A stretch of 64,000 nucleotides of DNA from Squalus acanthias. Its lineage: Eukaryota. The notes beneath the pieces were generated by a model, which was not told where the DNA came from, did not search any database, and saw only the letters and a program-made list of their open reading frames with translations. This document shows, one piece after another, positions 1 through 64,000 of this stretch. How positions within the stretch are numbered: position 1 is the first letter of the stretch; the number at the start of each line of letters is the position of its first letter. A program made the position numbers and the translations under genes. Where the stretch lies: contig CM059431.1 in the NCBI GenBank assembly GCA_030390025.1, positions 128,032,001 through 128,096,000 of the forward strand. Direction: 5' to 3'.

Positions 1-631
1 GACATTTGTTCACTATAGTTATAGTGCCGTGTTCCCTTATCTCCCGCCCAAATCTTAATGTTTGTCCTTTGTGAAATATTGGTGCTCAAAACTCCCAGCA
101 TGGGGCGATTCTTGTTTTTAACGGGTTTCGGTAGCACCTGAAACTGGCCAACTACCCGTTAATGTTTTCTCCATTGTTGAACCGGCTGGGAGCCTCCCTG
201 GCTGGGTTTTGGGGGCCCCCGAATACTTGTTTAATCACCTGAGAATGGCTCTCTCAGTGTAGAGCCGTGGGGGTATTTGTGTATTGATGTGTCTGGATGG
301 GCCTTCAATTGCCCAGTACAATGGTCCTTACTTGTGCATGGAAAACGATTCCAGCACTCATATCTTTTGCTATTGTCACAAATGCAAACAGGTTGCATCC
401 AGTCTTTATCAGTGCTTATCGAGCATGATCCCGTCTTATATTGAAATGTTTATTCGAACGCCATCTTGTCTGCCCACTGTAATTCTGGAAGCTTCTGCCA
501 CGATGCGCGGCGGCCATTTTACAGGCTTCTGTGTCCTTTTTAATCATGACAGCATTTCGTTTAAATAAACTGATCAAACGAATCTGCTTCTCTCTTGTTA
601 TTTTGAATCGCGACAATTGCAAAACTTTACA
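1..631 (-). repeat. Element B 3' LTR (partial)
   Basis: Starts TGTAAAGTTTTGCAATT on the minus strand directly after the PPT; direct repeat of 24873-25505. Confidence 0.93.
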
Positions 632-643
632 GTCCCTCCTGTT
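632..643 (-). promoter_or_regulatory. Polypurine tract of element B
   Basis: Minus-strand AACAGGAGGGAC abuts the LTR; identical to element A 9421-9432. Confidence 0.85.
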
Positions 644-1025
644 GATGCGAATAACTCTGCTGATCGTATCAATTAAATGTGGTGGTGAGCAAAATTATCC
701 CGATTCTCCACATCCAAACACTCCCTTAACTTACTATCTATGGTCTCCATGCCGTCCTCATTTCCCAGGGAAATTACATTGTTTAGACTTGGACAAACCG
801 TAGGCAGTATTGCCTTTAAACTTACATTGCGTATACGCCATCCTGGTGCAACAGGCCGATGCCTCTCGCACCACCTGTATATGCATGTTTTTATTATACA
901 AGGAAAAATAATCAAGACAACTCTTTTAAAATTACAAAGTTCCAAACTTAGTTACACATATTCATTACTAACAATCAATTACGAAAACACACATGGTAAA
1001 AATGGAACGGCGTCATCCTGGCCGT

Positions 1026-1726
1026 TTACGCACCACTTTCTTCGTTCACGCGCATGTAGCGTTCTCTCCATTCCCCTGTGTTCTCCTGCTTTGTGAGGCG
1101 TTTGCCTCTTTTGCAGTGCACGACCAATAGGTACACTACAATTATAACTTGGCACACTACCAAAATGTGGGAGGCTATCCTGATCCATGAAGGAACTTCA
1201 ATATTAATGAACAGATCCCACCACGGTGGGATTACTATGTCCAAAGTTTCTGTCCCTATCTCGACAGTCTTTTGTTCCAGGGTGTAAAAATGTTTTTGTG
1301 ATACCGCGACGGCTTTCAAAAGCTTGGTGAGGTGTTCAGGGAGAGGGGGAATGATGTATCCGAAATGCGCGACGAATCGCTGCAAGTCGGTGAAATTCTC
1401 TTTTACTGTTAGATGAACAGTGGATGGTTCAGGGATCGGGACAATTCGCTGCTGTGCCACTTCAACTTCAGCCCTGGGTGTAAAACAGAAACTGCTGTCA
1501 CTCACCGGACACCGGCTGTGGTTTGCATGCTGGTAGTTTTGCGCTGCAGTGGTAACACAATATGTTCCACCCCCTATGTAGGCCACCTGCGGAGGCACAT
1601 GATCTTGTGTCATTGCTTCCATGGTGCAATTCATGGGCTTTGCGCCAGCCGTTCTGAACCCGCATTGTGGTGTTAAAAAGGCATTCAAGTGCTGGGGACA
1701 CAGTATGATGTGTGCTGCCCGGCCAC
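1026..1726 (-). pseudogene. env: Element B env, C-terminal piece (Cys-rich region, TM anchor, cytoplasmic tail)
   Basis: Open frame nearly identical to the element A Env C-terminus; separated from the rest of env by the element A insertion. Confidence 0.92.
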
Positions 1727-3400
1727 TGTAGAATTCGCAATTATCGCGATTTGATTAATAAGGAGAAAACACAAAGTTTCGTTCAAACAGCTTTTTATTT
1801 CAGCAGAATGCTGTCAGGTTTAAATTGGACACAAGCAGCCTGTAAAATGGCCGCCGCACCTCGTGACAGAACATTCTAGACTTTTCAACAGGCAGACAAG
1901 ATGGCGTTCCATTAAACATTCTTGCAAGATCGATGACGATTCAGCACAGTGAAGATAATACACGAGACATTATGGGTTCACAGTATAAACATCGATACTG
2001 AAATCGGTCTCCCAGGTACAAAGGAAAGCCATTGCACCGAGTAATCAAGGGCCCATCCAAAGGACATTAGTATGTAAACTCCCAACGGCTCTACGATGAG
2101 AGAGCCGTTAGCAGGTAGTTATACATGACACTTGGAAGCCCCAAACCCCTCCAGGGAGAACACCGACCGATTTAACAATGGGAGAAGTATTAACAGGTAC
2201 TCAAACATTCATGAGTAGCCCCGAAACCCATTAAGAACGGAGATCACCCATACAGGACATTTGGGCGCCAAACCTTAAACAAAAGAATGGACATTATAGT
2301 TGGGCGGGAAACGGAAGAATTGTGCACTATAATTGCAGGCCCCAAACCGTCCATTCGCTCTCTTGCTCTTGACTCTTGCCTCTTGTTCGTGCTCCTGCAT
2401 TCGTGGTTGCTCCTGTGTTTTATCCGGTCGATTCGTAACCTCGTGGCTGCTCCTGTGTAAAAGACTGTTGAACTTTCTGATCCGTTCGGATCTACCTCGT
2501 GTCGCGTAACGAAGACCTATGTTGGTAACTGGCAGCGGAACCAAAGGCCCGAGATGAGATGAGATGAGATGAGATGAGAGGAGAAGAGAAGAAGACCATA
2601 TCCATCGCCACGGTCAGTAAATCCCGACCGCGCCTGTAGGTCGATCAGCCAAGTCTTCTCAAACAGGAAGTTTTCTTCGTTAAACTTTTAACAAGACATA
2701 TTGCATCAACGATAACTGGACTGTGCAAACACATCGTATCAGTGATATTGACAACGGTGCTCCACGATTATACTTTGAAGCCAACCAACAGAGGTCTTCA
2801 CTACAGCGGACGGTCCAGCCGACTGACCGAGCAGCAGAAGCAGTAAACAAGTGGGACCAGGAGATCTCCTGACCAACACGTGGGTGCTGCGGTGAAAAAC
2901 ATCCGATCAGCTATTCGGGTTTTCTCCGAGTTATTACGAGTGGTGAGCATGAGTCTCGAGATCCTACGAAGCTAGTTTAGGATAGATATTGATAGGGGAG
3001 GGTTTAAAGATTAAGGATATTTGTAATGTGTGCCCTATTTACGTTGTGCCGTTCGTTCCTCGTTTCCCTAAGAGTGATTATAACTGTTTGTAAGATTGTA
3101 CTGTCATTAATCTGTGCGTATGACATGTATTTCATAATTTTAAGTATCATGCAATAAAGATTTTCCATTTCGTACCGTTCAAACCAAGTCTACATGAGTT
3201 TTATCTCCATTACTGCTCTCGCATCTAAGTCCAGTGTCTAGAACCGTAAGGGAGAGTGATTCGAACCACTCACAGGGGTGTCTAGTGTTCCCAGACTGGC
3301 TGGAGACCAGGCCTAGACCCGCACTGACATACAGGCTGCACAGAGCCGCGTGAATCTCACAGGCTACGAGACACGCAGGGTCAGGAGAGAATCCCTTACA
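1727..3400 (+). repeat. Element A 5' LTR (1674 bp)
   Basis: Direct repeat of 9433-11096. TATA-like TATAA near 2328, (GAGAT)n near 2551-2580, AATAAA at 3153-3158. Confidence 0.96.
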
Positions 3401-3404
3401 GAAA

Positions 3405-5216
3405 ATGGCGACCGCGGCAGGACACTGGCAGCGAGAGGGTAGTGTGTTAGATTTTGGAATGACTGTACGAAATGTGATGCAGGAAAAGATAGCGGATTAC
3501 GTATTTGGAAAGGTTAATCTAACTAAAAAGTGGATAAGCGAATTGTTAGCGGATAAGAGCCCACTAGAGGCAGCTGAAAGGTGGACTGATAGTAAGGAGC
3601 ATAAAAAGGCAGTTGAGAAAGCAGTCTGGCTTATGTGCTACAAAAGGCAGGTTCAGATTTCAAACCAGACCAATACAGCGCTAACCGCTCGAATCAAGCA
3701 GTTAGAGGAGGAAATGGAGGAGAAGGTTTCTGGAGGGGAGGCGCTCATTAAGAGTTTAAATGAGTTACGCCAGGAAAGCCAGGAAGTCTCCAGTTACCTT
3801 AAAACAAGGGTAGAGTATCTCGAGTGCCAGATCACTGAAGCAAAATTGAACGAGAGTAGGATGAAGGAAAGATGTAACCGCCAAGCTGCCCAGATAAGAA
3901 CTCAAGAAGAGAGCTTAATGGGGGTTAGGTCGGCGTATAAGTTGGCCCTTGAGGATAAGTTTCAGGGAGCCGACCATAGCGCCTGCCAAAAAGAGATAGA
4001 GAGCCTCAAAAGGGCCGTGAATAATGCGAACGGCATGGTGTGCCTTATCAATCCGTCGGCGCGCCAGCCGCTAGTAAATGAGAGATTTAGAAATTCCCCA
4101 CCAAGTAAAGCAGAAGAAGTAGTAGCCACTGCGCCCTCCGCGCCACCCAGCTATTCAGAAACCTGGGTTAGGGAGGAAGCAACGGAAGAAACAAAAGAGC
4201 CCGTTGAAAAGGAAGTAGAAAAGGGATCGTTGTATCCAGTAACGGGGATTAAAAGGGGCCCAAGCAGAAACGGTGGGGAAGAACCGGGGGATCTCCTCGG
4301 ACAGCTGGTGTTGCCTCACAGTTCACATCAGCTGAGGGCCATGATAAACCACGTAAGGAAGCTGACCGAGATAGACGACCCTTCCGTACATTTCAGGGAA
4401 GTTGAGCAAGCCGCAGCCATTAACGGCTGCGATGATGGGGAGACAGCAAAAATGCTGCTGTTCTCGTTAGATAGCTCGGTCCTTCAGTGTCTCTCAGGCG
4501 ATAGCAAGAGGGGAAATAAAAGTTATGAGGAATTGAAAAATGAGGTCCTAGAAGTAGTGGGAGCGAACGACGGAGGTCCGTTTGCTAGAGTGGGACAGAC
4601 AGTGCAGATGGAGGGAGAACCCCCGAAGGTTTTTGCCGACAGGCTGTGGCCAGTATATGAGCGCAGCTGTCTAGGTGCGCCCGAGCGCGAAGATGTGGAA
4701 GGCGCCGCTTTAATTCATTGGCTTAGGTGCATCATAGCCAACAGTTTACCAGCCGTTAGAGAGCAGGCAAAAGCCTGGTTCGATCCCAATGACCTCAACC
4801 TTACGGAAGAGTCGGTCTTGAATCGACTTACGTTAGGTTACCGTAACATAAGGGGTATGACGACACGTCCCTTTAAGGGAAGAGTACATGAGGTACGACC
4901 CGCAGCCCCAGCTCAGAGAGAGTGGCATCAGGAGGGTAATCGCGCCCCACAGGCAAGTAATGCCTGTTACGGGTGTGGGAAGACAGGGCACTGGCGCAAG
5001 CACTGCAGGAACCCTTGGAAGGATTCCAAGGATAAAAATCCCGCGGTCCGAGCCCAGGCGCCTGTCCCGCCTAAGGAAGCAAAGGCACCCACCTCTCCCG
5101 AAGACCTCGAAGCAGTGTTAGGAGTCATGCGCAAGATGGTTTTGAATGCGCGTGGACAGGTGGCGGTCGCAACCGGCCCCGTAGGTGCCGCAGGACCGTC
5201 TAATAGTACCCAATGA
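3405..5216 (+). CDS. gag: Gag (603 aa): N-terminal coiled coil, capsid-like region, CCHC knuckle
   Basis: Intact ORF just after the LTR; CYGCGKTGHWRKHC zinc knuckle; homologous to element B gag. Confidence 0.92.
   Translation: MATAAGHWQREGSVLDFGMTVRNVMQEKIADYVFGKVNLTKKWISELLADKSPLEAAERWTDSKEHKKAVEKAVWLMCYKRQVQISNQTNTALTARIKQLEEEMEEKVSGGEALIKSLNELRQESQEVSSYLKTRVEYLECQITEAKLNESRMKERCNRQAAQIRTQEESLMGVRSAYKLALEDKFQGADHSACQKEIESLKRAVNNANGMVCLINPSARQPLVNERFRNSPPSKAEEVVATAPSAPPSYSETWVREEATEETKEPVEKEVEKGSLYPVTGIKRGPSRNGGEEPGDLLGQLVLPHSSHQLRAMINHVRKLTEIDDPSVHFREVEQAAAINGCDDGETAKMLLFSLDSSVLQCLSGDSKRGNKSYEELKNEVLEVVGANDGGPFARVGQTVQMEGEPPKVFADRLWPVYERSCLGAPEREDVEGAALIHWLRCIIANSLPAVREQAKAWFDPNDLNLTEESVLNRLTLGYRNIRGMTTRPFKGRVHEVRPAAPAQREWHQEGNRAPQASNACYGCGKTGHWRKHCRNPWKDSKDKNPAVRAQAPVPPKEAKAPTSPEDLEAVLGVMRKMVLNARGQVAVATGPVGAAGPSNSTQ
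3406..3423 (+). promoter_or_regulatory. Primer-binding site, tRNA-Ser-like, overlapping the gag ATG
   Basis: TGGCGACCGCGGCAGGAC lies 5 nt after the LTR and is identical in B (23778-23795, minus). The tRNA identity is inferred from the TGGCG...GGCAGGA pattern. Confidence 0.7.
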
Positions 5217-6371
5217 CTAGAGTCCACGCAGCCTGCCTACCTGTGTCCTTTTAAAAGACACGCACAGGAGGGGGTCTGCGGTGAGGAGGCCAGGTTAAAA
5301 GAGCAGGCCTTGCGGGAGGAGAACGCCCGCTTAATAGGGAAAATAGATAGGCTGGAAGGGCAGCTTAGAGAGCAGGCCCTGCGGGAGGAGAACGCCCGAT
5401 CAATGGGAGAGTTAGACGTGCTCAGGCTAGAAGGGCAGCTTAGAGAGATAAAAGCAGCCTACAGGGTAGCCAGGAGCAGGGAGTATGAGGATTTAAAACA
5501 GGATAGAAATCTGCAGCCTCCAGCAGGTGAGTTTTCACAGAAACAAGCAGGGGCGGTGGCCTGTCTTAAGGGAGGGGCCAGACCTGCGAGTGGGGAAGCA
5601 CAGCCCCAGGTAGGACCACAAGGCACACAGGCAGGCGTAGCAGCTTGCATCAGGGGAAGGGACATCCCGGACGATCATGCAGCGTTTTTCTGGAGTTGGG
5701 GGTTAGATGACGAGGACCCCAGGGTACCCTGGTCAGATGAGGATAGTGCAGATGAGCATAGTGATGACGACGGGTGGTTTCGGAGGAACGGTCCCTTTTA
5801 CGATATGGGGAGAATGCGGGCTGCAGATAGAGATCCACACAGGGTGGACACACAAGCTGCAGGTCCCGAGGACAGGAGGGAGGAGCTAGAGGAGGCAGGG
5901 CCAGCCGCTATAGGAGCACAGAGAGTACCAATGTGGTTCCCAGAGGGGTGGCCGCCCGCTTTGAACGTCCAGTCCTCAGGGGAGGCAGAGATCACGAGTG
6001 AAGGGCCGCCTGCTGGGCCGAGCAGGGCGGAGCCACGAAATGCCAGCCCCGAGGTTAGGGAGGCGGAGTCAGCGGAGGCGGAGCTGGCGACTGTGATGGA
6101 ACCCCAGGTCATCCCGTTGGAGGTCTCGGAACCCGGTCCGTCCGTCACGGAGCCCCCGCCCATAGCAACTCCCCGTAGGTCAAGCAGAGAACCCCAGCCC
6201 AGGAGGATGTGGTCATGTCCCCAGACTGCCCCAAGGCGTAAGTTTCAGGTTAAGATAACCCGGGTAGAGACAGGCCACATCGAAGCAGTAACAGGCTGCG
6301 GCAGATCAGAGGGAAGGGTCAGTGCCCTCCCACCGTCGGGAAGAGCTCGCAGCAGCCTTCTCAGAATTTAA
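5217..6371 (+). CDS. Readthrough ORF X (384 aa) in frame with gag: pol leader, coiled-coil repeat, integrase C-terminal tail homolog
   Basis: No stop from 5217 to 6368. Starts LESTQPAYLCP (B pol: LEPAQPVYLCP) and ends GRARSSLLRI (B pol: GKARGSLHRI). Confidence 0.8.
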   Translation, partial: LESTQPAYLCPFKRHAQEGVCGEEARLKEQALREENARLIGKIDRLEGQLREQALREENARSMGELDVLRLEGQLREIKAAYRVARSREYEDLKQDRNLQPPAGEFSQKQAGAVACLKGGARPASGEAQPQVGPQGTQAGVAACIRGRDIPDDHAAFFWSWGLDDEDPRVPWSDEDSADEHSDDDGWFRRNGPFYDMGRMRAADRDPHRVDTQAAGPEDRREELEEAGPAAIGAQRVPMWFPEGWPPALNVQSSGEAEITSEGPPAGPSRAEPRNASPEVREAESAEAELATVMEPQVIPLEVSEPGPSVTEPPPIATPRRSSREPQPRRMWSCPQTAPRRKFQVKITRVETGHIEAVTGCGRSEGRVSALPPSGRARSSLLRI

Positions 6372-6659
6372 AGGGGCCGCCCTGAGAACGGGCGGCACTG
6401 TAAAGTTATTAGTTTAAGGTTAAGTTTTAAAGTTTTAGTTAAGTTTTAAGTTTATTAGTTCAAGGCTAAGTTTGTAGTGTTTTAACAGATAACGATAAAA
6501 TGATGGGAGTTTTAAGGCTAGGTTTAGAGGAAGTCTATTCAGCAAACGTTGAAGTTTACGTGAGGCGAGGTCAGGGGACCCGCTCACCCTTCACAAAAGC
6601 CAGAGACTTTTTGCGAGGCTGGCTACCTCATTCTATCTGATCACAGGAACCAAGGAAGG

Positions 6660-9011
6660 ATGGAACGACTTATAGTATTGCTCGTGGCAATCGAATGTGG
6701 ATTGGCCTATCGAGGCCACACCAAGGATGTCGTGGTGTTTGGATGTTCCGGGGACACGGCCCCCATCGCGGTGGATGGGACCGGGAGACGGAAGGCAGAG
6801 GGGACCAGCACCTATTTCCACAAGGGAAGGTGGCCAGGATGGCTGGGAACGAACTCAACGGAGTATTCCAGCACATCGGGGTTCGCCTACAAAGAGACTT
6901 CTTTAATGTGCCCCAAAGTACGGATCATCGCACCCAGGATCAGCGTCACCGTCGGCAAACGGATTTGTTTGACCTGCAGTGGGGATGTCCCATTGAGCCG
7001 ATGGTGGTGGCTGCGAAAGCTGAGCAAAACTATGAGGAACTCTTCGGTTGAGTGGGAGCGACTGGGTAATAATACCCATCGGACAATTACGGGGACAGAC
7101 GGACAAGTGAAAGTCTGTTGGGACAAATGGTGGGAACCGGATGAGGGAATTTATGTTTGTATGTGGGGGTCAAAGTACGTTTGCCCCAAAGGCATCTCCA
7201 TATTTTTTATTAATCAGTGGCAGGATAACGGACAGGGGATGAGGTGGGATGCGAGCACCAGGGGGTGCGGAGCCCCATACTCTCCGATCCCAGTAAATGC
7301 CACTGAGCTCATTACGCGCCCACGCAAAGCCCCGCCCACGATTCCGGTGGTTCTAACTGAGGAAGAAGGGTGCCCTAAAGCTAGTAAGGGACCCGGGAAC
7401 GGTTTGGTACTGGTCCCCACAGACCAGATACTATTTCAGGGGGTACATTACGCGGTGGCCTCGGTGATTTTAAATCTCACTGAGGTACGGTTACCAGAGT
7501 GGTGCCCCAAAAAGACGGAACAGTTGTATCAGGTCCTGTTGACCAAGATGTTCAGGCAATTTTACGAGTTTGATTTTTCAGAAATTGATAAGACAAGTTT
7601 ATACACCGCACCGCAGGAAGCTTTGGATCAAGTAGGGAGGCAAAGAAGGGGTTTGGTGAACGATGCGTTCACTGCTTTTAACACAGGGACATCTGTGGTC
7701 AACGCTCTAGACAGTGTGGAGCTGCAGACCCAGATTAATGGTTTAAAAACACAGTTAAAGGACATCCTAACAGATGAGAATAAAGTGGTAGGGTCGGGTC
7801 TGCACGAGGACCAAGCCATGACTCTCCATTTAAAGGAAATCATAGCAGAGCTGGAGAAACATGCGCGTACGGTAAATGCCCTGATCAGGGAAGATCGGAA
7901 TGCATCCGATCAAGCTGCGCAGAACGAGGTGTGCGTGCTTTACGGGGCGTGGTTACTGGGCGAGGGCCGCAGTAATTTGGAGGATTTAAAACAAGGTTTG
8001 GTTCCGTCCTGGATAAGTAACAAACACCTGCGGGCGCTCCACCCTTTTCAGAACGCATTAAGTCCGTGCCAGCTCAGGCTAGCTTCAGAAGCTTACCCAG
8101 TCCCCGTGGACTGCGGACGTTCAAACCATACTATTATGGGAATAGTATTACGCATGCCGGTTTTGGGCAACACAGCAAAGCCCGCCCCGGTATATCGGGT
8201 AGAGAACATTGGTGTCATTCAGGGGGGAGCCCACATTCGTTATGCAGCGGTTCCACCTTACGTCATCCGCTGGGAGCAAACGATGACAGGTACAGATCTC
8301 TCTGGTTGTCGTGGCAGGGGAGCACACATAATACTGTGCCCCCAGCACTTGAATGCCTTTTTAACACCACAGTGCGGGTTCAGAACGGCTGGCGCCAAGT
8401 CCATGAATTGCACCATGGAGGCAATGGCACAAGATCATGTGCCTCCGCAGGTAGCATACATCGGGGGTGGAACATACTGTGTTACCACTGCAGCGCAACA
8501 CTACCAGCATGGAAACCGTAGCCGGTGTCCGGTGAGTGACAGCAGTTTCTGTTTTAAACCCAGGGCTGAAGTTCAAGTAGCACAACAACGAATTATCCCA
8601 ATCCCTGAACCATCCACTGTTCATCTCACAGTAAAAGAGAATTTCACCGACTTGCAGCGATTTGTCGCGCATTTTGGATACCTCATTCCCCCTCTCCCTG
8701 AGCATTTAACCAAACTTCTGAAAGCCGTCGCGGTATCACAGAAGCATTTCTATACGTTAGAGCAGAAAACTGTCGAGATAGGAACAGACATTTTGGACAT
8801 AGTGGTTCCACCGTGGTGGAATCTGTTCACTAATATTGAAGTGCCCTCATGGGTCAGAATAGCCTCCCACATTTTAGTCGTCTGTCAAGTGTTTATTGTA
8901 GTGTACCTATTGTTCATACATTGTAAAAGAGACAAGCGCCTCACCAAGCATGAGAACACGGGAGAGTGGCGAGAACGTTACGTGCGCGTGCACGATGAGA
9001 GCACCGTGTAA
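6660..9011 (+). CDS. env: Envelope glycoprotein (783 aa): signal peptide, Ig V-like domain, furin site RQRR, fusion peptide, heptad repeat, TM
   Basis: Hydrophobic N-terminus; RQRR|GLVNDAFTAFNTG at aa 327-343; N-glycosylation sequons; TM IASHILVVCQVFIVVYLLFIHC. Confidence 0.92.
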   Translation: MERLIVLLVAIECGLAYRGHTKDVVVFGCSGDTAPIAVDGTGRRKAEGTSTYFHKGRWPGWLGTNSTEYSSTSGFAYKETSLMCPKVRIIAPRISVTVGKRICLTCSGDVPLSRWWWLRKLSKTMRNSSVEWERLGNNTHRTITGTDGQVKVCWDKWWEPDEGIYVCMWGSKYVCPKGISIFFINQWQDNGQGMRWDASTRGCGAPYSPIPVNATELITRPRKAPPTIPVVLTEEEGCPKASKGPGNGLVLVPTDQILFQGVHYAVASVILNLTEVRLPEWCPKKTEQLYQVLLTKMFRQFYEFDFSEIDKTSLYTAPQEALDQVGRQRRGLVNDAFTAFNTGTSVVNALDSVELQTQINGLKTQLKDILTDENKVVGSGLHEDQAMTLHLKEIIAELEKHARTVNALIREDRNASDQAAQNEVCVLYGAWLLGEGRSNLEDLKQGLVPSWISNKHLRALHPFQNALSPCQLRLASEAYPVPVDCGRSNHTIMGIVLRMPVLGNTAKPAPVYRVENIGVIQGGAHIRYAAVPPYVIRWEQTMTGTDLSGCRGRGAHIILCPQHLNAFLTPQCGFRTAGAKSMNCTMEAMAQDHVPPQVAYIGGGTYCVTTAAQHYQHGNRSRCPVSDSSFCFKPRAEVQVAQQRIIPIPEPSTVHLTVKENFTDLQRFVAHFGYLIPPLPEHLTKLLKAVAVSQKHFYTLEQKTVEIGTDILDIVVPPWWNLFTNIEVPSWVRIASHILVVCQVFIVVYLLFIHCKRDKRLTKHENTGEWRERYVRVHDESTV

Positions 9012-9420
9012 TAGGAAAATGGCGTCACTCCCGCTCGCCACGTGCGCCGCGGAAGTTTGTACTCATTGTAAATACGTTGGAAACTCGATATGTTTAAGAG
9101 TTGGGATTTGTTTATTTTGGTGATGGTGTTGATTGTGTGGTTTTGGGTTTTGTTTTTCCTTTCCCTGAATAAAAGATGAATATACAGGTGATGCGTGAGG
9201 TATCGGCCTGGTTACGCCGGGAAGGAAAACAAGTGGTGTAAGTTTAAGGGCAAATGATGCCTACGGTGATATAAAATGTAATTTTCTTGGGAAATAAGGA
9301 CGACACAGAGACCCTAGTCAAGTTAAAATTTATGGGATTAATTTACTGGATTCGGAGTGAAATCGAGATAAGATTGCTCACCACTGAGTTTTTGATACGA
9401 TAAGCGGAGTTATTCGCATC

Positions 9421-9432
9421 AACAGGAGGGAC
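9421..9432 (+). promoter_or_regulatory. Polypurine tract of element A
   Basis: AACAGGAGGGAC immediately before the 3' LTR TG. Confidence 0.85.
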
Positions 9433-11096
9433 TGTAGAATTCGCAATTATCGCGATTTGATTAATAAGGAGAAAACACAAAGTTTCGTTCAAACAGCTTT
9501 TTATTTCAGCAGAATGCTGTCAGGTTTAAATTGGACACAAGCAGCCTGTAAAATGGCCGCCGCACCTCGTGACAGACTTTTCAACAGGCAGACAAGATGG
9601 CGTTCCATTAAACATTCTTGCAAGATCGATGACGATTCAGCACAGTGAAGATAATACACGAGACATTATGGGTTCACAGTATAAACATCGATACTGAAAT
9701 CGGTCTCCCAGGTACAAAGGAAAGCCATTGCACCGAGTAATCAAGGGCCCATCCAAAGGACATTAGTATGTAAACTCCCAACGGCTCTACGATGAGAGAG
9801 CCGTTAGCAGGTAGTTATACATGACACTTGGAAGCCCCAAACCCCTCCAGGGAGAACACCGACCGATTTAACAATGGGAGAAGTATTAACAGGTACTCAA
9901 ACATTCATGAGTAGCCCCGAAACCCATTAAGAACGGAGATCACCCATACAGGACATTTGGGCGCCAAACCTTAAACAAAAGAATGGACATTATAGTTGGG
10001 CGGGAAACGGAAGAATTGTGCACTATAATTGCAGGCCCCAAACCGTCCATTCGCTCTCTTGCTCTTGACTCTTGCCTCTTGTTCGTGCTCCTGCATTCGT
10101 GGTTGCTCCTGTGTTTTATCCGGTCGATTCGTAACCTCGTGGCTGCTCCTGTGTAAAAGACTGTTGAACTTTCTGATCCGTTCGGATCTACCTCGTGTCG
10201 CGTAACGAAGACCTATGTTGGTAACTGGCAGCGGAACCAAAGGCCCGAGATGAGATGAGATGAGATGAGATGAGAGGAGAAGAGAAGAAGACCATATCCA
10301 TCGCCACGGTCAGTAAATCCCGACCGCGCCTGTAGGTCGATCAGCCAAGTCTTCTCAAACAGGAAGTTTTCTTCGTTAAACTTTTAACAAGACATATTGC
10401 ATCAACGATAACTGGACTGTGCAAACACATCGTATCAGTGATATTGACAACGGTGCTCCACGATTATACTTTGAAGCCAACCAACAGAGGTCTTCACTAC
10501 AGCGGACGGTCCAGCCGACTGACCGAGCAGCAGAAGCAGTAAACAAGTGGGACCAGGAGATCTCCTGACCAACACGTGGGTGCTGCGGTGAAAAACATCC
10601 GATCAGCTATTCGGGTTTTCTCCGAGTTATTACAAGTGGTGAGCATGAGTCTCGAGATCCTACGAAGCTAGTTTAGGATAGATATTGATAGGGGAGGGTT
10701 TAAAGATTAAGGATATTTGTAATGTGTGCCCTATTTACGTTGTGCCGTTCGTTCCTCGTTTCCCTAAGAGTGATTATAACTGTTTGTAAGATTGTACTGT
10801 CATTAATCTGTGCGTATGACATGTATTTCATAATTTTAAGTATCATGCAATAAAGATTTTCCATTTCGTACCGTTCAAACCAAGTCTACATGAGTTTTAT
10901 CTCCATTACTGCTCTCGCATCTAAGTCCAGTGTCTAGAACCGTAAGGGAGAGTGATTCGAACCACTCACAGGGGTGTCTAGTGTTCCCAGACTGGCTGGA
11001 GACCAGGCCTAGACCCGCACTGACATACAGGCTGCACAGAGCCGCGTGAATCTCACAGGCTACGAGACACGCAGGGTCAGGAGAGAATCCCTTACA
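9433..11096 (+). repeat. Element A 3' LTR (1664 bp)
   Basis: Differs from the 5' LTR by a 10-bp indel (1871-1880) and one substitution seen by eye (G2938/A10634). Confidence 0.96.
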
Positions 11097-11284
11097 CCAC
11101 GACAACCCGAGAGATCGGTACCTGTCATCGTTTGCTCCCAGCGGATGACGTAAGGTGGGACCGCTTCATAGCGGATGTGGGCTCCCCCCTGAATGACACC
11201 AATGTTCTCCACCCGGTACACCGGGGCGGGCTTTGCTGTGTCGCCAAAGACCGGCATACGTAGCACTATACCCATGATGGTCTG
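11097..11284 (-). pseudogene. env: Element B env, middle piece between the A and C insertions
   Basis: Encodes MGIVLRMPVFGDTAKPAPVYRVENIG...DLSGCRG, collinear with A Env. Confidence 0.92.
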
Positions 11285-11478
11285 TGTGGTAACACAATAC
11301 AGCTTCCTGTGACTCGAACTTTATTGCATCACTTCCTGTGATTAGTCCAGGATAAATACTGGACTGAGCAGTTGGATCCTGGAGAGGCATAGAGTAAGAC
11401 CTCTTTTGTATGTAGCACCTTTTTAGTTGATTAAAGCTTACTTTAAGTTCACCACGCGTAAGGCTCATTCTTACGACA
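11285..11478 (+). repeat. Element C 5' LTR
   Basis: Identical to 15533-15726. Confidence 0.95.
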
Positions 11479-11556
11479 ATTTAATCAACTTTGAAAAACT
11501 TCGCACTCAAACTTTTTGGACGAACTCGGAACTAAGGATCCAGGGAATCACCCATC

Positions 11557-14500
11557 ATGGAAAACATCCTTAAACCATCGCGTCTCGACTTGGACCCAAA
11601 CACCCCAGCAGCCGGTAAGGTGTGGAAACACTGGTATCGCACGTTTGACAATTTTCTCGAATATTGCAAGGCTGATGATGACACAAAGTTGCGGATACTC
11701 ATCAACTGTGTCACTCCGAATGTATTTCAGTATGTTGAGGAATGGGGCAGTTACGAGGAGGCAATTCGGACGCTTAAAAGACTATATACTAAGACACCGA
11801 ATGAGGTCTATGCCAGACATCTACTAGCTACAGCCCAACAAGGGCCGGAGGAATCCATTGATAAATTCCTCCAAGAGCTTCGCAGACTTAGTATGGACTG
11901 TAACTTTCAGGCGGCCTCAGCTGAGCTGTACCGTGAAGAAATGATCCGTGATGCTTTCATCTGCGGGCTTGCCTCCCCATTTATACGCCAGCGTCTACTG
12001 GAAAGTAAGACACTTGAGCTTCAGAGAGCTTATGATATGGCTTGCTCTCTAGATCTGGCAAAAAGAAATGCAGACCTTTATACAGTGCCCAGACCTCGGT
12101 CTGCTGCCTTAACTACAGTCAGGCAATTTAAGAGGCCACAAGTGAACTCTATTAGGGAGGACTTTATCCCTGACGATCAATCTGATGACTTCACTGATGA
12201 AGAGGATGATGACCCCACTGTGGCAGCCTCTTGGCAATCTAAGAAATGCTTCTTTTGTGGTGATGAGTTTCACCCTCGGAAATTCTGCCCTGCTCGCAAT
12301 GCGTTTTGCAGTCATTGCAACAAAAAGGGTCATTTTGCAAAGGTTTGCCTATCAAGAGCCTCTACGAGGGCTTATCAAGCTAAGTCCTACCGAACTGCCC
12401 CGGTAAGGGCCTATCAAGATGTTCCGGCTAAAATCTATCGTGCTTCCTCTCGGGTTTTCTCTCGAAGAAACACACCTAGAGTTTCAGCCACTCTTTGTGC
12501 AACGACACCAATTACAGCTGCTTGTCCTCAGAACCTATTCCATGCAGCTACAAAAGCATCAATTAATGGACATACTTTAGATGCCTTAATTGACTCAGGT
12601 AGCACTGATAGTTTCATTAGGGAACAGATTGTTGCAGAGTTAAAGCTACATGTTTTCCCATCGGACCAGGCAATTGCGATGGCTCAGTCATCACTTAATA
12701 CCAGAATTTCTGGCTTTTGTATGGTTGAAATAACACTTAATGGTCACAGGTATCCCTCCACCCGGCTTTCGGTGCTCAAGGACTTATGTAGTGATCTTAT
12801 CTTAGGGCTGGATTTTCAAAAGCAGCATAAGAAGCTCACCATTGAGTTCGGCGGATCCAAACCTGAACTCACTATTTCTAATATACGACCTCGATTACCG
12901 TTCTGTGCATTGTCAGCAACTTCACTGGATGAACCCTCACTGTTTACCAGTATCCCTCCTCGATGCAAACCGATTATAACAAAGTCACGACGTTTCAGTC
13001 AGGAAGACCAGTCTTTTATTGCGGCTGAGATTTCTCGGCTTTTAGCAGAGGATATCATCGAGCCTTGTTCGTCGCCATGGCGCGCCCAGGTCGTTATTGT
13101 TAAGAACCCTCTACAACCTCACAAGAAACGGCTGTGCATTGACTATTCACAGACCATCAATCAATATACGGACTTGGACGCATACCCATTGCCGCGCATC
13201 GATGATATGGTTAATAAACTGGCTGAGTACACGGTGTTCTCAACATATGATCTGAAAAGTGCCTATCATCAGGTACCCTTGAAGGTCTCAGACAAGCAGT
13301 ATACGGCCTTTGAAGCCAATGGACGGCTGTATCAATTTCGTCGCCTCCCCTTTGGGGTCACTAATGGAGTGGCTGTCTTCCAGCGAGCAATGGATGACCT
13401 GGTCAAACAGGAAGACTTGAAGGATACGTTTCCTTATCTGGACAATATTACTGTCGCAGGTCGCAATCAGCGGGAACATGACGCCAATCTCCAACGATTT
13501 TGGGATGCACTCCAGCACCGTAATTTGACATTAAATGCGGCTAAATCCATTGAGTCACAACCAACCATCAACATCCTTGGCTATTGTGTGGGCAATGGCA
13601 TCATTAAACCTGACCCTGAAAGGCTTCGCCCACTCCAAGAGCTCCCGCAACCTAAGAATCCGGCCTCCTTGCACCGGGCCCTCGGCCTGTTTGCATACTA
13701 TGCTAAATGGATTCCTAACTTCTCGGACCGAATCCAACCTCTACTGAAGGCCAGCACATTCCCACTAGACACAGCGGCTGTTGCAGCCTTTAACCTCCTG
13801 AAAAAACAGTTGGAGAAAGCGGCTCTTCACTCCATCGATGAGAGTCTTCCTTTTGTTGTTGAGTGTGATGCCTCGGAGGTGGCGATCTCAGCCACTCTGA
13901 ATCAGGAAGGTCGTCCGGTGGCATTTTTGTCCAGGACTTTTCAAGGGGCTGAGCTACATTATCCTCCAGTCGAGAAAGAAGCTACAGCCATCATAGAGGC
14001 AGTACGGAAGTGGACTCATCTCCTAGCTCGCCAGCACTTTACCTTAATCACGGACCAGCGATCGGTCGCCTTCATGCTCGATAATCGAAAACGGACCAAA
14101 ATTAAAAATAATAAAATCCAGCTTTGGCGGCTGGAATTGGCCTCTTTTGGTTACACCATCCACTATCGACCTGGCAAGGAGAATGTGGCTCCGGATACCC
14201 TCACACGAGCATTCTGCTCCGCCATGGCACCCTCTACGCTCGTAGACATCCATGATGGGTTGTGTCATCCGGGCGTTACTCGCATGCTACACTTCGTGCG
14301 GTCCCGAAATCTCCCATTCTCTACCGGGGATGTAAAGAAGATGTGCTCGGACTGCAGAGTCTGTGCGGAATTGAAACCTCAGTTTTTCCGCCCCTCGGAT
14401 GGTATACTCATACATGCGACCCAGCCAATGCAACGGCTTAGCATCGATTTTAAGGGGCCGTTGCCCTCTTCAACTCGCAACACTTATCTATTGACCATGG

Positions 14501-15513
14501 TCGATGAGTATTCCCGTTTTCCGTTTGCCTTTCCCTGCCCCAATATGCTGACGACCACGGTTATCAGCTGCCTTGAGCAGGTATTTGCTTTCTGTGGCAT
14601 GGCATCCTATGTTCATTCGGATCGGGGCCCTTCTTTTATGTCAGGAGAACTCAAGGCCTATCTCTCGGAACGGGGTATTGCTGCCAGCAGAACGACGCCT
14701 TATCATCCGGTCGGGAATGGGCAAGTCGAGCGTTTTAACGCTATCATCTGGAATGCGGTACGTCTGGCTTTGAGATCTCGGGGCCTACCCAACCAGCAAT
14801 GGGAAGCAGTACTTCCAGACGCATTACACTCCACACGGTCCCTCCTTTCGACCGCCACAAATACGACGCCTCATGAACGGTTCTTCCGATTTCAGCGTCG
14901 CTCATCCTATGGGATATCTCTCCCGTCGTGGCTGACTGCACCGGGACCAGTGCTACTCCGAAGATATGTCCGGGCGTCTAAGAATGACCCCCTGGTAGAT
15001 GAGGTTGAGCTCACTGACGTCAACCCTACCTACGCCTATATTCGGTATCCTGACGGTCGGGAATCTACCGTGTCATTGCGGGATCTGGCTCCCTGCCCGC
15101 CGAAACATAGAGGGACACCAGGGGATGATATTGTACCAGGCACATCTCTGGGCTCACCAGGTGCCTCTCATCACGATCTGGATCTGACGCCGGCTGGTAC
15201 CTCACTCCAGCGTGCCGACCTGGGGCAGACTGACTATGAGCCCGTCGGGGCTCGCACGCGCAGCCACGATCCACCCCGTACCATACGCTCGGAAACGGAT
15301 CTGCCACAGCCCTGCCCGACACCCGTTCGGGCACCAGTACACAGTCAGGATCGTCCTAACCCCTCACAGAGCGGGCTGGATCACTCGGACTCTGGTCCAC
15401 GGCCCGCGGCGGGTAAACGGGCTAGGGGCCCTCTACCGCTACGAGAACCCAAACGGGTGCGGCTCTCCCTCGTCCGGCGGCTACGAAATGGAGGGAGCAT
15501 CCCGGCCTCCTAA
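11557..15513 (+). CDS. Gag-Pol polyprotein (1318 aa): double CCHC, PR, RT, RNase H, IN
   Basis: CFFCGDEFHPRKFCPARNAFCSHCNKKGHFAKVC; LIDSGS; YDLKSAYHQ...LPFG...YLDN; ECDAS; HHCC; SIDF...HSDRG...QVERFN. Confidence 0.95.
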   Translation: MENILKPSRLDLDPNTPAAGKVWKHWYRTFDNFLEYCKADDDTKLRILINCVTPNVFQYVEEWGSYEEAIRTLKRLYTKTPNEVYARHLLATAQQGPEESIDKFLQELRRLSMDCNFQAASAELYREEMIRDAFICGLASPFIRQRLLESKTLELQRAYDMACSLDLAKRNADLYTVPRPRSAALTTVRQFKRPQVNSIREDFIPDDQSDDFTDEEDDDPTVAASWQSKKCFFCGDEFHPRKFCPARNAFCSHCNKKGHFAKVCLSRASTRAYQAKSYRTAPVRAYQDVPAKIYRASSRVFSRRNTPRVSATLCATTPITAACPQNLFHAATKASINGHTLDALIDSGSTDSFIREQIVAELKLHVFPSDQAIAMAQSSLNTRISGFCMVEITLNGHRYPSTRLSVLKDLCSDLILGLDFQKQHKKLTIEFGGSKPELTISNIRPRLPFCALSATSLDEPSLFTSIPPRCKPIITKSRRFSQEDQSFIAAEISRLLAEDIIEPCSSPWRAQVVIVKNPLQPHKKRLCIDYSQTINQYTDLDAYPLPRIDDMVNKLAEYTVFSTYDLKSAYHQVPLKVSDKQYTAFEANGRLYQFRRLPFGVTNGVAVFQRAMDDLVKQEDLKDTFPYLDNITVAGRNQREHDANLQRFWDALQHRNLTLNAAKSIESQPTINILGYCVGNGIIKPDPERLRPLQELPQPKNPASLHRALGLFAYYAKWIPNFSDRIQPLLKASTFPLDTAAVAAFNLLKKQLEKAALHSIDESLPFVVECDASEVAISATLNQEGRPVAFLSRTFQGAELHYPPVEKEATAIIEAVRKWTHLLARQHFTLITDQRSVAFMLDNRKRTKIKNNKIQLWRLELASFGYTIHYRPGKENVAPDTLTRAFCSAMAPSTLVDIHDGLCHPGVTRMLHFVRSRNLPFSTGDVKKMCSDCRVCAELKPQFFRPSDGILIHATQPMQRLSIDFKGPLPSSTRNTYLLTMVDEYSRFPFAFPCPNMLTTTVISCLEQVFAFCGMASYVHSDRGPSFMSGELKAYLSERGIAASRTTPYHPVGNGQVERFNAIIWNAVRLALRSRGLPNQQWEAVLPDALHSTRSLLSTATNTTPHERFFRFQRRSSYGISLPSWLTAPGPVLLRRYVRASKNDPLVDEVELTDVNPTYAYIRYPDGRESTVSLRDLAPCPPKHRGTPGDDIVPGTSLGSPGASHHDLDLTPAGTSLQRADLGQTDYEPVGARTRSHDPPRTIRSETDLPQPCPTPVRAPVHSQDRPNPSQSGLDHSDSGPRPAAGKRARGPLPLREPKRVRLSLVRRLRNGGSIPAS

Positions 15514-15532
15514 TCTTTTGGGGGGGGGAGAA

Positions 15533-15726
15533 TGTGGTAACACAATACAGCTTCCTGTGACTCGAACTTTATTGCATCACTTCCTGTGATTAGTCCAGGA
15601 TAAATACTGGACTGAGCAGTTGGATCCTGGAGAGGCATAGAGTAAGACCTCTTTTGTATGTAGCACCTTTTTAGTTGATTAAAGCTTACTTTAAGTTCAC
15701 CACGCGTAAGGCTCATTCTTACGACA
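15533..15726 (+). repeat. Element C 3' LTR
   Basis: Preceded by a G-rich PPT; identical to the 5' LTR. Confidence 0.95.
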
Positions 15727-17198
15727 GTATGGTTTGACCGTCCGCAGTCCACGGGGACTGGGTATGCCTCTGAGGCTAGCCTGAGCTGGCACGGGCTTAA
15801 TGCGTTCTGAAAAGGGTGGAGCGCCTGCAGGTGTTTGTTACTTATCCAGGACGGGACCAAACCTTGTTTTAAATCCTCCAAATTACTGTGGCCCTCGCCC
15901 AGTAACCACGCCCTGTATAGTATGCACACCTCGTTCTGCGCAGCTTGATCGGATGCGTTCCGATCTTCCCTGATCAGGGCATTTACCGTTCTCGCATTCT
16001 TCTCCAGCTCTGCTATAATCTCTTTTAAGTGTAGTGTCATGTCCTGGTCCTCATGTAACTCAGACCCTACTACTTTGTTTTCGCTTGTGAGGATGCTTTT
16101 TAATTGTGTTTTTAAACCATTGATCTGGGTCTGCAGCTCCACGTTGTCTAGAGCGTTGACCACAGATGTTCCTGTATTAAAGGCAGTGAACATATCGTTC
16201 ACAATACCCCTTCTTTGTCTCCCCACCTGACCCAAAACTTCGTGTGGTGTGGTGTACAAGCTTGTTTTGTCAATCTCTGCAAAATCAAACTCGTAGAATT
16301 TTCTGAACATGTTTGTCAACAGGACCTGGTACAATTGTTCCGTCTCTTTGGGGCACCACTCTGGTAAACGCACCTCGGTGAGATTTAGAATCACCGAAGG
16401 CACCGCGTAATGTACCCCCTGAAATAGTATCTGGTCTGTTGGGACCAGTACCAAACCATTCCTGGGCCCCTTAGTGGTTTTAGGGCACCCTTCCTTCTGA
16501 GCCAAAACCACCAGAATCGTGGGAGGAGCCTTGCGTGGGCGCGTGATGAGTTCAGTTGCGTTTACCGGGATCGGGGAGATTTGAGCTCCGCACCCCTTGG
16601 TGCTGACATCCCACCTCATCCATTTCCCGTTATCCTGCCACTGGTGTACGAAAAATATGGATATACCTTTGGGGCAAACGTATTTCGATCCCCACATACA
16701 AACATATATTCCCTCATCCGGTTCCCACCATTTGTCCCAACAGACTTTCAAGTGTCCGTTAGTCCCCGTAATTGTCCGATGGGTATTGTTACCCAATCGC
16801 TCCCACTCAACCGAGGAATTTCTCATAGTCTTGCTTAACTTCCGTAACCAGCACCATCGGCTCAATGGGACCTTCCCATTGCATGTCAAACAAATCCTTT
16901 TGCCGACGGTGACGCTGATTCTGGGTGCAATGATCCTCACTCTGGGGCACAGTAAAGAAGTCTCTTTGTAGGCAAATCCGGATGCGCTGGAGTATTCCGT
17001 TGAATTCGTTCCCAGCCATCCCGACCACCTTCCCTTGTGGAAATACGTGGCGGTCTCCTCAGCCTTTTGCTCCCCGGTCCCATCCATCGCGATGCGGCCC
17101 GTGTCCCCGGAGCAACCGAACACAACGACATCCTTGGTGAGGCCCCGATAGGCCAATCCATATCCGATCGTTGCGAGCACTATCAGAATCGTTTCCAT
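15727..17198 (-). pseudogene. env: Element B env, N-terminal piece (signal peptide, Ig-like domain, RQRR)
   Basis: Open frame collinear with A Env up to DCGRSNHT, then runs into the element C LTR. Confidence 0.93.
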
Positions 17199-17477
17199 CT
17201 CTCCTGGTTCCTGTGATCAGATAAAATGATGTAGCCAGCCTCCCAAGAGTCTCTGGCTTTTGTGAAGGGTGAGCGGGTCCCTTGACCTCGTCTCACGTAA
17301 AAGGACATGTATGCTGGATAGACTTTAACTATTCCTATCTCTAACTCCCATCATTTTACCATTTACTTTTACAAATTAAGCTACAATCTTACCAAACTCA
17401 TAAAACTATAAACTTAAACTTATAAACTTATCCTAAACTTAAACTGTACAGCGCCGCCCGTTCCCAGGGCGGCCTAC

Positions 17478-20400
17478 CTAAATTCTGTGAAGGCTGCCAC
17501 GAGCTTTTCCCAGTGGTGGGAGGGCACTGACCCCTTCCTTTGATCTGCCGCAGCCTGTCGCCGCTGCGCTGGGACTGGGATCTCCCTGGGCTGCCTTGAC
17601 TTTGAACTTACGCCTGGGGGCGTACGGGGGACTTGACCACGACTTCCTGGGCTGGGGTGTCCAACTTGACCTACGGAGGGCTACTTTGGGCAAGATTTCC
17701 AGGGCCGACGGACCAGGAACCAAGAGTTCCACCGTCATGGCCTGTGGTCCTACCACAGCCGCTGGCTCAGTCTCCCCTGGCTCCGCCACCCTGAACTTGG
17801 GATTTGCAGTTTCTGGCTCCACCCTACTTGGCCCAGTATGTGGTCCTCCACTCGCAATCCCTACCTCCCCCAAGGGCAAGACTTCCAGGGCCGACGGACC
17901 GGGAACCGAGACTTCCACCGTCACGACCTGTGGTCCTACCACAGCCGCTGGCTCCGTCTCCCCTAGCTCCGCCCCCCTGGGCTCGGGATCTGCAGTTTCC
18001 GATTCCACCCTGTGTGGATCTCCACTCGCAGCCCCTATCTCCCCTGAGCTTGAGTCGAGGATGAAACTTTCGTCCTCCGACCCCAGCACCTCTCCGATCG
18101 GGTCACTACCTTGGTTGAGCTCCTCGAGCTCTTCCTCATCTGAATCCCAACACCAAGAAAAGATCCTACACTTTTCTAGAATGTCCTCTCCCCTCAAGCA
18201 GGCTGCTTTACCGGTCTGTGTGCCCTGCGGTCCTACCCGGGGCTGCGAGTCCCCACTCGCAGGTCTGGCCCCTGTGATTGGCCCCTGTGCACCCAGCTTA
18301 TACAACTTGCACTGGTTAATGTGGAACCATTTCGTGCGCCGAGGTACCTTTATGGCGTACACCATGGGACTCGCTTTATCTGCAATACTGTAGGGTCCCA
18401 TATACAGTGGTTCCAAACTCCCTACTCTGGCATAGTTCCTAACCATGACCTGATCTCCGACTTCCCACTCCTGCTTCTTACGAGGTTCCAGCAACAGGCG
18501 ATTGCCCTGATGCTGTCTTCCCATGTTCCCAGCCGCCTGCTCGTAAACCTGCTTCAGGCGCTCCAAGAGGGTCTGGACAAACTTGTCCCTTTCCACCTCT
18601 TTGAGCTGGACCTCAGTGAGCACCGGGGCTAGTAAATGGGTGGGGTGGGGGTTCGCATGATCCTCCCAGTCATCACCTCGTACGGGGAATACCCCGTACT
18701 CTTCGACTGGATGGCCCGGATTCCCATGAGGACTAGAGGCAGAATCTCCGCCCATTTTTGGGGCGAGTTCATAGTCTCTTTCCTCAGCTTCTCCTTGAGG
18801 GTCCGGTTCATGCGTTCAACAATCCCGGATGACTGGGGATTGTGCGCTACGTGCCACTTCCCTTCAATGCCCAAAAGCATGAGGGTGTTCTGCATCACCT
18901 GGCCGGTGAAATGACTCCCTTGGTCTGACTCCACGAAACGGGGGAGTCCCCACCGCGAGAACACTTCCCGGACCAAGATCTTGGCAGTAACCAGCGCCGT
19001 AGCTTTTCTACAGGGGAAGGCTTCTACCCATTTGGAAAACACATCCACCAAGACGAGGCAGTATTTGTAGCCTCCCTGGGTGGTGGGCAGGGGCCCTATG
19101 TAATCGATCTGTATCAACTGCCATGGTCCCTCCACCCTTCTGATGTGCCCCATGTGCACTTTCCTTTTCTGGGGGTCTGGGTTGTTTGCAGCGCACACAA
19201 GACAGTTTGCACAGAACTCGCGGACCTGCTCCCTGAGTCCCGGCCACCATCACGCCTGCTCTACCCGTTGCCAGGTAACCTCGGGCCTGGGGTGCCCTGC
19301 CCCCGGCCCCTCATGAGCCAACTGGAGGAATTCCCTCCTGTGCTGCTGTGGCACAACCCACTGCTCCTCGCGGAACAGCATGCCTTCTTTAACGGAGAGG
19401 GTTGTCGTACTGTACGGGTCCTCTACCTGCTTACCCTCAGTAATCGTTCTGAGAACTGCTTTTAGGGCGGGATCCTGGTTCTGGACGGTCTTAAGGTCTA
19501 GGGGCAGTGCTACCCTGGCGTTCCCGGGATTCCCTTCCCTGCCTTGGATCGCTGCCATGGGTCCGGGTCCATAGGGGTCCCAGAAAATGCCGTTACGGGC
19601 ACCCTCCCTGGCTAGCGCATCCGCCTGCTGGTTGACCTCCCCGCGGGGCTCTGTGGAGGAGTGAGCCTTCACCTTATGGATTTAAATGTCCCCTTCCTCC
19701 CCAAGTGCTGCTAGGATCTTTTCCAGCAAGGGCTTCACCGTTAAAGGTCGCCCGTCCGCGGAGGTATATCCACGGCGGGACCAAATGGCCAGGTATTCCG
19801 TACACGAATTGCACGTAAACATACTGTCCGACAAATTGTGTATGGGGTTGGGAAGATCTCTAGGTGGGTCACTACGTACGCCACCGCAGACGGCTCAGCC
19901 TGCTGCGCGCTCATGGTGCTAGGGAGCTTGATCGCCAGGGCAAGGTTTGCCGCAGGGTCATAAACTCCACACCCTGTGAGTCGTTCGCCAGCGGACACTG
20001 TGCTGGAACCATCAACATAAATTTCGCGACCTGTGGGATGTATCCCGGCCCGCAAACCTATGTTGACCTCCCACACCCCTTCTACCGAACACCGATGGGC
20101 TGTTCTGGGGTATACCAAGTTGGCCGCAAGCCTGGGCTCGCAAAGACCTTTAACTCTAAGATCCATCTGGGAAAGGAGAAGGGTCCAGCGCGCAATTCGA
20201 GTGCTGCTTACGGTCCCATCCTTAATCCTCCCATCTAGAAGCATCTTAGTTGGTGTATGATGGGTGAGGAGAGTGATGGGAGAGAGCCCTGTGAAGATCG
20301 CTGATCTTTTCACAGCCCAATGCGTGGCTAAAAGATGCCTTTCGCAATTGGAGAAACTCCTCTCCACATCCGTTAACACCCTGGTCGAATAGACAACCGG

Positions 20401-21972
20401 CCTCAGCTTGCCGTGTCGCTCTTGGAGCAGCACAGCGCTCAAGCTGTCTCCGCTGGCAGCTACCTCCAGGAAAAACTCCTTCCCCCCATCTATGGCCCCT
20501 AAAGCTGGCGCGGTCTGCAAATCCCTTTTTAACTTCTCGAATGCTGCCTCACAACCCTCGTCCCAAGACCACTCCACTCCCTTATGGAGGAGTCGGAGCA
20601 GCGGAGCTGCTGTGGCCGCATAGTCCTCGATGAAGTCTCTACAGTAACTGGTCAGTCCCAGAAAGGACCTCACACCCGTTATGGTGTTGGGAATCGGTAA
20701 CTCCTGCACCGACTCCCTCCTAGCCTTATCTATGGCTCTTTCCCCAGCGCGAATGGTCAGACGCAGGAATTTTACTTCCTGCTGACCGATACGTGCTTTC
20801 TTAGGGTTAACTTTAAAACCCTTTCTCGCCAGCAACTCCAATAACTCGGCTAGCAGTGGTCCATGCTCCTCCCTTGAGTCCGTGAACAGGAGCAAATCAT
20901 CCACGTACTGTACTATCTGATTGGGCTGACTAAACTCCTTTAAACTTCCTGCCATACACTGATGGAAAATACTGGTGCTGTTGTGGAACTCCTGTGGCAG
21001 ACAGTTCCATGTGTACTGTTGTCCTTTAAAAGTAAAGGCAAACTTGTACTGGTCCTCTCGCCGCAGCGGGATGGACCAAAAACCGTTCGAATTATCCAGC
21101 ACCGTGAACGTGGTCGCGGATGCTGGGATACTCCCTATTAGGTCAGCAACTGCTGCTACTGTGGGCGCGCAGGCGGGGATGTTACTGTTAAGGACTCTGT
21201 AGTCCACCGTGGCCTTCCACGAATTATCCGGCTTCCTAACCGGCCATAATGGGGAGTTCACGTGTGTGGCTATCGGCCTCAACACGCCCTGCTGCACCAA
21301 TGAGGACATTGCTGTCTCCATGTCGGGTTCTGCTTCTTTGGGGAAGTTATACTGCTTTTGGGGCCGGGTCATGGGGTCCCCATCTACGCTGACCTCAAAC
21401 CCGGTAACCCTCCCACAATCGTGCTTGTGGGTTGCAAACACGTGCATATTATCTGACACGTACGCTTGCATGTCCGTTGGGACATCCGCGACCATAAGCC
21501 CGAGGTCGTAACCTCCGGATGGCTTCATGGTACACAGGGCCCCTTTACCTTCCTTCCCTGGGATTACAACTACCTTGCCTTTCCCACCCTTGGCTCCCCA
21601 GAGACAGTGATTCCTAAGGTCCACGAGGATCCCGTGTTCCGATAGGAGATCCGATCCGAGGATACCTCTGCCACCCCCCTCTTGCCATTTCATCAGTATG
21701 CACTTCCATGTGATGTGGAGTGCTCCTAAATGAATGGAGAGCGGGATGGAGAACGCACCAGCCTGCTTTTTTCCTGTGAACCCCGCTAATGTGTATGGGA
21801 CCTTGGTAGACAGCGGTGAGTCAAAGGGGCTATCCGTATGAATCACGGTGCATGAAGCTCCCGTTTCCAACAAATAACTACCCTTCTGCTTCTCTACCTC
21901 CATCTCTACCAGGGGTCTTTTCCACGCATCATAGCTGAGCGGACACAGGTAAACGGGCTGCGCGGGCTCTAG
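17478..21972 (-). pseudogene. pol: Element B pol: PR, RT (YVDD), tether RNase H, second RNase H, IN (HHCC, DDE, GPY) and ~270-aa tail
   Basis: LLETGAS; QYVDDLL; FLEVAAS...; IYVDGSS...SAQQAE...KVKAH...NQQADALA; QIDYIGP/ESDQG/IVERMN. Frameshifts near 19835 and 18645; stops at 19682-19684 and 19250-19252. Confidence 0.92.
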
Positions 21973-23796
21973 TCATTGGGTACTGGTGGACGGGGTTGTG
22001 GCATCTGTGAGGCCGGTAGCGACTGCCACCCTTCCTTGTGAAATCATGAGGGACCGCATAGCTCCCAACATTGATTCTATCGCAGCGGGATGGATAGGCA
22101 CACCAGCTCCTCTCTCAGAGACAGGCGCTTGGGTTCGGGCTGCGGGATTTTTATCCCTGGGGTCCTTCCAGGGGTTCCTACAGTTCTTACGCCAGTGACC
22201 TGTCTTCCCGCACCCGTAACAAGCACCACTGGCTTGTGGGGCGCGGTTTCCCTCCTGATGCCACTCCTTTTGAGCCGGGGCTGCGGGCCGTGCCTCATGC
22301 ACCTTTCCCTTAAGGGGACGCGCTCCCGTGCTCCTAGTGTTACGATACCCTATGGTGAGTGGATTTAGGACAGACTCCTCTGTTGTGGCGGGGTTAGTGG
22401 GATCAAACCACGCTTTGGCCTGCTCCCTGACGGCTGGCAAACTGTTGGCTACTAAACACCTGAGCCAATGAGTTAAACCGGCACCGTTCAGGTAATTGCC
22501 CCCTGGCGCGCCTGGGCAGCTACGCTGGTATACTGGCCACAGCCTGTCGGCGAAAACCTTCGGGGGTTCTCCCTCCATCTGTATGGTTTGACTCAATCTG
22601 ACGAACGGACCTTCGTCATCCGCCCCTAACACTTCTAGGACCTCGTCCCGTAACTCCTCATAGGTTTTATTTCCCTTCTTGCTCTCGTCTGAGAGACACT
22701 GGAGGATCGAGCTATCTAACAAGAACAGCAGCATTTTGGTCTTTTCCACATCGTCGCAGCCATTAATTGCTGCGGTCTGTTCTACCTCCCTGAAGTGTAC
22801 GGAAGGGTCGTCTGACTCGGACAGCTTCCGTACATGGCTAATCATTGCTCTTAGCTGGTGTGAGCTGTGAGGCAATACCAGCTGGTTCAGGACATCCCCG
22901 TCATCCCCATTGGCTGCGTTCGGGCCTCTCTTGTGACCACGGAGCGGACACATCGGTCCCGGTCTCGGCTCTACCTCCAGGGATTGTCCTACCTCGGGAA
23001 CCTCCTTTTCTATTTCCACCACTTCCTCCCTTACCCAGGTTGCCGAATAGCTGGGTGGCGCGGAGGGCACAGTGGCAAATACCTCCTCTGCTTTGTCTGG
23101 TAGGGATTTTGGGAATTCCCTACCCACCTGTGGCTGGTTTGCTGACGGGCTGATGAGGCACACCAAGCCGTTTGCCTTATTCAGGGCCTCTCTTAGGTTC
23201 CCTATCTCCTTCTGGCAAACACTGTGGTCGGCTCCCTCATGCCTATCCTCGAGGGCCATCTTATATGCCGCCTTAACTTCCTTCAAGCTTTCTTCCTGGA
23301 CTTTTATCTGGTTAGCTAGGCGGGCACACCGTTCTCTAATCCTACCCTCGTTTAATTTCGCTTCCGTGACCTGACACTCTAGTTAATCAATTTTAGCCTC
23401 ATGGTGGTTGGCTACTATCTGGCGTTCCTGATGTAACGCATTCAAGGATGCAATGAGTTTCTGTCCTCCCGTGATCTTTTCCACCATCTCAACTTCCAAA
23501 TCCCTGATCTGAGCTGCCTGTGCAACAATGACCTGGTCCGAAAGTTGGACTTGCTTCTTGTAGCACATCAGCCAGACTGCTTTCTCCACCGACTTCTTAT
23601 GCTCTTTACTGCCTGTCCATTTGATGGCTGCGTCTAGCGGACGCTTATCCATCAGTAGGTCACTTATCCACCTTTTGGTTAAGTTAACCTTCCCAAACAC
23701 ATAGTCGGCTACCCTCTCATCCATCACATTTCACCTATTCACACCAGGGTCTAAAACATTACTCTCTCGCTGCCAGTGTCCTGCCGCGGTCGCCAT
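21973..23796 (-). pseudogene. gag: Element B gag with two in-frame stops
   Basis: Starts MATAAGHWQRE as in A; stops at 23731-23733 (A has CGA here) and 23383-23385; CYGCGKTGHWRKNC knuckle. Confidence 0.92.
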
Positions 23797-23800
23797 TTTC

Positions 23801-25505
23801 TGTAAGGGGTTTCGGCGTGCTTGTATCATAGACGGTGCTGGTGCGAGGTTAGGCCTTCGTTGCCTAATACTATTGCTTGCTCTGGTCTCCAGCCAGCCTT
23901 GTTGCAATAAGCACCTGTGAGTGGTTTGACCCACTCGCCCTTACGGTTCTAACAATGGACTTAGGTGCGAGAGCAGTAATGCAGAGAAAAACTCAAATAG
24001 ACCCGGTTGAATAGTACAAAATGGAAATCTTTATTGCATAGCGTCCAAAATCATGAAGTACATGTCATAGGCGCAAATTAACGAGAGTACAAGTATACAT
24101 AGATTCATAAAGCTTGGTCTATGGTAATGAAGAACGCACGGCACATCGTAAAAAGGGGAACACATTATACTTTATCCTTAATAAAACCACCCTCCCCTAT
24201 CAATACCTACACTACATCTAGATTTGTAGGATCGGGAAACATGCTCACCACTCGTGATACTTCGGAGAATTTTAAAGTGAGGCACTCGGCTCGTTTCGCT
24301 GCAGCGCCTGACTGTCACGTGTTTGGAGGGGTCTCTGTACCCCACTTGTTTATCTTCGCTGCTGCGACAAGCAGGCCGGGCTCCCCGTTGTCATGAAGAA
24401 CTCGAGAGAACTCGGGCCCGGCTGTAGAACTCAAAGAAAAGTCTTCCTGTACCGACACCAGTTGTCGGTAGAATTCAAAGAAGAGTCTTTGACCGGTTCG
24501 TGCAATAACCTGTAGAGTTCAAGAAGTGGGTCTTATATTTTCGGGCGCGGTCGGGGTTTACTGACCGCGGCGGCACGTGGATCTTCTTCTTTTCTTGTCA
24601 TTTCGTCTTGTCTTGTTGGGCCTTCGAGTCCAGACACCGTTTACCGACTCTCGGGATGGTGCACCCGGTCACTTGCCTTTGTCGAGGCGGCTCGTTCCGA
24701 TTGAGCTCCACCCAACATTCGAATAACCGTTCAGTGCGGCTAAAAGTTCAGAGTCAATAGAGTCCAGAGAAACACAGCAGGCTGCTCGTCCAGCAGAGCG
24801 ATACCCGAGGATCAGAACAGGAGAATAAGAGTTCAGCCCGAGTCAAGAGTCAGCAGAGTTAAGAGAGCGATGGACATTTGTTCACTATAGTTATAGTGCC
24901 GTGTTCCCTTATCTCCCGCCCAAATCTTAATGTTTGTCCTTTGTGAAATATTGGCGCTCAAAACTCCCAGCATGGGGCGATTCTTGTTTTTAACGGGTTT
25001 CGGTAGCACCTGAAACTGGCCAAAACTACCCGTTAATGTTTTCCCCATTGTTGAACCAGCTGGGAGCCTCCCTGGCTGGGTTTTGGGGGCCCCCGAATAC
25101 TTGTTTAATTACCCGAGAATGGCTCTCTCAGTGTAGATCCGTGGGGGTATTTGTGTATTGATGTGTCTGGATGGGCCTTCAATTGCCCAGTACAATGGTC
25201 CTTACTTGTGCATGGAAAACGATTCCAGCACTCATATCTTTTGCTATTGTCACAAATGCAAACAGGTTGCATCCTGTCTTTATCAGTGCTTATCGAGTAT
25301 GATCCCGTCTTATATTGAAATGTTTATTCGAACGCCATCTTGTCTGCCCACTGTAATTCTGGAAGCTTCTGCCACGATGCGCAGCGGCCATTTTACAGGC
25401 TTCTGTGTCCTTTTTAATCATGACAGCATTTCGTTTAAATAAACTGATCAAACGAATCTGCTTCTCTCTTGTTATTTTGAATCGCGATAATTGCGAAACT
25501 TTGCA
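23801..25505 (-). repeat. Element B 5' LTR (~1.7 kb)
   Basis: Ends CCCCTTACA followed by GAAAA and the PBS, as in A; homologous to 1-631 and to the solo LTR at 60249. Confidence 0.92.
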
Positions 25506-25619
25506 GTGGTACATGTAATGCTGTGAAAGGTGGGACCATAGTTTTGTTGTATTTGAGAGGGGAATACAGATTTTCTTTTTACGGCGGAAAGTAGTGTAAT
25601 GGTTTGTCACATGGTCACA

Positions 25620-26505
25620 AGGATGCCAAGAAACTCCAGGATGATTTGGACAGGTTGGGTGATTGGGCAGAAGCAATATAACGTGGATAAATGCGAGGTT
25701 CTCCACTTTGGTGTCAAAAACAGAAAGGCAGATTATTATCTGAATGGCAATAGATTGGAACAAGGGGAAGTGCAACGAGACCTGGGTGTCCTTGTGCACC
25801 AGTCGCTGAAGGTAAGCATGCAGGTGTAGCAGGCGATTAAGAAGGCAAATGGCATGTTGGCCTTCATAGCGAGAGGGTTTGAGTACAGGAACAAGGATGT
25901 CTTCCTGCAGTTGTACAGGGCCTTGGTGAGACCACACCTTGAGTACTGTGTGCAGTTTTGGTCGCCTTATCTGAGGAAGGATGTTCTTTCCATGGAGGGA
26001 GTTCAGCGAAGATTCACAAGGCTGATACCTGGGATGGCAGGAATGACGTATGAAGAGACATTGGGTCTTTTGGGCTTATACTCGCTGGAATTTAGAAGAA
26101 TGAGAGGGGATCTCATTGAAACTTATAAAATTCTGACAGGACAGGACAAACTAGATGCAGGAAGGATGTTCCCGATGGTCGGGGAGTCCAGAACCAGGGG
26201 TCACAGTCTAAGGATAAGGGGTAAGCCATTTAGGACAGAAATGAGGAGGAATTTCTTCACCCAGAGAGTGGTGAACCTGTGGAATTCTCTGCCACAGAAA
26301 GCAGTAGAGGCCAATTCATCAAATAGATTCAAGAAGGAGTTGGATATGTGTCTTAAGGCTAAAGGGATCAAGGGATATGGGGAGAAACCAGGGACAGGGT
26401 ACTGAATTTGGATGATCAGCCATGATCGCATTGAATGGCAGAGCAGGCTCGAGGGGCCGAATGGCCTACTCCTGCTCCTATCTTCTATGATTCTATGATT
26501 CTATG
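25620..26505 (+). mobile_element. CR1-clade LINE, 5'-truncated (ORF2 C-terminus, 3' UTR)
   Basis: LYRALVRPHLEYCVQFWSPY...RRMRGDLIETYKI; tail (TTCTATGA)n. Confidence 0.9.
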
Positions 26506-27209
26506 GTTTGGTATGAGCATGCTCAGTTCGCTCTGGCCTAATAAAGCAAGCACATGAACTAGCAACTCGTCGTGTCTCTGTCCTTTATTTGTTCTACCCA
26601 CATATATTACATACTCGAAGGAGAAAAAACTGCAGGGATATTAGGTCCAAAGTGGATGACCTCACACTTGCCTATATTGAAATCCATTTGCCATAGTTTT
26701 GCCCATTCATTTAATCTATTTGTAATTTTATGCTTTCATCAGTTGAGCATATTCAAGGTTGAGATAGATTTTTGGAATCTAGGGGAATCAAGGGATATGG
26801 GTGGGAAGGTGGAGTTAAGGTCGAAGATCAGGCATGATCTTATTGAATGACGGAGCAGCCTCGAAGGACCGTATGGCCTACTCCTGCTCCTAATTCTTAT
26901 GTTCTTATGTTCTTATCTACACTGCTTACAATGCTGCCTATCTTTGTGTCATCGGCATATGTGGATATGTGGCTCTCCATGCCAGCATTTAAGTCACTAA
27001 TAAATATGGTAAATAGTTGAGGCCCCAGTCAGATCCCTGTGGAACACAACTAGTCACATTCTGCCAATTTGAGTGCCTGCCCATTATACCTACTCTCTGT
27101 CTCCTGCCACTCAGCCAATTTTCTAACCAGGTTAATAATTTGCCTTCAGTTCCATGAGCTTCAACTTTAGCTAACAGTCTCTTATGAGGGACATTATTGA
27201 ATGTCTTGT

Positions 27210-28180
27210 AGAATCATAGAACCATAAAATAGTAGAGCACAGTAGGAGGCCATTCAGCCTATCGAGTCTGCCGACTCTTTTGAAGAGCAATCCAGTTAGT
27301 CCCACTCCCCTCTCTCCCCATATCCCTGCAATTTTTTCTCCTTCAAGTATTTATCCAATTCCCTTTTGAAGGCTACAATTGAATTTGTATCCACTACCCT
27401 ATCAGACTGTGCATTCCAAATCCTAACCACTCATTGTGCAAAAAAGTTTTCCTCATGTCGCCTCTGGTTCTTTTGCCAGTCACCTTAAATCTGCGCCCTC
27501 TCGATATAGACCCTTCAGCCATTGGAGACACTTTCCCTTTATTTACTCGATCTAAACCCTTCATGATTTTAAACACCTCGATCAAATCTCCTCTTAGCCT
27601 TCTCTCCTCCAAGGAGAACAACCCCAGCTTCTCTAGTCTATCCCCGTAACATTAATCCTTCATCCCTGGAACCATTCTAGTAAATCTTTTCTGTACCCTC
27701 TCCAAAGCCTTCACATCCTTCCTAAAACGTGGCGCCCAGAATTGGACACAATCCTCCAAACTAGTGTTTTATATAGGTTTAGGATAACTTCCTGACTTTT
27801 GTAATCTATGCCTCTATTTATAAAGCCCAGGATCCCATATGCTTTATTAACTACTTTGTTAACCTGTCCTGTCACCTTTAAAGATTTGTGCACAAGCACC
27901 CCCAGGTCTCTCTGTTCTTTAAAATTGTACCATTTAGTGTGTATGGTCTTTCCTCATTCTTCTTACAAAAATGTATCACCTCACACTTCTCTGCGTTGAA
28001 TTTCATCTGCCATGTGTCCGACCATTCCACCAGCCTGTCTATGTCTTCTTGAAGTCTATTACTATCTTCCTCAGTGTTTACTACAATTCCAAGTTTCATG
28101 TCGTCTGCAAATTTTGAAATTACCCCCAAGTCCAAGTTATTAATGTATATCAAAAACAGCAGTGGTCCTAGTACTGAACC
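27210..28180 (-). mobile_element. CR1 LINE 3' fragment
   Basis: ISKFADDMKLG, ERRLRGDLIEVFKI and a CR1-type 3' tail. Confidence 0.85.
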
Positions 28181-28346
28181 TTATAAATAACACCCACATA
28201 CATTCCCCTGTCCACTACTTTAATCACCTCTTCAAAAAAATTCAATCTGGTTCGTCAGGCATGACCTGGCCTTTACAATTCAATGCAGGCTCTACCTGAT
28301 GGGCTGAAAGTTTTCAAGGTGTTTAGTCACTCTATCCTTAATTATA

Positions 28347-29093
28347 GGGGGAAAACTTCGGTTGCTTTGCGCCTCCCATTAGCGCCCGAAGAGGGCGCTA
28401 ACGGGAGGCGCAAAGCAACTAGCGTCCGGGCGCAAAGCAACTTGTGCCCGGGCACGGCGCCGCCAACGCCTCCCATGAAATTCAGTGGGAGATTAGCGGC
28501 GGTAGTAACCGTTAGCGCCCCATGGCGCTGCGCCGCTGCGTCATCGCCGTGTGCAGCGCCCCGCTCACGCCCCGGCCGTGATCTTCGGTAGCGCCCCCTG
28601 ACTTACCACCAGACGCTATGTCTGACGGGGTCAGGGGGGCCTAACTACGGCCAGGGCGGCGCTAGATAAAGGGAAGATGGCGGGCGGCCATTTTTGTTGC
28701 TAGCCGTCTGCCAGCACCTGCCCCCATTGCTGTCCCCGGCCCCCATGAAGCCCCCCCCTCCGTGGAGTGCTGGCTGCTCTCCCTGAGCCTGGCACTCCTC
28801 TTGAGTGCCGGGCTCGTTTGCCGGCACTTCTGATCCCTGGTGGCCCAGCTGGGTGCCAGGGCATGCTGCGCCAGGCCCCTCCCCTTTAATAAAGAGTGGA
28901 AGGCCTGCAGTTCCGCAGCATGCAGCCCCGCGATAATGCCTCACAGTGCCCTTAGAGGGATGCGGAGTGCTTCCAGTAGCGCCCCTCCTCCCTCTCGGGG
29001 CGCTACCTGGGAAAATCGGCCGCGGGGGCACTAATTTTTTGGGGGCCCCGTGAAGTTAGCGCCCCAAAGGGGGCGAGACTCAATTTTTCCCCC
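28347..29093. mobile_element. GC-rich non-autonomous TIR element (Harbinger-like MITE)
   Basis: Termini GGGGGAAAA...TTTTCCCCC; interrupts CR1 sequence. Confidence 0.6.
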
Positions 29094-29845
29094 TATTAAT
29101 TTCCCTGGTTTCCCTCTCTTACCTTTCTTAAATAGCAGAGTGACATGTACAATTTTCCAAGCTAAACAAACGGTTCTTGAATTGAGAGAACTTTGAAGAT
29201 GATAGTTAGGTCATCTGCAATGTTTTCAACTACTTCCTTTAGATTCCTGAGATGGAATCCATCTGGCCTGGGAATTTGTCACTCTTATTTTCTTCATTAC
29301 AGTTAATTTTGGTGATTCCCCATCCCTGATTCAATATTGGTTTCCTTGGCATGCTATTATCTTCATTTACTGTAAATACTGACGCAAAGTAATCATTTAA
29401 TTCGTCCGCCATTTCCTTGTTTTCATTTACAATATCTCTGTTATCAGCTTTCAAGGGGCTGATATTGCTCCTGACCACCTTATTTTTCCTAATACAATTG
29501 TAACAAAATTTTGCTTTGATTTTGATATCCCTTGCAATTTTCTTTTCATGCTCCCTTTTGTAACTCTTACTATCTGTTTTGTCACCTTTTGTTGCTCTTT
29601 GTATCTCTCGCAGTTGCCAGGATCTGTGCTAGTTTTTGCATTTTTGTATGCTTTTTATGTTGTCCCTTACCTCTTTAGTTGTCCATGGCTTTTTTTTGGC
29701 AAGTAAAGCTCTTACCCCTTAGAGGTATAAACTGGTTCTTTATCATGTTAAATTTGTTTTTGAACACCTCCCTTGATTTTCTGTCGATTTACCCATTAAC
29801 AGATTTGCCCAATTTACTGTGGACATTCTCTGTCTCATCCTGTTG

Positions 29846-30065
29846 ATGATGCGGAGATGCCGGCGTTGGACTGGGGTGGACAAAAATGAGAAGTCGCACA
29901 ACACCAGGTTATAGTCCAACAGATTTATTTAAAATTACAAGCTTTCGGAGCTGTCGCCCCTTCCTCATTGTAACTTTACCTGAGGAAGGGGCGACAGCTC
30001 TGAAAGCTTGTAATTTTAAATAAATCTGTTGGACTATAACCTGGTGTTGTGCGACTTCTCATTTT
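29846..30065. mobile_element. Penelope-derived fold-back insert
   Basis: Near-perfect inverted repeat with ~85-bp arms; TSD CATCCTGTTG on both sides; hammerhead-like core. Confidence 0.7.
29976..30013 (+). ncRNA. Putative minimal hammerhead ribozyme
   Basis: TTAC-CTGAGGA-A-GGGGC GACA GCTCT-GAAA-GCT-T-GTAA: CUGANGA/GAAA core, stem II, stem I TTAC:GTAA, palindromic AGCT. Confidence 0.6.
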
Positions 30066-30270
30066 CATCCTGTTGAAGCCAGCCTTACCTAGATCTAGAA
30101 ACTTAGTAGCTGTTTCACGTTTCTCCTTTCAAAGACAATGTTGAACTTGATCATGTTATGATCGCTATTAGATAAATGTTGATGCATCATTAGGCTGTTA
30201 ACTAAAGCTGGCTCGATGCTCATTATTAAATCTAATATTGCCTGCACCCTTGTTGGTTCTAGGACATAAT

Positions 30271-31014
30271 GGGCCGAAAATTGATCCCGGGACGCGAGAG
30301 TACGCACTGCATACTCTCGCGTATTCCCACTCCAATTGCCGGTTTTCTGCATGCCCTGCGCATGCGCTGAAAACCGGCAATTGCTCTTCCGAAAAGGGGG
30401 CGGGGCCGGAGTGCATCGCGTGCGCGCTACAGGCTGCGCGCACGCTGTGCACTTCATGCTTTGGACGCGCAGGTAAGTACTGAAGATTTTGGAAATGTAA
30501 AAAGGAGGAGTAAGACCCGCTTTTAAGAAGGTAAGTAGTGAATTAAGTATTTTTTTGAATTTTTTTTTACAGGTATATCTTTTTTATAGACTTTAAAGAC
30601 AGGTAAGTTTATTTTTATAACTTTTTAAAAGATTTTAAATTTTTTCAAAAATTTAATTTTTTATTTAAAATGGTTAATTTAATTAACTATACTTATTTTA
30701 TTAATGTGATGGGTTTTTTTTAAAATTTAATTGAGGTTTAGCTGTTATTTTGGGGGGGTGTAAGATTCATAAGTCTCTCAGCCATGCTGTGAGACTTATG
30801 AATGGAAGATGGTGTGCTGCCATTGGCTCTAACTGAGTCACGTGATCCCACAGCTCGCACGAATTAACTACGCCGCTGGGATACGCAAGCCCAGCACAGC
30901 TGATGTCTGGAACATCAATTTCGTGCGAGCTGGATCAGAAAAAGCATAAGCGAGGTGAGACATCGCGGGAAAGGCTTACCCCCGCGGGAACAGAGCGAGA
31001 TCAATTTCTGGGCC
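30271..31014. mobile_element. Non-autonomous TIR element (Harbinger-like)
   Basis: GGGCCGAAAATTGATC...GATCAATTTCTGGGCC termini inside CR1 sequence. Confidence 0.65.
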
Positions 31015-31099
31015 ATTATTGCAGAAAACTATCCTGAACACACTCAAGAAATTCGCTACCTTTCTGACTTGGCTAGTCTGCTTATCCCAATCTATATGA

Positions 31100-31287
31100 A
31101 AAGTCGCACAACACCAGGTTATAGTGCACTTTGAGCCGGCAGTTTGTGGTGTCAATAGTGGTCATGATGCGGAGATGCCGGTGTTAGACTGGGGTGGACA
31201 AAAATAAGAAGTCGCACCTATAACCTGGTGTTGTGCGAATTCTCATTTTTGTCCACCCCAGTCCAACACCGGCATCTCCGCATCATG
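31100..31287. mobile_element. Penelope-derived insert with internal inverted repeat
   Basis: 14-bp TSD CCCAATCTATATGA (31086-31099/31288-31301); shares sequence with 29846-30065. Confidence 0.7.
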
Positions 31288-31587
31288 CCCAATCTATATG
31301 ACAGTTAAAATCCCTGATTAAAACTACGCTGCCTTTACTACATGCTTGTCTAATCACTACATTTATACATTCTGCCACTTCATAGCTGCTACCAGGGGGC
31401 CTATACACAACTACCACTACAGTCTTAAATCTTTTTCCATTTATTAATTTTACCCATAAAGTATCCACTGCCTGCTTGCCTCTCATTATATCCTCTCTTA
31501 TCATTGAGGTACTTTTAGCCTTAATCACTAAGGCTGATCCTCCCCCTCTACCAGTTTCCATATCCTTCCTGTAGACCTTATAACCTG

Positions 31588-34500
31588 GGGGGTGAAATTC
31601 AATTAAGCTAAAAAACGAGTGCAGGTAGCATGCAAAATCTGGTTATTATAATGATTGGAGCGCTGATCTCAGTGCTAAACGCGCTTTTGGCTTGCTTAGC
31701 GCTCAACAGGGGATCCAATATCAGGTGCAGTCTATTGGCCAATAAAACTTTGTCTAGGCTCTCAGCACTATCTAAAGGGGAGCTGCCTTGTTGCAGAAGC
31801 ACTTCATTGTCACTCTGAAGCCATGGCTCAACAGGGAAGAGAGAGGGTAAGGAGGTTCTCAGATGCAGCATGGAGGCCTTGGTGAGTACAGAAGACAACA
31901 GGTCCTCTACCCATAGGGGGGCAGGAGGCCTTCCAGGTAGCACGTAGATGCCAGGACCTGGATCCAGTGCCGCAAGAAGTTTAATGACCTCACACAAGTG
32001 GTTAAGGTGAGTGAATGCTTCTTCAAATGCCATATCCCACCAACAGCACCACTAACCTGACACATTGCTCAATGCACCACACCCCCATCACTTACCTACT
32101 AACAATCTCAAGCAATCACAACTCATAGCTCGCAATCATAGCTTCACCTCACCCTCACACACTTACCACTGCTGAAAACTCACACCCACATCTCACAACT
32201 TGCACACAGTCAGCTATTCCATCATGGCTGGCACATCACCCAAACACTTTGCACCGCACTCACTGACACACTTCCCTTTCTTTTGCAGGCAAAGGTGGCA
32301 CACAACGGACTTGAGCAGCAGCAGCCAGGCAGAGGGGAAGCCTGTCTTCAGAACTTGATGGAGCTGGAGGAGACAGTGCTGGAGATCATCGGAGGGGCCG
32401 TCACTGAGGCTGTAGTGAGCGGCGAGGGTGAAAGCATTGCTGATGATGGTATGCTCGTACCTAATCCTTCTTCTTACATCCCACATCACCCTCATAGCAC
32501 AATCTCTTCTCACTTACCAGCTGCTGATGATGTAAACATGCAAATGTTGTTTCCCCCACTTCTCCACACCACAACCTGACCCTTGTGCCTTTCTCCTTTC
32601 AGATACCCAAGAACTGCCAGCAGTCCAGCCTGCCCCTGACGTTGTGGAGGAGAAGAGTGCTGGAGAAGAAGAGGCACCATCACTCGATCTGATACTCCCA
32701 GGCACCAACTTGAAAATGGCACTGCGCATACTTAGAGGGTAGTATAGAGATGGGATCTGCACACGGTGAGTCACCGGGCACGAGTAGGCTGCAGCCAAAC
32801 CAGGGGAAAGGGTAGCGCGGGTGCCAGCTCCTCAGAGGGCGAGTTCGAGCATGGGTTCTGCTGCACAGGATTCAGATGATAACTTTGATGTGGTAGCCTT
32901 CAGAAGAAGGGTGATGGGCATCACATAAATGCTTGGTGCAATGGCAAGCCTGCCAGAGAGCCTATTGTCAGTGTCAAGCAGCATGGAGGAGTTCAGCTCC
33001 AACATTGCACGGGGCTTTGTGTGGAGCTTGGAGCCCATGATTTCCAGGATGGGAATGATTGGAAACTCCATTTGGACACTTGTGGACCCAACCATGTTGC
33101 TGGGTGTGATGGGCGATGTCGCAGCTTCCATTGCAGCACAACGTCTGAGTGCTGCAGTGGTAGCTCAGACTGCTCTCATGCAGGCTCAGTTTGCTGCCAC
33201 GCAAGCTCAGACTGATGCCATAGTGGCTGGGTTTATGAGTGTGGAAAGGGGCTTGCAGGGTCTCACAGCACTCCAGCAATCTGTGCTCCAGCAAATGGCT
33301 AGGAATGCTGAGGTGGCGCCATGGGGGAGTGCAGTGGTTCCGTGGAGCAAGAACTTGCTATCCTCACTCAGGACAACAGCATGCCTATTGCCACCCCTGC
33401 CACTCCGCCAGTGCCCTTGCTGCTGCCTGTCCTCCAGCCAGCCCAGACTGCTGCTGCCCATGCCGAGGTGGTGCAGTCTACAGCCGGGCCTTCCAGGCCC
33501 ATTGCTGCTCGAGGTCGTCCTGCAAGGCCATCCGCAGTCTCGCCCATGGAAAGTCAGCAGCCTTCCACAAGCCATGCTGCAGCCACTGGGGTAGCACTGC
33601 GTAGGAGCACTAGAGTAGGCGAAGAAACACGAAAGACAGACACTAAGGGAATGAATAAGAGTGAATAGCTAACGTTATTGTGTACTTTTGCGTTGATTCA
33701 TTTATAAATTATGTTTCAAATGTTTGTTTTGTGGTGGCTCTCATTTCAGCATTGTACCCAAGAGGACGCTGTGATGTTCCTTGACAGAGGGATGGTAAGG
33801 TGGGGAAGTGGTGAGTAATGGAAATCTGGGGTTTCATTCAGGGGAACCATATTCTTATGAGGCGCTCACAGACAGGCCGTCCAGAACAGTGATCTGCTGC
33901 CTGCCTCCTCCCTTTCTCCTCTTCCTTCTCCTCCTCCATATCCGCCTCCTCCACCTCAGGTGGCTGAGGAACCCGTGGTGGCAAGGGCTGCGCCCTCATG
34001 ATGGCCAAGTTGTGGAGGATGCAGCAGACCACCACGAAATGGGACACCCACTCTGGCATGTACTGGAAGCCTCCCCTCGAGCGGTCAAGGCAGCGGAACC
34101 ATTGCTTCAGCATCCCGATGGTTTGCTCGATGAGGTTCCTCATGGCAGCATGGCTCTTATTATTTGAGTGCTGGCCATGAGTGGTGGGGTTGTGAAGGGG
34201 AGTCATGAGCCAGGTGGAGCGCGGATAGCCCTTGACTCCGAGCAGCCACCCTCGGGTTTGACGTGGTGGCTGGGAGATTGCAGGCACTCCGGACTGGCGC
34301 AGGATGAAGGCATCATGACTGCTGCCAGGATATCGGGCATTCACCATCATGCTGGGCGTGGTCACACACAAACTGCATATTAAGTAAGTGGTAGCCTTTG
34401 CGGTTACGCTACATCTCAACATTGATATGTGGTACCCGCAAAGCCACCTGTGTGCAGTCGATGGCACCCTGCACCAGGGGGAAGCCCGATATCCTGGCAA

Positions 34501-36930
34501 AGCTACATGCGTGCTCCACCTGCCTTTCTCTGTTCAGATAGAAGACAATGAAGTCCCTTCTCTTGGAGTACAGAGCCTCTGTGACATCTTGGGTGCAGTG
34601 ATGGATGGCGAACTGGGAGATGTTAGCTATGTCTCCTGCTCCAGACTGGAAGGATCCTCTGGTGAAAAAATTGAGTGCCACGGTTGTAAAGGAATAGACA
34701 TATTTCAGAAAAATACACCATCCTATGAACAGAATTCTGACTTTATTAAAATATGACAAATTGGGTTTAAAAATCTAAAAGCCTCAACGACACAAGCTGT
34801 GAATACAGGCTTCTGAGATAAGATGAGTCACAAAGCTGTAAACACCATACAAGCTTTTGAAATGGGAATTGGTTGTAAATACTAAGACAATGGCCTCATT
34901 GAAACAGAGGGTTGGAGATTCCAAGAAGTCTGCAGTTTGGAACCAACACAATAGCTATACTCAGTTTAAAGTGTTAAAAACTAACACTTCGAACAGAAAC
35001 ACAGAACATTAAAGAAGCATGTGCCTTTGTAAAAGTAACATCAAATGAAAGACAGGAAACATAAGTTTGTAATACAACCAATCGAAGTAGCTAAGAAATG
35101 CATAGAACACCCTAGTTGAAGTGTTTTTGATTTAATAATTGTAAAAGGTACAAACAGAAGACTTGTAAATATTACATCAATAGATGCACCAAGCAATCAC
35201 ATGGTATTTGTATTGAACTTGGAACAGTTGGGAGACGCGAAGTCTGGGTTACAAGCAGCTAAGGTGGTTTAGAATTGAATGGAAGACCTTCATAAGAATG
35301 GCATCAAATGAAAAACTACTGTCAAATTGTTTTTTATGATAAGATTTGAACACCTAAAGGTAGAGACAGAAGTCTGCGAGTTAACAGCTGAATTGACAGT
35401 AAGAATAGAAAGAAGTCAACAGAGATATGACTGGAGATGGTTAGCTTACATCAGCAGAAAACTTCAAAGAATATACCACTGAAAAAGTGTATAAAATATA
35501 GAGCTTTCAGATAGAAAGTCAGAAGTCGCTGGCAGGGGCAGGCGATTCTCAACTTCAGAGGCAGGCTCTGTAAGTTTTTAGCTCTTTGAGTCTTGGGGAT
35601 CAAACGGTACTTTTATTTGATTTTGGTGGGTATTCTGGATTAAGAATAAGACTTAGAAATGTAAAAATGTAACAAAGTTAAGATTTGAGAATTAGGATCT
35701 CTGAGAATAAGAAATGTGAGCTATTTGTATTTTGAACTGTTAACGTTGCGATTGACTCACCAACTGTTAACTACATGTCGGTTCTTTAATAAATCTATAT
35801 ATTTTTAGAATTGTCTCACAGAGTATTTCTGTATCAAACTCGCAAACTCAATCTCTGTACACTCTTTTGTGAGGAGTTGCAGAATTCTGGGGGTGGTTTC
35901 CGGACCCTCATAATATCCGAAAGGTTACAATCTAGTTAAACTTATTAAAAGTGCTATCTGGAGGACGGTAATATCTTCAAGTCGTTTATTTCCTTTAGGG
36001 AGAGATAATCTGGACCTTTAGACCCAATTAAGCGTCTTATAGGATTCGGCTATCTCTAACTTAAGGTGAAGGGGAACATCTGGGGAATACGCCTGATCCA
36101 GGGTGGCCCGAAAAGGGCTAGGACTTGTAATTATCCCTTCACGGTGACCTCGAGGGCCACTGGCAGCACTGTCATCGCCCTGCTCTGAGGTTGCAGGAGG
36201 TCGCAGAGTTCTGTGACCACCTCCTTGGTGAAGCAGAGCCTCCAAATACACTGCTCCTGGCTTTAGTGCAGGTAGGAAAAGTGCTCTTGGAAGATCATAG
36301 GTGGGTAAGGCCTCCTGCTGAGAGCCTTCCTGCTCCTCCTCCTCCCTCTGCGACCAGTTTGTCCTCTTCTTTGCTGCCTCTGCTCCATCTCCCTGTCATA
36401 CTCCAGTGCAAGGTGGACTGCAAGTAGAGCCCGCATGACAGGGACCAAGTGGTCTGAGCAGAACCTTTTAAATCAGAAGCAAGGCCTTCTCCACTTGCAG
36501 CACCACTCCCTGTCACCTCACCAACTTTAAATAACTGTACAAAGCTTCAAACAGTCGCACCAGTAGAAATTAAAAAGCAAGTCACCTGCAAGTTGTTTCT
36601 GATCCCTTTAAATAGCGCTGGTGGGGGGGGGGACGGACCTTCCTGCTGCTGAACACATGTTCAATTGTTCACCATTTGGAGAGGGAGTTGAATGGAGTGG
36701 CAACGTCAAAAATGGCAGGTTGTGCATCAAATCAGCATTGCACACTGATTGACGTCACGATCTGCCTCATTACCATTTTTCTAGTGAACACAGGCAACTG
36801 CCGTGATGCTGACCTGCCCAAAATGGCTGCCACTGTGGGACTCACCGGACGTGGGTGGAAGCGAGGCAGCCGCATTTTATCTCTGAAACCGGCCTTATCA
36901 GCCACCGCTAAGGTGCCGAATTTCATGGCC
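31588..36930. mobile_element. PIF/Harbinger transposon 1, decayed: Myb/SANT gene on + (~31860-33668), DDE transposase on - (~33838-36450)
   Basis: TVALNFF, GAIDCTQV, RYPGSSHDAFIL, RNLIEQTIGMLKQWFRCL motifs; imperfect TIRs; probable CTG TSD. Confidence 0.8.
34685..36141. mobile_element. Solo LTR of a further family, inside the Harbinger transposase
   Basis: TG...CA termini, perfect 4-bp TSD CGGT; removing it restores ALEVTVALNFF. Confidence 0.8.
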
Positions 36931-37912
36931 CTGTTATATTCAGTTCCCAGTCCTAACCGTCTTGCAGCTGTGTCTCAGTAATGGCTACCCTGTCGTACCC
37001 TCTAAGTTGAATTTGCGCCTGCAGTTCATTCAATGTGTTCCTTATACTCCGTGCATTTGTATCTAAATCTATAGGAATGGTTTCTGAATTGAGAGAACTT
37101 TGGAAGTTTGTAGTTAGGACATCTGCAATGTTCTCACCTACTTCCTTTAAAACCCTTCCTTTAAAAAATAGGGCCTTCACCTTGGGTTATCCATATATGG
37201 GGCACAATTATGTGATATGTGGCACAAAGAATTTTATATTTTTTGCAACTATCATAAACAAATTGCTCCTAAATGCTTTTCTGATACCAAACCCAGACAT
37301 TGGGCGTAATATTGACTTTGGGTGATCATCATTTTACACGAGCGCCCAGGGGCAAAATTAACCCCAATGTGTCACCAATTATTATAAATATACGAAAAAA
37401 GATGTCCTTGCAAAAAGGATTCTCACCCCAACAGTCTGAATATATATCGACACCACTTAAAAAAATCATAGAAAATTCACAGACGCCAAAAAATGGCGGC
37501 TTCAGCAGCTTAGCTTACTGGAAACCACGTTGAAAGATAAGCAGCGTATTTAAATAACGCTGCACAGATGGAGAAGTAAGGGATAGTGAAAAGGAAGCAC
37601 GCTTAACTCTGATGGCTTTTCAGGGTTGACATTCTACAGCTCGTAAATTGGGCTGCACTGCAGAGGAGGTCTGTCTGAACAACAACGGGATCCTGTGGTT
37701 CTGCAGCAGGCAGCTGTTAAAGGAGAACTGTATAAAAGATCAATTACTTATCGGGACTGAGATCTAGTACAGCTTATGGAATTTTAGAAGAAACTATGAA
37801 TAATAGGAAGAAGAAATAAAGTAAATAAGAAACAAAGGCCGGAATTTTTACCTTTCCGAGGTGCTGGCAGCGGGGGAGCCCTGGATCGTGTGGGGAACCC
37901 GAAAGTTTAAGC

Positions 37913-38709
37913 CAATGTTTCTCAAACTGGGTCTGCGGACTGATTCGCGAAACTCTTCAGTAGTTTTGGTGATCGTAAAATCAGGTCATTTCAAGCCTGC
38001 TCCTCTTTATAAAAGCGACACTGATTCAGTTCTTGCGAATTATTCTCAATGACTAGGCCTGCCTCCTCACAGAGGCCCACAGCTCTCACTCACTTTGCAA
38101 CGAGCGCTCCCTGCCGGTCAAGCCGATTCCTCTCCCTGGCGCCGCGACCCTGTGCCATCCTCCCGACACATGATCAGAGCACCTGCGGGGCCCTTCAAAC
38201 ACATGCCTGAACGTATTCACGCAAACACGTACAATCCCACAGTGCAGCTGTTACCGAACATGCCAGTGGGACATACAAACATACGAATTAGAAGCAGGGG
38301 TAGGCCACTTGGCCCCTCGAGCCTGCTCCACCATTCAATAAGATCATGGCTGAGCTGATGGGACAGTATGGCGGTGAGTCATGCTTCCAGCAGCATCCCA
38401 GCATGTGCATGTACCCTCTCTCACCTTGGCCAGCCTGCTGACGGCTTTAAAAATTGTCCAGTACTAAGTGGCTAATAGTGGCCATCTGTTGCTACGGAGT
38501 ACTTAGAATTGGTGTGAGAAGCAGGCGCACCCATCTCACTGATATCTGTAAGCAAATACTTGTTTTCTTAAAAGCATTATTAACATATTCTTTACATGCA
38601 GCACTTTCATATTATGAGTATAACATAGCATTATAATTTAGATGGGGGGTCACAATTACTAATCGATTTGGAAAGAGGTCCTTCAACCAAACAAGTTTGA
38701 GAACCACTG
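37913..38709. mobile_element. hAT/Charlie-like MITE
   Basis: TIR CAATGTTTCTCAAACT/AGTTTGAGAACCACTG; 8-bp TSD GTTTAAGC/GTTTAAGT. Confidence 0.75.
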
Positions 38710-41700
38710 GTTTAAGTAACGTGTTGTCAGTGGCTTTTTAATGAAGCCACTGCATTTGCATCTGACTTCCGGGTTTCCCAACCAATTAGCGGGAGCAGGC
38801 ATGATGACATCATGCATGGGTCCAATTCAGCTCAGGTATTTAAAGCAGCAATGCACAGATGACAGTTGAAGGTTGGTGGAGGTGGAGAGACATTGGTGGG
38901 AGAGAGAGTAGTTTGTTTGTAGAGAAATTGGTTTTGTTGCAGAACAAAAAATGCAGTCTCAGCATCTGAAAGCTGCCCCTCGATTTAGTGATGCCTCCCT
39001 GGGACTCCTGGTGCAAGGAGTTAAGGCCTGCAGGGAGGTCCTATTCCCTGCTGACGGGAGGAAAGAGGACAACCTCAGACACCAAGAAGGCATGGCTGGA
39101 GATAGCGTCAGAAGTGAGCAGCAGGAGTGTGGTGGCGAGGTCCTGGATGCAGTGCAGGAAGAGATTTAATGACCTCATGAAGTCAGGGAAGGTGAATACA
39201 ATGCCACATTCAACTACATCCTGATGTGTGTGTCACCCCAACCCCAACCCCCTCACTCTGCCTTCCCAAGCCTACTCCTGCACATCACTCCTCACACCAA
39301 CCTACCTTGCAGGTGCACCCATCCCTCTCTGTCTATGCACTTCCTCACATTCTCATCTGACCATCCATCACTGACACTCCCCCTCATCTTAATGCAATAT
39401 CACGCCTCTCCCTCATAATCGCCCTCTACAGATGTTGCCCATCCATCCATTCCACTCATTCCATGGCTCTTACTCAAAGGTCTCTTATTTCCCTCCTTGC
39501 AGGAGAAGAGAGCACAGAATACCCAGTAGAAGCAGAGTATCGGAGGTGGCCCTCCAGTCATAGCCATGCTGAATGCAGCACGGGAGGAGGCGCTAGAGAT
39601 CAGCGGAGTATCCACATTGATGGCAGTGGGATATGGAGAGAGAGGGAGTTCCCAGCTATTTGGTGACAGAATTAAATATCACACAGCCACATGGCATATA
39701 ACAGTCACTCATGTTGACTTGATGTCAGCAGCCAGGGATAATGTGGATAATGTTCACTTAAAACATTCTTATCATGTCAGTTCTAACTCATGTCTTTACT
39801 CTCCCACAAGCCCAGCAAGTATTCCACAGCCGGTTAGCCAGAGGAGGAAGACTCCTCAGAGGAAGCTGCTGACTCTGAGGGTGCACCATCACAGGACGCA
39901 TGCGCAGCAAGCACCAGCGCAAATACACACATGTCGATGGGACCAATAAGTTAGAAAGTAGTTTTGTCACCCGGTGTCTCACACATCACATGTGAGCAAG
40001 GGCAGATGGTGCACACAGGGACAGCAATGGAGAGTCCTCGTCAGAGAGCGCAGGACGCTCCAAGCTCTGCTCAGCTGGACGAAGATGCTGAACCTTGGGG
40101 TCCGTCGACAAAGTGGATGATTCTGGAGGATCAACAAAACATGCAGGAGGCTCTGGCAGGATTTCCAGCCACGATGTGCTTGCTTGCAGGGAGAATGCAG
40201 GAGTCCATCTCCAGCATGACTGGCATGATGTCACAGGCCATGGCGTTGATGTGTTCTTCCAAGGAAAGGGTGGCCACCTGCATCAGATGCGGCATTCAAA
40301 TGATTGCATGCTTGCCTTCACCAACAGGTTGCAGACTCTGAATGCCACCTTAACAAGGATGGATAGAAACCTAGACTTGGCCATTCATCGCCCCACTGAT
40401 ATGCAGCAAAGTGCTCTCCAGCTCTTTGCTAACAGGGAAGTGTGGGTGGACCATGAGAGGGATGATGGTGAAAGGGGACATAGAAGTGGGGGCTCTGCTC
40501 AAAGCACTTCCACTTCTCCCCCGTTGTCCCTCCCCTCACTCAGAGCTCCACATTCTGTCTTGTCTCCCGATGGCCGAGTTTGCCTCTGCACAGTCTTTGG
40601 TGGGGCCCTCACGGGCTCCAAAACCCAGAGGACGTCAGCCAAAAACATCTCAGCAGTCAGAGCAGGGAAGTGAGTAGCCTGCCTCTACCTTTGCTGAAAC
40701 CATAGGAGTTGCATGATATAGAGGTGGTAGGAAAAGCAAGATGAAAGAATTCTAGATGCACAAGGGCATGCACATGGGTGTATTAGGCAATGTTGCACTG
40801 TTAAGGTTATGTTATTTGGAGGCACATAAAATGATTTATTTGCACCACTTTCCAGTCTTGCCCATTTTTGCCTGCTGCCTGGCAAGTGGCCTTGTTACTT
40901 GTAATGAATGGTAAGACATGACTTAACTGCAAGCAAATGGGTGTCTGTGACAGGAATGGTTTGGTGATTTTAGGACTGCTTTGTGGCTCGGGGGGAAAGT
41001 TGGTTTAGCATCTGGGTGCCAGATTGGTGCACTGGCGCAACCTAACTAAATCGTGCCATTATGAGACCATCCCGGGCATCCTGGGCAGCAATGTGCACCG
41101 TGGCTGGTACCATGTCCACATCAAGTTCCTCCTGTTCCTCCTGTTCCTCCTTCTCCTCCTCCAAAGAGGCTCTGTGCTTTGTGCCTTGCTCCTCCTGCAG
41201 CTTCACTCCTCGCTGCTGTGCTCTGTTGTGCAGAGCGCAGCATACAACGATGATTCTGGAGACCCTGGCTGATGCATATTGAAGGGCTCCTCCAAATCTG
41301 TCCAGGCATCTGAAGCACATCTTCAGCATCCCGATAGCTTGCTCTATTACACATCTCGCCATCATTTGGCTTTGATTGTAGCACTCATCGGCCTCATTGC
41401 TTGGCCTCCTCAAGGGTGTCATCAGCCACGTTTTCAGCAGATACCTCTTGTCTCCAAGCAGCCATCCAGTAAGTCTGGTCAGAGGGAGAGTGGACTGGTG
41501 TAGGATGAATGAATCATGACTACTCCCTGGGAATCTGGCACATGCATGATGATCTTTTTGTGATTGCAGACAAGCTGCACATTGATGGAGTGGAAGCCCT
41601 TTTGGTTCATGAACACTCCTGGGTGATCTGGGGGTGTCTTGATGTCCACATGTGTGCAGTTGATAATGCCCTGCAACTGTGGGAAACTAGCCAGAGCGGC

Positions 41701-42249
41701 AAAGCTGATCAGCTGCTCATTCTGACTGGCTTCATCAGTGGCAAAGTGTATATAGCTGCTTGCCCTGGCAAACATGGCATCGGTCACCTGGGTGATGCAT
41801 TTGTGGGCGGCCGACTGCAAAATCCTGCAAATATCTCTTGCAGGTCCCTGGAAGGAGCCTGAGGCGAAGAAGTTCAGGGTGGTGGTCACTTTGATAGCCA
41901 CTGGTAACGCTTGTCCACCAGGTCCACTTCGCAGCAGGTCTTCTTCCAGCAGGCTGCAAATGTCTGCCACGACCTGACATGATAGCCTGAGTCCCCTGAG
42001 GGACTGGTGTTCAATCATGTCCAGGAAGCTGATCCTCTCCCTATACACCCTGTCTTGGAGGTATCGCCTCCTGCAAGCTGCATCCCTATGTTCATCCCCT
42101 CTCTCCTGTGGAGCGGCTGGTCAGTGAGGAGAAGGCTGCTGCTGCTCCTGCTGGTGCTGCTGGTGTTGTTGCTGCCGGGGCTCATCTTGGTCCTCATCTG
42201 AGGTCCAAGGCGAAACAGCATAAGCAGCACCCATGCTGATCTATTACAT

Positions 42250-42420
42250 AAATGAGAAGTCGAACAACACCAGGTTATAGTCCAACAGTTTTATTTGAAA
42301 TTACGAGCTTTCGGAGCTCTGCTCCTTCTTCAGGTACAGGTACAGTGAGGGAATACAAATCAGTTACAAAGCATATATAGACAGACAACAATGTGTCTGC
42401 AGAGATACAATCCGCATCAT
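42250..42420. mobile_element. Penelope-derived insert with a minus-strand hammerhead motif (42301-42337)
   Basis: TSD GATCTATTACAT/GATCTATTCCAT; minus strand reads TAC-CTGAAGA-A-GGAGC AGA GCTCC-GAAA-GCT-C-GTA. Confidence 0.7.
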
Positions 42421-43217
42421 GATCTATTCCATGACAGGGGTAAAGTGGAGATCAGAGGCACAAACCTCCAATGTAGTGAGAGTGACCTCTAGTGTACTGA
42501 GAGTGACCTCCAAATTGTGGAAATCACCTGCAAACTCCTGAAAGCAAACTCTCAGAGCAAGTGGTGTAAGCAAAAGCCTTTCCCTTAGGCAAGGAAGCAG
42601 GTGTGAGGTCTCAGTATTTATGTTATTTTTTGACTGTCATTTGTTCAGCCCCCTCAATTGCCGCTCTGCTCTCACCTTGCTTTCACTATCGAGGTTCAGG
42701 AAGCCCGGGAATCTTGTGGACACACAGTAAAAGTTCAAATCCCAGGAAAGAAAGGCTCTTAATAGCCTCTTAACTAGCTGCTAATTGCTTTAAATAGCTA
42801 ACATGCCTCTCCCGAGGGGTTTTCTCGCTCGCAGCCAAACGCGCTCCAGTTAAATGCAGAAGCCGACGGGTTGAAACCTGACACGCTGTCAATTTCAAGA
42901 CCTTTAGCTTCCCACATGCTCCCAAACCCACTCACTCTGATGTTAAAATTCCAGCCAAAGTGTCGGGTCTGGGCTACACTTGTGATAATACCTGCTAATC
43001 TGGCCTGTCACCTTAAGACCACTGCTCAAGAGCTCTCTGCAGGGAATAGGTGATAACTAGGCAATCCAGGTAAATGTAGCTGCTTGTAAATTCTGAAGAT
43101 AATCAGAGGACAAATATAACTGCCTGTAAGTTTCTAGCTCCAGGTCAGAATAATCCACCATGAAATGATTGGCTTTCTATCTATTTTAAGATTGTTTTTC
43201 ATCTCTAGTTAAGTGTG

Positions 43218-44211
43218 TGGGGGAATTTTAACCCCAAAAAGCAGGTGGGTTTAGGTTGGGTGGAAAGGTAAAGTGTTAAAAAACTGAATCCTGACTAGAA
43301 TCCGCCTCCAATCCGCCCACTTCCAGTTTTAATGGGGGTGGGCAGGTTCTCAGTTAAATATTATAATAAGGCTGGCGTTCCTCAGATTTAAACACCATTT
43401 TAAATTTAACTGTGGCTGGTCGGGTTTCGCAGGCCTCAGGAAACCCAACAGTTAATGGAAGGTGAGGACTGCTGGATCCAGGCGGTAAATGCCTTTACAC
43501 TGACCTCCTGGATCCAGCAACCCTGCCTAACCATCCCTCCGTGAGGCCTCCGACCACCCCCCCCCCCCAACACCCCACCCCAGGCCTCTGATTCCTCCCC
43601 TCACCCCACCGCCGTGGGCCTCTGATTTCCCCCAACCCAAGACCTCCGATCGCCTTCCCGGAATCCCTGCCCCCTGATAGTTCTTCAGGCCCCTCGATCT
43701 TCTCTCCCTCCCCCACCGATCCCTTGATGCCGGTCCCCGATGTTCCCTCGCTCCGCCCCCCCCCCGATCCCTTGATGCCGGTCCCCGATGTTCCCTCCCT
43801 CCCCCCGATCCCTTGATGCCAGTTCCCGATGTTCTCTCCCTCCCCCCGATCCCTTGATGCTGGTCCCCGATGTTCCCTCCCTCCCCCCGATCCCTTGATG
43901 CCAGTTCCCGATGTTCTCTCCCTCCCCCCGATCCCTTGATGCTGGTCCCCGATGTTCTCTCCCTCCCCCCCACAATGCTTGAGTCCAGCTCCCCCCACGA
44001 TCCCACCCTCCCTCTTCATTGCGGCCTAGTGCCACAGGCCTACCCGTCCACAGCCAACCAGCCTCTCCATCTCGTTGGCTGCGGGTGGGAAATGGAGGTT
44101 TCAAATGCAATCAGGCCCTGCCGTTAAATTCAACAGGGCCTGTTGGAAACCCATTTCCTGACCGCTTCCGAGCCCCATGCTCCCAGCCCGCCTCCCAATT
44201 AAATTCCAGCC
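43218..44211. mobile_element. Non-autonomous TIR element carrying a minisatellite
   Basis: GGGGGAATTTTAA...TTAAATTCCAGCC termini similar to the other Harbinger-like ends. Confidence 0.5.
43710..43970. repeat. Minisatellite, ~41-bp unit, about 6 copies
   Basis: CCCCCCGATCCCTTGATGC(C/T)(G/A)GT(C/T)CCCGATGTTC(C/T)CTCCCT repeated in tandem. Confidence 0.9.
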
Positions 44212-44419
44212 TTGATATCTGGAGAGAGATAGGCACACATTAGATGCAAGACTTTTATAGGCTTGCTGATATGGATTATTAAAAAGTATTTACAGCACAG
44301 AAACAGGCTATTCAGCCCAATAGATCCATGCCAGTGTTTATGCACCACATGAGCCTCCTCCCACCCTTCTTCATCTAACCTCATCAACACATCATTCTAT
44401 TCCTTTCTCCCTCATGTCT

Positions 44420-45225
44420 AGACTGTTCGCAATCTTGGTGTCGTCTTTGACCCCGAGATGAGTTTCCGTCCCATATCCGCACCATCACTAAGACCGCCTA
44501 TTTCCACCTCCGCAACATTGCCCATCTCCGCCCCGCCTCAGCTCATCTGCTGCTGAAACCCTCATCCATGCCTTTGTTAACTCTGGAATTGACTAATCGA
44601 ACACACTCCTGGCCAGCCTCCCATCTTCCACCCGACATAAACTTAAGCTCATCCAAAACCCTGCTGTCTGTATCCTAACTCACACCAAGTTCCGTTCACC
44701 TATCACTCCTGTGCTCGCTGACTTACATTTGCTCTCGGTTGAGCAATGCCTCGATTTTTTAAATTCTCATCCTTTTTTTCAAATCCTTCCACGGGTTGCC
44801 CGTCCCTATTTCCCTATCTCTGTAACCTCCTCCAGCCCTACAACCAATGATCCCATTAAGCTTTCTGGAGCTCCCACGCAGCCGGCGCACTGGCTTTCAA
44901 ATAGAAAAAACTGCGCATGCGCAGGAATTTGAATGGGCCGCACAACCCATTAAAGCGGCCGTGCACCCAAAGAAAAATTAAAGGGAACATTGTCTACAAC
45001 CCTCTGAGATATCTGCGCTCCTCCAATTCTGGCCTCTTGTGCATCCCAGATTTTAATCACATTGGCGACCGTGCCTTCAGCTGCTGAGGTCCTAAGCTCT
45101 GGAAATCCCTCCCAAATCTCTCCACATCTCTCCTCTTTCCTCCTTTAAAATGCTCCTTAAAACCTACTTCTTTGACCAAGCTTTTTGTCATTTGTCCTGA
45201 TATCTCATTCTATGGCTCAGTGTCA
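44420..45225 (+). mobile_element. L2-like LINE 3' fragment
   Basis: Degenerate frames read NLGVVFDPEMSF, AYFHLRNIA, ETLIHAFV, ITPVLADLH, typical of the L2 ORF2 C-terminus. Confidence 0.7.
44845..44992. mobile_element. Short hAT-like MITE
   Basis: TIR CAATGATCCC/GGGAACATTG; 8-bp TSD CCTACAAC/TCTACAAC. Confidence 0.7.
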
Positions 45226-48200
45226 AAAGTATTTTGAAAATCTAGATAAATTACATCTACTGCATTATCCTTATCTACTCTCTCTGTTACCTCTTCAAAA
45301 AATTCAGTGAGATTGGTTAAGCAAGACTTTCCCTTTTGAAATCCATGCTGACTATTCATTATTATATTTTTGGTTGCTAAATGTTGTTCCATTTTCTCCT
45401 TTAGTAGGGATTCTATTATTTTTCCTACCACAGATGTTAAGCTGACTGGCCTATAGTACCCTGGACATGTTCTATCTCCCTTCTTAAATATAGGTATTAC
45501 GTTAGCTATCCGCCAGTCCTGTGGCACTACACCTTTTTCTAACAAATTATTAAATATGTGTATCTCTTCCCCAGATTCTTTTAAAATGTGTGGATGTAAT
45601 CCGTCCGGACCAGGCCTTTTATCCTCTTTGAGTTTGATTAGTTTATTTAATATATCTCTTCTTTTTAATTTAAATGTAGTTCTCTCATTACTAATCTAAT
45701 CATCTGATGTCATATCCACCTGTTCTATCTCCCTGGTAAATACTGAAGCAAAGTAATTATTTAATATTTCTGCCATCTCTATATTGCTGCCTGTGCTATT
45801 ATCTTGTCCATCCCTTAGTGGCCCTATTCCCATCCTGGCCTTCCTTTTTTATTGAGGTGCCTGTAAAATATTTTACTATTTTGTTTTATGTTCCTTGATA
45901 ATTTAATTTCATAGTTCCTCTTTGCCTTCCATATTTTTTTTTTACTTCTCTCCTAATCTCTTCATATTCTCCCTTATCACGCTGTCTACGTACTTAATGT
46001 ATGCTTCTTTCCTTACCCTAATTTTTTCCTTATGGCTTTATTCATCCATGGTGTCTCATTAGTGTTTAGCTTGTTGAATATATTTTTCCTGGACTAAATT
46101 GAACACCGTTTTAAACATTTCCCATTGCTGTTCTACTTCATTGTTCGCCAATATTGTTGTCCATTTTATTTTCCCAAGTTCTATTCTAAGCCCCTAAGCA
46201 TCAGCCTTTCTCCAATACCTGGTCTTTGTCCTACTTATGTCCTTCTCAATTATTATCTTAAAGCGTATTATATTACACAAGAACATAAGAACATAAGAAA
46301 TAGGAGCAGGAGTAGGCCATTTGGCCCCTCGAGCCATTTAATAAGATCATGTCTGATCTGATCTTGGCCTCAACTCCAATTTCCTGCCCGCTCCCCATAA
46401 CCCTTGATTCCCCATAGCTCAAATATCTGTCTATCTCCGCCTTGAATATATTCAATGACTCCGCCTCCACAGCTCTCTGGGGTAGAGAATTCCAAAGATT
46501 CATGACCCTCTGAGAGAAGAAATTCCTCCTCATCTCCATTTTAAATGGGCGACCCCTTATCCTGAAACCATGCTCCCTAGTTCTAGATTCCTCCATGAGG
46601 GGAAACATCCTCTCAGCATCTACCCTGTCAAGCCCCCTCAGAATCTTATATGTTTCAATAAGATCACCTCTCATTCTTCTAAACTTCAATGAGTATAGGC
46701 CCAACCTGCTCAACCTTTCCTCATAAGACAACCCATTCATCTCAGGAATCAACCTAGTGAACCTTCTGTGAACTGCCTCCAATGCAAGTATATCCCTCCT
46801 TAAATAGGGAGACCAAAACTGTACGCAGTTCTCCAGATGTGGTCTCACCAACACCCTGTACAGTTGTAGCAAAACTTTCCTACTTTTATACTCCATCCCC
46901 CTTGCAATAAAGGCCAACATTCCATTTGCCTTCCTAATTACTTGCTGTACCTGCATGCTAACATTTTGTGTTTCATGTACGAGGACACCCAGATCCTTCT
47001 CTCCATTTAAATAATATTTTGCTTTTCTATTCTTCCTACCAAAGTGGATAACCTCACATTTTCTCACATTATACACCATCTGCCAAATTTTTGCCCACTC
47101 ACTTAACCTATCTATATCACTTTGCAGACTCTTTGGGCTGGATTTTAACTTTGGATGCGGCTTAGGGGGCGGGACAGCTGCCTTCTGGGTTCTGATCCCG
47201 CCCTCAACGACGTCCGACACACAGATGCTATTTTGTGTCAATTAGCCTTGTTAAGCCCGCCCTGCGGGCTTGCTGGCCAATTAAGAGAAAGCCGGTGTCA
47301 GATGACGTCAGTTGATGACGTGTCATCTGCCGGTTTTCTTAAAGGAGCCACACACAATTTTTTTTGACAGCTGATTTTTCAGTGTTTGACAGCAAACACT
47401 GACAATCACTGTACAAAGGTGAGCCCTTGCACCCAGGCTCTCTAGTAACTCCCTCCTTAGGCTAGAACAGATGGCAGCTGCAGGTGAGGTTACAGAAGTG
47501 ATCTGTCACTGGTGAGAGAGGTTGTCCCAATGAGGTGTGACTACACAAACACTTCAAAACTTGTTACCTACAGAAAAGTCTAAATACATTAAAAATGATT
47601 TTCCCAACATTTTCTTACCTCTGAAACTCACCAGTGTACCATTGGATCCTTCACACCACTTCTGCAGCTGTCATCAATTAAGAAACATTACAGTAGACCC
47701 ACAGCACACCACATTTATCCTGGTGTGGTGTCTGGAAATTGGGAAGCCCGCAGTAGACCTGTCAAAATTGGAAAAAGCCTCTTAGTTGCTTCTTAACAAC
47801 CTGTTAACAAGCAGTTAAGTGCCTATAATCCTCTTCCCGCCGCTAGCTGTTGGGTCCATGCGCAAATCGGGGACCCGGCAACTGGGAAGATTGTTTGGAG
47901 GCAGGTTGACAGCGGGTTCGGGACCCGCTGTCAATCTTTGCAATTTTGCCACCGGTCCTGCCTCCAAACTCGACCCCTGGGTGCCGGCAAAATTCCCCCC
48001 TTTGTGTCCTCCTCACAACTTGCTTTCCCACCTATCCTTGTATTGTCAGCTAATTTGGCTACAGTACACTCGGTCCCTTCATCCAAGTCATTAATATAGA
48101 TTGTAAATAGTTGAGCCCAGCACTGATCCCTGTGGCACCCCGCAAGTTACAGTTTGCCAACCGGAAAATGACCCATTTATCCCGACTCTCTGTTTTCTGT

Positions 48201-51120
48201 TAGTTAGCCAATCCTCTACCCATGCTAATATATTCCCCCCAACACCATGAGCTCTTATACAGTTATAGAGTCATAGAGTTATACAGCACAGAAAGAGGCC
48301 CTTCGGCCCATCGTGTCTGCGCCGGCCATCAAGCCCTGTCTATTCTAATCCCAGTTTCCAGCACTTGGTCCGTAGCCTTGTATGCTATGGCGTTTCAAAT
48401 GCACGTCTAAATGCTTCTTGAATGTTGTGAGGGGTCCTGCCTCTACCACCCTTTCAGGCAGTGAGTTCCAGATTCCAACCACCCTCTGGGTGAAAAAGTT
48501 TTTCCTCAAATCCCCTCTAAACCGCCTGTCCCTTACCTTGAAACTATGCCCCCTGGTTATTGACCCCTCTACTGAGGGGAAAAGTTCCTTTCTATCTACC
48601 CTATCTATGACCCTCATAATTTTGTACACCTCAATCAGGTCCCCCCTCAGCCTTCTCTGCTCTAAGAAAAACAACACCAGCCTGTCCAGTCTCTCTTCAT
48701 AGCTGAAACGCTCCAGCCCAGGTAATATCCTGGTGAATCTCCTCTGCACCCTCTCCAATGCAGTCACATCGTTCCTATAGTTATCTTGTGCAGTAACCTT
48801 TTATGTGGCACCTTATCGAATGCCTTTTGAAAGTCCAAATACACTATATCTACTGGTTCCCCTTGATCCACCCTGCTTGTTACATCCTCAAAGAATTCTA
48901 ATAAATTTGTCAAACACGATTTCCCTTTCATAAAACCATGTTGACTCTGCTTGATTTTATTATCATTTTCTAAGTGTCCTGCTACTACTCTCTTAATAAT
49001 GGATTCCAGCATTTTCCCAATGACAGATATTATGGTCACTATTGCCTAGACGTTTCTCTACTTTTATTTCTTTTATCTACTCTGGGTCATTCCCCATTAC
49101 TAGATCGAATAGCGAATCCTCCCTTATTCGGCTTCTTACATATTGGTCGAGAAAGGAGTCCTGTACACATTGTAGGAACTCCATTCCCTTATCCCCTTTA
49201 CCTACCTCTTCTGTCCAGTTAATATCAGGGTAGTTGAAATCTCCCATGATTATTATTCTATGTTTTTTACTCATTTCCCTAATTTGTTTGCATATTTCTT
49301 CCTCCACCTCCCTTCCACTATTAGGTGGCCTGTAGACTACCCCTATTAGTGTGATTGATCCTTTATTATCTTTTATCTCTATCCACATGGATTCTATTTC
49401 TGTCTTGCTGATAGCTGCATCACTTTTTTCTACTGCCATTATGTTATCCTTAATAAGTGCAGCTACTCCACCTCCCCTTGTTCCCTCTCTATCTTTTCTA
49501 AGTGTGTTATAACCTGCAATATTTAATTCCCAGCCCTGATTTTTCTGTAGCCATGTCTCAGTAATCCCTACTATGTCTGGTTCCTCACGACACATGGTTG
49601 CTTTCAGTTCCCCTGTTTTATTACGGACAGTGTGTGCATTGCTGTACAGAGAGTTTAAACCATTTTTAATAGCAGTTCCTCTCACTTTATTTTTAACCAT
49701 CTTTTTAAACTCCTGTTCTACAACTCTATTTATTCCCTGGCCATCAATGTCCTCTCTTACTTTATTCTTTCCTATGCTCTCCTTTCCTCTTTTGTTGATA
49801 TTTAGGCTGGTTTCATTTCTTGTAGATCCCTCCCCCCCCCAGAGAAAACATGGGGGAGCTGGTGGGATTGGGTGTGGGTGGGGGGTTAAATGGGCAAAAA
49901 ATGGAAGCATGTCGGGAAGCCGGCTCCAACCCAGCAATTTCCAGCTTTTACTCAGTCGTGGCAAGAGCCAGCAGCCAATCCGATCTCAGGAGGCGGGTTG
50001 ACATTTTAAATATGTTAATAATGGTGGAAACCTCAGATTTAACCAGCATTGCAGGTTTAATTGTGGCCGGCCAGGTTTCCTGGGTCTCGGGGAGCACTCA
50101 GTGTGGGCTAGGAGGAACAGGAGTACTTCCTCCCACTCCCCCAAGCTCCCCTATCATCAGACCCCCCCATACAAACCTCCCTGCCCCCCCCGGGTTCGGA
50201 CCCACCCAGGATTGGGGATCAGACACCCACTCCTGGGATCAGATGCCCCCACCCCGGGGTCAGGAATCAGATCCGCCTTGGGATCAGACCCCTCTGGGGT
50301 CAGGGATTAGAAACCCCTTGGAATCGGACCCTCTTTGGGATCAGACCCCTCTGGGGTTGGGGATTGGACCTACCTGGTCCTACAGCCACTTCTCCAGCAT
50401 TTCCTGCCCGACTGGAAGCCAAACCTGTGAAGCAGGCTTACCTCCGAGCGGGGAACCTATCAGTGATGAAAGATGCACAATGTTAAATCTCCACAGCACG
50501 TGGGGAAACCCAGACTTCTGGGTTTCCTGCACACTACCAGTCTCCCCCGCTCCCAGCGTGTCAAAATATTAAAATTTCCCCCTTATTTTCCAAGGAGTAT
50601 GTGATCTCCTTATTCTTCCTATTAAAATGTACTACCTCACACTTATCTATGTTAAAGTTCATTTGCCAATTACATGCCCATTCTGTATGTTTATTAATGT
50701 CTTCCTGTATTTTGTCACAGTTCTACTTTGTATTAACTACACCTCCCAATTTGGTGTCATCCACAAATTTTGAAATTGTACTTCCGACTCCCTCGTAAAT
50801 GGTGAAGAACAGTGGTCACAGCACCAATTCTTGTGGAACACCACTTCCCACCATTTGCCAATCTGAGTAACGACCTTTAATTCCTACTCTCTGTTTTCTC
50901 TTTTGTAGCCAGCTTGCTATCCATTCTGCTACTTGTCCCCTGATTCCACTTGTTCTGACCTTAGTAATGAGTCTACTATGTGGTAACTTATTGAAGGCTT
51001 TTTGGAAATCCAAATATTTTACATCTATTACATTACCCTTAGCTACACTTTCTCTTACTTCTTCAGAGAATTCAATAAGGTTGGTGAAGCATGAGTTTTC
51101 TTTTTGGAATTTATTTGGAA
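45226..51120 (-). mobile_element. Stack of nested CR1 LINE fragments (RT, endonuclease, 3' tails)
   Basis: YRPVSLTSVVGK, SQHGF..KSCLTNL, YLDFQKAFDKVPH, IVGITETWL...MGDFNYPDINW; (CATAAGAA)n tail near 46280. Confidence 0.85.
47135..48000. mobile_element. Non-autonomous Harbinger-like element
   Basis: GGGCTGGATTTT...AAAATTCCCCCC termini, TSD TTT; CR1 sequence resumes seamlessly on both sides. Confidence 0.7.
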
Positions 51121-51599
51121 TATACTCTTTGTTATATTATGGTAAACGGAACTATAATTGAATCAGAATAATTCAGGCAGTGTATGAAGAAAGGAAATAC
51201 AGGGCCAATCAGAGTGACCGGAGACTATTTCTCAAGACAGCAGATTTACGTCCCATTATTATTTTACAATTGTAGCAAAATTATGAAATTCTTGTTCACT
51301 AAATCATTCATTGATTGAGATTGAGCTTGAAACTTCCCTCCTTTCTGTTACTTTGATTTGCCCTTACACCTGCTATTGAAGTCACTAACAAAAGACTTCA
51401 CATTGAAGTCACTAACAAAAGACTTCAATTTAAGAGAAGAAACAATGAAAAGATTTTTGTTCAACTTTAACTTTTTTTTCTGGAATCCAGCAGCTCTGCT
51501 GCCATAAACTGCATTCTATTAAATCCATTTTCTGCACCTTTTACCCAGCAGCTTTTAACTCTTATAAATGCCAATTAGGATGACACAGGTGTCATCAAT

Positions 51600-51990
51600 A
51601 GAAATCAAATTAACAAAAGTGCTCCCTTTTTAAAGGGGCACAAATAATAAACTCCAATTATAAGTGAAACATAAGGAAACTTAGCAAATTAAAGTATAAT
51701 GTTGTTCCTGGTGTCAAATATGCACTCCAGTCCCTCTGGTGCCCACCTCAATCGTACCAGTGGACACTGCATGCTACCTCTCCAGGGACAACTGAGAGGC
51801 AGGCAGTCGGGCCGAACAATCCCCTCGACTGCTTGCTCCCTGGACCTATGGATGGCCACCTTGGCAAGGCCTAGAAGCAGTCCCACAAAGAGGTCCTCCA
51901 ACTTGCCCACCCCTCTCTGCACCAGGTGGCCAAAGATCAGGCGTGTGGGATGAAGTCCGGCCCCTTCAAGTAGTGGAAGAGAGGACCCGG
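51600..51990 (-). mobile_element. Tx1/L1-clade LINE 3' remnant
   Basis: DLFVGLLLGLAKVAIHRSR resembles the Tx1-like ORF2 C-terminus. Confidence 0.5.
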
Positions 51991-54900
51991 CCGCTTTTAG
52001 CTATGTAAAGTTTCTGAAGCTCTGCAGTGCTCCATAGCAACTGAATAACAAAGCAATGCCACATAAGATGTTCATCATATGTTGATGCCATTCCCTCACA
52101 CTTCACCATGTTTGTTCTCTCTTTCCTCTCAATTTCTCTCTCTAATTTGACTTTGACTCTGTAAAGCTATTTCCTCCTTTGGAAACCAGGATCTTAATAT
52201 CGCAATTTTATCAACATTTGGTGAGTTTTTCTGTAGGTTTTTTTTAGCCTTGCTGACAGAAACAGTGCCAACCATGATTCTCTTGCAAAATGATCATTTC
52301 ACACCTCTCAAGTATCTTAACAGCCACTTAAATTGTCAAGTAATGGCCAAGTACATTAATCCTGCTCCAGAGTGGGAAAGAAATTAAGCAGAGCAGTAAA
52401 TTTGTATACCCCAATTCACTGACACAGTCATTTCTGCATTTTGAAAAACTAATTTATAGACAAGTGCCATTAGGGCTAATTAGCTTTTATGTGTGTAATC
52501 AACCTTTACAGTTTGAAATCTGATAGCTGAAAAAAGAATAAACTGCAATTCAAGTTTTTAAAAGTGTGTACATTGTTCACTGTGTAGTTTGCATTGAATT
52601 TTGAGATTTTCTACTTTTCTTGAGTAACAATGAAATATAAAGCTGAGTACAACAATGGAAGCACATCTATTTAAAGTACTCTCAGCTCTGGAGCTCTTAA
52701 TTCTTTATTCCGCCTGTGAGTGCAGCACAGCTGACTGTTTAAAATCCCAATGTGGGAGTGAACCGTTATCAATGGAGTCTACATTCTCTGCTGACATTCT
52801 TCCAATGGCCAAAGAGGTCAACTGCTCCTCTGTTGACTTAACACTCACTCAGCAACTAAGTTAATTTCTACCTGGTCATTTTCAGTTCCTCCCAGTGAAA
52901 ACTGCTGCATCTTTCTCTGAAAGCTCATCAACAATTTATTAACAAACCTTAATAAACAACAGCAGATTTTTTAAATGTTACCAATTTCACTCACCCTTTT
53001 TTGGGAGGTGAAAAGCAGGAATTAGTGCAGAAACTGAAATAACTCAGTTTACCTTCCAGCTTTCTACCAGCTTTACTGCCTCTCTCTGTTATTGTTGCTG
53101 TTAATCAACAATGGAAAACATCTCCAAATAAGCCCAATCTTGATTACTTTTAGGATGATATTATTTATTTAATGCATGAAGAAATTTCTTCCAAAAATGC
53201 ACTGAATAAGATAAAATGTTGTTTCTTAACTATAGTGCTGAGATCTAAATATTTCCTTGAATGGGTTACATCACCCTACTAGACAAATGGTACTAAGGTT
53301 TCAATTCTGTGGTCAAAAATCTAGATCATAGCCTAGCAATTCCACAATCTTTTTTATAGAGAACTGGCAGTTTTCCAATGCAGGAGAGTGGGGTAGGTCG
53401 TGAGGCAGGACTAGAGTTTTGCCCCTCCAATTATGTACTAAAAAATTCTAGCAGAAGTGGGCGGGTGGAAGAAGGGCCAGCCCCTAAACAGACAAATTCA
53501 TGAAAATGATGGAATAATGTAATTTGGCAGATATCCCATTATTTCCACCAACACTGCACCAGACCTTACGCACGCCTCTATAAAATAGCTGTGAGTTGTC
53601 CGAGCAATTGTCAGGTTCTGACTGTCCAGAAATTTTGTCTGAAATCTCAACAAGGGTGGGTTTTGCAAGTATTTGTTTTTTCTATGCTGCTCATAAAGGA
53701 TTTGACAAACTGTCCTTCAACAGTTTCAGGCAACAAAATCCATTTGTTTTCACCCTTGCGTCTTTGTCCCTTTACCATGGTGTTCACTCTGGCCATGAGT
53801 GAACCAATTGAACACTCAAACAGCTTTCATGGTTATCACCAAAAAGTACCTCATTTACTGAATTAAATTTCATAACCTCTCATTTAGTTCAGTACCATAA
53901 TCACTACACTATCTGTGCTTGGGAGGGGTAAAACCAGGCAAGGTTCTCATCCCTGATTACTACCTGGTGACTCCTAATGGAAGGTGCACGTGAATGAATG
54001 TTGGGCGAGAGGCGAATTCCACTTGGTTTTGATGACACTTGCAGTCAAACAACCCATTGGCAATCACTATCTATCCACGTACATAACGAACAAGGTGTCT
54101 GAGTGTACAACTGCAATTGGAACCATTCCCTCAGATGATAATAAAATTGCCTGAGCAAAAACAATTAAGGTTAAACTGTTAATTTCTGTTCCACTACAGA
54201 TATGTTAAGGAATTAGTTCATACCATTACACTTAATAGTACTGCTGAGAGTTAGAAATATCTGGAGGAAATACAGCAAAGGAAAGACTGAGTGAGAAACT
54301 GATGTGTGTACTATGTATGACAGATTTGTCCAGAGGGACTGTCACACAGCTGGCCAACTAATCAATTGCCTCCCCCAGATTGTTTCACATTATGATATAT
54401 GTTAGCATTAAATGTTAAATTCTATAATGAAGGATGGGAAGCTAGGGATAGCAGATAAGTGTTGAGCTTGAAACCAAATAAAAAGATCAGTCTGGAGTCA
54501 GATTCAGATTCACAGCACTATGTTTATCAAATGAGGCACTGCCAGGCCCTAATTAGGAGCTAATCGCATTAGTTTTGGGGATGTGTAAAAGCATAAATCA
54601 CATATTTATAAACTAAGTTCTACTGTACAAAATGCACAAAGCAGTAATCAGATGCCCCAGAAATGTAACAATAGCACTGGACATTGAAGCCTAGATTTCC
54701 ACCAGTGGAAGTATAGTGAAAGCACACTTCCAACCACCTTTCCCGGAGACAGTGCTTTTATATAATTATTGGCAGGCTCTTGCGGGCGACCCACCAACGA
54801 TTGGACACCAGTGTCTGTGGGAGTGAAAACTCCAATGCTCCTACATCACTTTAAGGCCTGCAATAAATTAAAGGAGAAGGTGCAAAGAAAAGAAGGTGAA

Positions 54901-55287
54901 AAGTGAGGGCAGACAGGAGACTTGCAGAAAAGAGAGTATCACACTTCAGGCTACAATTAGAGCACAATCGAATGAGGTGGCTGAAGCAGTTAATGCTATC
55001 TCCCTCCCCAACCTCCAAATTAGTAACTTAGTGCCAGAAAAAATACAATGATCTGACCAGGACAACCAAGGTAAGTGGGTCACCCACCCCAACAAAGGTC
55101 TTTCCCTGCACCACTTTGTATGGGTGCACTAGTAGGCATTCCTCTTGGAATAGAGCATGACTGGGAGAATGAGCAGATCCCATGCAGAGCAAGACAAGTT
55201 GCTGGAAGAGGGAGGAGGAGGAGGGGAAGACGGGCTCTCAACAAGAGGCCATATCCACCCAGGGTGTTTAGGGAGCTATTCTCCTAC

Positions 55288-58200
55288 TTTTTTAAAATGT
55301 GGGGTTACATTAGCTACCCTCCAATCCATGGGAACTGTTCCAGAGTCTATAGAATTTTGAATGATGACCAGCAATGCATCTACTATTTCTAAGGCCACTT
55401 CCTTAAGTACCCAAGGATGTAGATTATCAGGCCCTGGGGATTTATCGGCCTTCAATCCCGTCAATTTCCCTAACACCATTTCCCTACAAATACTGATTTC
55501 ATTCAATTCCTCCCTCTCATTAGACCCTATGTTCCCCGACATCTCTGGGAGTTTATTTGTGTCCTCCTTTGTGAAGACAGAACAAAAGTATGTATTTAAT
55601 TGGTCAGCCATTTCTTTGTTCCCCATTATAAATTCCACTGATTCTGACTGCAAGGGACCTATGTTTGACTTCACAAATCCTTTTCTCTTCACATATCTAT
55701 AGAAGCTTTTCCAGTCAGATTTTATGTTCCCTGCTAGCTTACTCTCATATTCTAATTTCCCCCTCTTAATTAATCCCTTTGTCCTCCTTTGCTGAATCCT
55801 AAACTGCTCCCAATCCTCAGGTTTGCTGCTTTTTCTGGCCAATTTATATGTTCTCTCCTTGGATCTTATGCTATCCCTAATTTCCCTTGTGAGCCACGGT
55901 TGAGTCACCTTCTTTGTTTTATTTTTATGCCAAACAGGGATGAACAAATTCTGTAGTTCATCCATGCGATCTTTAAATGTTTGCCATTGCCTATCCACCA
56001 TCAACCCTTTAAGTAACACTTCCCAATCCATCCTAGCCAACTCGCACCTCATACCATCGTAATTTCCTTTATTTCAATTATGGACCCTGGTCTCTGAGTC
56101 AACTACTTCACGCTCCATCTTAATGACGAATTCTATCATATTATGATTGCTCCTCCCCAAGGGGCCTCGCACAACAAGATTGCTAATTAATCCTTTCTCA
56201 TTACATAATACCCAGTCTAAGATGGCCTGATCTCTAGTTGGTTCCTCGACATATTAGTCCAGGAAACCATCCCGTATACACTCTAGGAATTCCTCCTCCA
56301 CAGTATTGTTACTAATTTGGTTAGCCCAATCTATATGTAGATTAAACTCACCCATGATAACTGCTGTGCCCTTATTGCACGCGTCTCTAATTTCCCGTTA
56401 AATTGCATCCCCAACCTCAGCATTATTGTTTGGGGGTCTGTATACAACTCCCACTAACATTTTCTGGCCCTTGGTATTTCTCAGCTCTACCCATACAGAT
56501 TCCAGATCATCAGAGCTAATATCCTTCCTTACTATTGTGTTAATCTCCTCTTTAACCAGCAATGCTACCCCACCTCCTTTTCCTTTTTGTCTGTCCTTCC
56601 TGAATATTGAATACCCCTGGATGTTGAAGTCTCAGCCTTGGTCACCCTGGAGCCATGTCTCCGTAATCCCAATTATATCATATCCATTTACATCTATTTG
56701 CGCAGCTCATTCATCCACCTTATTACAAATGCTCCTCACATTAAGACACAAAGCCTTCAGGCTTGTTTTTTTAACACTCTTAGTCCTTTTAGAATTATTA
56801 TTTACTGTAGCCCTGTTTGATTTACACCCTTGATTTCTCTGCCTTCCACTTTTGCTTTTCTCCTTCCTGTCTTTTGCTTCTATCCTTGCTTCCCTTTCCT
56901 CTGTTTCCTTGCACAGGTTCCCAACCCCCTGCCATTTTAGTTTAAACCCTCCCCAACAGCACTAGCAAACACTCCCCCTAGGACATCGGTCCCGGTCCTG
57001 CCCAGGTGCAAACCGTCCAGTTTGTACTGGTCCCACCTCCCCCAGAACCGGTTCCAATGTCCCAGGAATTTGAATCCCTCCCCCTTGCACGATTCCTCTA
57101 GCCACGTATTCATCTGAAATATTCTTCTATTTCTACTCTGACTAGCACGTGGCACCGGTAACAATCCTGAGATTACTACCTTTGAGGTCCTATTTTTTAA
57201 TTTACCTCCTAACTCCCTATATTCAGCTTTTAGGACCTCATCCCATTTTTTACCTATAGCGTTGGTACCTAGATGCACCACGACAACTGGCTGTTCCTCC
57301 TCCCCCTCCAGAATGCCCTGCAGCCGCTCCGAGACATCCCTGACCCTTGCACCAGGGAGGCAACATACCATCCTGGAGTCTCGTTTGCGGCCGCAGAAAC
57401 GCCTATCTATTCCCCTTACAATAGAATCCCCTATCACTATAGCTGTCCCTCTCTTTTTCCTCTCGTCCTGTGCAGCAGAACCACCCATGGTGCCAGGAAA
57501 TTGGTTGCTGCTGCCTTCCCCCGATAAGCCATCTCCCTCAACAATATCCAAAGTGGTATATCTGTTTGAGAGGGGGATGTCCACAGGGGACCCCTGCACT
57601 ACCTGCCTGCGCCTACTACTCTGCCTGGTGGTCACCCATTCCCTTCCTGCCTGTGCAGCCTTTAGCTGCGGTGTGACCAACTCCCTAAACGTGCTATCCA
57701 CGATGTCCTCAGTATCGCGAATGCTCCAGTATGCATCCATTCACAGCTCCAGCGCCGCAATGCGGTCTGCCAGTAGCTGCAGCTGGATACACTTCCTGCA
57801 CACATGGTCAACAGGGACACAGGAAGTGTCCCTGATTTCCCACATAGTGCAGGAGGAGCATGCCACGGGGCTGAGCTGTGCTGCCATGACTTATCCTTTA
57901 ATTAATTTAAATTAACTCAAATCAATACCACAAATTACACTACAATTAAATGATATACTCAAGGGCCCTTGTATACTAGCACTCCCTGCTACACAACAGA
58001 GACCTTAGAAACTATAACCACAAAAATTAGGACCTTCTAAACTTTATAAACTATTAACCTGAACTGTCAAACTACAGAGTAGTATAAATACTCACCTGGC
58101 CATACTCACCCAATCAGCTGCTTCCTCTTGTCCGCATCACTTTTTGAATTGTGACGTGGCTCTGGAACGCCGCCGCCAGTCTGTGAGATTGGTAAGCCTC

Positions 58201-58340
58201 AGAAAAAAAGCCTGCGAAAGTGAGTTTAAATACTCACTGTGCTGCTGCTCTCTCCGCTCCCGACGCTGGCCTCTGCAAAAAAAACCCGTGAAAGTGAGTT
58301 TAATTACTCACTGTGATGCTGCTCTCTCCGCTCCCGACAC
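55288..58340 (-). mobile_element. CR1 LINE 5' portion (5' UTR repeats, ORF1, endonuclease, start of RT), 3'-truncated
   Basis: ORF1 is followed by APE and linker sequence that ends at DWRVANVTPHFKK. Confidence 0.88.
56937..57886 (-). pseudogene. CR1 ORF1 with SGNH/GDSL esterase-like domain
   Basis: IVIGDSIVRG, CCLPGARVRD, VVHLGTN, DGLHL motifs; Cys-rich N-terminus lies upstream of the called ORF. Confidence 0.85.
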
Positions 58341-60248
58341 TGAATCTTAGTAAGTGACAGTGTGTGAGGCGTCGGCGCTTCACCATGGAGGTCCTCACTG
58401 AAATCTGCCAACTGCTGCAAGCTCAACTACAACCTTAGAGGCGGGCAAGGACCGCATTTCTAGTGGCTGTGAAGGTGACCGTGATGATGAACTTTTATGC
58501 GTCTGGCTCCTACTAGGTTGAAGCTAGAGATATTTGCAACATCTCACAGTTTGCCGTCCACTGTTCCATAAGGGAGGTCACTGAGGCTCTCTATTCAAAG
58601 AGAGCTAACTTCATTTCATTCTCTCTTGCCAGAGACAAGCAGTCGGAGCAAGCACAAGGGTTTACTAGGATTGCAAGCTTCCTCATGTTGCAGGGTGCCA
58701 TTGACTGCACGCAGATTGCTTTACGAGCGCAACATGCCAACTCTGCCATGTACTTGAACTGAAAGGGATTCCACACCTTCAATGTCCAGCTGGTGTGTGG
58801 TTATAGGCAGCACATCATGTCGGTCATAGTCCAGTATCCTGGCACTAGTCATGATGCATTCATTCTGTGGCAGTCCTTTGTGTCAGCTGCATTTCAGCCA
58901 TCACAGCAAACCAAAGGGTGGCGACAAGAGCTATCCGCTGATGACATGGCTCATGACATCGGTTCGCAACCCTACGCACACATGCACATGCATACAATGA
59001 GAGCCATGCTGGCACAAGAAATATGATAGAGCAGTCCATCGGCGTGCTGAAGCAACGATTCCGCTGCCTGGACTGCTCTGGAGGAGCCTGGCTGTACTCG
59101 GCTGAGCAAGTCTCATGATTTGTGGTGGTATGCTGCACAACCATGCCATCATGAGGGGAAAGCCCTTGCCACCAGCTATCAGGCGAGAGGCTGAGGGACA
59201 GGAGTATGATGAGGAGGAGGAGGAGAAGGCGAAGGAGGAGAAGGGGAGAAGGGGAAGGATTAAGAGGACGAGGCAGAAGTGGAGGAAGTAGAAGGGAGGC
59301 GGCAACCTAGACAGCCTCTTTCTGTAAGGGCTGTACGTGAATAACTCATTCGGTTGCAATACCTGTAACCACTACCCTAATTCCCCATTCACCAACAGTC
59401 CCACACTCCTTACCTTCCCTCTGTCACTGACCACCATCATCCACTTGGCCAAAATGCAAAAATAAAAAGCCACCGCAAAATAAACATTCCAAACCAAATT
59501 TATAAATGAAATCATGCCGTATTGCATACAAACGTAAACTAATCATGCTTGTGCATTCCCTTAGTGTCTGTCTTCCATATGCCTGTGCCTCACCTAGTGC
59601 TCCTATACAGTGCTACCCCAGTACTGCAGCATGGCTGGTGGAAGGCTGCTGACTTTCAGCGCAGGAGACTGCAGATAGCCTTGGAGGACATCCTCAAGCA
59701 GCTCTGTGCCTAGAAGGCCCAGCTTCAGACTGCACCATAGAGGGCAGATTGCTGGACTGCTCTGACACCCTGCAAGCCCCTTTGAACACTGGAATCAGCA
59801 GCCATGATGGCAGCAGTCTGAGCTTGCATGGCAGCAAGCTGAGCTTGCATGAGAGCAGTCTGAGCTTCCACTGCAGCACTCAGACTTTTGGTGAATGCTA
59901 CTTGTTCTGCAATGGAAGCTGAGACATCGGCCATCAGACGCTGCATCATGGGTGAGTCCATAAGTGTGCTAATGGAGTAGGCCACCACTCCCATGCTGGG
60001 AAGGATGGGCTCCAAGCTCTGCCCAAAGCCCTGTGCCAAGTTGGTGCCAGACTCGTCCATGCTCCTTGACATTGAACGCAGGCTTTCTGTCAGGCTTCCC
60101 AATTCACCAAGCATTTTGTTATGTATGCCCATCGGCTTTCTTCTGTAGCCTGGCTCATCAAAGTCCTCATCTGAGTCCACTGAATTTGTGTGTGACCTCG
60201 CCCCGACAAGCTGACACCTGCATTATCCTCACCCCCTGCCCTGGCTGC

Positions 60249-61848
60249 TGTAAGGGGTCAAGGTACTGGTGCGAGGTGAGGCCTTCATTGCCTATACTAT
60301 TGCTTGCTCTGGTCTCCGGCCAGACTTTTGCAATAAGCACCTGTGAGTGGTTCGACCCACTCGCCCTTATGGTTCTGACACCTGGACTTAGATGCAAGGA
60401 GCAGTAATGCAGAGAAAAAGACTCAAATAGACCTGGTTGAATAGCACGAAATGAATGTCTTTATTGCATGGCATCTAAAATCATGAAATACATGTCATAG
60501 GCGCAGATCAAAGAGAGTACAAGTATACACACGTTCATAAAACTTGGTCTATGGAAATGGGGAACACACGACACATCGTAAAAGGGGGAACACATTATAC
60601 ATTAACCTTAGAAAAACCACCCTCCCTTAATATACCTAAACTACGTCTGGATTTGTAGGATCGGAAAACATGCTCACCACTCGGCTCACTTCGGAAATTT
60701 AAAGTGAGGCACTCAGCTCGTTTCGCTGCAGCGCCTGACTGTCACGTGGTTGTAAGGGTTTCTGCACCCCACTTGTTTACTCTCGCTGCCGCGAAAGGTA
60801 AGCCAGATTCCCTGATGTCATGAAGTGGTCGATGGATTCAGACTGGATCGTGGAGTAGTCCGTAGAATTCAAAGGAAACGGTTCATGTAGTAGTCTGTAG
60901 AATTCAAAGATGGATTCTGTCATTATAACTTCGGGCGCGGTCGGGGTTTACTGACCGCGGCGGCACATGGAATTTCTTCTCGTCTTTCTTCTGGTTACTC
61001 GGGCCTCTGGGTCCGGACACCGTTTACCGACGTTCGGGATGGTGTACCCTGTTACTTGCCCTGTCGAGGCAGCTCATTCCGATTGAGCTCCACCCAACAC
61101 TCGAATAACCGACCAGCACGGCGAAGAGTCAAGAGCCAAGCGAGCCCGAGAGGGTCCAGCCCGAGAGAGAGAGAGTCAAGGAAGAACCCAGGAAGAGAGA
61201 GAGCGATGGACATTTGTCCCCTATAGTTATACTGCTTTGTCGGCCTTATCTCCCGCTCAAATCTAAACGTTTATTCTTTGTGTGATTTTGGCACCCAAAA
61301 CTCCCAGCATGGGGTGATTATCTTCTTAACGGGTTTCGGTAACACCTGAAACTGGCCAACTATCCGTTAATACCTTCTCCATTGTTGAGCCAGCCAGGAT
61401 GTGTATGAATCGTCTCCTTGACTGGTTATGGGGCCCCCCGAATACTGGCTTAATCACCCGCCAATGTCTCTCTCATTGTTGAGCCGGGGGGGGGGTATTT
61501 GTGTATTGATGTGTCTGGATGGGTTCTCGATGGCCCAGTTCAATGATCCTTACTGTGCGTATGAAACGATTCCAGCACTTATATCATTGCTATTGTCCAG
61601 GATGCAAACGGGTTGCATCCTGCCTTTTCAATGTGTACCGAGTATGATCCGATCTCATACTGAATGTATATTCGACGCCATCTTGTCTGCCCACTGTGTC
61701 TCTGGAAGCTTCTGCCACGATGCGCGGTGGCCATTTTACAGGCTTCTGTGTCCTTTATTGTCAGGGCAGCATTTCGTTTAATAAAAATGATCAATTGAAC
61801 CTGCTTCTCTCATATTATTTTGAATCGTGATAATTGCGAAACTCTACA
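60249..61848 (-). mobile_element. Solo LTR (1600 bp) of the A/B family
   Basis: TGTA...TACA termini, perfect 4-bp TSD CTGC (60245-60248/61849-61852), collinear with 23801-25505. Confidence 0.93.
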
Positions 61849-64000
61849 CTGCAGCGCACTTGTGCCCGGTGTCTCACTACATGCAGATTCCGCCTCTAAT
61901 GTATCCTCTAAGATATGCGCAGTGTCAATTTCTGAGCTGGTGGCAGCGAGTGTGAAATCAAGAGACGCTGTGTCTTCTTCATCACTCTCTTGTTGGTGTG
62001 CCTCCACTGCCTGGCCAGGCTGCCCTTCTTGGGCATCTGAAAGGAAAAAGGTAACATTGTGGTGAGGGGATGGGGGAAAGTAAGAGGTGCACGCTTACCC
62101 CATCTGCAACTTGTAAGTCAGAAAGATTATGGGATGAGGAGGAAGTGGGATGTTAGAAGGCGGATTAGGTATGAGTATACCAACATCTTCAATGGTTTCA
62201 ACCTCGCCTCTGGTCAAGGCCTCAGCAATGGCCATTCTGATATTGGCCAGCACCGTCTCCTCCATGGAATTCAAAGCACGCAGGTATGCCTCTCCCCCCT
62301 CCAGTTAGTTCCTGTTGCCTTCCGTTGTGCGCCACCTTCTCCTGTAAGAGAGAGGGAAGTGTGTCAGTGAGTGTTGTGCAATATGTTTGGGTGATGGGCC
62401 TGTTATGATTGAATAGCTGGCAGTGTGTGGAAGCTGTGAGATGTGGGTGTGAGGCTTACAACAGTGCAAGTGTGTGATGGTGAGGTGAAGCATATGCTTG
62501 CTAGATATGAGTCCTGATTGATAGAGATTAGTGGTTGGTGATTGATTGGGGTGTGGTGATTTGAGCAGTGGCTGAGGCTAGTGGTGCAGTTGGTAGGTTA
62601 TGGCATTTGAAGATACATTCTCTAACTGTGACCACTTGTGTGAGGTCACTAAACTTCTTGCAGCACAGCATCCAGGTCTTCAGGGCTAGACTCCTGGCAT
62701 GGACCTCCACGGCTTTCTCACCATGCTTCTGGAGGGCCTCATGGCTCCCTGCGGATACAGGATGTCTCTTCATTCTAACTCCTCCACCAAGACCTCCAGT
62801 GCATCGCTAGAAAAGCTGGGTGCCCTCTCTCTCCCATGTTCAGCCATTCTTCTGTCTTTGCCAGGTCAAATTAAGCTCCCACAGGACTCCAGCACCTTCA
62901 CCAGTTATAATGCACCTTCCCTTTAAGAAGTGCAGACTAGCTTTAAGCAGTGCAGGCTAACTTTAAGTAGTGCTAGCAAGTATCGATTTTAGTCCCCCTG
63001 CTGATGTGTGAAGCCAATCAACAGCGTGTTTCACTCTGGCTGCATGCAGAAATCATGTAAATGAGTAGGTAGCACAAACATGGAGACCTGGCTCCATCAC
63101 ATCCAGCGGACGCAGGTTAATCACTCATCGCGATCCCCGTGCCCGTTTTTGGGGGCTAGCCAATTTAGCCCCATCAACCTTTTGTACTGTGTGTGACTCA
63201 CACAAGCTGTGTCGTTCATCATTTTATGAATTGTTTCCATATTACAGCCACAAAATTGTAAGACGGTGGGTTTAAAATGGTCAATGCCAGTAGCGCAAAA
63301 TGGTCTGATAGCGAATCAGTAGCTTGTTTTACACTGAGCCTCATTTTCTTTTCCATTAAAGTGTTGTGTAATTCGCCATCAGCCCGTTTTGCGCTACTGG
63401 CAATTTCACCCCTAGAAACATGCTGCAAGTACAGGTTGGAGAATTGGGCATCGCAGTCAGCAGACTATCGGTCAGAACATCGGGGGTGCAGTGTTTTAGG
63501 CATGCTGCCCTCCTCTTCCAACCAGTGACGGGAGCAGCGTTGCAAATTCAGGATTTAAAAGAGTGATTCTGCAACAGGCGCTCGTAGAAGGGAGCAGAGC
63601 ATATCGCAGGAAATTGTGACCATAATGCTCTGCCCATTAAAATTAAAATTGTCCCTTATAGCTTTTTAGATGAATTTTAGCTGGAATATTAAAATGAAGG
63701 TTTACTCTGTCCTGTGTCTTAGGAGCCTATTGTAAATACACAATATTTGATATGTGCCAGATGGGATGGATACAGGCATTAAATGGGGTGTAATGCTAGA
63801 CTAAGTTCATTCACCTTTGCTTCATGCTTGAACTAGCAAAACAAATGGCTGAGCTGCTTCTACTTCTGATCCACCCAGGTGATGGAAATAATTAATATTG
63901 ATCACTAGTCTGTGAAGAAAGTGTTGTTAGTGTTCACAATTGCACTTGCCTATTGAAAAAGGTAATTTGAGGCAAGTTAAGCCCCCTTGAGAGGTACATT

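Follow-up and report, generated by a model that had tools for sequence, protein, structure and literature searches.

Several ERVs are described as pairs of competent and defective forms, among them the C-type and D-type elements of bovine ERVK[2-1-LTR], MusD/ETn, IAP/IAP I-delta-1 and KoRV-A/recKoRV (PMC10924933). In mouse, koala and cattle, defective ERVs are known to have multiplied beyond the competent elements from which they derive; their coding capacity is mostly gone. Lokiretroviruses, known from vertebrate hosts, carry gag, pol and env between LTRs; their Env is described as having a signal peptide, an R-X-K/R-R site, a fusion peptide, a coiled coil and a TM segment and as resembling the F proteins of the Mononegavirales, and their RT groups outside the canonical retroviruses (PMC7947760; PMC9040795). 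A dual RNase H (tether plus RNase H) is given as a characteristic of lokiretrovirus pol.

The DNA analysed here, referred to as the window, is a stretch of 64,000 nucleotides from Squalus acanthias (GCA_030390025.1, contig CM059431.1, positions 128,032,001-128,096,000). It contains a provirus at 1727-11096, nested in another element, B, whose parts are listed with those of the provirus in Table 1. Alignment of 1725-3400 with 9431-11096 spanned 1676 columns, in which a single mismatch and a single gap (a 10-bp indel) were found, in agreement with the LTR divergence given in the original prediction and with its view that integration was very recent. The perfect 4-bp TSD that it reported was found by direct reading (CCAC at 1723-1726 and 11097-11100). 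The first 37 nt past the 5' LTR are identical in the window copy and in B, and the purine run at 9424-9431 adjoins the 3' LTR. The PBS-like and PPT-like sequences, recognised by their position in the sequence alone, lie in the expected places and are conserved between B and the lineage of the window copy, hereafter A; B-type elements have the same PBS, PPT block and LTR ends as A.

Table 1. Features of the provirus and of the surrounding element B (window coordinates)
Feature	Position	Strand	Remarks
Host element B, 3' part	1..1726	-	env 3' end 1726-1042; start of 3' LTR 633-1, cut by window edge
Left TSD copy CCAC	1723..1726	+	direct reading; same as 11097-11100
5' LTR	1727..3400	+	1674 bp; TG...CA ends; alignment and direct reading
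gag	3405..5216	+	603 aa and TGA stop; stop-to-stop frame 3354-5216, ATG 3405
PBS-like 18-mer	3406..3423	+	starts 5 nt past 5' LTR; overlaps gag ATG at 3405
Gag stop context TGA-CTAG	5214..5220	+	X in same frame behind gag stop
Start of pol, ~10 codons	5217..5248	+	homologous to B and full-length A as far as 5' breakpoint
Insert replacing PR-RT-RNase H-IN	5249..5572	+	324 bp; no match in B; predicted coiled-coil-like peptide, X frame
Pol C-terminal tail remnant, rest of ORF X	5573..6371	+	in frame; downstream of integrase SH3-like domain
Spacer before env	6372..6659	+	AT-rich and indel-rich
env	6660..9011	+	783 aa and stop; stop-to-stop frame 6564-9011, ATG 6660
26-nt block ending in purine run 9424-9431	9407..9432	+	polypurine-tract-like; same sequence in element B
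3' LTR	9433..11096	+	1664 bp; TG...CA ends
Right TSD copy CCAC	11097..11100	+	direct reading
Host element B, env piece	11097..11284	-	between two nested insertions
Host element B, 5' part	15727..25507	-	5' LTR, gag 23382-21976, pol 21972 to ~17478 (interrupted), env 5' part

A Pfam search of the gag, X and env frames returned no PR, RT, RNase H or IN, and elements B and C were positive in the same search; the predicted loss of these enzymes is borne out, as is the intactness of gag and env (open frames of 603 and 783 aa). The deletion was mapped both against B and against full-length A elements. Relative to B, the window copy is without B 21940-18274 and has 324 bp (5249-5572) unmatched in B. 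ORF X extends from stop to stop over 5217-6371 and is in the gag frame, with a single TGA in between; B has the same layout of a gag stop followed by the same frame between gag and pol. The gag and LTR of the window copy share 74-78% nt identity with those of B, and were rightly described as well diverged from it, and the pol of B is 84% identical (nt) to that of full-length A. Within B pol, aa 470-602 gave both RT_RNaseH and RT_RNaseH_2 Pfam matches. Against the PDB, the RT of B matched gammaretroviral (3.4e-57), foamy-virus (2.5e-51), Ty3 (8.9e-37) and HIV-2 (6.7e-13) entries, a ranking that is not diagnostic of virus group.

The window copy is a real, very recently inserted member of a multi-copy non-autonomous family. 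A genome search with the junction as query gave 3901 first-look candidates, and the 40 that were scored were all full length, 96-100% identical and crossed the junction; a query with the insert only gave 1589 candidates, 40/40 of those scored being full length at 99-100%. The gag-X-env layout was the same at all 29 other junction loci. Among 17 full copies, 16 had a perfect 4-bp TSD, each a different one, and different flanks; the 5' end of the 17th lies inside an assembly gap. Copies sharing the junction at different TSDs, which the original prediction had proposed to look for, are thus abundant. Its statement that the provirus is not a simple local deletion of B is also upheld. The pol-less form numbers on the order of a thousand copies. 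In 15 complete LTR pairs the number of substitutions was 0 in six, 1 in four, 2 in four and 6 in one, an LTR-pair divergence of 0-0.36%, and the copies differ pairwise by 2-7%. Open frames were found for gag in 13/17, X in 17/17 and env in 12/17 full copies; the gag and env counts are lower bounds because each 1-bp frameshift that breaks them occurs in one copy only and may be an assembly error.

Full-length relatives of these copies are present in the same genome. Among the 40 best matches to the LTR of the window copy, a sample of one young subclade only, we found 15 LTR pairs at 99-100% identity, six spaced by ~7.7 kb, seven by ~11.04-11.07 kb and two otherwise. The 11.04 kb spacing is exactly 7696 - 324 + 3667. 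One of the long-spaced elements has an A-type gag end (96.6%) and no insert; its pol, in frame with gag, is open over 1507 aa. All 31 scored matches to this A pol were 99-100% identical, with open frames of 1506-1507 aa, and one of them sits within a second long-spaced element; pol was confirmed in these two of the seven, the two that were checked. The gag segments of the seven are 98.3-99.3% identical to that of the window copy and interleave with those of 30 pol-less copies, with 0 fixed differences; for 5/7 the nearest neighbour is, or ties with, a pol-less copy. The full-length and pol-less forms share one gag gene pool. No A-like gag fused to pol was found among the longer proteins of a large protein library, weak evidence that is overtaken by the genomic full-length A elements. 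Of the long-lived non-autonomous lineage originally proposed, the non-autonomous and multi-copy character stands; a separate long-lived lineage is not shown, as gag interleaves without fixed differences.

Both gag and env are under strong purifying selection. Pairwise dN/dS was 0.21 for gag (13 open pol-less copies) and 0.083 for env (12 open pol-less copies), and N/S counts were 0.68-0.75 and 0.28-0.37, respectively, so that the comparison suggested beforehand finds gag and env constrained and X, at 0.755, much less so. Because the gag of both forms interleaves with 0 fixed differences, the low dN/dS is not creditable to the pol-less genomes alone. In Gag, a coiled coil is predicted at the N-terminus, and the motifs PSAP (aa 244), PPSY (aa 247) and a CCHC knuckle (aa 521) are kept in 13/13 open copies. 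An AlphaFold2 model of Gag, for which two sequences were aligned, was of low quality (pLDDT 36.9). Env has a signal peptide, a hydrophobic peptide behind the RQRR at aa 327, a long helix and a TM segment at ~aa 730-757; 12/12 open copies keep the RQRR as well as 10 glycosylation sequons and 23 Cys. An alternative-frame ORF at 8021-8521, open in 16/17 copies, was rejected as a gene: it lacks a Met, pN (0.0068) does not fall below pS (0.0049), and in B the frame contains a stop.

The Env model has helices at 330-444 and a C-terminal half with pLDDT 75-93; the N-terminus and aa 730-757 of the protein are hydrophobic. In a Foldseek search of the PDB with this model, the top matches listed (ranks 1-50) were all paramyxo- or pneumovirus F proteins (best E 8.3e-08). 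The Env sequence gave no match to PF00523 at E <= 1 and none to the PDB, so that its likeness to Mononegavirales F is by predicted fold only. The affinity of lineage A to lokiretroviruses, with a predicted F-type envelope protein, is supported, in line with the original prediction, and this assignment is based on Env, not on RT. The named relatives of lineage A are in cartilaginous fishes.

ORF X may be reached by read-through. Its upstream TGA-CTAG is kept in 17/17 full copies, and UGA CUAG has been described as a read-through context (bioRxiv 10.1101/2021.04.18.440353); the B-type pol-less version has TGA-CTGG instead. The insert (5249-5572) holds a 69-bp tandem duplication at 5300-5447. Within the pol-less family, dN/dS was 0.755 for X as a whole and 1.10 for its insert part, so that the evolution of X is nearly neutral. 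Its indels fall into only 3 blocks, all in frame, at a density that resembles coding sequence. No homologue of X was found in a large protein library at 211-672 aa, and a protein atlas gave no look-alike and a low "recognition" value. The insert matched the coiled-coil part of B gag weakly (E 0.007) and A gag not at all. B-type pol-less copies share the 5' breakpoint and have an insert homologous to this one, and the A- and B-type deletion modules differ by ~11%. Between the two lineages pS is 0.49 for gag and only 0.17 for the insert, the latter on small counts (8 synonymous differences). RNA structure as a cause of the low diversity received no specific support: in a 200-nt scan, MFE z-scores were -2.2 to -2.8 in the insert, -0.5 to -1.4 in a cold spot of env, and strongest in gag (-3.4 to -3.8).

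Very probably, the window copy arose by deletion of pol from ERV lineage A, which was active very recently (the derived form is here termed A-delta), and is mobilised by full-length A elements. PR-RT-RNase H-IN would have been swapped for the 324-bp insert in an element that retained its LTRs, PBS and PPT, its gag together with the stop in a read-through context, the pol tail and env. Alone, A-delta should be unable to copy or integrate itself; its RNA would be packaged, reverse-transcribed and integrated by the Gag-Pol of full-length A elements in the same genome. Such trans-mobilisation and co-packaging, like a Gag-X read-through product and the formation of particles by A-delta, are proposed rather than observed. 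Recombination of A-delta with full-length A is suggested by the interleaving of gag rather than by a measured rate, and would account for the likeness of A-delta gag (as shown) and env (by inference) to the genes of the full-length virus and for their remaining open. This reading does not explain why gag and env are as open as they are in pol-less copies, should everything be provided by full-length elements. That the junction is an assembly artefact, or that the copies reflect segmental duplication and not a mobile family, is so improbable that we rejected it: 16/17 copies have their own perfect TSDs and flanks, contigs from four public runs of four studies bridge 5216/5248 (5182-5433 in two runs, 5178-5384 and 4951-5201), one of these runs also crosses 5572 (contig 5404-5625), and no supporting point was found. 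The contigs from junction-containing public runs showed no spliced joint; no such run is recorded as RNA, and the RNA type was only guessed.

An independent, long-lived satellite that makes enveloped particles of its own, depends on a B-type helper for Pol only and owes the preservation of its own gag and env to selection acting on itself would fit the strong purifying selection seen among pol-less copies, the identity of PBS, PPT block and LTR termini between A and B, and a deletion module old enough for A- and B-type versions to differ by ~11%. A search for intact helpers of this kind, as originally proposed, did find many B-type copies with open pol frames of 1494-1496 aa. However, B (pol 84% nt) is much more distant than the full-length A elements, whose LTRs are 99-100% identical and whose pol is open over 1507 aa, and the single interleaved gag pool keeps selection from being assigned to the satellite. 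We consider this explanation unlikely; the natural helper would be an A-type full-length element and not, as first predicted, B, and B may act as an additional helper. It is even harder to credit that the pol-less form persists because it benefits the virus population, or as an adapted cheater, through a read-through fusion of Gag with the shared insert that biases packaging or the capture of Pol, and with intact gag and env mattering through cis preference or by complementing full-length copies whose gag or env is broken. This would agree with the breakpoint and insert common to two lineages so diverged in gag, with the invariant TGA-CTAG, with the open X and its coding-like, in-frame indels, and with a pol-less form about as common as the full-length one in the LTR sample (6 vs 7); yet X is nearly neutral, has neither look-alike nor homologue in the collections searched, the low pS of the insert depends on 8 synonymous differences, and the B-type version departs from the TGA-CTAG motif.

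The presence of the same deletion module in two diverged lineages points to recombination between co-packaged genomes as a route by which such modules travel. Rather speculatively, and with the odds against it, breakpoint and insert could together be an adapted "cheater cassette", moved by recombination between the diverged F-Env lineages A and B and translated as a Gag-X read-through fusion, that gives pol-less genomes a transmission advantage, gag and env being kept through preferential action on the RNA that encodes them; if true, this would be a step towards a two-component retrovirus. A-delta, at about a thousand copies, is missing the enzymes only: its gag and env are complete and constrained, and dozens of full-length siblings with open pol are present beside it. 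A and A-delta thus lend themselves, as a natural system, to the question of which functions a defective retrovirus has to retain in cis. They also place a lineage with a paramyxovirus-F-like Env in cartilaginous fishes, a host class absent from the main texts on lokiretroviruses (PMC7947760; PMC9040795), where none of the words Chondrichthyes, cartilaginous or shark is used.

A-delta belongs to a known kind, the trans-complemented defective ERVs. As described for the ERVK[2-1-LTR], MusD/ETn, IAP and KoRV pairs, a central segment is swapped and the LTRs and flanking parts of gag and env are kept; there too, the defective forms equal or exceed the competent ones in copy number, and trans-complementation and recombination are inferred, as here (PMC10924933). 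Unlike the bovine D-type, reported to have no intact ORF (PMC10924933), A-delta has open and constrained gag and env, and, in contrast to the bovine, mouse and koala pairs as described, its replaced segment lies in frame behind a read-through stop and its module is shared by two diverged lineages; there are differences in virus group and host class as well. Chicken EAV-HP is likewise a mobile ERV form without the whole of pol that makes new independent insertions, but the insertion described also lacks part of gag and env, which are complete in A-delta, and EAV-HP, related to alpharetroviruses, has a canonical retroviral Env (PMC3554524). With lokiretroviruses as described, lineage A has in common the gag-pol-env order between LTRs and a vertebrate host, and its Env shares the signal peptide, a cleavage-type motif (RQRR), a hydrophobic peptide, helices and a TM segment. 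The zebrafish BHIKHARI elements (Bik-1, Bik-2) are reported as non-autonomous, recently active lokiretrovirus relatives, and their Gag of ~617 aa with an N-terminal coiled coil is close to the 603-aa Gag with a predicted coiled coil found here (bioRxiv 10.1101/2024.03.25.586437). Bik, however, is described as having gag only, with neither pol nor env, whereas A-delta retains env and has full-length siblings in the same genome.

All statements of fact that the original prediction made about the element, a pol-less provirus of retrovirus lineage A, were reproduced (LTRs, CCAC duplication, open frames, missing enzymes). Self-comparison of the window gave a 1676-column alignment of the LTRs (1725-3400 against 9431-11096) that contains a single mismatch and a single gap, and the interior consists of three long frames, gag, X and env. 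No Pfam match to protease, RT, RNase H or integrase was found in these three frames, while both neighbouring elements matched in the same search. The gag ATG overlaps the PBS (3405-3423), leaving no leader between PBS and gag; B, the older minus-strand provirus that hosts the element, is arranged alike.

The element is nested in the env gene of B, as its flanks, 1042-1726 on the left and 11097-11275 on the right, are consecutive env pieces, 88-91% identical to the env of the element. The LTR pieces of B are 97.8% identical across ~635 bp, and its pol is broken into frames of 743, 143, 206 and 445 aa. Positions 3401-5248 of the element align with B 23800-21941 (74% identity) and 5573-8156 with B 18273-15701 (80%); the insert between them, 5249-5572, has no match anywhere in B. 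The Pfam match to the SH3-like domain of integrase in B stops just short of 18273. Thus, the element retains only the tail of Pol and no enzyme remnant. The two 194-bp LTRs of a third element, C, are 100% identical to each other, and the 5-mers on either side of C agree at just 4/5 positions. Farther along the window are a tandem repeat array, LTR-like sequence and an inverted pair of related repeats; the latter two probably represent older relatives or retroelements of another kind.

Features of the element and of its surroundings in the window
Feature	Position	Strand	Description
LTRs of the element	1727-3400 and 9433-11096	+	TG start, CA end; base-by-base reading
Target-site duplication			CCAC on both sides of the LTRs; direct reading
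PBS-like 18-mer			TGG at its start; 5 bases past the 5' LTR; direct reading
gag	ATG 3405	+	603 aa
X	5217-6371	+	384 aa; gag frame, separated from gag by one TGA
env	ATG 6660	+	783 aa
Alternative-frame ORF	8021-8521		open in 16/17 copies
Synonymous-site cold spot in env	8160-8609		pS 0.005-0.022 against 0.03-0.19 elsewhere (12 copies)
Purine run			adjoins the 3' LTR of the element; direct reading
C	11285-15726	+	Ty3/gypsy-type LTR element, nested in the env of B
Open frame of C	11536-15513	+	1325 aa, PR-RT-RNase H-IN, Ty3/gypsy type
Inverted repeat pair	31955-34624 / 58538-62678		71-79% identity
Tandem repeat array	43688-43970		~45-90 bp units, 88-91% identity
LTR-like sequence	60262-61848		82-87% identity to the LTR of B

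We searched the 3.7-Gb assembly containing the window with the junction, at which the insert replaces PR-RT-RNase H-IN (query 4900-6000), and with the 324-bp insert only. These gave 3901 and 1589 first-look candidates, figures that are not copy numbers; in each search 40/40 scored matches were full length, at 96-100% and 99-100% identity, respectively. The gag-X-env layout was the same in 29/29 other junction loci. Sixteen whole copies were fetched and, together with the window copy, form our sample (n=17). A perfect 4-bp duplication, different in each case, flanked 16 of the 17, the 5' end of the last lying within an assembly gap. The element is therefore one of a multi-copy family that shares a junction at different duplications, as had been proposed. 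Among the 15 complete LTR pairs, six showed no substitution, four showed one, four showed two and one showed six; the copies differ mutually by 2-7%. The junction is spanned by contigs in public data (four runs, from four studies and under four organism labels), which rules out an assembly artefact as its origin. In runs X1-X14 (five organism labels, six studies), 39-52% of the sampled junction words were present, and the pol-less form may occur under more than one organism label. Four of the 17 copies are nested within A- or B-type elements (loci including L034, L036 and L040), and three nested copies, that of the window included, fall in one 380-bp stretch of env (window 7938-8314), a clustering that may reflect target preference or chance.

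The frames of gag, X and env were open in 13, 17 and 12 of the 17 copies. Every one-base frameshift was a singleton, and these may be assembly errors. All 13 open gag copies encode 603 aa with a CCHC knuckle and the late-budding motifs PSAP and PPSY, and a protein atlas placed Gag beside retrotransposon Gag/PEG10-type clusters (score 0.93). Each of the 12 open copies of env encodes a 783-aa protein that has 23 cysteines and 10 glycosylation sequons, RQRR lying at residue 327. Env has few relatives by sequence, the named ones being three, from a skate and a sawshark, with 49 representatives in a large protein library; it did not match the Pfam paramyxovirus F family. A structure model of Env (32 sequences) was confident for the C-terminal half, and the top PDB matches listed for this predicted structure (ranks 1-50) were all paramyxo- or pneumovirus fusion proteins, the best listed being post-fusion RSV F (E 8.3e-08). 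Lokiretroviruses have as their stated hallmark an Env that is F-like and carries an R-X-K/R-R site (PMC7947760; PMC9040795); the main text of neither report mentions cartilaginous fishes. Membership of that group is defined by RT phylogeny. The RT of B is closest, among solved structures, to gammaretroviral and foamy-virus RT.

Pooled pairwise Nei-Gojobori comparison of the pol-less copies gave a dN/dS of 0.21 for gag (pS 0.069, pN 0.0152; 13 copies), 0.083 for env (pS 0.065, pN 0.0056; 12 copies) and 0.755 for X (pS 0.0275, pN 0.021; 16 copies). The ratios of nonsynonymous to synonymous variable sites (0.68-0.75, 0.28-0.37 and 1.9-2.6, respectively) agree with these values, for singletons and shared variants alike. 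The synonymous-site cold spot of env overlaps the alternative-frame ORF, which lacks a Met and gives no indication of coding constraint. RNA folding did not stand out in the cold spot.

X is made up of about 10 pol codons, the insert and the tail of Pol. The gag stop preceding it has the context TGA-CTAG in 17/17 copies and also in B; UGA CUAG is a read-through-prone context according to a preprint (bioRxiv 10.1101/2021.04.18.440353). Only three indel blocks were found in X among the 17 copies, all in frame, against 15-60 in each of the spacers and LTRs, where roughly a fifth to a quarter of the blocks have a length divisible by three. The amino-acid sequence of X is nearly unconstrained and resembles no known protein in the large protein library or the protein atlas, and the insert shows weak similarity (E 0.007) to the coiled-coil part of the gag of B. 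We read X as a frame that is kept open, not as a folded domain with its own function, and its tail may owe this openness to descent from the full-length Pol frame. A function for X is the more novel and less likely alternative.

The original prediction took the element for an independent satellite lineage that borrows Pol from a B-type helper. Sampling by LTR (query 2700-3400) rather than by junction covered the 40 best-matching places, at 99-100% identity, which form 15 pairs and ten single places. Six pairs are spaced ~7.7 kb (pol-less), seven 10.98-11.07 kb and two otherwise (9.6 and 18.1 kb); the expected size of a full-length element is 11.04 kb (7696 - 324 + 3667). We read one of the long elements between the end of gag and the start of env. 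Over the end of gag it matches the window copy at 96.6%, it lacks the insert, and behind one stop its pol stays open for 1507 aa in frame with gag. This pol shares 84% (nt) and 89% (aa) identity with that of B, and the tail shares 90.8% with X. Genomic matches to the long-element pol were scored at 31 places; all 31 were 99-100% identical and open over 1506-1507 aa, and one sits within a second long element. Full-length A, with 99-100% identical LTRs and an open pol, is therefore the likely helper in place of B. Numerous B-type elements were indeed found, many with open pol (1494-1496 aa; 60 scored), env (789 aa; 86 scored) or gag (about 655 aa; 91 scored), and A and B have the PBS, the PPT block and the LTR ends in common; judged from sequence, B could act as an additional, though unnecessary, helper.

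Independence of the lineage fared no better. In a tree of an 801-bp gag segment from seven long elements and 30 pol-less copies, the long elements, 98.3-99.3% identical to the window copy, are scattered among the pol-less ones. No column of the segment holds a fixed difference between the two forms, the nearest or tied-nearest neighbour is a pol-less copy for 5/7 long elements, and the mean distance is 0.0134 between forms against 0.0124 among the 22 pol-less copies that fall in the same subclade. The constraint on gag and env thus stands, but with gag interleaved it is a property of the whole A population and not to the credit of pol-less genomes alone. The pol-less form would co-amplify and recombine with its full-length A parent, and the junction would be the sole part that full-length genomes could not refresh. 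The low diversity of the insert part of X (pS 0.017) is presumably explained by this unrefreshed junction coalescing more recently than the gag and env alleles.

The B-type lineage carries the same module. Fifteen of 91 scored B-type gag matches end near residue 455, seven of them with an env match just 1.2-1.5 kb downstream. Two such copies were read (L047 and L048; G000 C2 and C1), and they represent a second pol-less lineage, in which both gag and env are B-type (95-96% identical to B). Their 5' breakpoint, after about the tenth pol codon, is identical to that of A, their insert is homologous to the A insert (86-93% nt; one 69-bp unit against two in A), and their tail is B-type (96%). The two versions of the insert differ with a pS of 0.17 (8 synonymous differences); for gag, env and pol the between-lineage values are 0.49, 0.36 and 0.29, respectively. 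The breakpoint-insert module may have moved between A and B after the lineages split, or may be constrained.

We infer from these comparisons that the element derives from a very recently active F-Env retrovirus by deletion of pol and depends on help in trans; the finding itself was real and well described, and two points of its interpretation need correction, namely which element is the helper and whether the lineage is independent. The closest parallels are the bovine ERVK C/D pair, MusD/ETn, IAP I-delta-1 and recKoRV (PMC10924933), together with EAV-HP, which is pol-less (PMC3554524), and BHIKHARI, gag-only relatives of lokiretroviruses (bioRxiv 10.1101/2024.03.25.586437). What is new here is a pol-less form that keeps both gag and env complete, the in-frame module common to two lineages, and the virus group and host class.

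Follow-up and report, generated by a model that had tools for sequence, protein, structure and literature searches.

The described systems that most closely resemble the locus reported here are the type II readthrough signals of alphaviruses, in which a UGA codon followed by CUA (Sindbis virus) or CGG (VEEV) is accompanied by an extended 3' stem-loop, in a pattern of an 8–9 nt spacer and a 100–150 nt loop (Firth et al., 2011, PMC3159437; Kamoshita, 2026, PMC13517186; statements citing PMC identifiers refer to the accessible sections of those papers). As the preliminary description of this locus had stated, UGA-CUAG is an efficient readthrough context; this holds in mammalian cells, where UGA-CUA alone gives 1.5% (Loughran, 2014; PMC4132726). 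The identical 7-nt motif occurs in AQP4, whose readthrough extension is conserved back to cartilaginous fish, and in OPRL1, OPRK1, and MAPK10, but these are short host-protein extensions that involve no polyprotein switch (PMC4132726).

In-frame stop codons, UGA included, have already been described for retroviruses of fish and frogs and for those of class III. In-frame UGA is listed for SSSV (UGA-AGA), ZFERV (UGA-CGA), and RMEV (UGA-AGU), with readthrough still experimentally unverified according to a 2026 review, and SnRV has an in-frame UAG-GGC between gag and pro; in its accessible part, this review describes cis-signals outside the gammaretroviruses as unknown, and none of the retroviruses it lists has UGA-CUA (Kamoshita, 2026; PMC13517186). 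A MuERV-L-like contig (L007) reads UGA-AGG in frame. For Tca2, which has a gag-UGA-pol arrangement with a predicted structure, no readthrough was obtained in yeast from the junction by itself (PMC2194720).

The two elements analysed here, A and B, share with SSSV, ZFERV, RMEV, XtERV-S, and L007 a gag-UGA-pol arrangement in one frame for which readthrough is presumed, but differ from SSSV, ZFERV, RMEV, and L007 in having the CUA(G) context; with SnRV they share the in-frame stop between gag and pro, which in that virus is UAG-GGC. The resemblance to alphaviruses extends to UGA-CUA, the 8-nt spacer, the long-loop stem (in B), and a polymerase in frame downstream, whereas the signal of A and B lies at a retroviral gag-pol junction, its stem is predicted, and the loop in A is 15 nt. 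MoMLV likewise has an in-frame stop, an 8-nt spacer, a downstream structure, and a minor Gag-Pol product, but uses UAG-GGA with an H-type pseudoknot instead of UGA-CUAG with a predicted stem-loop. The contrast with gammaretroviruses that the preliminary description drew overstated the novelty, because in-frame UGA junctions had already been listed. What appears to be new is the CUA(G) context together with a stem at a retroviral gag/pol junction: no description of this combination in retroviruses was found in a search of openly accessible literature other than Repbase Reports and of the first 300 of 318 supplement pages.

Elements A and B and their lineage

The window (the whole 64-kb stretch of DNA that was analysed) contains a young, pol-less element, A, on the plus strand and an older, broken element, B, on the minus strand (Table 1). 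A single substitution and a 10-nt indel separate the two LTRs of A, which are flanked by a 4 bp target duplication (1723-1726 and 11097-11100); its gag ATG starts 4 nt past the 5' LTR. The LTRs of B show 14 differences over the 633 nt of the 3' LTR inside the window, and this copy is dead because its gag has two premature stops and its pol lies in four pieces. The stop at gag codon 22 is a CGA-to-TGA CpG decay, and the one at codon 138, TAA CTA GAG, resembles the junction by chance.

Table 1. Features of elements A and B, in positions of the window
Element	Feature	Positions	Strand	Basis
A	5' LTR	1727..3400	+	LTR pair with target duplication
A	gag, 603 aa: N-terminal coiled coil, capsid-like region, CCHC knuckle	3405..5216	+	
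A	UGA-CUAG, candidate readthrough site	5214..5220	+	sequence
A	X part 1: first 11 codons of pol	5217..5249	+	
A	Predicted stem, 5' arm: pol-derived, common to A and B, 8-nt spacer	5225..5246	+	folding
A	X part 2: A-specific, two tandem copies of Gag coiled-coil stretch (~5286-5492)	5250..5573	+	
A	Predicted stem, 3' arm: beyond A/B divergence point	5262..5283	+	folding
A	X part 3: non-enzymatic tail, in B's pol frame after integrase	5574..6371	+	
A	env, 783 aa, furin site, paramyxo/pneumovirus F-like fold (predicted)	6660..9011	+	
A	3' LTR, preceded by a polypurine tract	9433..11096	+	
B	5' LTR	23801..25505	-	LTR comparison
B	gag, premature stops at codons 22 and 138	21973..23796	-	
B	UGA-CUAG, candidate readthrough site	21969..21975	-	sequence
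B	Predicted stem, 5' arm: 8-nt spacer	21944..21964	-	folding
B	Predicted stem, 3' arm: ~165 nt on, inside protease frame	21754..21778	-	folding
B	pol (protease, RT, tether, RNase H, integrase, SH3, tail), four pieces	17478..21972	-	
B	env, interrupted by Gypsy element (11285-15726) and by element A	1026..17216	-	
B	3' LTR	from ~633 off window start	-	partial, 633 nt inside window

The layout is of the Retroviridae type (LTR-gag-pro-RT-tether-RNase H-IN-env-LTR with a target duplication), and the best solved-structure matches are retroviral RTs, ahead of Ty3. Over 132 columns compared by hand, the B RT is identical to SnRV at 65, to MuERV-L at about 50, and to simian foamy virus and Loki-Sau at 46 each, and in a tree with unlabelled references B grouped with frog, coelacanth, and other relatives (support 85/77). 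These comparisons suggest that the A/B family consists of snakehead-retrovirus-like, class III-related ERVs of cartilaginous fish, SnRV being the closest among the reference rows read. SnRV-like ERVs, including the elephant shark CmiERV lineage I, resemble A and B in occurring in cartilaginous fish and, among those rows, have the closest RT; the words "stop codon," "readthrough," and "gag" are all absent from the accessible text of that study (Han, 2015; PMC4422223). An assignment of A and B to the lokiretroviruses was dropped in view of the RT comparison; by eye, the B RT has none of the loki-type motifs present in all lokiretroviral rows read.

The A Env model (pLDDT 67) has PIV5 F as its top Foldseek match (E 3e-12, TM 0.31), and F proteins occupy all 38 of the rows listed, which suggests a fold like that of paramyxovirus/pneumovirus F; Env sequence searches of PDB and Pfam returned no F protein. 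Protein Atlas searches with Env and X, the open frame that follows gag in A, gave sub-threshold matches only.

The stop codon at the gag/pol junction

As previously described, gag ends in CAA TGA CTA GAG in both elements, at 5211-5222 (+) in A and 21978-21967 (-) in B, and the next reading frame continues in the same phase. The A gag runs for 603 codons from the ATG at 3405 to the TGA at 5214-5216 and is followed in phase by 384 codons up to 6371, which confirms the 988 aa (603+1+384) earlier given for a Gag-X product. In B the stop is followed by 743 in-frame codons encoding protease, RT, and tether. Both junctions have UGA followed by CUA(G), with a downstream frame in phase and lacking its own start, as in type II readthrough, and not the gammaretroviral type III context UAG-GGR; A retains the motif despite lacking the pol enzymes, as had been noted. 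Within the window CTAG directly follows 8 of 2234 TGA triplets, and among these 8 only the A and B junctions stand between long frames. Taken alone, conservation between A and B at the junction is weak: ranked by length, the six identical codons there come only fifth among the identical runs of gag, and of the 37 Leu codons that are shared, 16 are identical in any case.

Conservation of TGACTAG across other copies had been proposed as a check, and the motif is kept in contig pieces from three other runs that cross the junction, all of whose differences (among the 40 listed of 141 variant rows) are located elsewhere. Pol-type contigs from two runs match as far as 5221 and then show mostly third-codon-position differences, while A-type contigs in other runs differ by 1–3 letters per 100–300. 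A search of IMG/VR returned no relative, and a metagenome scan returned 80 loci, all at ≤35% identity; the CUA context is absent at the five retrovirus-like metagenome loci with a protease just past a stop, which read TAG-CGC (two), TGA-GCC, TAG-AGG, and TGA-AGG.

The lokiretroviruses resemble A and B in their F-like Env, a coiled coil ahead of the capsid, a tether with RNase H, and a gag-end TGA-CTA, but the B RT is not loki-type and the A/B Gag has a CCHC knuckle; being a separate lineage, they provide a parallel rather than copies of the family. In their consensus set (PMC7947760), gag ends in TGA-CTA in frame with pol in 7 of 24 sequences and another carries CGA-CTA there, an alternation of CGA and TGA that resembles the opal/Arg flux of alphaviruses; for about ten of the sequences the annotation gives a single fused gene. 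The gag-end stop goes unmentioned in the accessible main text of Wang and Han (2021; PMC7947760); lokiretrovirus pol genes had been annotated from arbitrary downstream starts, with the TGA-CTA motif unremarked. Stems at lokiretrovirus junctions were seen by eye only.

The CGA-CTA consensus and the fused annotations, together with the decay at B gag codon 22, could be taken to indicate that gag and pol once formed a single continuous frame in which CpG decay of an Arg codon produced the junction TGA, which would then be no signal. This reading is largely refuted and very improbable. The identical TGA is found in A and B, whose gag genes have diverged to a dS of 0.93, and in contigs of the three other runs; it was also present in a replicating element, since the LTRs of the nearly new A insertion are near-identical. 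A skate Gag model (P0003; 51% identity) starts at the same ATG context as A gag and likewise has Gln as its last residue at the corresponding position, and TGA is common to the seven separate lokiretrovirus consensus sequences.

A predicted RNA stem downstream of the stop

In both elements a predicted stem, unseen in the preliminary description, begins 8 nt past the UGA in the same register. The core of its 5' arm is paired with a probability near 1 at 5 of 5 folding lengths in A and at lengths of at least 250 nt in B, where the stem is missing from folds of 100–150 nt; in A the partner arm lies just beyond the deletion, leaving a loop of 15 nt. Shuffled downstream sequence equals the predicted stem in 17 of 1000 cases for A and 19 of 1000 for B, other positions score as well as the junction in 3 of 755 cases in A and 47 of 857 in B, an equally strong arm occurs at 1 of 6 unrelated control TGACTAG sites, and the junction window ranks 7 of 93 (A) and 2 of 31 (B) in folding. 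Structural support for a readthrough stem is therefore moderate, by folding methods that cover no pseudoknots. Homology between the 3' arms of A and B was not seen, as 149 of 300 shuffles score as well.

The same region bears on an alternative in which Pol and X would be translated from spliced RNA, as foamy virus Pol is, with the stop never read through and the conserved 32 nt past it supplying the branch region and the pyrimidine tract. In both elements a stretch rich in pyrimidines leads up to an AG, which lies at 5256-5257 in A (0.78 pyrimidine) and at 21936-21935 in B (0.72); the candidate acceptor of env also scores 0.72. The two AGs are in the same codon phase, one codon apart, and A has retained exactly this stretch. 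However, the candidate acceptor of A reads AAG, an uncommon splice acceptor, the tract ahead of the AG in CTAG is weak (0.5), the pyrimidine tract would be hidden within the predicted stem, and a contig from one run, which we guess to be RNA, crosses both the stop and the candidate AG unspliced, according to a listing that omits 54 loose-end rows. Splicing would moreover need neither an in-frame stop, nor the CUA context, nor the CGA/TGA alternation of lokiretroviruses, and we consider it unlikely.

The precedent of Tca2 (PMC2194720) raises a further alternative, viz. non-canonical bypass of the stop by an internal promoter, reinitiation, or a trans-acting factor. There is, however, no Met ahead of the B protease domain or of X codon 63. 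Past the stop in B, Met first occurs at codon 24, which is ten codons ahead of the protease catalytic motif, and the Pfam match begins at residue 17, so that internal initiation would cut into the protease. Given also that the UGA-CUAG context works alone in vertebrate cells (PMC4132726), such a bypass appears quite improbable.

Proposed expression of the family and the status of ORF X

The in-frame stop, the type II context, the predicted 3' stem, and the same motif in lokiretroviruses together indicate that post-gag expression in the A/B family probably occurs by type II stop-codon readthrough: because gag ends at a known leaky stop signal followed by a predicted hairpin, ribosomes are likely to have continued translating into the enzyme gene. 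Most ribosomes would stop at the UGA and release Gag, while a few percent, assisted by the CUAG context and the stem 8 nt downstream, would insert a near-cognate residue and stay in frame. Pol-bearing members such as B would in this way have made Gag-Pol at a low ratio to Gag, and the earlier proposal to this effect is the best-supported reading for them. In the pol-less A type, which retains the stop and spacer together with the 5' arm and would pair this arm with a nearby partner, the minor product would be a 988-aa Gag-X, consisting of Gag, 11 pol residues, an extra Gag coiled coil, and a pol tail. That A makes Gag-X, as earlier proposed, follows if readthrough works; its usefulness, in contrast, finds no support in the dN/dS of the X tail.

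X combines 11 pol codons with a duplicated Gag coiled coil and a pol tail in a three-part mosaic. Its A-specific part matches a Gag profile at 22.9 bits, with 0 of 500 residue shuffles and 0 of 500 heptad shuffles scoring as well; the profile comprises five sequences, one of which (P0255) was included after the likeness had been noticed by eye. The match was found only by this profile, as pairwise BLAST against single Gags gave E 0.001 to P0004 and no match to A's Gag or P0255.

It is nearly an even question whether X is a passenger, i.e., whether readthrough is real for the family but the signal and hairpin in A were inherited from a pol-bearing parent, with X unselected; this concerns A only and is compatible with the readthrough explanation above. 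Between A and B the X tail has a dN/dS of 0.75 (0.56-1.04), compared with 0.22 for gag and 0.10-0.14 for env, which suggests little amino-acid constraint, although the disordered C-terminus of Gag is similar at 0.63. The slight differences among A-type contigs leave little time for X to decay, and by computation, 75% of unconstrained X-specific parts would remain open at 2% divergence. Both joints of the three-part mosaic are nevertheless in frame (~1 in 9 by chance), the private part has 0 stops in frame compared with 9 and 9 in the two other frames, and neither of the two indels seen in it, among 40 of 141 variant rows, shifts the frame (+3 at 5542 and net -75 at 5347-5429). A deletion between two paired arms could have retained a stem without selection, but the shuffles noted above leave descent of the 3' arm of A from that of B unsupported.

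A broader joint reading, which we offer tentatively and regard as rather doubtful, is that UGA-CUA(G) with a stem is an overlooked and possibly ancient route to Pol in two deep retroviral lineages, the SnRV-like retroviruses and, with UGA and CGA alternating, the lokiretroviruses, and that the signal in A is selected, its hairpin having been rebuilt so that a minor Gag with extra copies of the Gag coiled coil tunes particle assembly or shields the RNA from decay. The junction provides a concrete and cheaply testable candidate readthrough signal for fish-level retroviruses, and the long-loop stem of B and the short hairpin of A form a natural pair for the effect of loop length on readthrough. 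The candidate signal would also bear on how the earliest retroviruses set their Gag:Pol ratio.

Gag stop codon and reading frames of the nested elements

Our analyses have confirmed that gag ends in CAA TGA CTA GAG in both element A, a young endogenous retrovirus without pol enzymes, and element B, an older, broken, pol-bearing relative; this UGA-CUAG is a real feature of both. In A, gag comprises 603 codons from the ATG at 3405 and is followed by 384 open codons beyond the stop (frame X), in agreement with the 988-aa frame described earlier, and the open in-phase frame after the stop of B, also as described, spans 743 codons with protease, reverse transcriptase (RT) and tether matches. CTAG directly follows 8 of the 2234 TGA triplets in the window, and among these eight TGACTAG only the A and B sites have long frames on both sides. 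The nearest named Gag, from skate (51% identity), matches that of A in its start and final residue, which makes a cartilaginous fish the most likely host. The gag ATG lies 4 nt past the 5' LTR in A and B, overlapping the likely primer-binding site (3401-3425; 23800-23776), and the skate and metagenome Gag models begin likewise.

Features of the element nest (window positions)
Feature	Position	Strand	Remarks
A	1727-11096	+	4-bp target duplication; gag, X and env intact
A gag stop motif	5211-5222	+	
A stem	5225-5246 with 5262-5283	+	predicted by folding
B 5' LTR	25505-23801	-	B is a full gag-pol-env element
B gag stop motif	21978-21967	-	
B stem	21964-21944 with 21778-21754	-	predicted by folding
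B 3' LTR	extends beyond window start	-	
Gypsy element	11285-15726		
Solo LTR	60262-61851		same family as B's LTRs

The window is a nest in which A and a Gypsy element both split the env of B. B is dead (two premature gag stops, pol in four pieces, env split), while A is a very young insertion whose two LTRs are separated by a single substitution plus a 10-nt indel. The Gypsy element is also young (identical 194-bp LTRs, a single 1325-codon frame) and lies inside the env of B, with 188 nt between it and the point where A inserted; the solo LTR shares 78% identity with B's LTR. The pol frame of B runs ~265 codons beyond the integrase SH3 region (17478-18275), with an internal 186-nt repeat, whereas Pol of frog relatives stops directly after SH3. 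At synonymous sites A and B have diverged unevenly (3405-9011): the value is 0.93 for gag and ~0.5 for both env and the pol tail, which suggests recombination between subfamilies.

Retention of the stop and a predicted downstream stem

The gag genes of A and B have diverged (dS 0.93, dN/dS 0.22), yet the stop and its context are common to both. Alone, this identity is weak evidence of conservation, because the six-codon identical run at the junction is the fifth-longest in A/B gag and 16 of the 37 shared Leu codons are identical. Contigs of four runs (of 24 listed; four organism labels) were compared with 4700-6000: pieces from three runs span the stop and differ only elsewhere (X10, 5196-5335, and X7, 5182-5282, one difference each; X17, 5213-5520, three). 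Pol-type contigs from X10 and X7 match to 5221 and then encode B's amino-acid sequence with altered third positions. Among 40 of the 141 variant rows none fell within 5211-5222, and a scan of IMG/VR and metagenomes found no distant relative with DNA. That the TGA is a CpG lesion is extremely improbable.

Overlooked in the preliminary description, the same 5' arm is predicted to pair downstream after an 8-nt spacer in both elements, with a core-pair probability near 1 (for B only when folding at least 250 nt). Shuffled downstream sequence matched the arm equally well in 17 (A) and 19 (B) of 1000 cases, 3 of 755 other positions in A and 47 of 857 in B scored as well, the junction window stood 7th of 93 in A and 2nd of 31 in B, and one of six unrelated control TGACTAG sites was as strong as B. 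The 3' arm of A sits past the A/B divergence point, and a comparison with B's arm gave no sign of descent from it (149 of 300 shuffles scored as well). On this modelling the stem is probably real in both elements, and its spacer resembles the alphavirus readthrough pattern, in which the spacer measures 8-12 nt and the loop 100-150 nt (PMC3159437). By eye, the hairpin loop of A (5248-5254) could form 7 A/U-rich bp with 5295-5301 past the stem, a possible pseudoknot.

Frame X and the proposed readthrough

X is a mosaic of 11 pol codons, a private 108-codon segment and a ~265-codon non-enzymatic tail (post-integrase in B). The private segment contains two tandem copies of a Gag coiled-coil stretch (22.9 bits against a five-sequence profile, reached by 0/500 residue and 0/500 heptad shuffles) but does not resemble the gag of A at the DNA level; it has no stops, versus 9 and 9 in the other two frames, and both indels found by contig comparison preserve frame. 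The tail is open in A and B, where unconstrained sequence would have gained several stops, and much of this history may belong to pol-bearing ancestors. Since the tail dN/dS is high (0.75, 0.56-1.04; gag disordered end 0.63, env 0.10-0.14) and openness may be inherited, selection on X after pol loss is only suggested.

The frames and motif of the earlier proposal stand, and readthrough is the most likely reading: type II (UGA-CUA class) readthrough at a few percent, in which ribosomes passing UGA-CUAG would yield Gag-Pol from B-type and Gag-X from A-type elements, is probable. UGA-CUAG is active in mammalian cells (UGA-CUA alone, 1.5%) and the AQP4 readthrough extension is conserved as far as cartilaginous fish (PMC4132726); Arg, Cys and Trp are mostly inserted at UGA (PMC13517186). 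An internal start in B's pol would truncate the protease. Splicing at an AG that lies in the same phase, 13-14 codons from the start of pol, is unlikely, and a Tca2-like bypass of the stop (PMC2194720) is still less so. A has no enzymes and would have to borrow them from pol-bearing kin. The signal in A may be a passenger, to which we give slightly under an even chance and which is compatible with readthrough; speculatively, A may keep it because a Gag with an extra coil can join the lattice, or because it protects the RNA from nonsense-mediated decay, whose relation to viral readthrough the review calls unresolved (PMC13517186).

Relationship to other retroviruses

The tether, RNase H and env layout of B is retroviral. 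Its RT identity over 132 columns, counted by hand against aligned sequences in the supplement of Wang and Han (PMC7947760), is 65 for snakehead retrovirus (SnRV), ~50 for MuERV-L, and 46 for both simian foamy virus and Loki-Sau; in an unlabelled tree B groups with frog, coelacanth and unnamed relatives (support 85/77), outside a MuERV-L-like clade. SnRV-like ERVs are already known from elephant shark (PMC4422223, PMC4977317). The A Env model (pLDDT 67; 6660-9011) matches paramyxo-/pneumovirus F (best E 3e-12, low TM-scores), and F-like Env is a lokiretrovirus trait (PMC7947760). The RT identities and Env model hence indicate an SnRV-like pol with an F-like env; judged by RT, B is not a lokiretrovirus. 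Weak Ig-like matches occur near the Env N-terminus in A and relatives. The "NYNRIN-like" frog/coelacanth database proteins P0005, P0006, P0126 and P0127 are Pol of this group, and three of the four models start at Met within protease, which fits an upstream stop or absent start trimming the model.

In gamma- and epsilonretroviruses and SnRV (UAG), an in-frame gag-pro stop is the rule; UGA is recorded for SSSV, ZFERV and RMEV, none verified and, unlike A and B, none with CUA (PMC13517186). XtERV-S has TGA (PMC8278194), a MuERV-L-like contig (L007, 4148-4165) an in-frame TGA-AGG, and other class III-like contigs (L002, L003, L005) TAG-CGC, TAG-AGG and TGA-GCC.

Seven of 24 lokiretrovirus consensus sequences (Dataset S1, PMC7947760), with frames judged by eye, end gag in TGA-CTA with pol in phase, followed by G in Ofa, Cne (gag end set by likeness to its kin), Pyo and Sau and by A in Bsp (frame shift ~45 codons past the stop), Dcl and Lro. 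Pfl has CGA-CTA at the equivalent position, paralleling the UGA-CUA opal/Arg alternation familiar in alphaviruses (PMC13517186, section 4.2); Tfu and Npa carry an ambiguous residue, nine are annotated as a single open gene, and five start at pol or were left out. By eye a stem is possible ~8-9 nt after the stop in Ofa, Sau and Cne and absent in Dcl. Pol of the members with TGA-CTA or CGA-CTA is annotated from non-ATG starts further downstream. The main text of PMC7947760 does not mention readthrough, stop codon, suppression or frameshift, nor does the review PMC13517186 mention lokiretroviruses. No retrovirus was described as using UGA-CUA(G) readthrough in the openly accessible papers searched, PMC9040795, PMC12440569 and two preprints among them, or in 300 of 318 supplement pages.

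The proposed strategy itself is ordinary among retroviruses, but the UGA-CUA(G) signal type appears undescribed for them, and on consensus sequences the putative UGA-CUA signal recurs in a second deep retroviral lineage, the lokiretroviruses.

Follow-up and report, generated by a model that had tools for sequence, protein, structure and literature searches.

Among the closest described systems is the mouse IAP element IΔ1, which, as far as the published account goes, has lost an internal part, is non-autonomous and gained a new fusion ORF, in frame, through the deletion; full-length members of its family mobilise it, and it has been very successful (PMC6466679). The fusion protein of IΔ1 was reported there as cis-acting (PMC6466679). 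Pairs of competent and defective endogenous retroviruses (ERVs), such as bovine ERVK[2-1-LTR] C/D, MusD/ETn and KoRV-A/recKoRV, are also described, and these sources speak of trans-complementation between the partners (PMC10924933, PMC6466679). Such pairs drive ERV dynamics and new germ-line insertions, and the question is why certain defective forms win.

In the window, i.e. the whole stretch of 64,000 nucleotides analysed here, element A sits within env of an older, minus-strand relative, element B, to which it is about 84% identical (Table 1). Between the gag and env genes of element A lies ORF X in place of pol. With about even confidence we propose that X takes the 'Gag-Pol slot' in a class I ERV lineage which has lost pol and depends on helpers, and that a Gag-X protein would be produced by readthrough of the gag stop codon. 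The LTRs of element A are 99.3% identical, with one mismatch and one gap (blastn, 1725-3400 versus 9431-11096), and judged by them this copy is very young. As the ATG at 3405 falls inside the stretch resembling a primer-binding site, the probable start of gag is the ATG at position 3459. Helices were predicted by AlphaFold2 at gag residues 46-168 and 173-194, the long one comprising about 120 residues; a search of PDB sequences with gag gave no match, and Pfam recognised no family in X, gag or env, except for a weak CCHC knuckle in gag of element B. The absence of enzymatic pol from X, claimed by the initial annotation, was confirmed by Pfam, which found PR, RT, RNase H and IN (RVP, RVT_1, RNase H, rve) in pol of element B and none of them in X. 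The nearest relatives of RT/RNase H among solved structures were RT of MLV and of XMRV (E ~1e-70), and the lineage hosting X belongs, on this resemblance, to the class I endogenous retroviruses, with an MLV-like RT.

Table 1. Features of elements A and B discussed in the text (positions in the window)
Feature	Position	Strand	Remarks
Target-site duplication of element A, CCAC, 4 bp	left copy 1723..1726, right copy 11097-11100	+	
5' LTR, element A (TG...CA)	1727..3400	+	end letters read
Primer-binding-site-like TGG... stretch	3406..3423	+	just after 5' LTR
gag	3459..5216	+	TGA stop 5214-5216; stop-to-stop frame 3354-5216
gag features, element A	PPSY 4143-4154; CCHC knuckle 4965-5006	+	N-terminal long helix
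gag segment paralogous to X insert	3834..4055	+	gag residues 126-199; end of long helix and next helix; Smith-Waterman versus shuffles
Stop context TGA CTAG	5214..5220	+	
ORF X	5217..6371	+	384 codons and TAA; gag frame, directly behind gag TGA
Pol-leader remnant	5217..5248	+	11 codons; 5' breakpoint 5248/5249
X-specific insert	5249..5572	+	diverged gag helix copy
69-nt tandem duplication (EQALREENAR...GQLR twice)	5300-5447	+	Tandem Repeats Finder: x2.1, 82% matches
Pol C-terminal tail	5573..6368	+	downstream of IN SH3-like domain; acidic, proline-rich
PRRSSREPQPRRMWS	6171..6215	+	best-conserved tail island over three backbone lineages
39-nt (13-aa) unit	6291..6329	+	single here, 1-3 tandem copies in aligned copies
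Spacer	6372..6659	+	non-coding, AT-rich TTAAGTTT-like repeats
env	6660..9011	+	783 codons, intact
Purine-rich tract	~9421-9432	+	directly 5' of 3' LTR
3' LTR, element A	9433..11096	+	
B pol tail	17481..18272	-	homologue of X residues 120-384
B gag helix segment	23122..23394	-	homologous with X insert

ORF X combines 32 nt of pol leader, an insert of about 325 nt and some 265 codons from the 3' end of pol. It begins with LESTQPAYLCP, the start of B pol being LEPAQPVYLCP; positions 5159-5248 match 22030-21941 of element B at 80% (blastn), and alignment with pol-bearing copies from elsewhere in the genome ends at 5248. At the other end, 5573-6700 and 18273-17158 of element B share 71.6% of nucleotides, and X residues 120-384 share 47% of amino acids with the end of B pol, the last residue included. 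The 11-codon leader and the homology of the tail to the post-GPY part of B integrase, both noticed earlier, are thus well founded. The PR, RT, RNase H and IN parts disappeared via two breakpoints, and some 3.7 kb of pol is absent between 5248 and 5583. Neither founding junction shifts the frame, and the 3' junction of the insert was placed at about 5573-5592. An origin of the stretch REIKAAYRVA...LKQDRNLQPPAGE from the terminal part of the IN SH3 domain was rejected, as nucleotide alignment gave it no clear support despite the pairing produced by MAFFT; forms L033 and L047 carry an IN-like version of this stretch.

AlphaFold2 predicted for X a single helix at residues 20-97 (pLDDT 84-96), with Leu/Ile spaced by 3-4 residues as judged by eye, and gave pLDDT <50 for the remainder, so that the tail is probably disordered according to this model. 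In a complex prediction of the gag helix region with the X helix, run without controls, the score was 0.02, which counts neither for nor against binding. Searches of a collection of 5.8 billion proteins with X, at near and at longer lengths, gave no match outside the family; the collection apparently does not hold this family, and the negative has no bearing on function. Sequencing runs provided 14 rows, with all contigs marked 'RNA? (a guess)' or of unknown kind, and four runs were compared with the locus. Records in X1, X9 and X10 span 5248/5249, those in X9 and X10 also span ~5573-5592, and known variants are present in these contigs. No splice joints were seen in the four runs; given the uncertain kind of the contigs, this is uninformative on splicing, expression and the env acceptor.

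On the evidence of alignments, the insert arose by duplication of part of the long helix of gag itself and has since diverged. It had been pointed out that REIKAAYRVA of X echoes KEVKAAYKMA of Gag; the likeness is real, but it is more than an echo, as the whole insert is collinear with gag (z = 14-27 against shuffles). The older X form L045 scored 143 against B gag in Smith-Waterman alignment (shuffle mean 36, sd 5.6, reached in 0 of 500 shuffles) and 113 against gag of element A (z = 14), and the X insert gave z = 20-27 with a third gag lineage. As to a captured host gene, the insert matches gag of three lineages and no protein outside the family was matched; it is evidently not a host-gene transduction. 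Stages of the cassette which survive in the genome lead from a single repeat through duplication to deletion: the duplicated repeat, which the initial annotation had recognised and Tandem Repeats Finder recovered, is absent in older, single-repeat X forms, and the window-type form has lost the second helix of the copied gag segment.

A long, confidently predicted helix derived from gag, and matching a gag region that itself forms a helix of about 120 residues, could suggest that the duplicated X helix binds Gag or helper Gag-Pol by a coiled coil, or else that the basic motif of the tail, RRSSREPQPR, its most conserved part, targets the nucleus or chromatin. We find both ideas quite improbable. 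The whole Gag present within Gag-X would suffice for co-assembly. Identity of the insert to present gag helices is only 32-39%, while those helices share 45-60% with one another, and the window-type form lacks the second helix; nor is there any synonymous excess among shared variants of the leader and helix part (N10:S1).

Element A belongs to a family of thousands of copies. Its 31-nt LTR/PBS junction has 3,067 matches in the genome and none in the control, and junction matches number about 1,275 for X-type copies, spread over many contigs, and about 2,170 for pol-type copies (controls 0). A position-ordered sample taken via the LTR/PBS junction recovered both types: among 20 elements, 6 were X-type, 13 pol-type and 1 other. 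In a search based on gag, 75 of 75 copies were at least 99% identical in gag, the best other X reaching only 96%. The pol-type copy C32 resembles element A at about 98% (98.0-98.4%) in gag, IN tail and env, and pol ORFs of 1,494-1,507 aa were found in 5 of 6 extended pol-type copies. The number of X-type junction matches, together with the 4-bp target-site duplication and the near-identical LTRs, indicates that the X-type lineage has moved after the deletion. For each X tail the nearest pol-type tail is 97.7, 99.5, 99.0, 95.9 or 91.0% identical, and the X-specific block is 97-99.5% identical among copies whose tails share only 78-82%. X tails are, on these comparisons, mosaics exchanged with pol-type copies, the X-specific block is of single origin, and recombination with pol-bearing copies has evidently placed it on at least three backbones. 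Most likely, to judge from the copies compared, X-type elements are a helper-dependent, pol-deleted lineage, and the mosaics of the two types are an indirect sign of mobilisation in trans by the partner. These relations also alter the earlier remark that the frame stays open despite heavy divergence: the frame is open, but the divergence exists only against the old copy B, the tail of the sister being 97.7-98% identical. In contemporaneous pol-bearing copies, whose tails are 96-99.5% identical to those of X, this region is just the 3' end of pol, which weakens the premise. The spacer behind X is among the most variable stretches across the X-centred loci.

Within the tail, the sole well-conserved element is the motif PRRSxRxPQPxKxWS. 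The number of 39-nt units and a 4-aa indel account for X lengths of 380/384, 393/397 and 406/410, and the joint of tandem 39-nt units, a step back of 38 plus one extra letter, was found in all four sequencing runs compared. A frameshifted C-terminus in most copies was considered and ruled out, as the split matches reflect the varying copy number of this repeat. The dN/dS of the tail, 0.5-1.2, is alike in pol-type and X-type copies, and its open frame could therefore be inherited from the pol-type by recombination.

Alternatively, X may be a passenger relic, a functionless accident of two template switches, in which case X-type elements would succeed by being shorter, retaining gag, env and cis signals and using helper enzymes, and the frame would appear kept owing to youth of the copies and replacement of their tails by pol-selected ones. 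We regard it as a serious possibility, short of an even chance. In a first sample, 30 loci picked by X similarity, which lowers X diversity, recent pairwise dN/dS was 0.80 for X and 1.1 for its helix part, in comparison with 0.22 for gag and 0.23 for the first 403 codons of env in the same copies. Shared variants of these copies were N57:S20 in X, N36:S64 in gag and N18:S67 in env. The deeper dN/dS of the insert, about 0.3-0.46, is not significant when transition bias is considered (kappa = 5, p ~0.11). The mosaic tails agree with the relic as well, as do small groups with truncated X: each of two older pairs, L072/L073 and L069/L070, has an X-truncating lesion in common, although, as these pairs were chosen by ORF length, they give no frequency of truncation. 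Other ERV families are also described as having thriving defective partners devoid of any functional gene, as far as the source reports (PMC10924933).

On the other hand, several observations concerning the frame speak against a relic. The reading frame of X runs through both junctions in each of the 6 X-type copies of the unbiased sample and in all 30 X-centred loci. Open frames of single copies prove little, however, as the copies are young; from the first ~794 codons of pol, open in 9 of 13 pol-type copies, about 84% of copies would be predicted to be open at the length of X. There are X-specific, subfamily-level indels of 69, 135, 24, 6 and 3 nt, in the part without pol-type counterpart: all five are multiples of three, for which the chance with free phase is (1/3)^5 = 0.004. 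Both founding junctions kept the frame, X extends to the pol stop on each of the three different backbones, and even a 298-aa form with a very different tail is open up to the homologous end. Among 77 shared single-base variants of X no stop was found, about 3 being expected at a stop fraction of ~0.04. The in-frame argument is post hoc, the ORF having been flagged on account of being open. Taken together, gag and env are, on these variant counts, strongly constrained, and X is close to neutral by residue with its frame kept. Hence the initial claim that X is under selection holds for the frame but not for the residues, and the check it proposed, dN/dS and frame conservation among copies, returned frames open in all sampled copies but a near-neutral ratio of about 0.8. 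A function of the X protein is plausible but conjectural.

The stop preceding X deserves attention in this respect. Gag and X share one frame, separated by one stop, and TGA ends gag in 30 of 30 loci. Of 19 sequences compared, 18 have the context TGA CTAG, namely element A, element B, 11 of 11 pol-type copies and 5 of 6 X-type copies (L045 has TGA CTGG). CTAG following TGA fits a consensus described as favouring readthrough (bioRxiv 10.1101/2021.04.18.440353). No readthrough element was found by Rfam over positions 1-26000, all matches being at chance level, and hairpins predicted downstream of the gag stop were no better than those of shuffled sequences (z = -1.3 to -1.4). In the predicted fold, the 5' arm retained past the stop is able to pair with sequence further downstream that is new to X-type copies.

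That pairing could be taken to mean that the function resides in RNA, the 3' region of pol and the insert being retained because they hold cis signals, for instance the splice acceptor of env or signals for packaging or export. Readthrough in retroviruses is known to shield RNA from NMD triggered by a long 3' UTR, and the open frame of X may likewise only protect the RNA from such decay via translating ribosomes. Everything between the end of IN and env is retained in all X forms, and in the helix part of window-type copies both classes of site, synonymous and non-synonymous, vary unusually little and to the same degree (dS 0.011, dN 0.012, pi 0.007-0.02; gag dS 0.084). However, this low diversity is more simply explained by a recent single origin and by sampling according to X similarity, and about 3 kb of 3' UTR would be left past the X stop anyway; the shuffle comparison and the lack of an Rfam family match speak against an RNA function too, and we consider it improbable.

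According to the explanation preferred here, in which X occupies the position of pol in a readthrough product, Gag-X would be made through TGA CTAG as infrequently as Gag-Pol normally is. The Gag part would carry Gag-X into particles, to which helper copies would supply PR, RT and IN, and the helix and tail may be freed by the helper protease. Selection would then keep translation reaching the disordered tail, where PRRSxRxPQPxKxWS is a likely docking motif, and the helix would chiefly be a linker that keeps the frame. If the fusion protein of IAP IΔ1 is a guide, Gag-X may act in cis to the benefit of its own RNA. A bolder version, which we find tentative and rather doubtful, makes Gag-X a working 'pseudo-Gag-Pol' of a satellite retrovirus, evolved from the duplicated gag-helix piece and the docking tail of integrase. 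It would act in cis, on the RNA that encodes it or on the preintegration complex, and so let the satellite out-compete the helper, the block being a portable 'parasite cassette' that spreads by recombination to one helper lineage after another and has reached at least three backbones.

Whichever account is correct, this is a natural system with thousands of family copies, intact helpers in the same genome and traceable recombination onto new helper backbones. The only private sequence of the defective lineage is a single-origin, in-frame cassette, of which intermediate forms survive. If selection at the level of the frame is true, a cis-acting fusion protein like that of IΔ1 would have arisen independently, in a class I virus and a genome of non-mammalian size, and a function would be indicated for the long, fast-evolving integrase tail of this ERV family. 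If it is not, the locus is a warning that a frame open 'despite divergence' can reflect recombination with selected relatives and a wrong comparison copy.

Similarity to gammaretroviral Gag-Pol readthrough consists in gag and pol lying in one frame with a single stop and in an RT nearest to those of MLV and XMRV. In MLV the gag stop is UAG followed by a pseudoknot, while here it is TGA followed by CTAG, and the readthrough product of X-type elements would contain no enzymes. The C-terminal tail of MLV integrase, an unstructured peptide past the SH3-like domain, docks a host factor. The tail described here is similarly a probably unstructured extension with a short conserved motif, a likeness of general layout only; it has ~265-290 residues, is near-neutral except for small islands and is detached from IN in the X-type. 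Acute transforming viruses are defective and helper-dependent, have lost pol and encode Gag-fusion proteins, and X-type elements likewise lack pol and possess a chimeric ORF linked to Gag, but their insert is homologous to gag and no host gene is involved.

In common with pairs of competent and defective ERVs, X-type elements have a swapped central segment with kept flanks, recombination between the morphs and many defective copies. In the accounts available, the defective partner in those pairs has no functional genes, and the piece swapped in is an old piece of another retroelement; in the X-type, gag and env are under purifying selection and the piece comes, in frame, from the element's own gag lineage. 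As in IAP IΔ1, a deletion within an ERV gave a novel in-frame ORF. In IΔ1, however, the deletion takes out portions of both gag and pol, and env and an inserted duplicate are absent, whereas X-type elements have complete gag and env, lack the pol enzymes and join a duplicate of the gag helix to the IN tail; expression of X would, moreover, need stop-codon readthrough, and the virus is of class I. The X-type is thus a parasite of a parasite, of a known kind but in an unusual form.

The window, part of a 3.7-Gb genome, is made up of nested proviruses. Element A, a plus-strand provirus in which ORF X takes the place of the pol enzymes, was inserted within env of element B, an older minus-strand relative that has the order gag, stop, PR-RT-RNase H-IN and then a long tail, and whose env is also split by a Ty3/gypsy-type LTR retrotransposon. 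The latter, with its gag-pol ORF intact, looks very young. Beyond the B 5' LTR lies a 191-aa open frame, which may encode the C-terminus of a LINE-type reverse transcriptase.

Features of the nested elements and of ORF X
Feature	Position	Strand	Remarks
A LTRs	1727-3400 and 9433-11096	+	99.3% identity (one mismatch, one gap); 4-bp duplication CCAC on both sides of A
A Gag N-terminus	3459-4238	+	predicted single helix of ~120 residues (46-168), next helix, then PPSY
A gag segment paralogous to insert	3834-4055		residues 126-199; end of ~120-residue helix and next helix
gag stop (TGA)	5214-5216	+
ORF X	5217-6371	+	same frame as gag; followed by 288-nt spacer
blastn match to B with pol leader	5159-5248		80%
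Tandem repeat in X	5300-5447		69-nt unit, x2.1
Conserved tail island	6171-6215		PRRSxRxPQPxKxWS
Array in spacer	6401-6454		AT-rich, TTAAGTTT-like units
A env	6660-9011	+	783 aa; RQRR furin-like site roughly 40% in, C-terminal membrane anchor
B LTRs	1-633 and 24873-25507	-	97.8% identical
B env	15510-17216	-
Ty3/gypsy-type element	11285-15726	+	in B env
Its LTR segments	11285-11478 and 15533-15726		identical over at least 194 nt
Its gag-pol ORF	11536/11557-15513		1,318-1,325 aa
191-aa open frame	25830-26405	+

Every part that the initial annotation assigned to X is present in the sequence: 11 pol-leader codons, a duplicated repeat, and a tail homologous to the end of B pol from 5573 to the last residue (71.6% nt, 47% aa). 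AlphaFold2 predicted one confident helix (residues 20-97, pLDDT 84-96), with low confidence from residue 98 to residue 384; a Pfam search of X found no domains. The origin of X is more interesting than was seen at that stage, X being a gag-helix duplication joined to a Pol tail. The insert between leader and tail resembles B gag in tblastn (X residues 42-133, 33%, E = 0.003), and older X forms in the genome settle its gag origin. In one of them, L045, X has 405 aa, with a single repeat copy and a longer insert collinear with the gag helix region and gap-free over 73 residues; by Smith-Waterman alignment this insert scored 143 with B gag and 113 with A gag, while shuffles averaged 36 (sd 5.6) and 0 of 500 reached the observed score. 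Against a third gag lineage, that of L067, z was 20-27. Since identity of the insert to each gag is 27-39%, against 45-60% among those gags in this region, the copy is old, fast-evolving or from a more distant relative. The predicted long-helix front end of Gag is itself unusual for a virus with an MLV-like RT (nearest solved structures for RT and RNase H, MLV and XMRV RT, E about 1e-70); whole Gag matched neither a PDB sequence nor a Pfam family.

A 31-nt LTR/PBS junction gave 3,067 genome matches against 0 in the control. The first 20 perfectly matching sites on contig 1, a blind sample whose ordering is independent of X, comprised 13 pol-type copies (with pol), 6 X-type copies (with X) and 1 other, and junction-specific 33-mers (up to 3 mismatches allowed) counted 2,170 pol-type and 1,275 X-type junctions genome-wide (controls 0). 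Pol-type copies follow element A exactly to 5248 and then enter protease; 5 of the 6 extended further carry complete pol ORFs (1,494-1,507 aa), and the closest matches A at 98.4% for gag and at 98.0% across tail, spacer and env (5592-7471). Given a sister about 98% identical to A, the X tail is simply the 3' end of pol from this contemporaneous relative. The frame had been described as open despite heavy divergence; that divergence applies only to B, an old relative with about 84% identity. At 5573-5594, immediately within the 3' junction, X reads GARPASG, as in old B, and the 98%-identical sister GVNPAKG; the older allele seems to have been kept at this flank, not replaced through recombination. 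Same-strand X-type junctions lie ~7.7 kb apart at G000:C1:143657918, 143665641 and 143673359, as they do at C1:204985285/204993090 and C2:133593986/133601705, which suggests tandem arrays of elements with common LTRs, since one LTR and the internal region together have this length. Runs under five coded organisms (A-E) from six studies also contain X-type sequence that is nearly identical, both junctions included.

X variants fetched from the genome form a series. Those with a single repeat and a long insert measure 346, 401 and 405 aa, and one of 369 aa combines a long insert with the 69-nt duplication. The window type has the duplication and has lost 135 nt, and with them the second helix; it differs further by an insertion of 6 nt and a deletion of 3 nt. 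A form of 338 aa lacks another 24 nt, and one of 298 aa, in which the insert is paired with a tail of very different sequence, remains open as far as a homologous end. Every X-type tail compared was nearest a pol-type tail rather than another X tail (window X to C32, 97.7% nt; L036 to C42, 99.5%; L049 to C46, 99.0%; L045 to B, 95.9%; L047 to C43, 91.0%). The X-specific 5' block, by contrast, is 97-99.5% identical where the tails of the same copies match at only 78-82%, and about 90% identical to L045, where the tails match at only 65%. With block identity so far above tail identity, the block had a single origin and later shifted onto different backbones. Such an arrangement would be expected if helper and defective RNAs were packaged together, and recombination of this kind has also been described for further pairs of competent and defective ERVs (PMC10924933). 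The backbone of L067 (G000:C14:32401852-32405252) is a third one and more divergent. In L067, TGG stands at the gag stop, so that Gag fused to X forms a single open frame of 879 aa, which continues into a tandem repeat rich in proline and cysteine (PPAVPVDTTCCSCRHHLLFLST units).

X had also been proposed to be under selection, a claim that failed for its residues and may hold for its frame. In 30 X-centred loci, a sample biased by picking on similarity to X, pairwise dN/dS was 0.22 for gag (3' 499 codons, 28 loci; N:S of shared variants 36:64), 0.23 for env (5' 403 codons; 18:67) and 0.80 for whole X (57:20 from the nucleotide alignment). Its leader and helix part gave 1.1 (10:1) and its tail 0.77 (49:19), these counts coming from a protein-guided alignment and summing to 59:20. 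Across older X forms the insert had dN/dS of 0.31-0.46, a constraint not significant with the family transition bias (kappa about 5; N26:S18, p = 0.11), under which gag gave p = 1.5e-12. Tail dN/dS was 0.5-1.2, alike in pol-type and X-type comparisons, and the sole well-conserved tail island across three lineages, apart from a GC pair near the end, is that in the table. The amino-acid sequence of X is therefore barely constrained, and X is less interesting in evolution than was thought, as residue-level selection is lacking and the divergence came from an old-copy comparison. Env, in which Pfam found no match in A or B, is under strong purifying selection; the spacer array before it is among the most variable regions of the X-centred loci (pi 0.078), and small indels are numerous there in other copies and in runs.

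The dN/dS values of X would suit a pure passenger ORF, a serious rival that we regard as possible, if on balance doubtful. Against it may be set the frame, open in 6/6 blind-sampled X-type copies, including L045 with its broken gag and env, and in 30/30 X-centred loci. Among the matches listed, all but one long X match lack an internal stop. In the part of X without a pol counterpart, each of the five subfamily-level indels has a length divisible by three, a 0.4% outcome by chance, though the count was made post hoc. However, the copies are young, 9/13 pol-type copies keep pol open across ~794 codons, and each of two older-copy pairs has a truncating X lesion in common, these pairs being picked by ORF length, from which no frequency can be derived. 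Of the first 50 matches in another listing, 37 have an open frame of at least 296 aa around the insert.

The gag stop TGA is followed by CTAG in the window, B, 11/11 pol-type and 5/6 X-type sample copies, and UGA CUAG is described in a preprint as a readthrough-favouring consensus (bioRxiv 10.1101/2021.04.18.440353). Because an Rfam search matched no element, predicted hairpins 3' of the gag stop were no better than shuffles, and the sequencing-run contigs aligned, from runs without RNA on record, held no splice joints, translation as Gag-X is something we infer from anatomy. Taken together, X is real, a single-origin cassette riding recombining backbones. We hold with about even confidence that X belongs to a loosely constrained Gag-X protein, which a helper-dependent satellite ERV would make by readthrough. 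The X element has its nearest analogue in IAP IΔ1, the fusion protein of which was reported to act in cis (PMC6466679). Helper-dependent ERVs with a fusion ORF are already known as a kind, and the X element is a new form of it.
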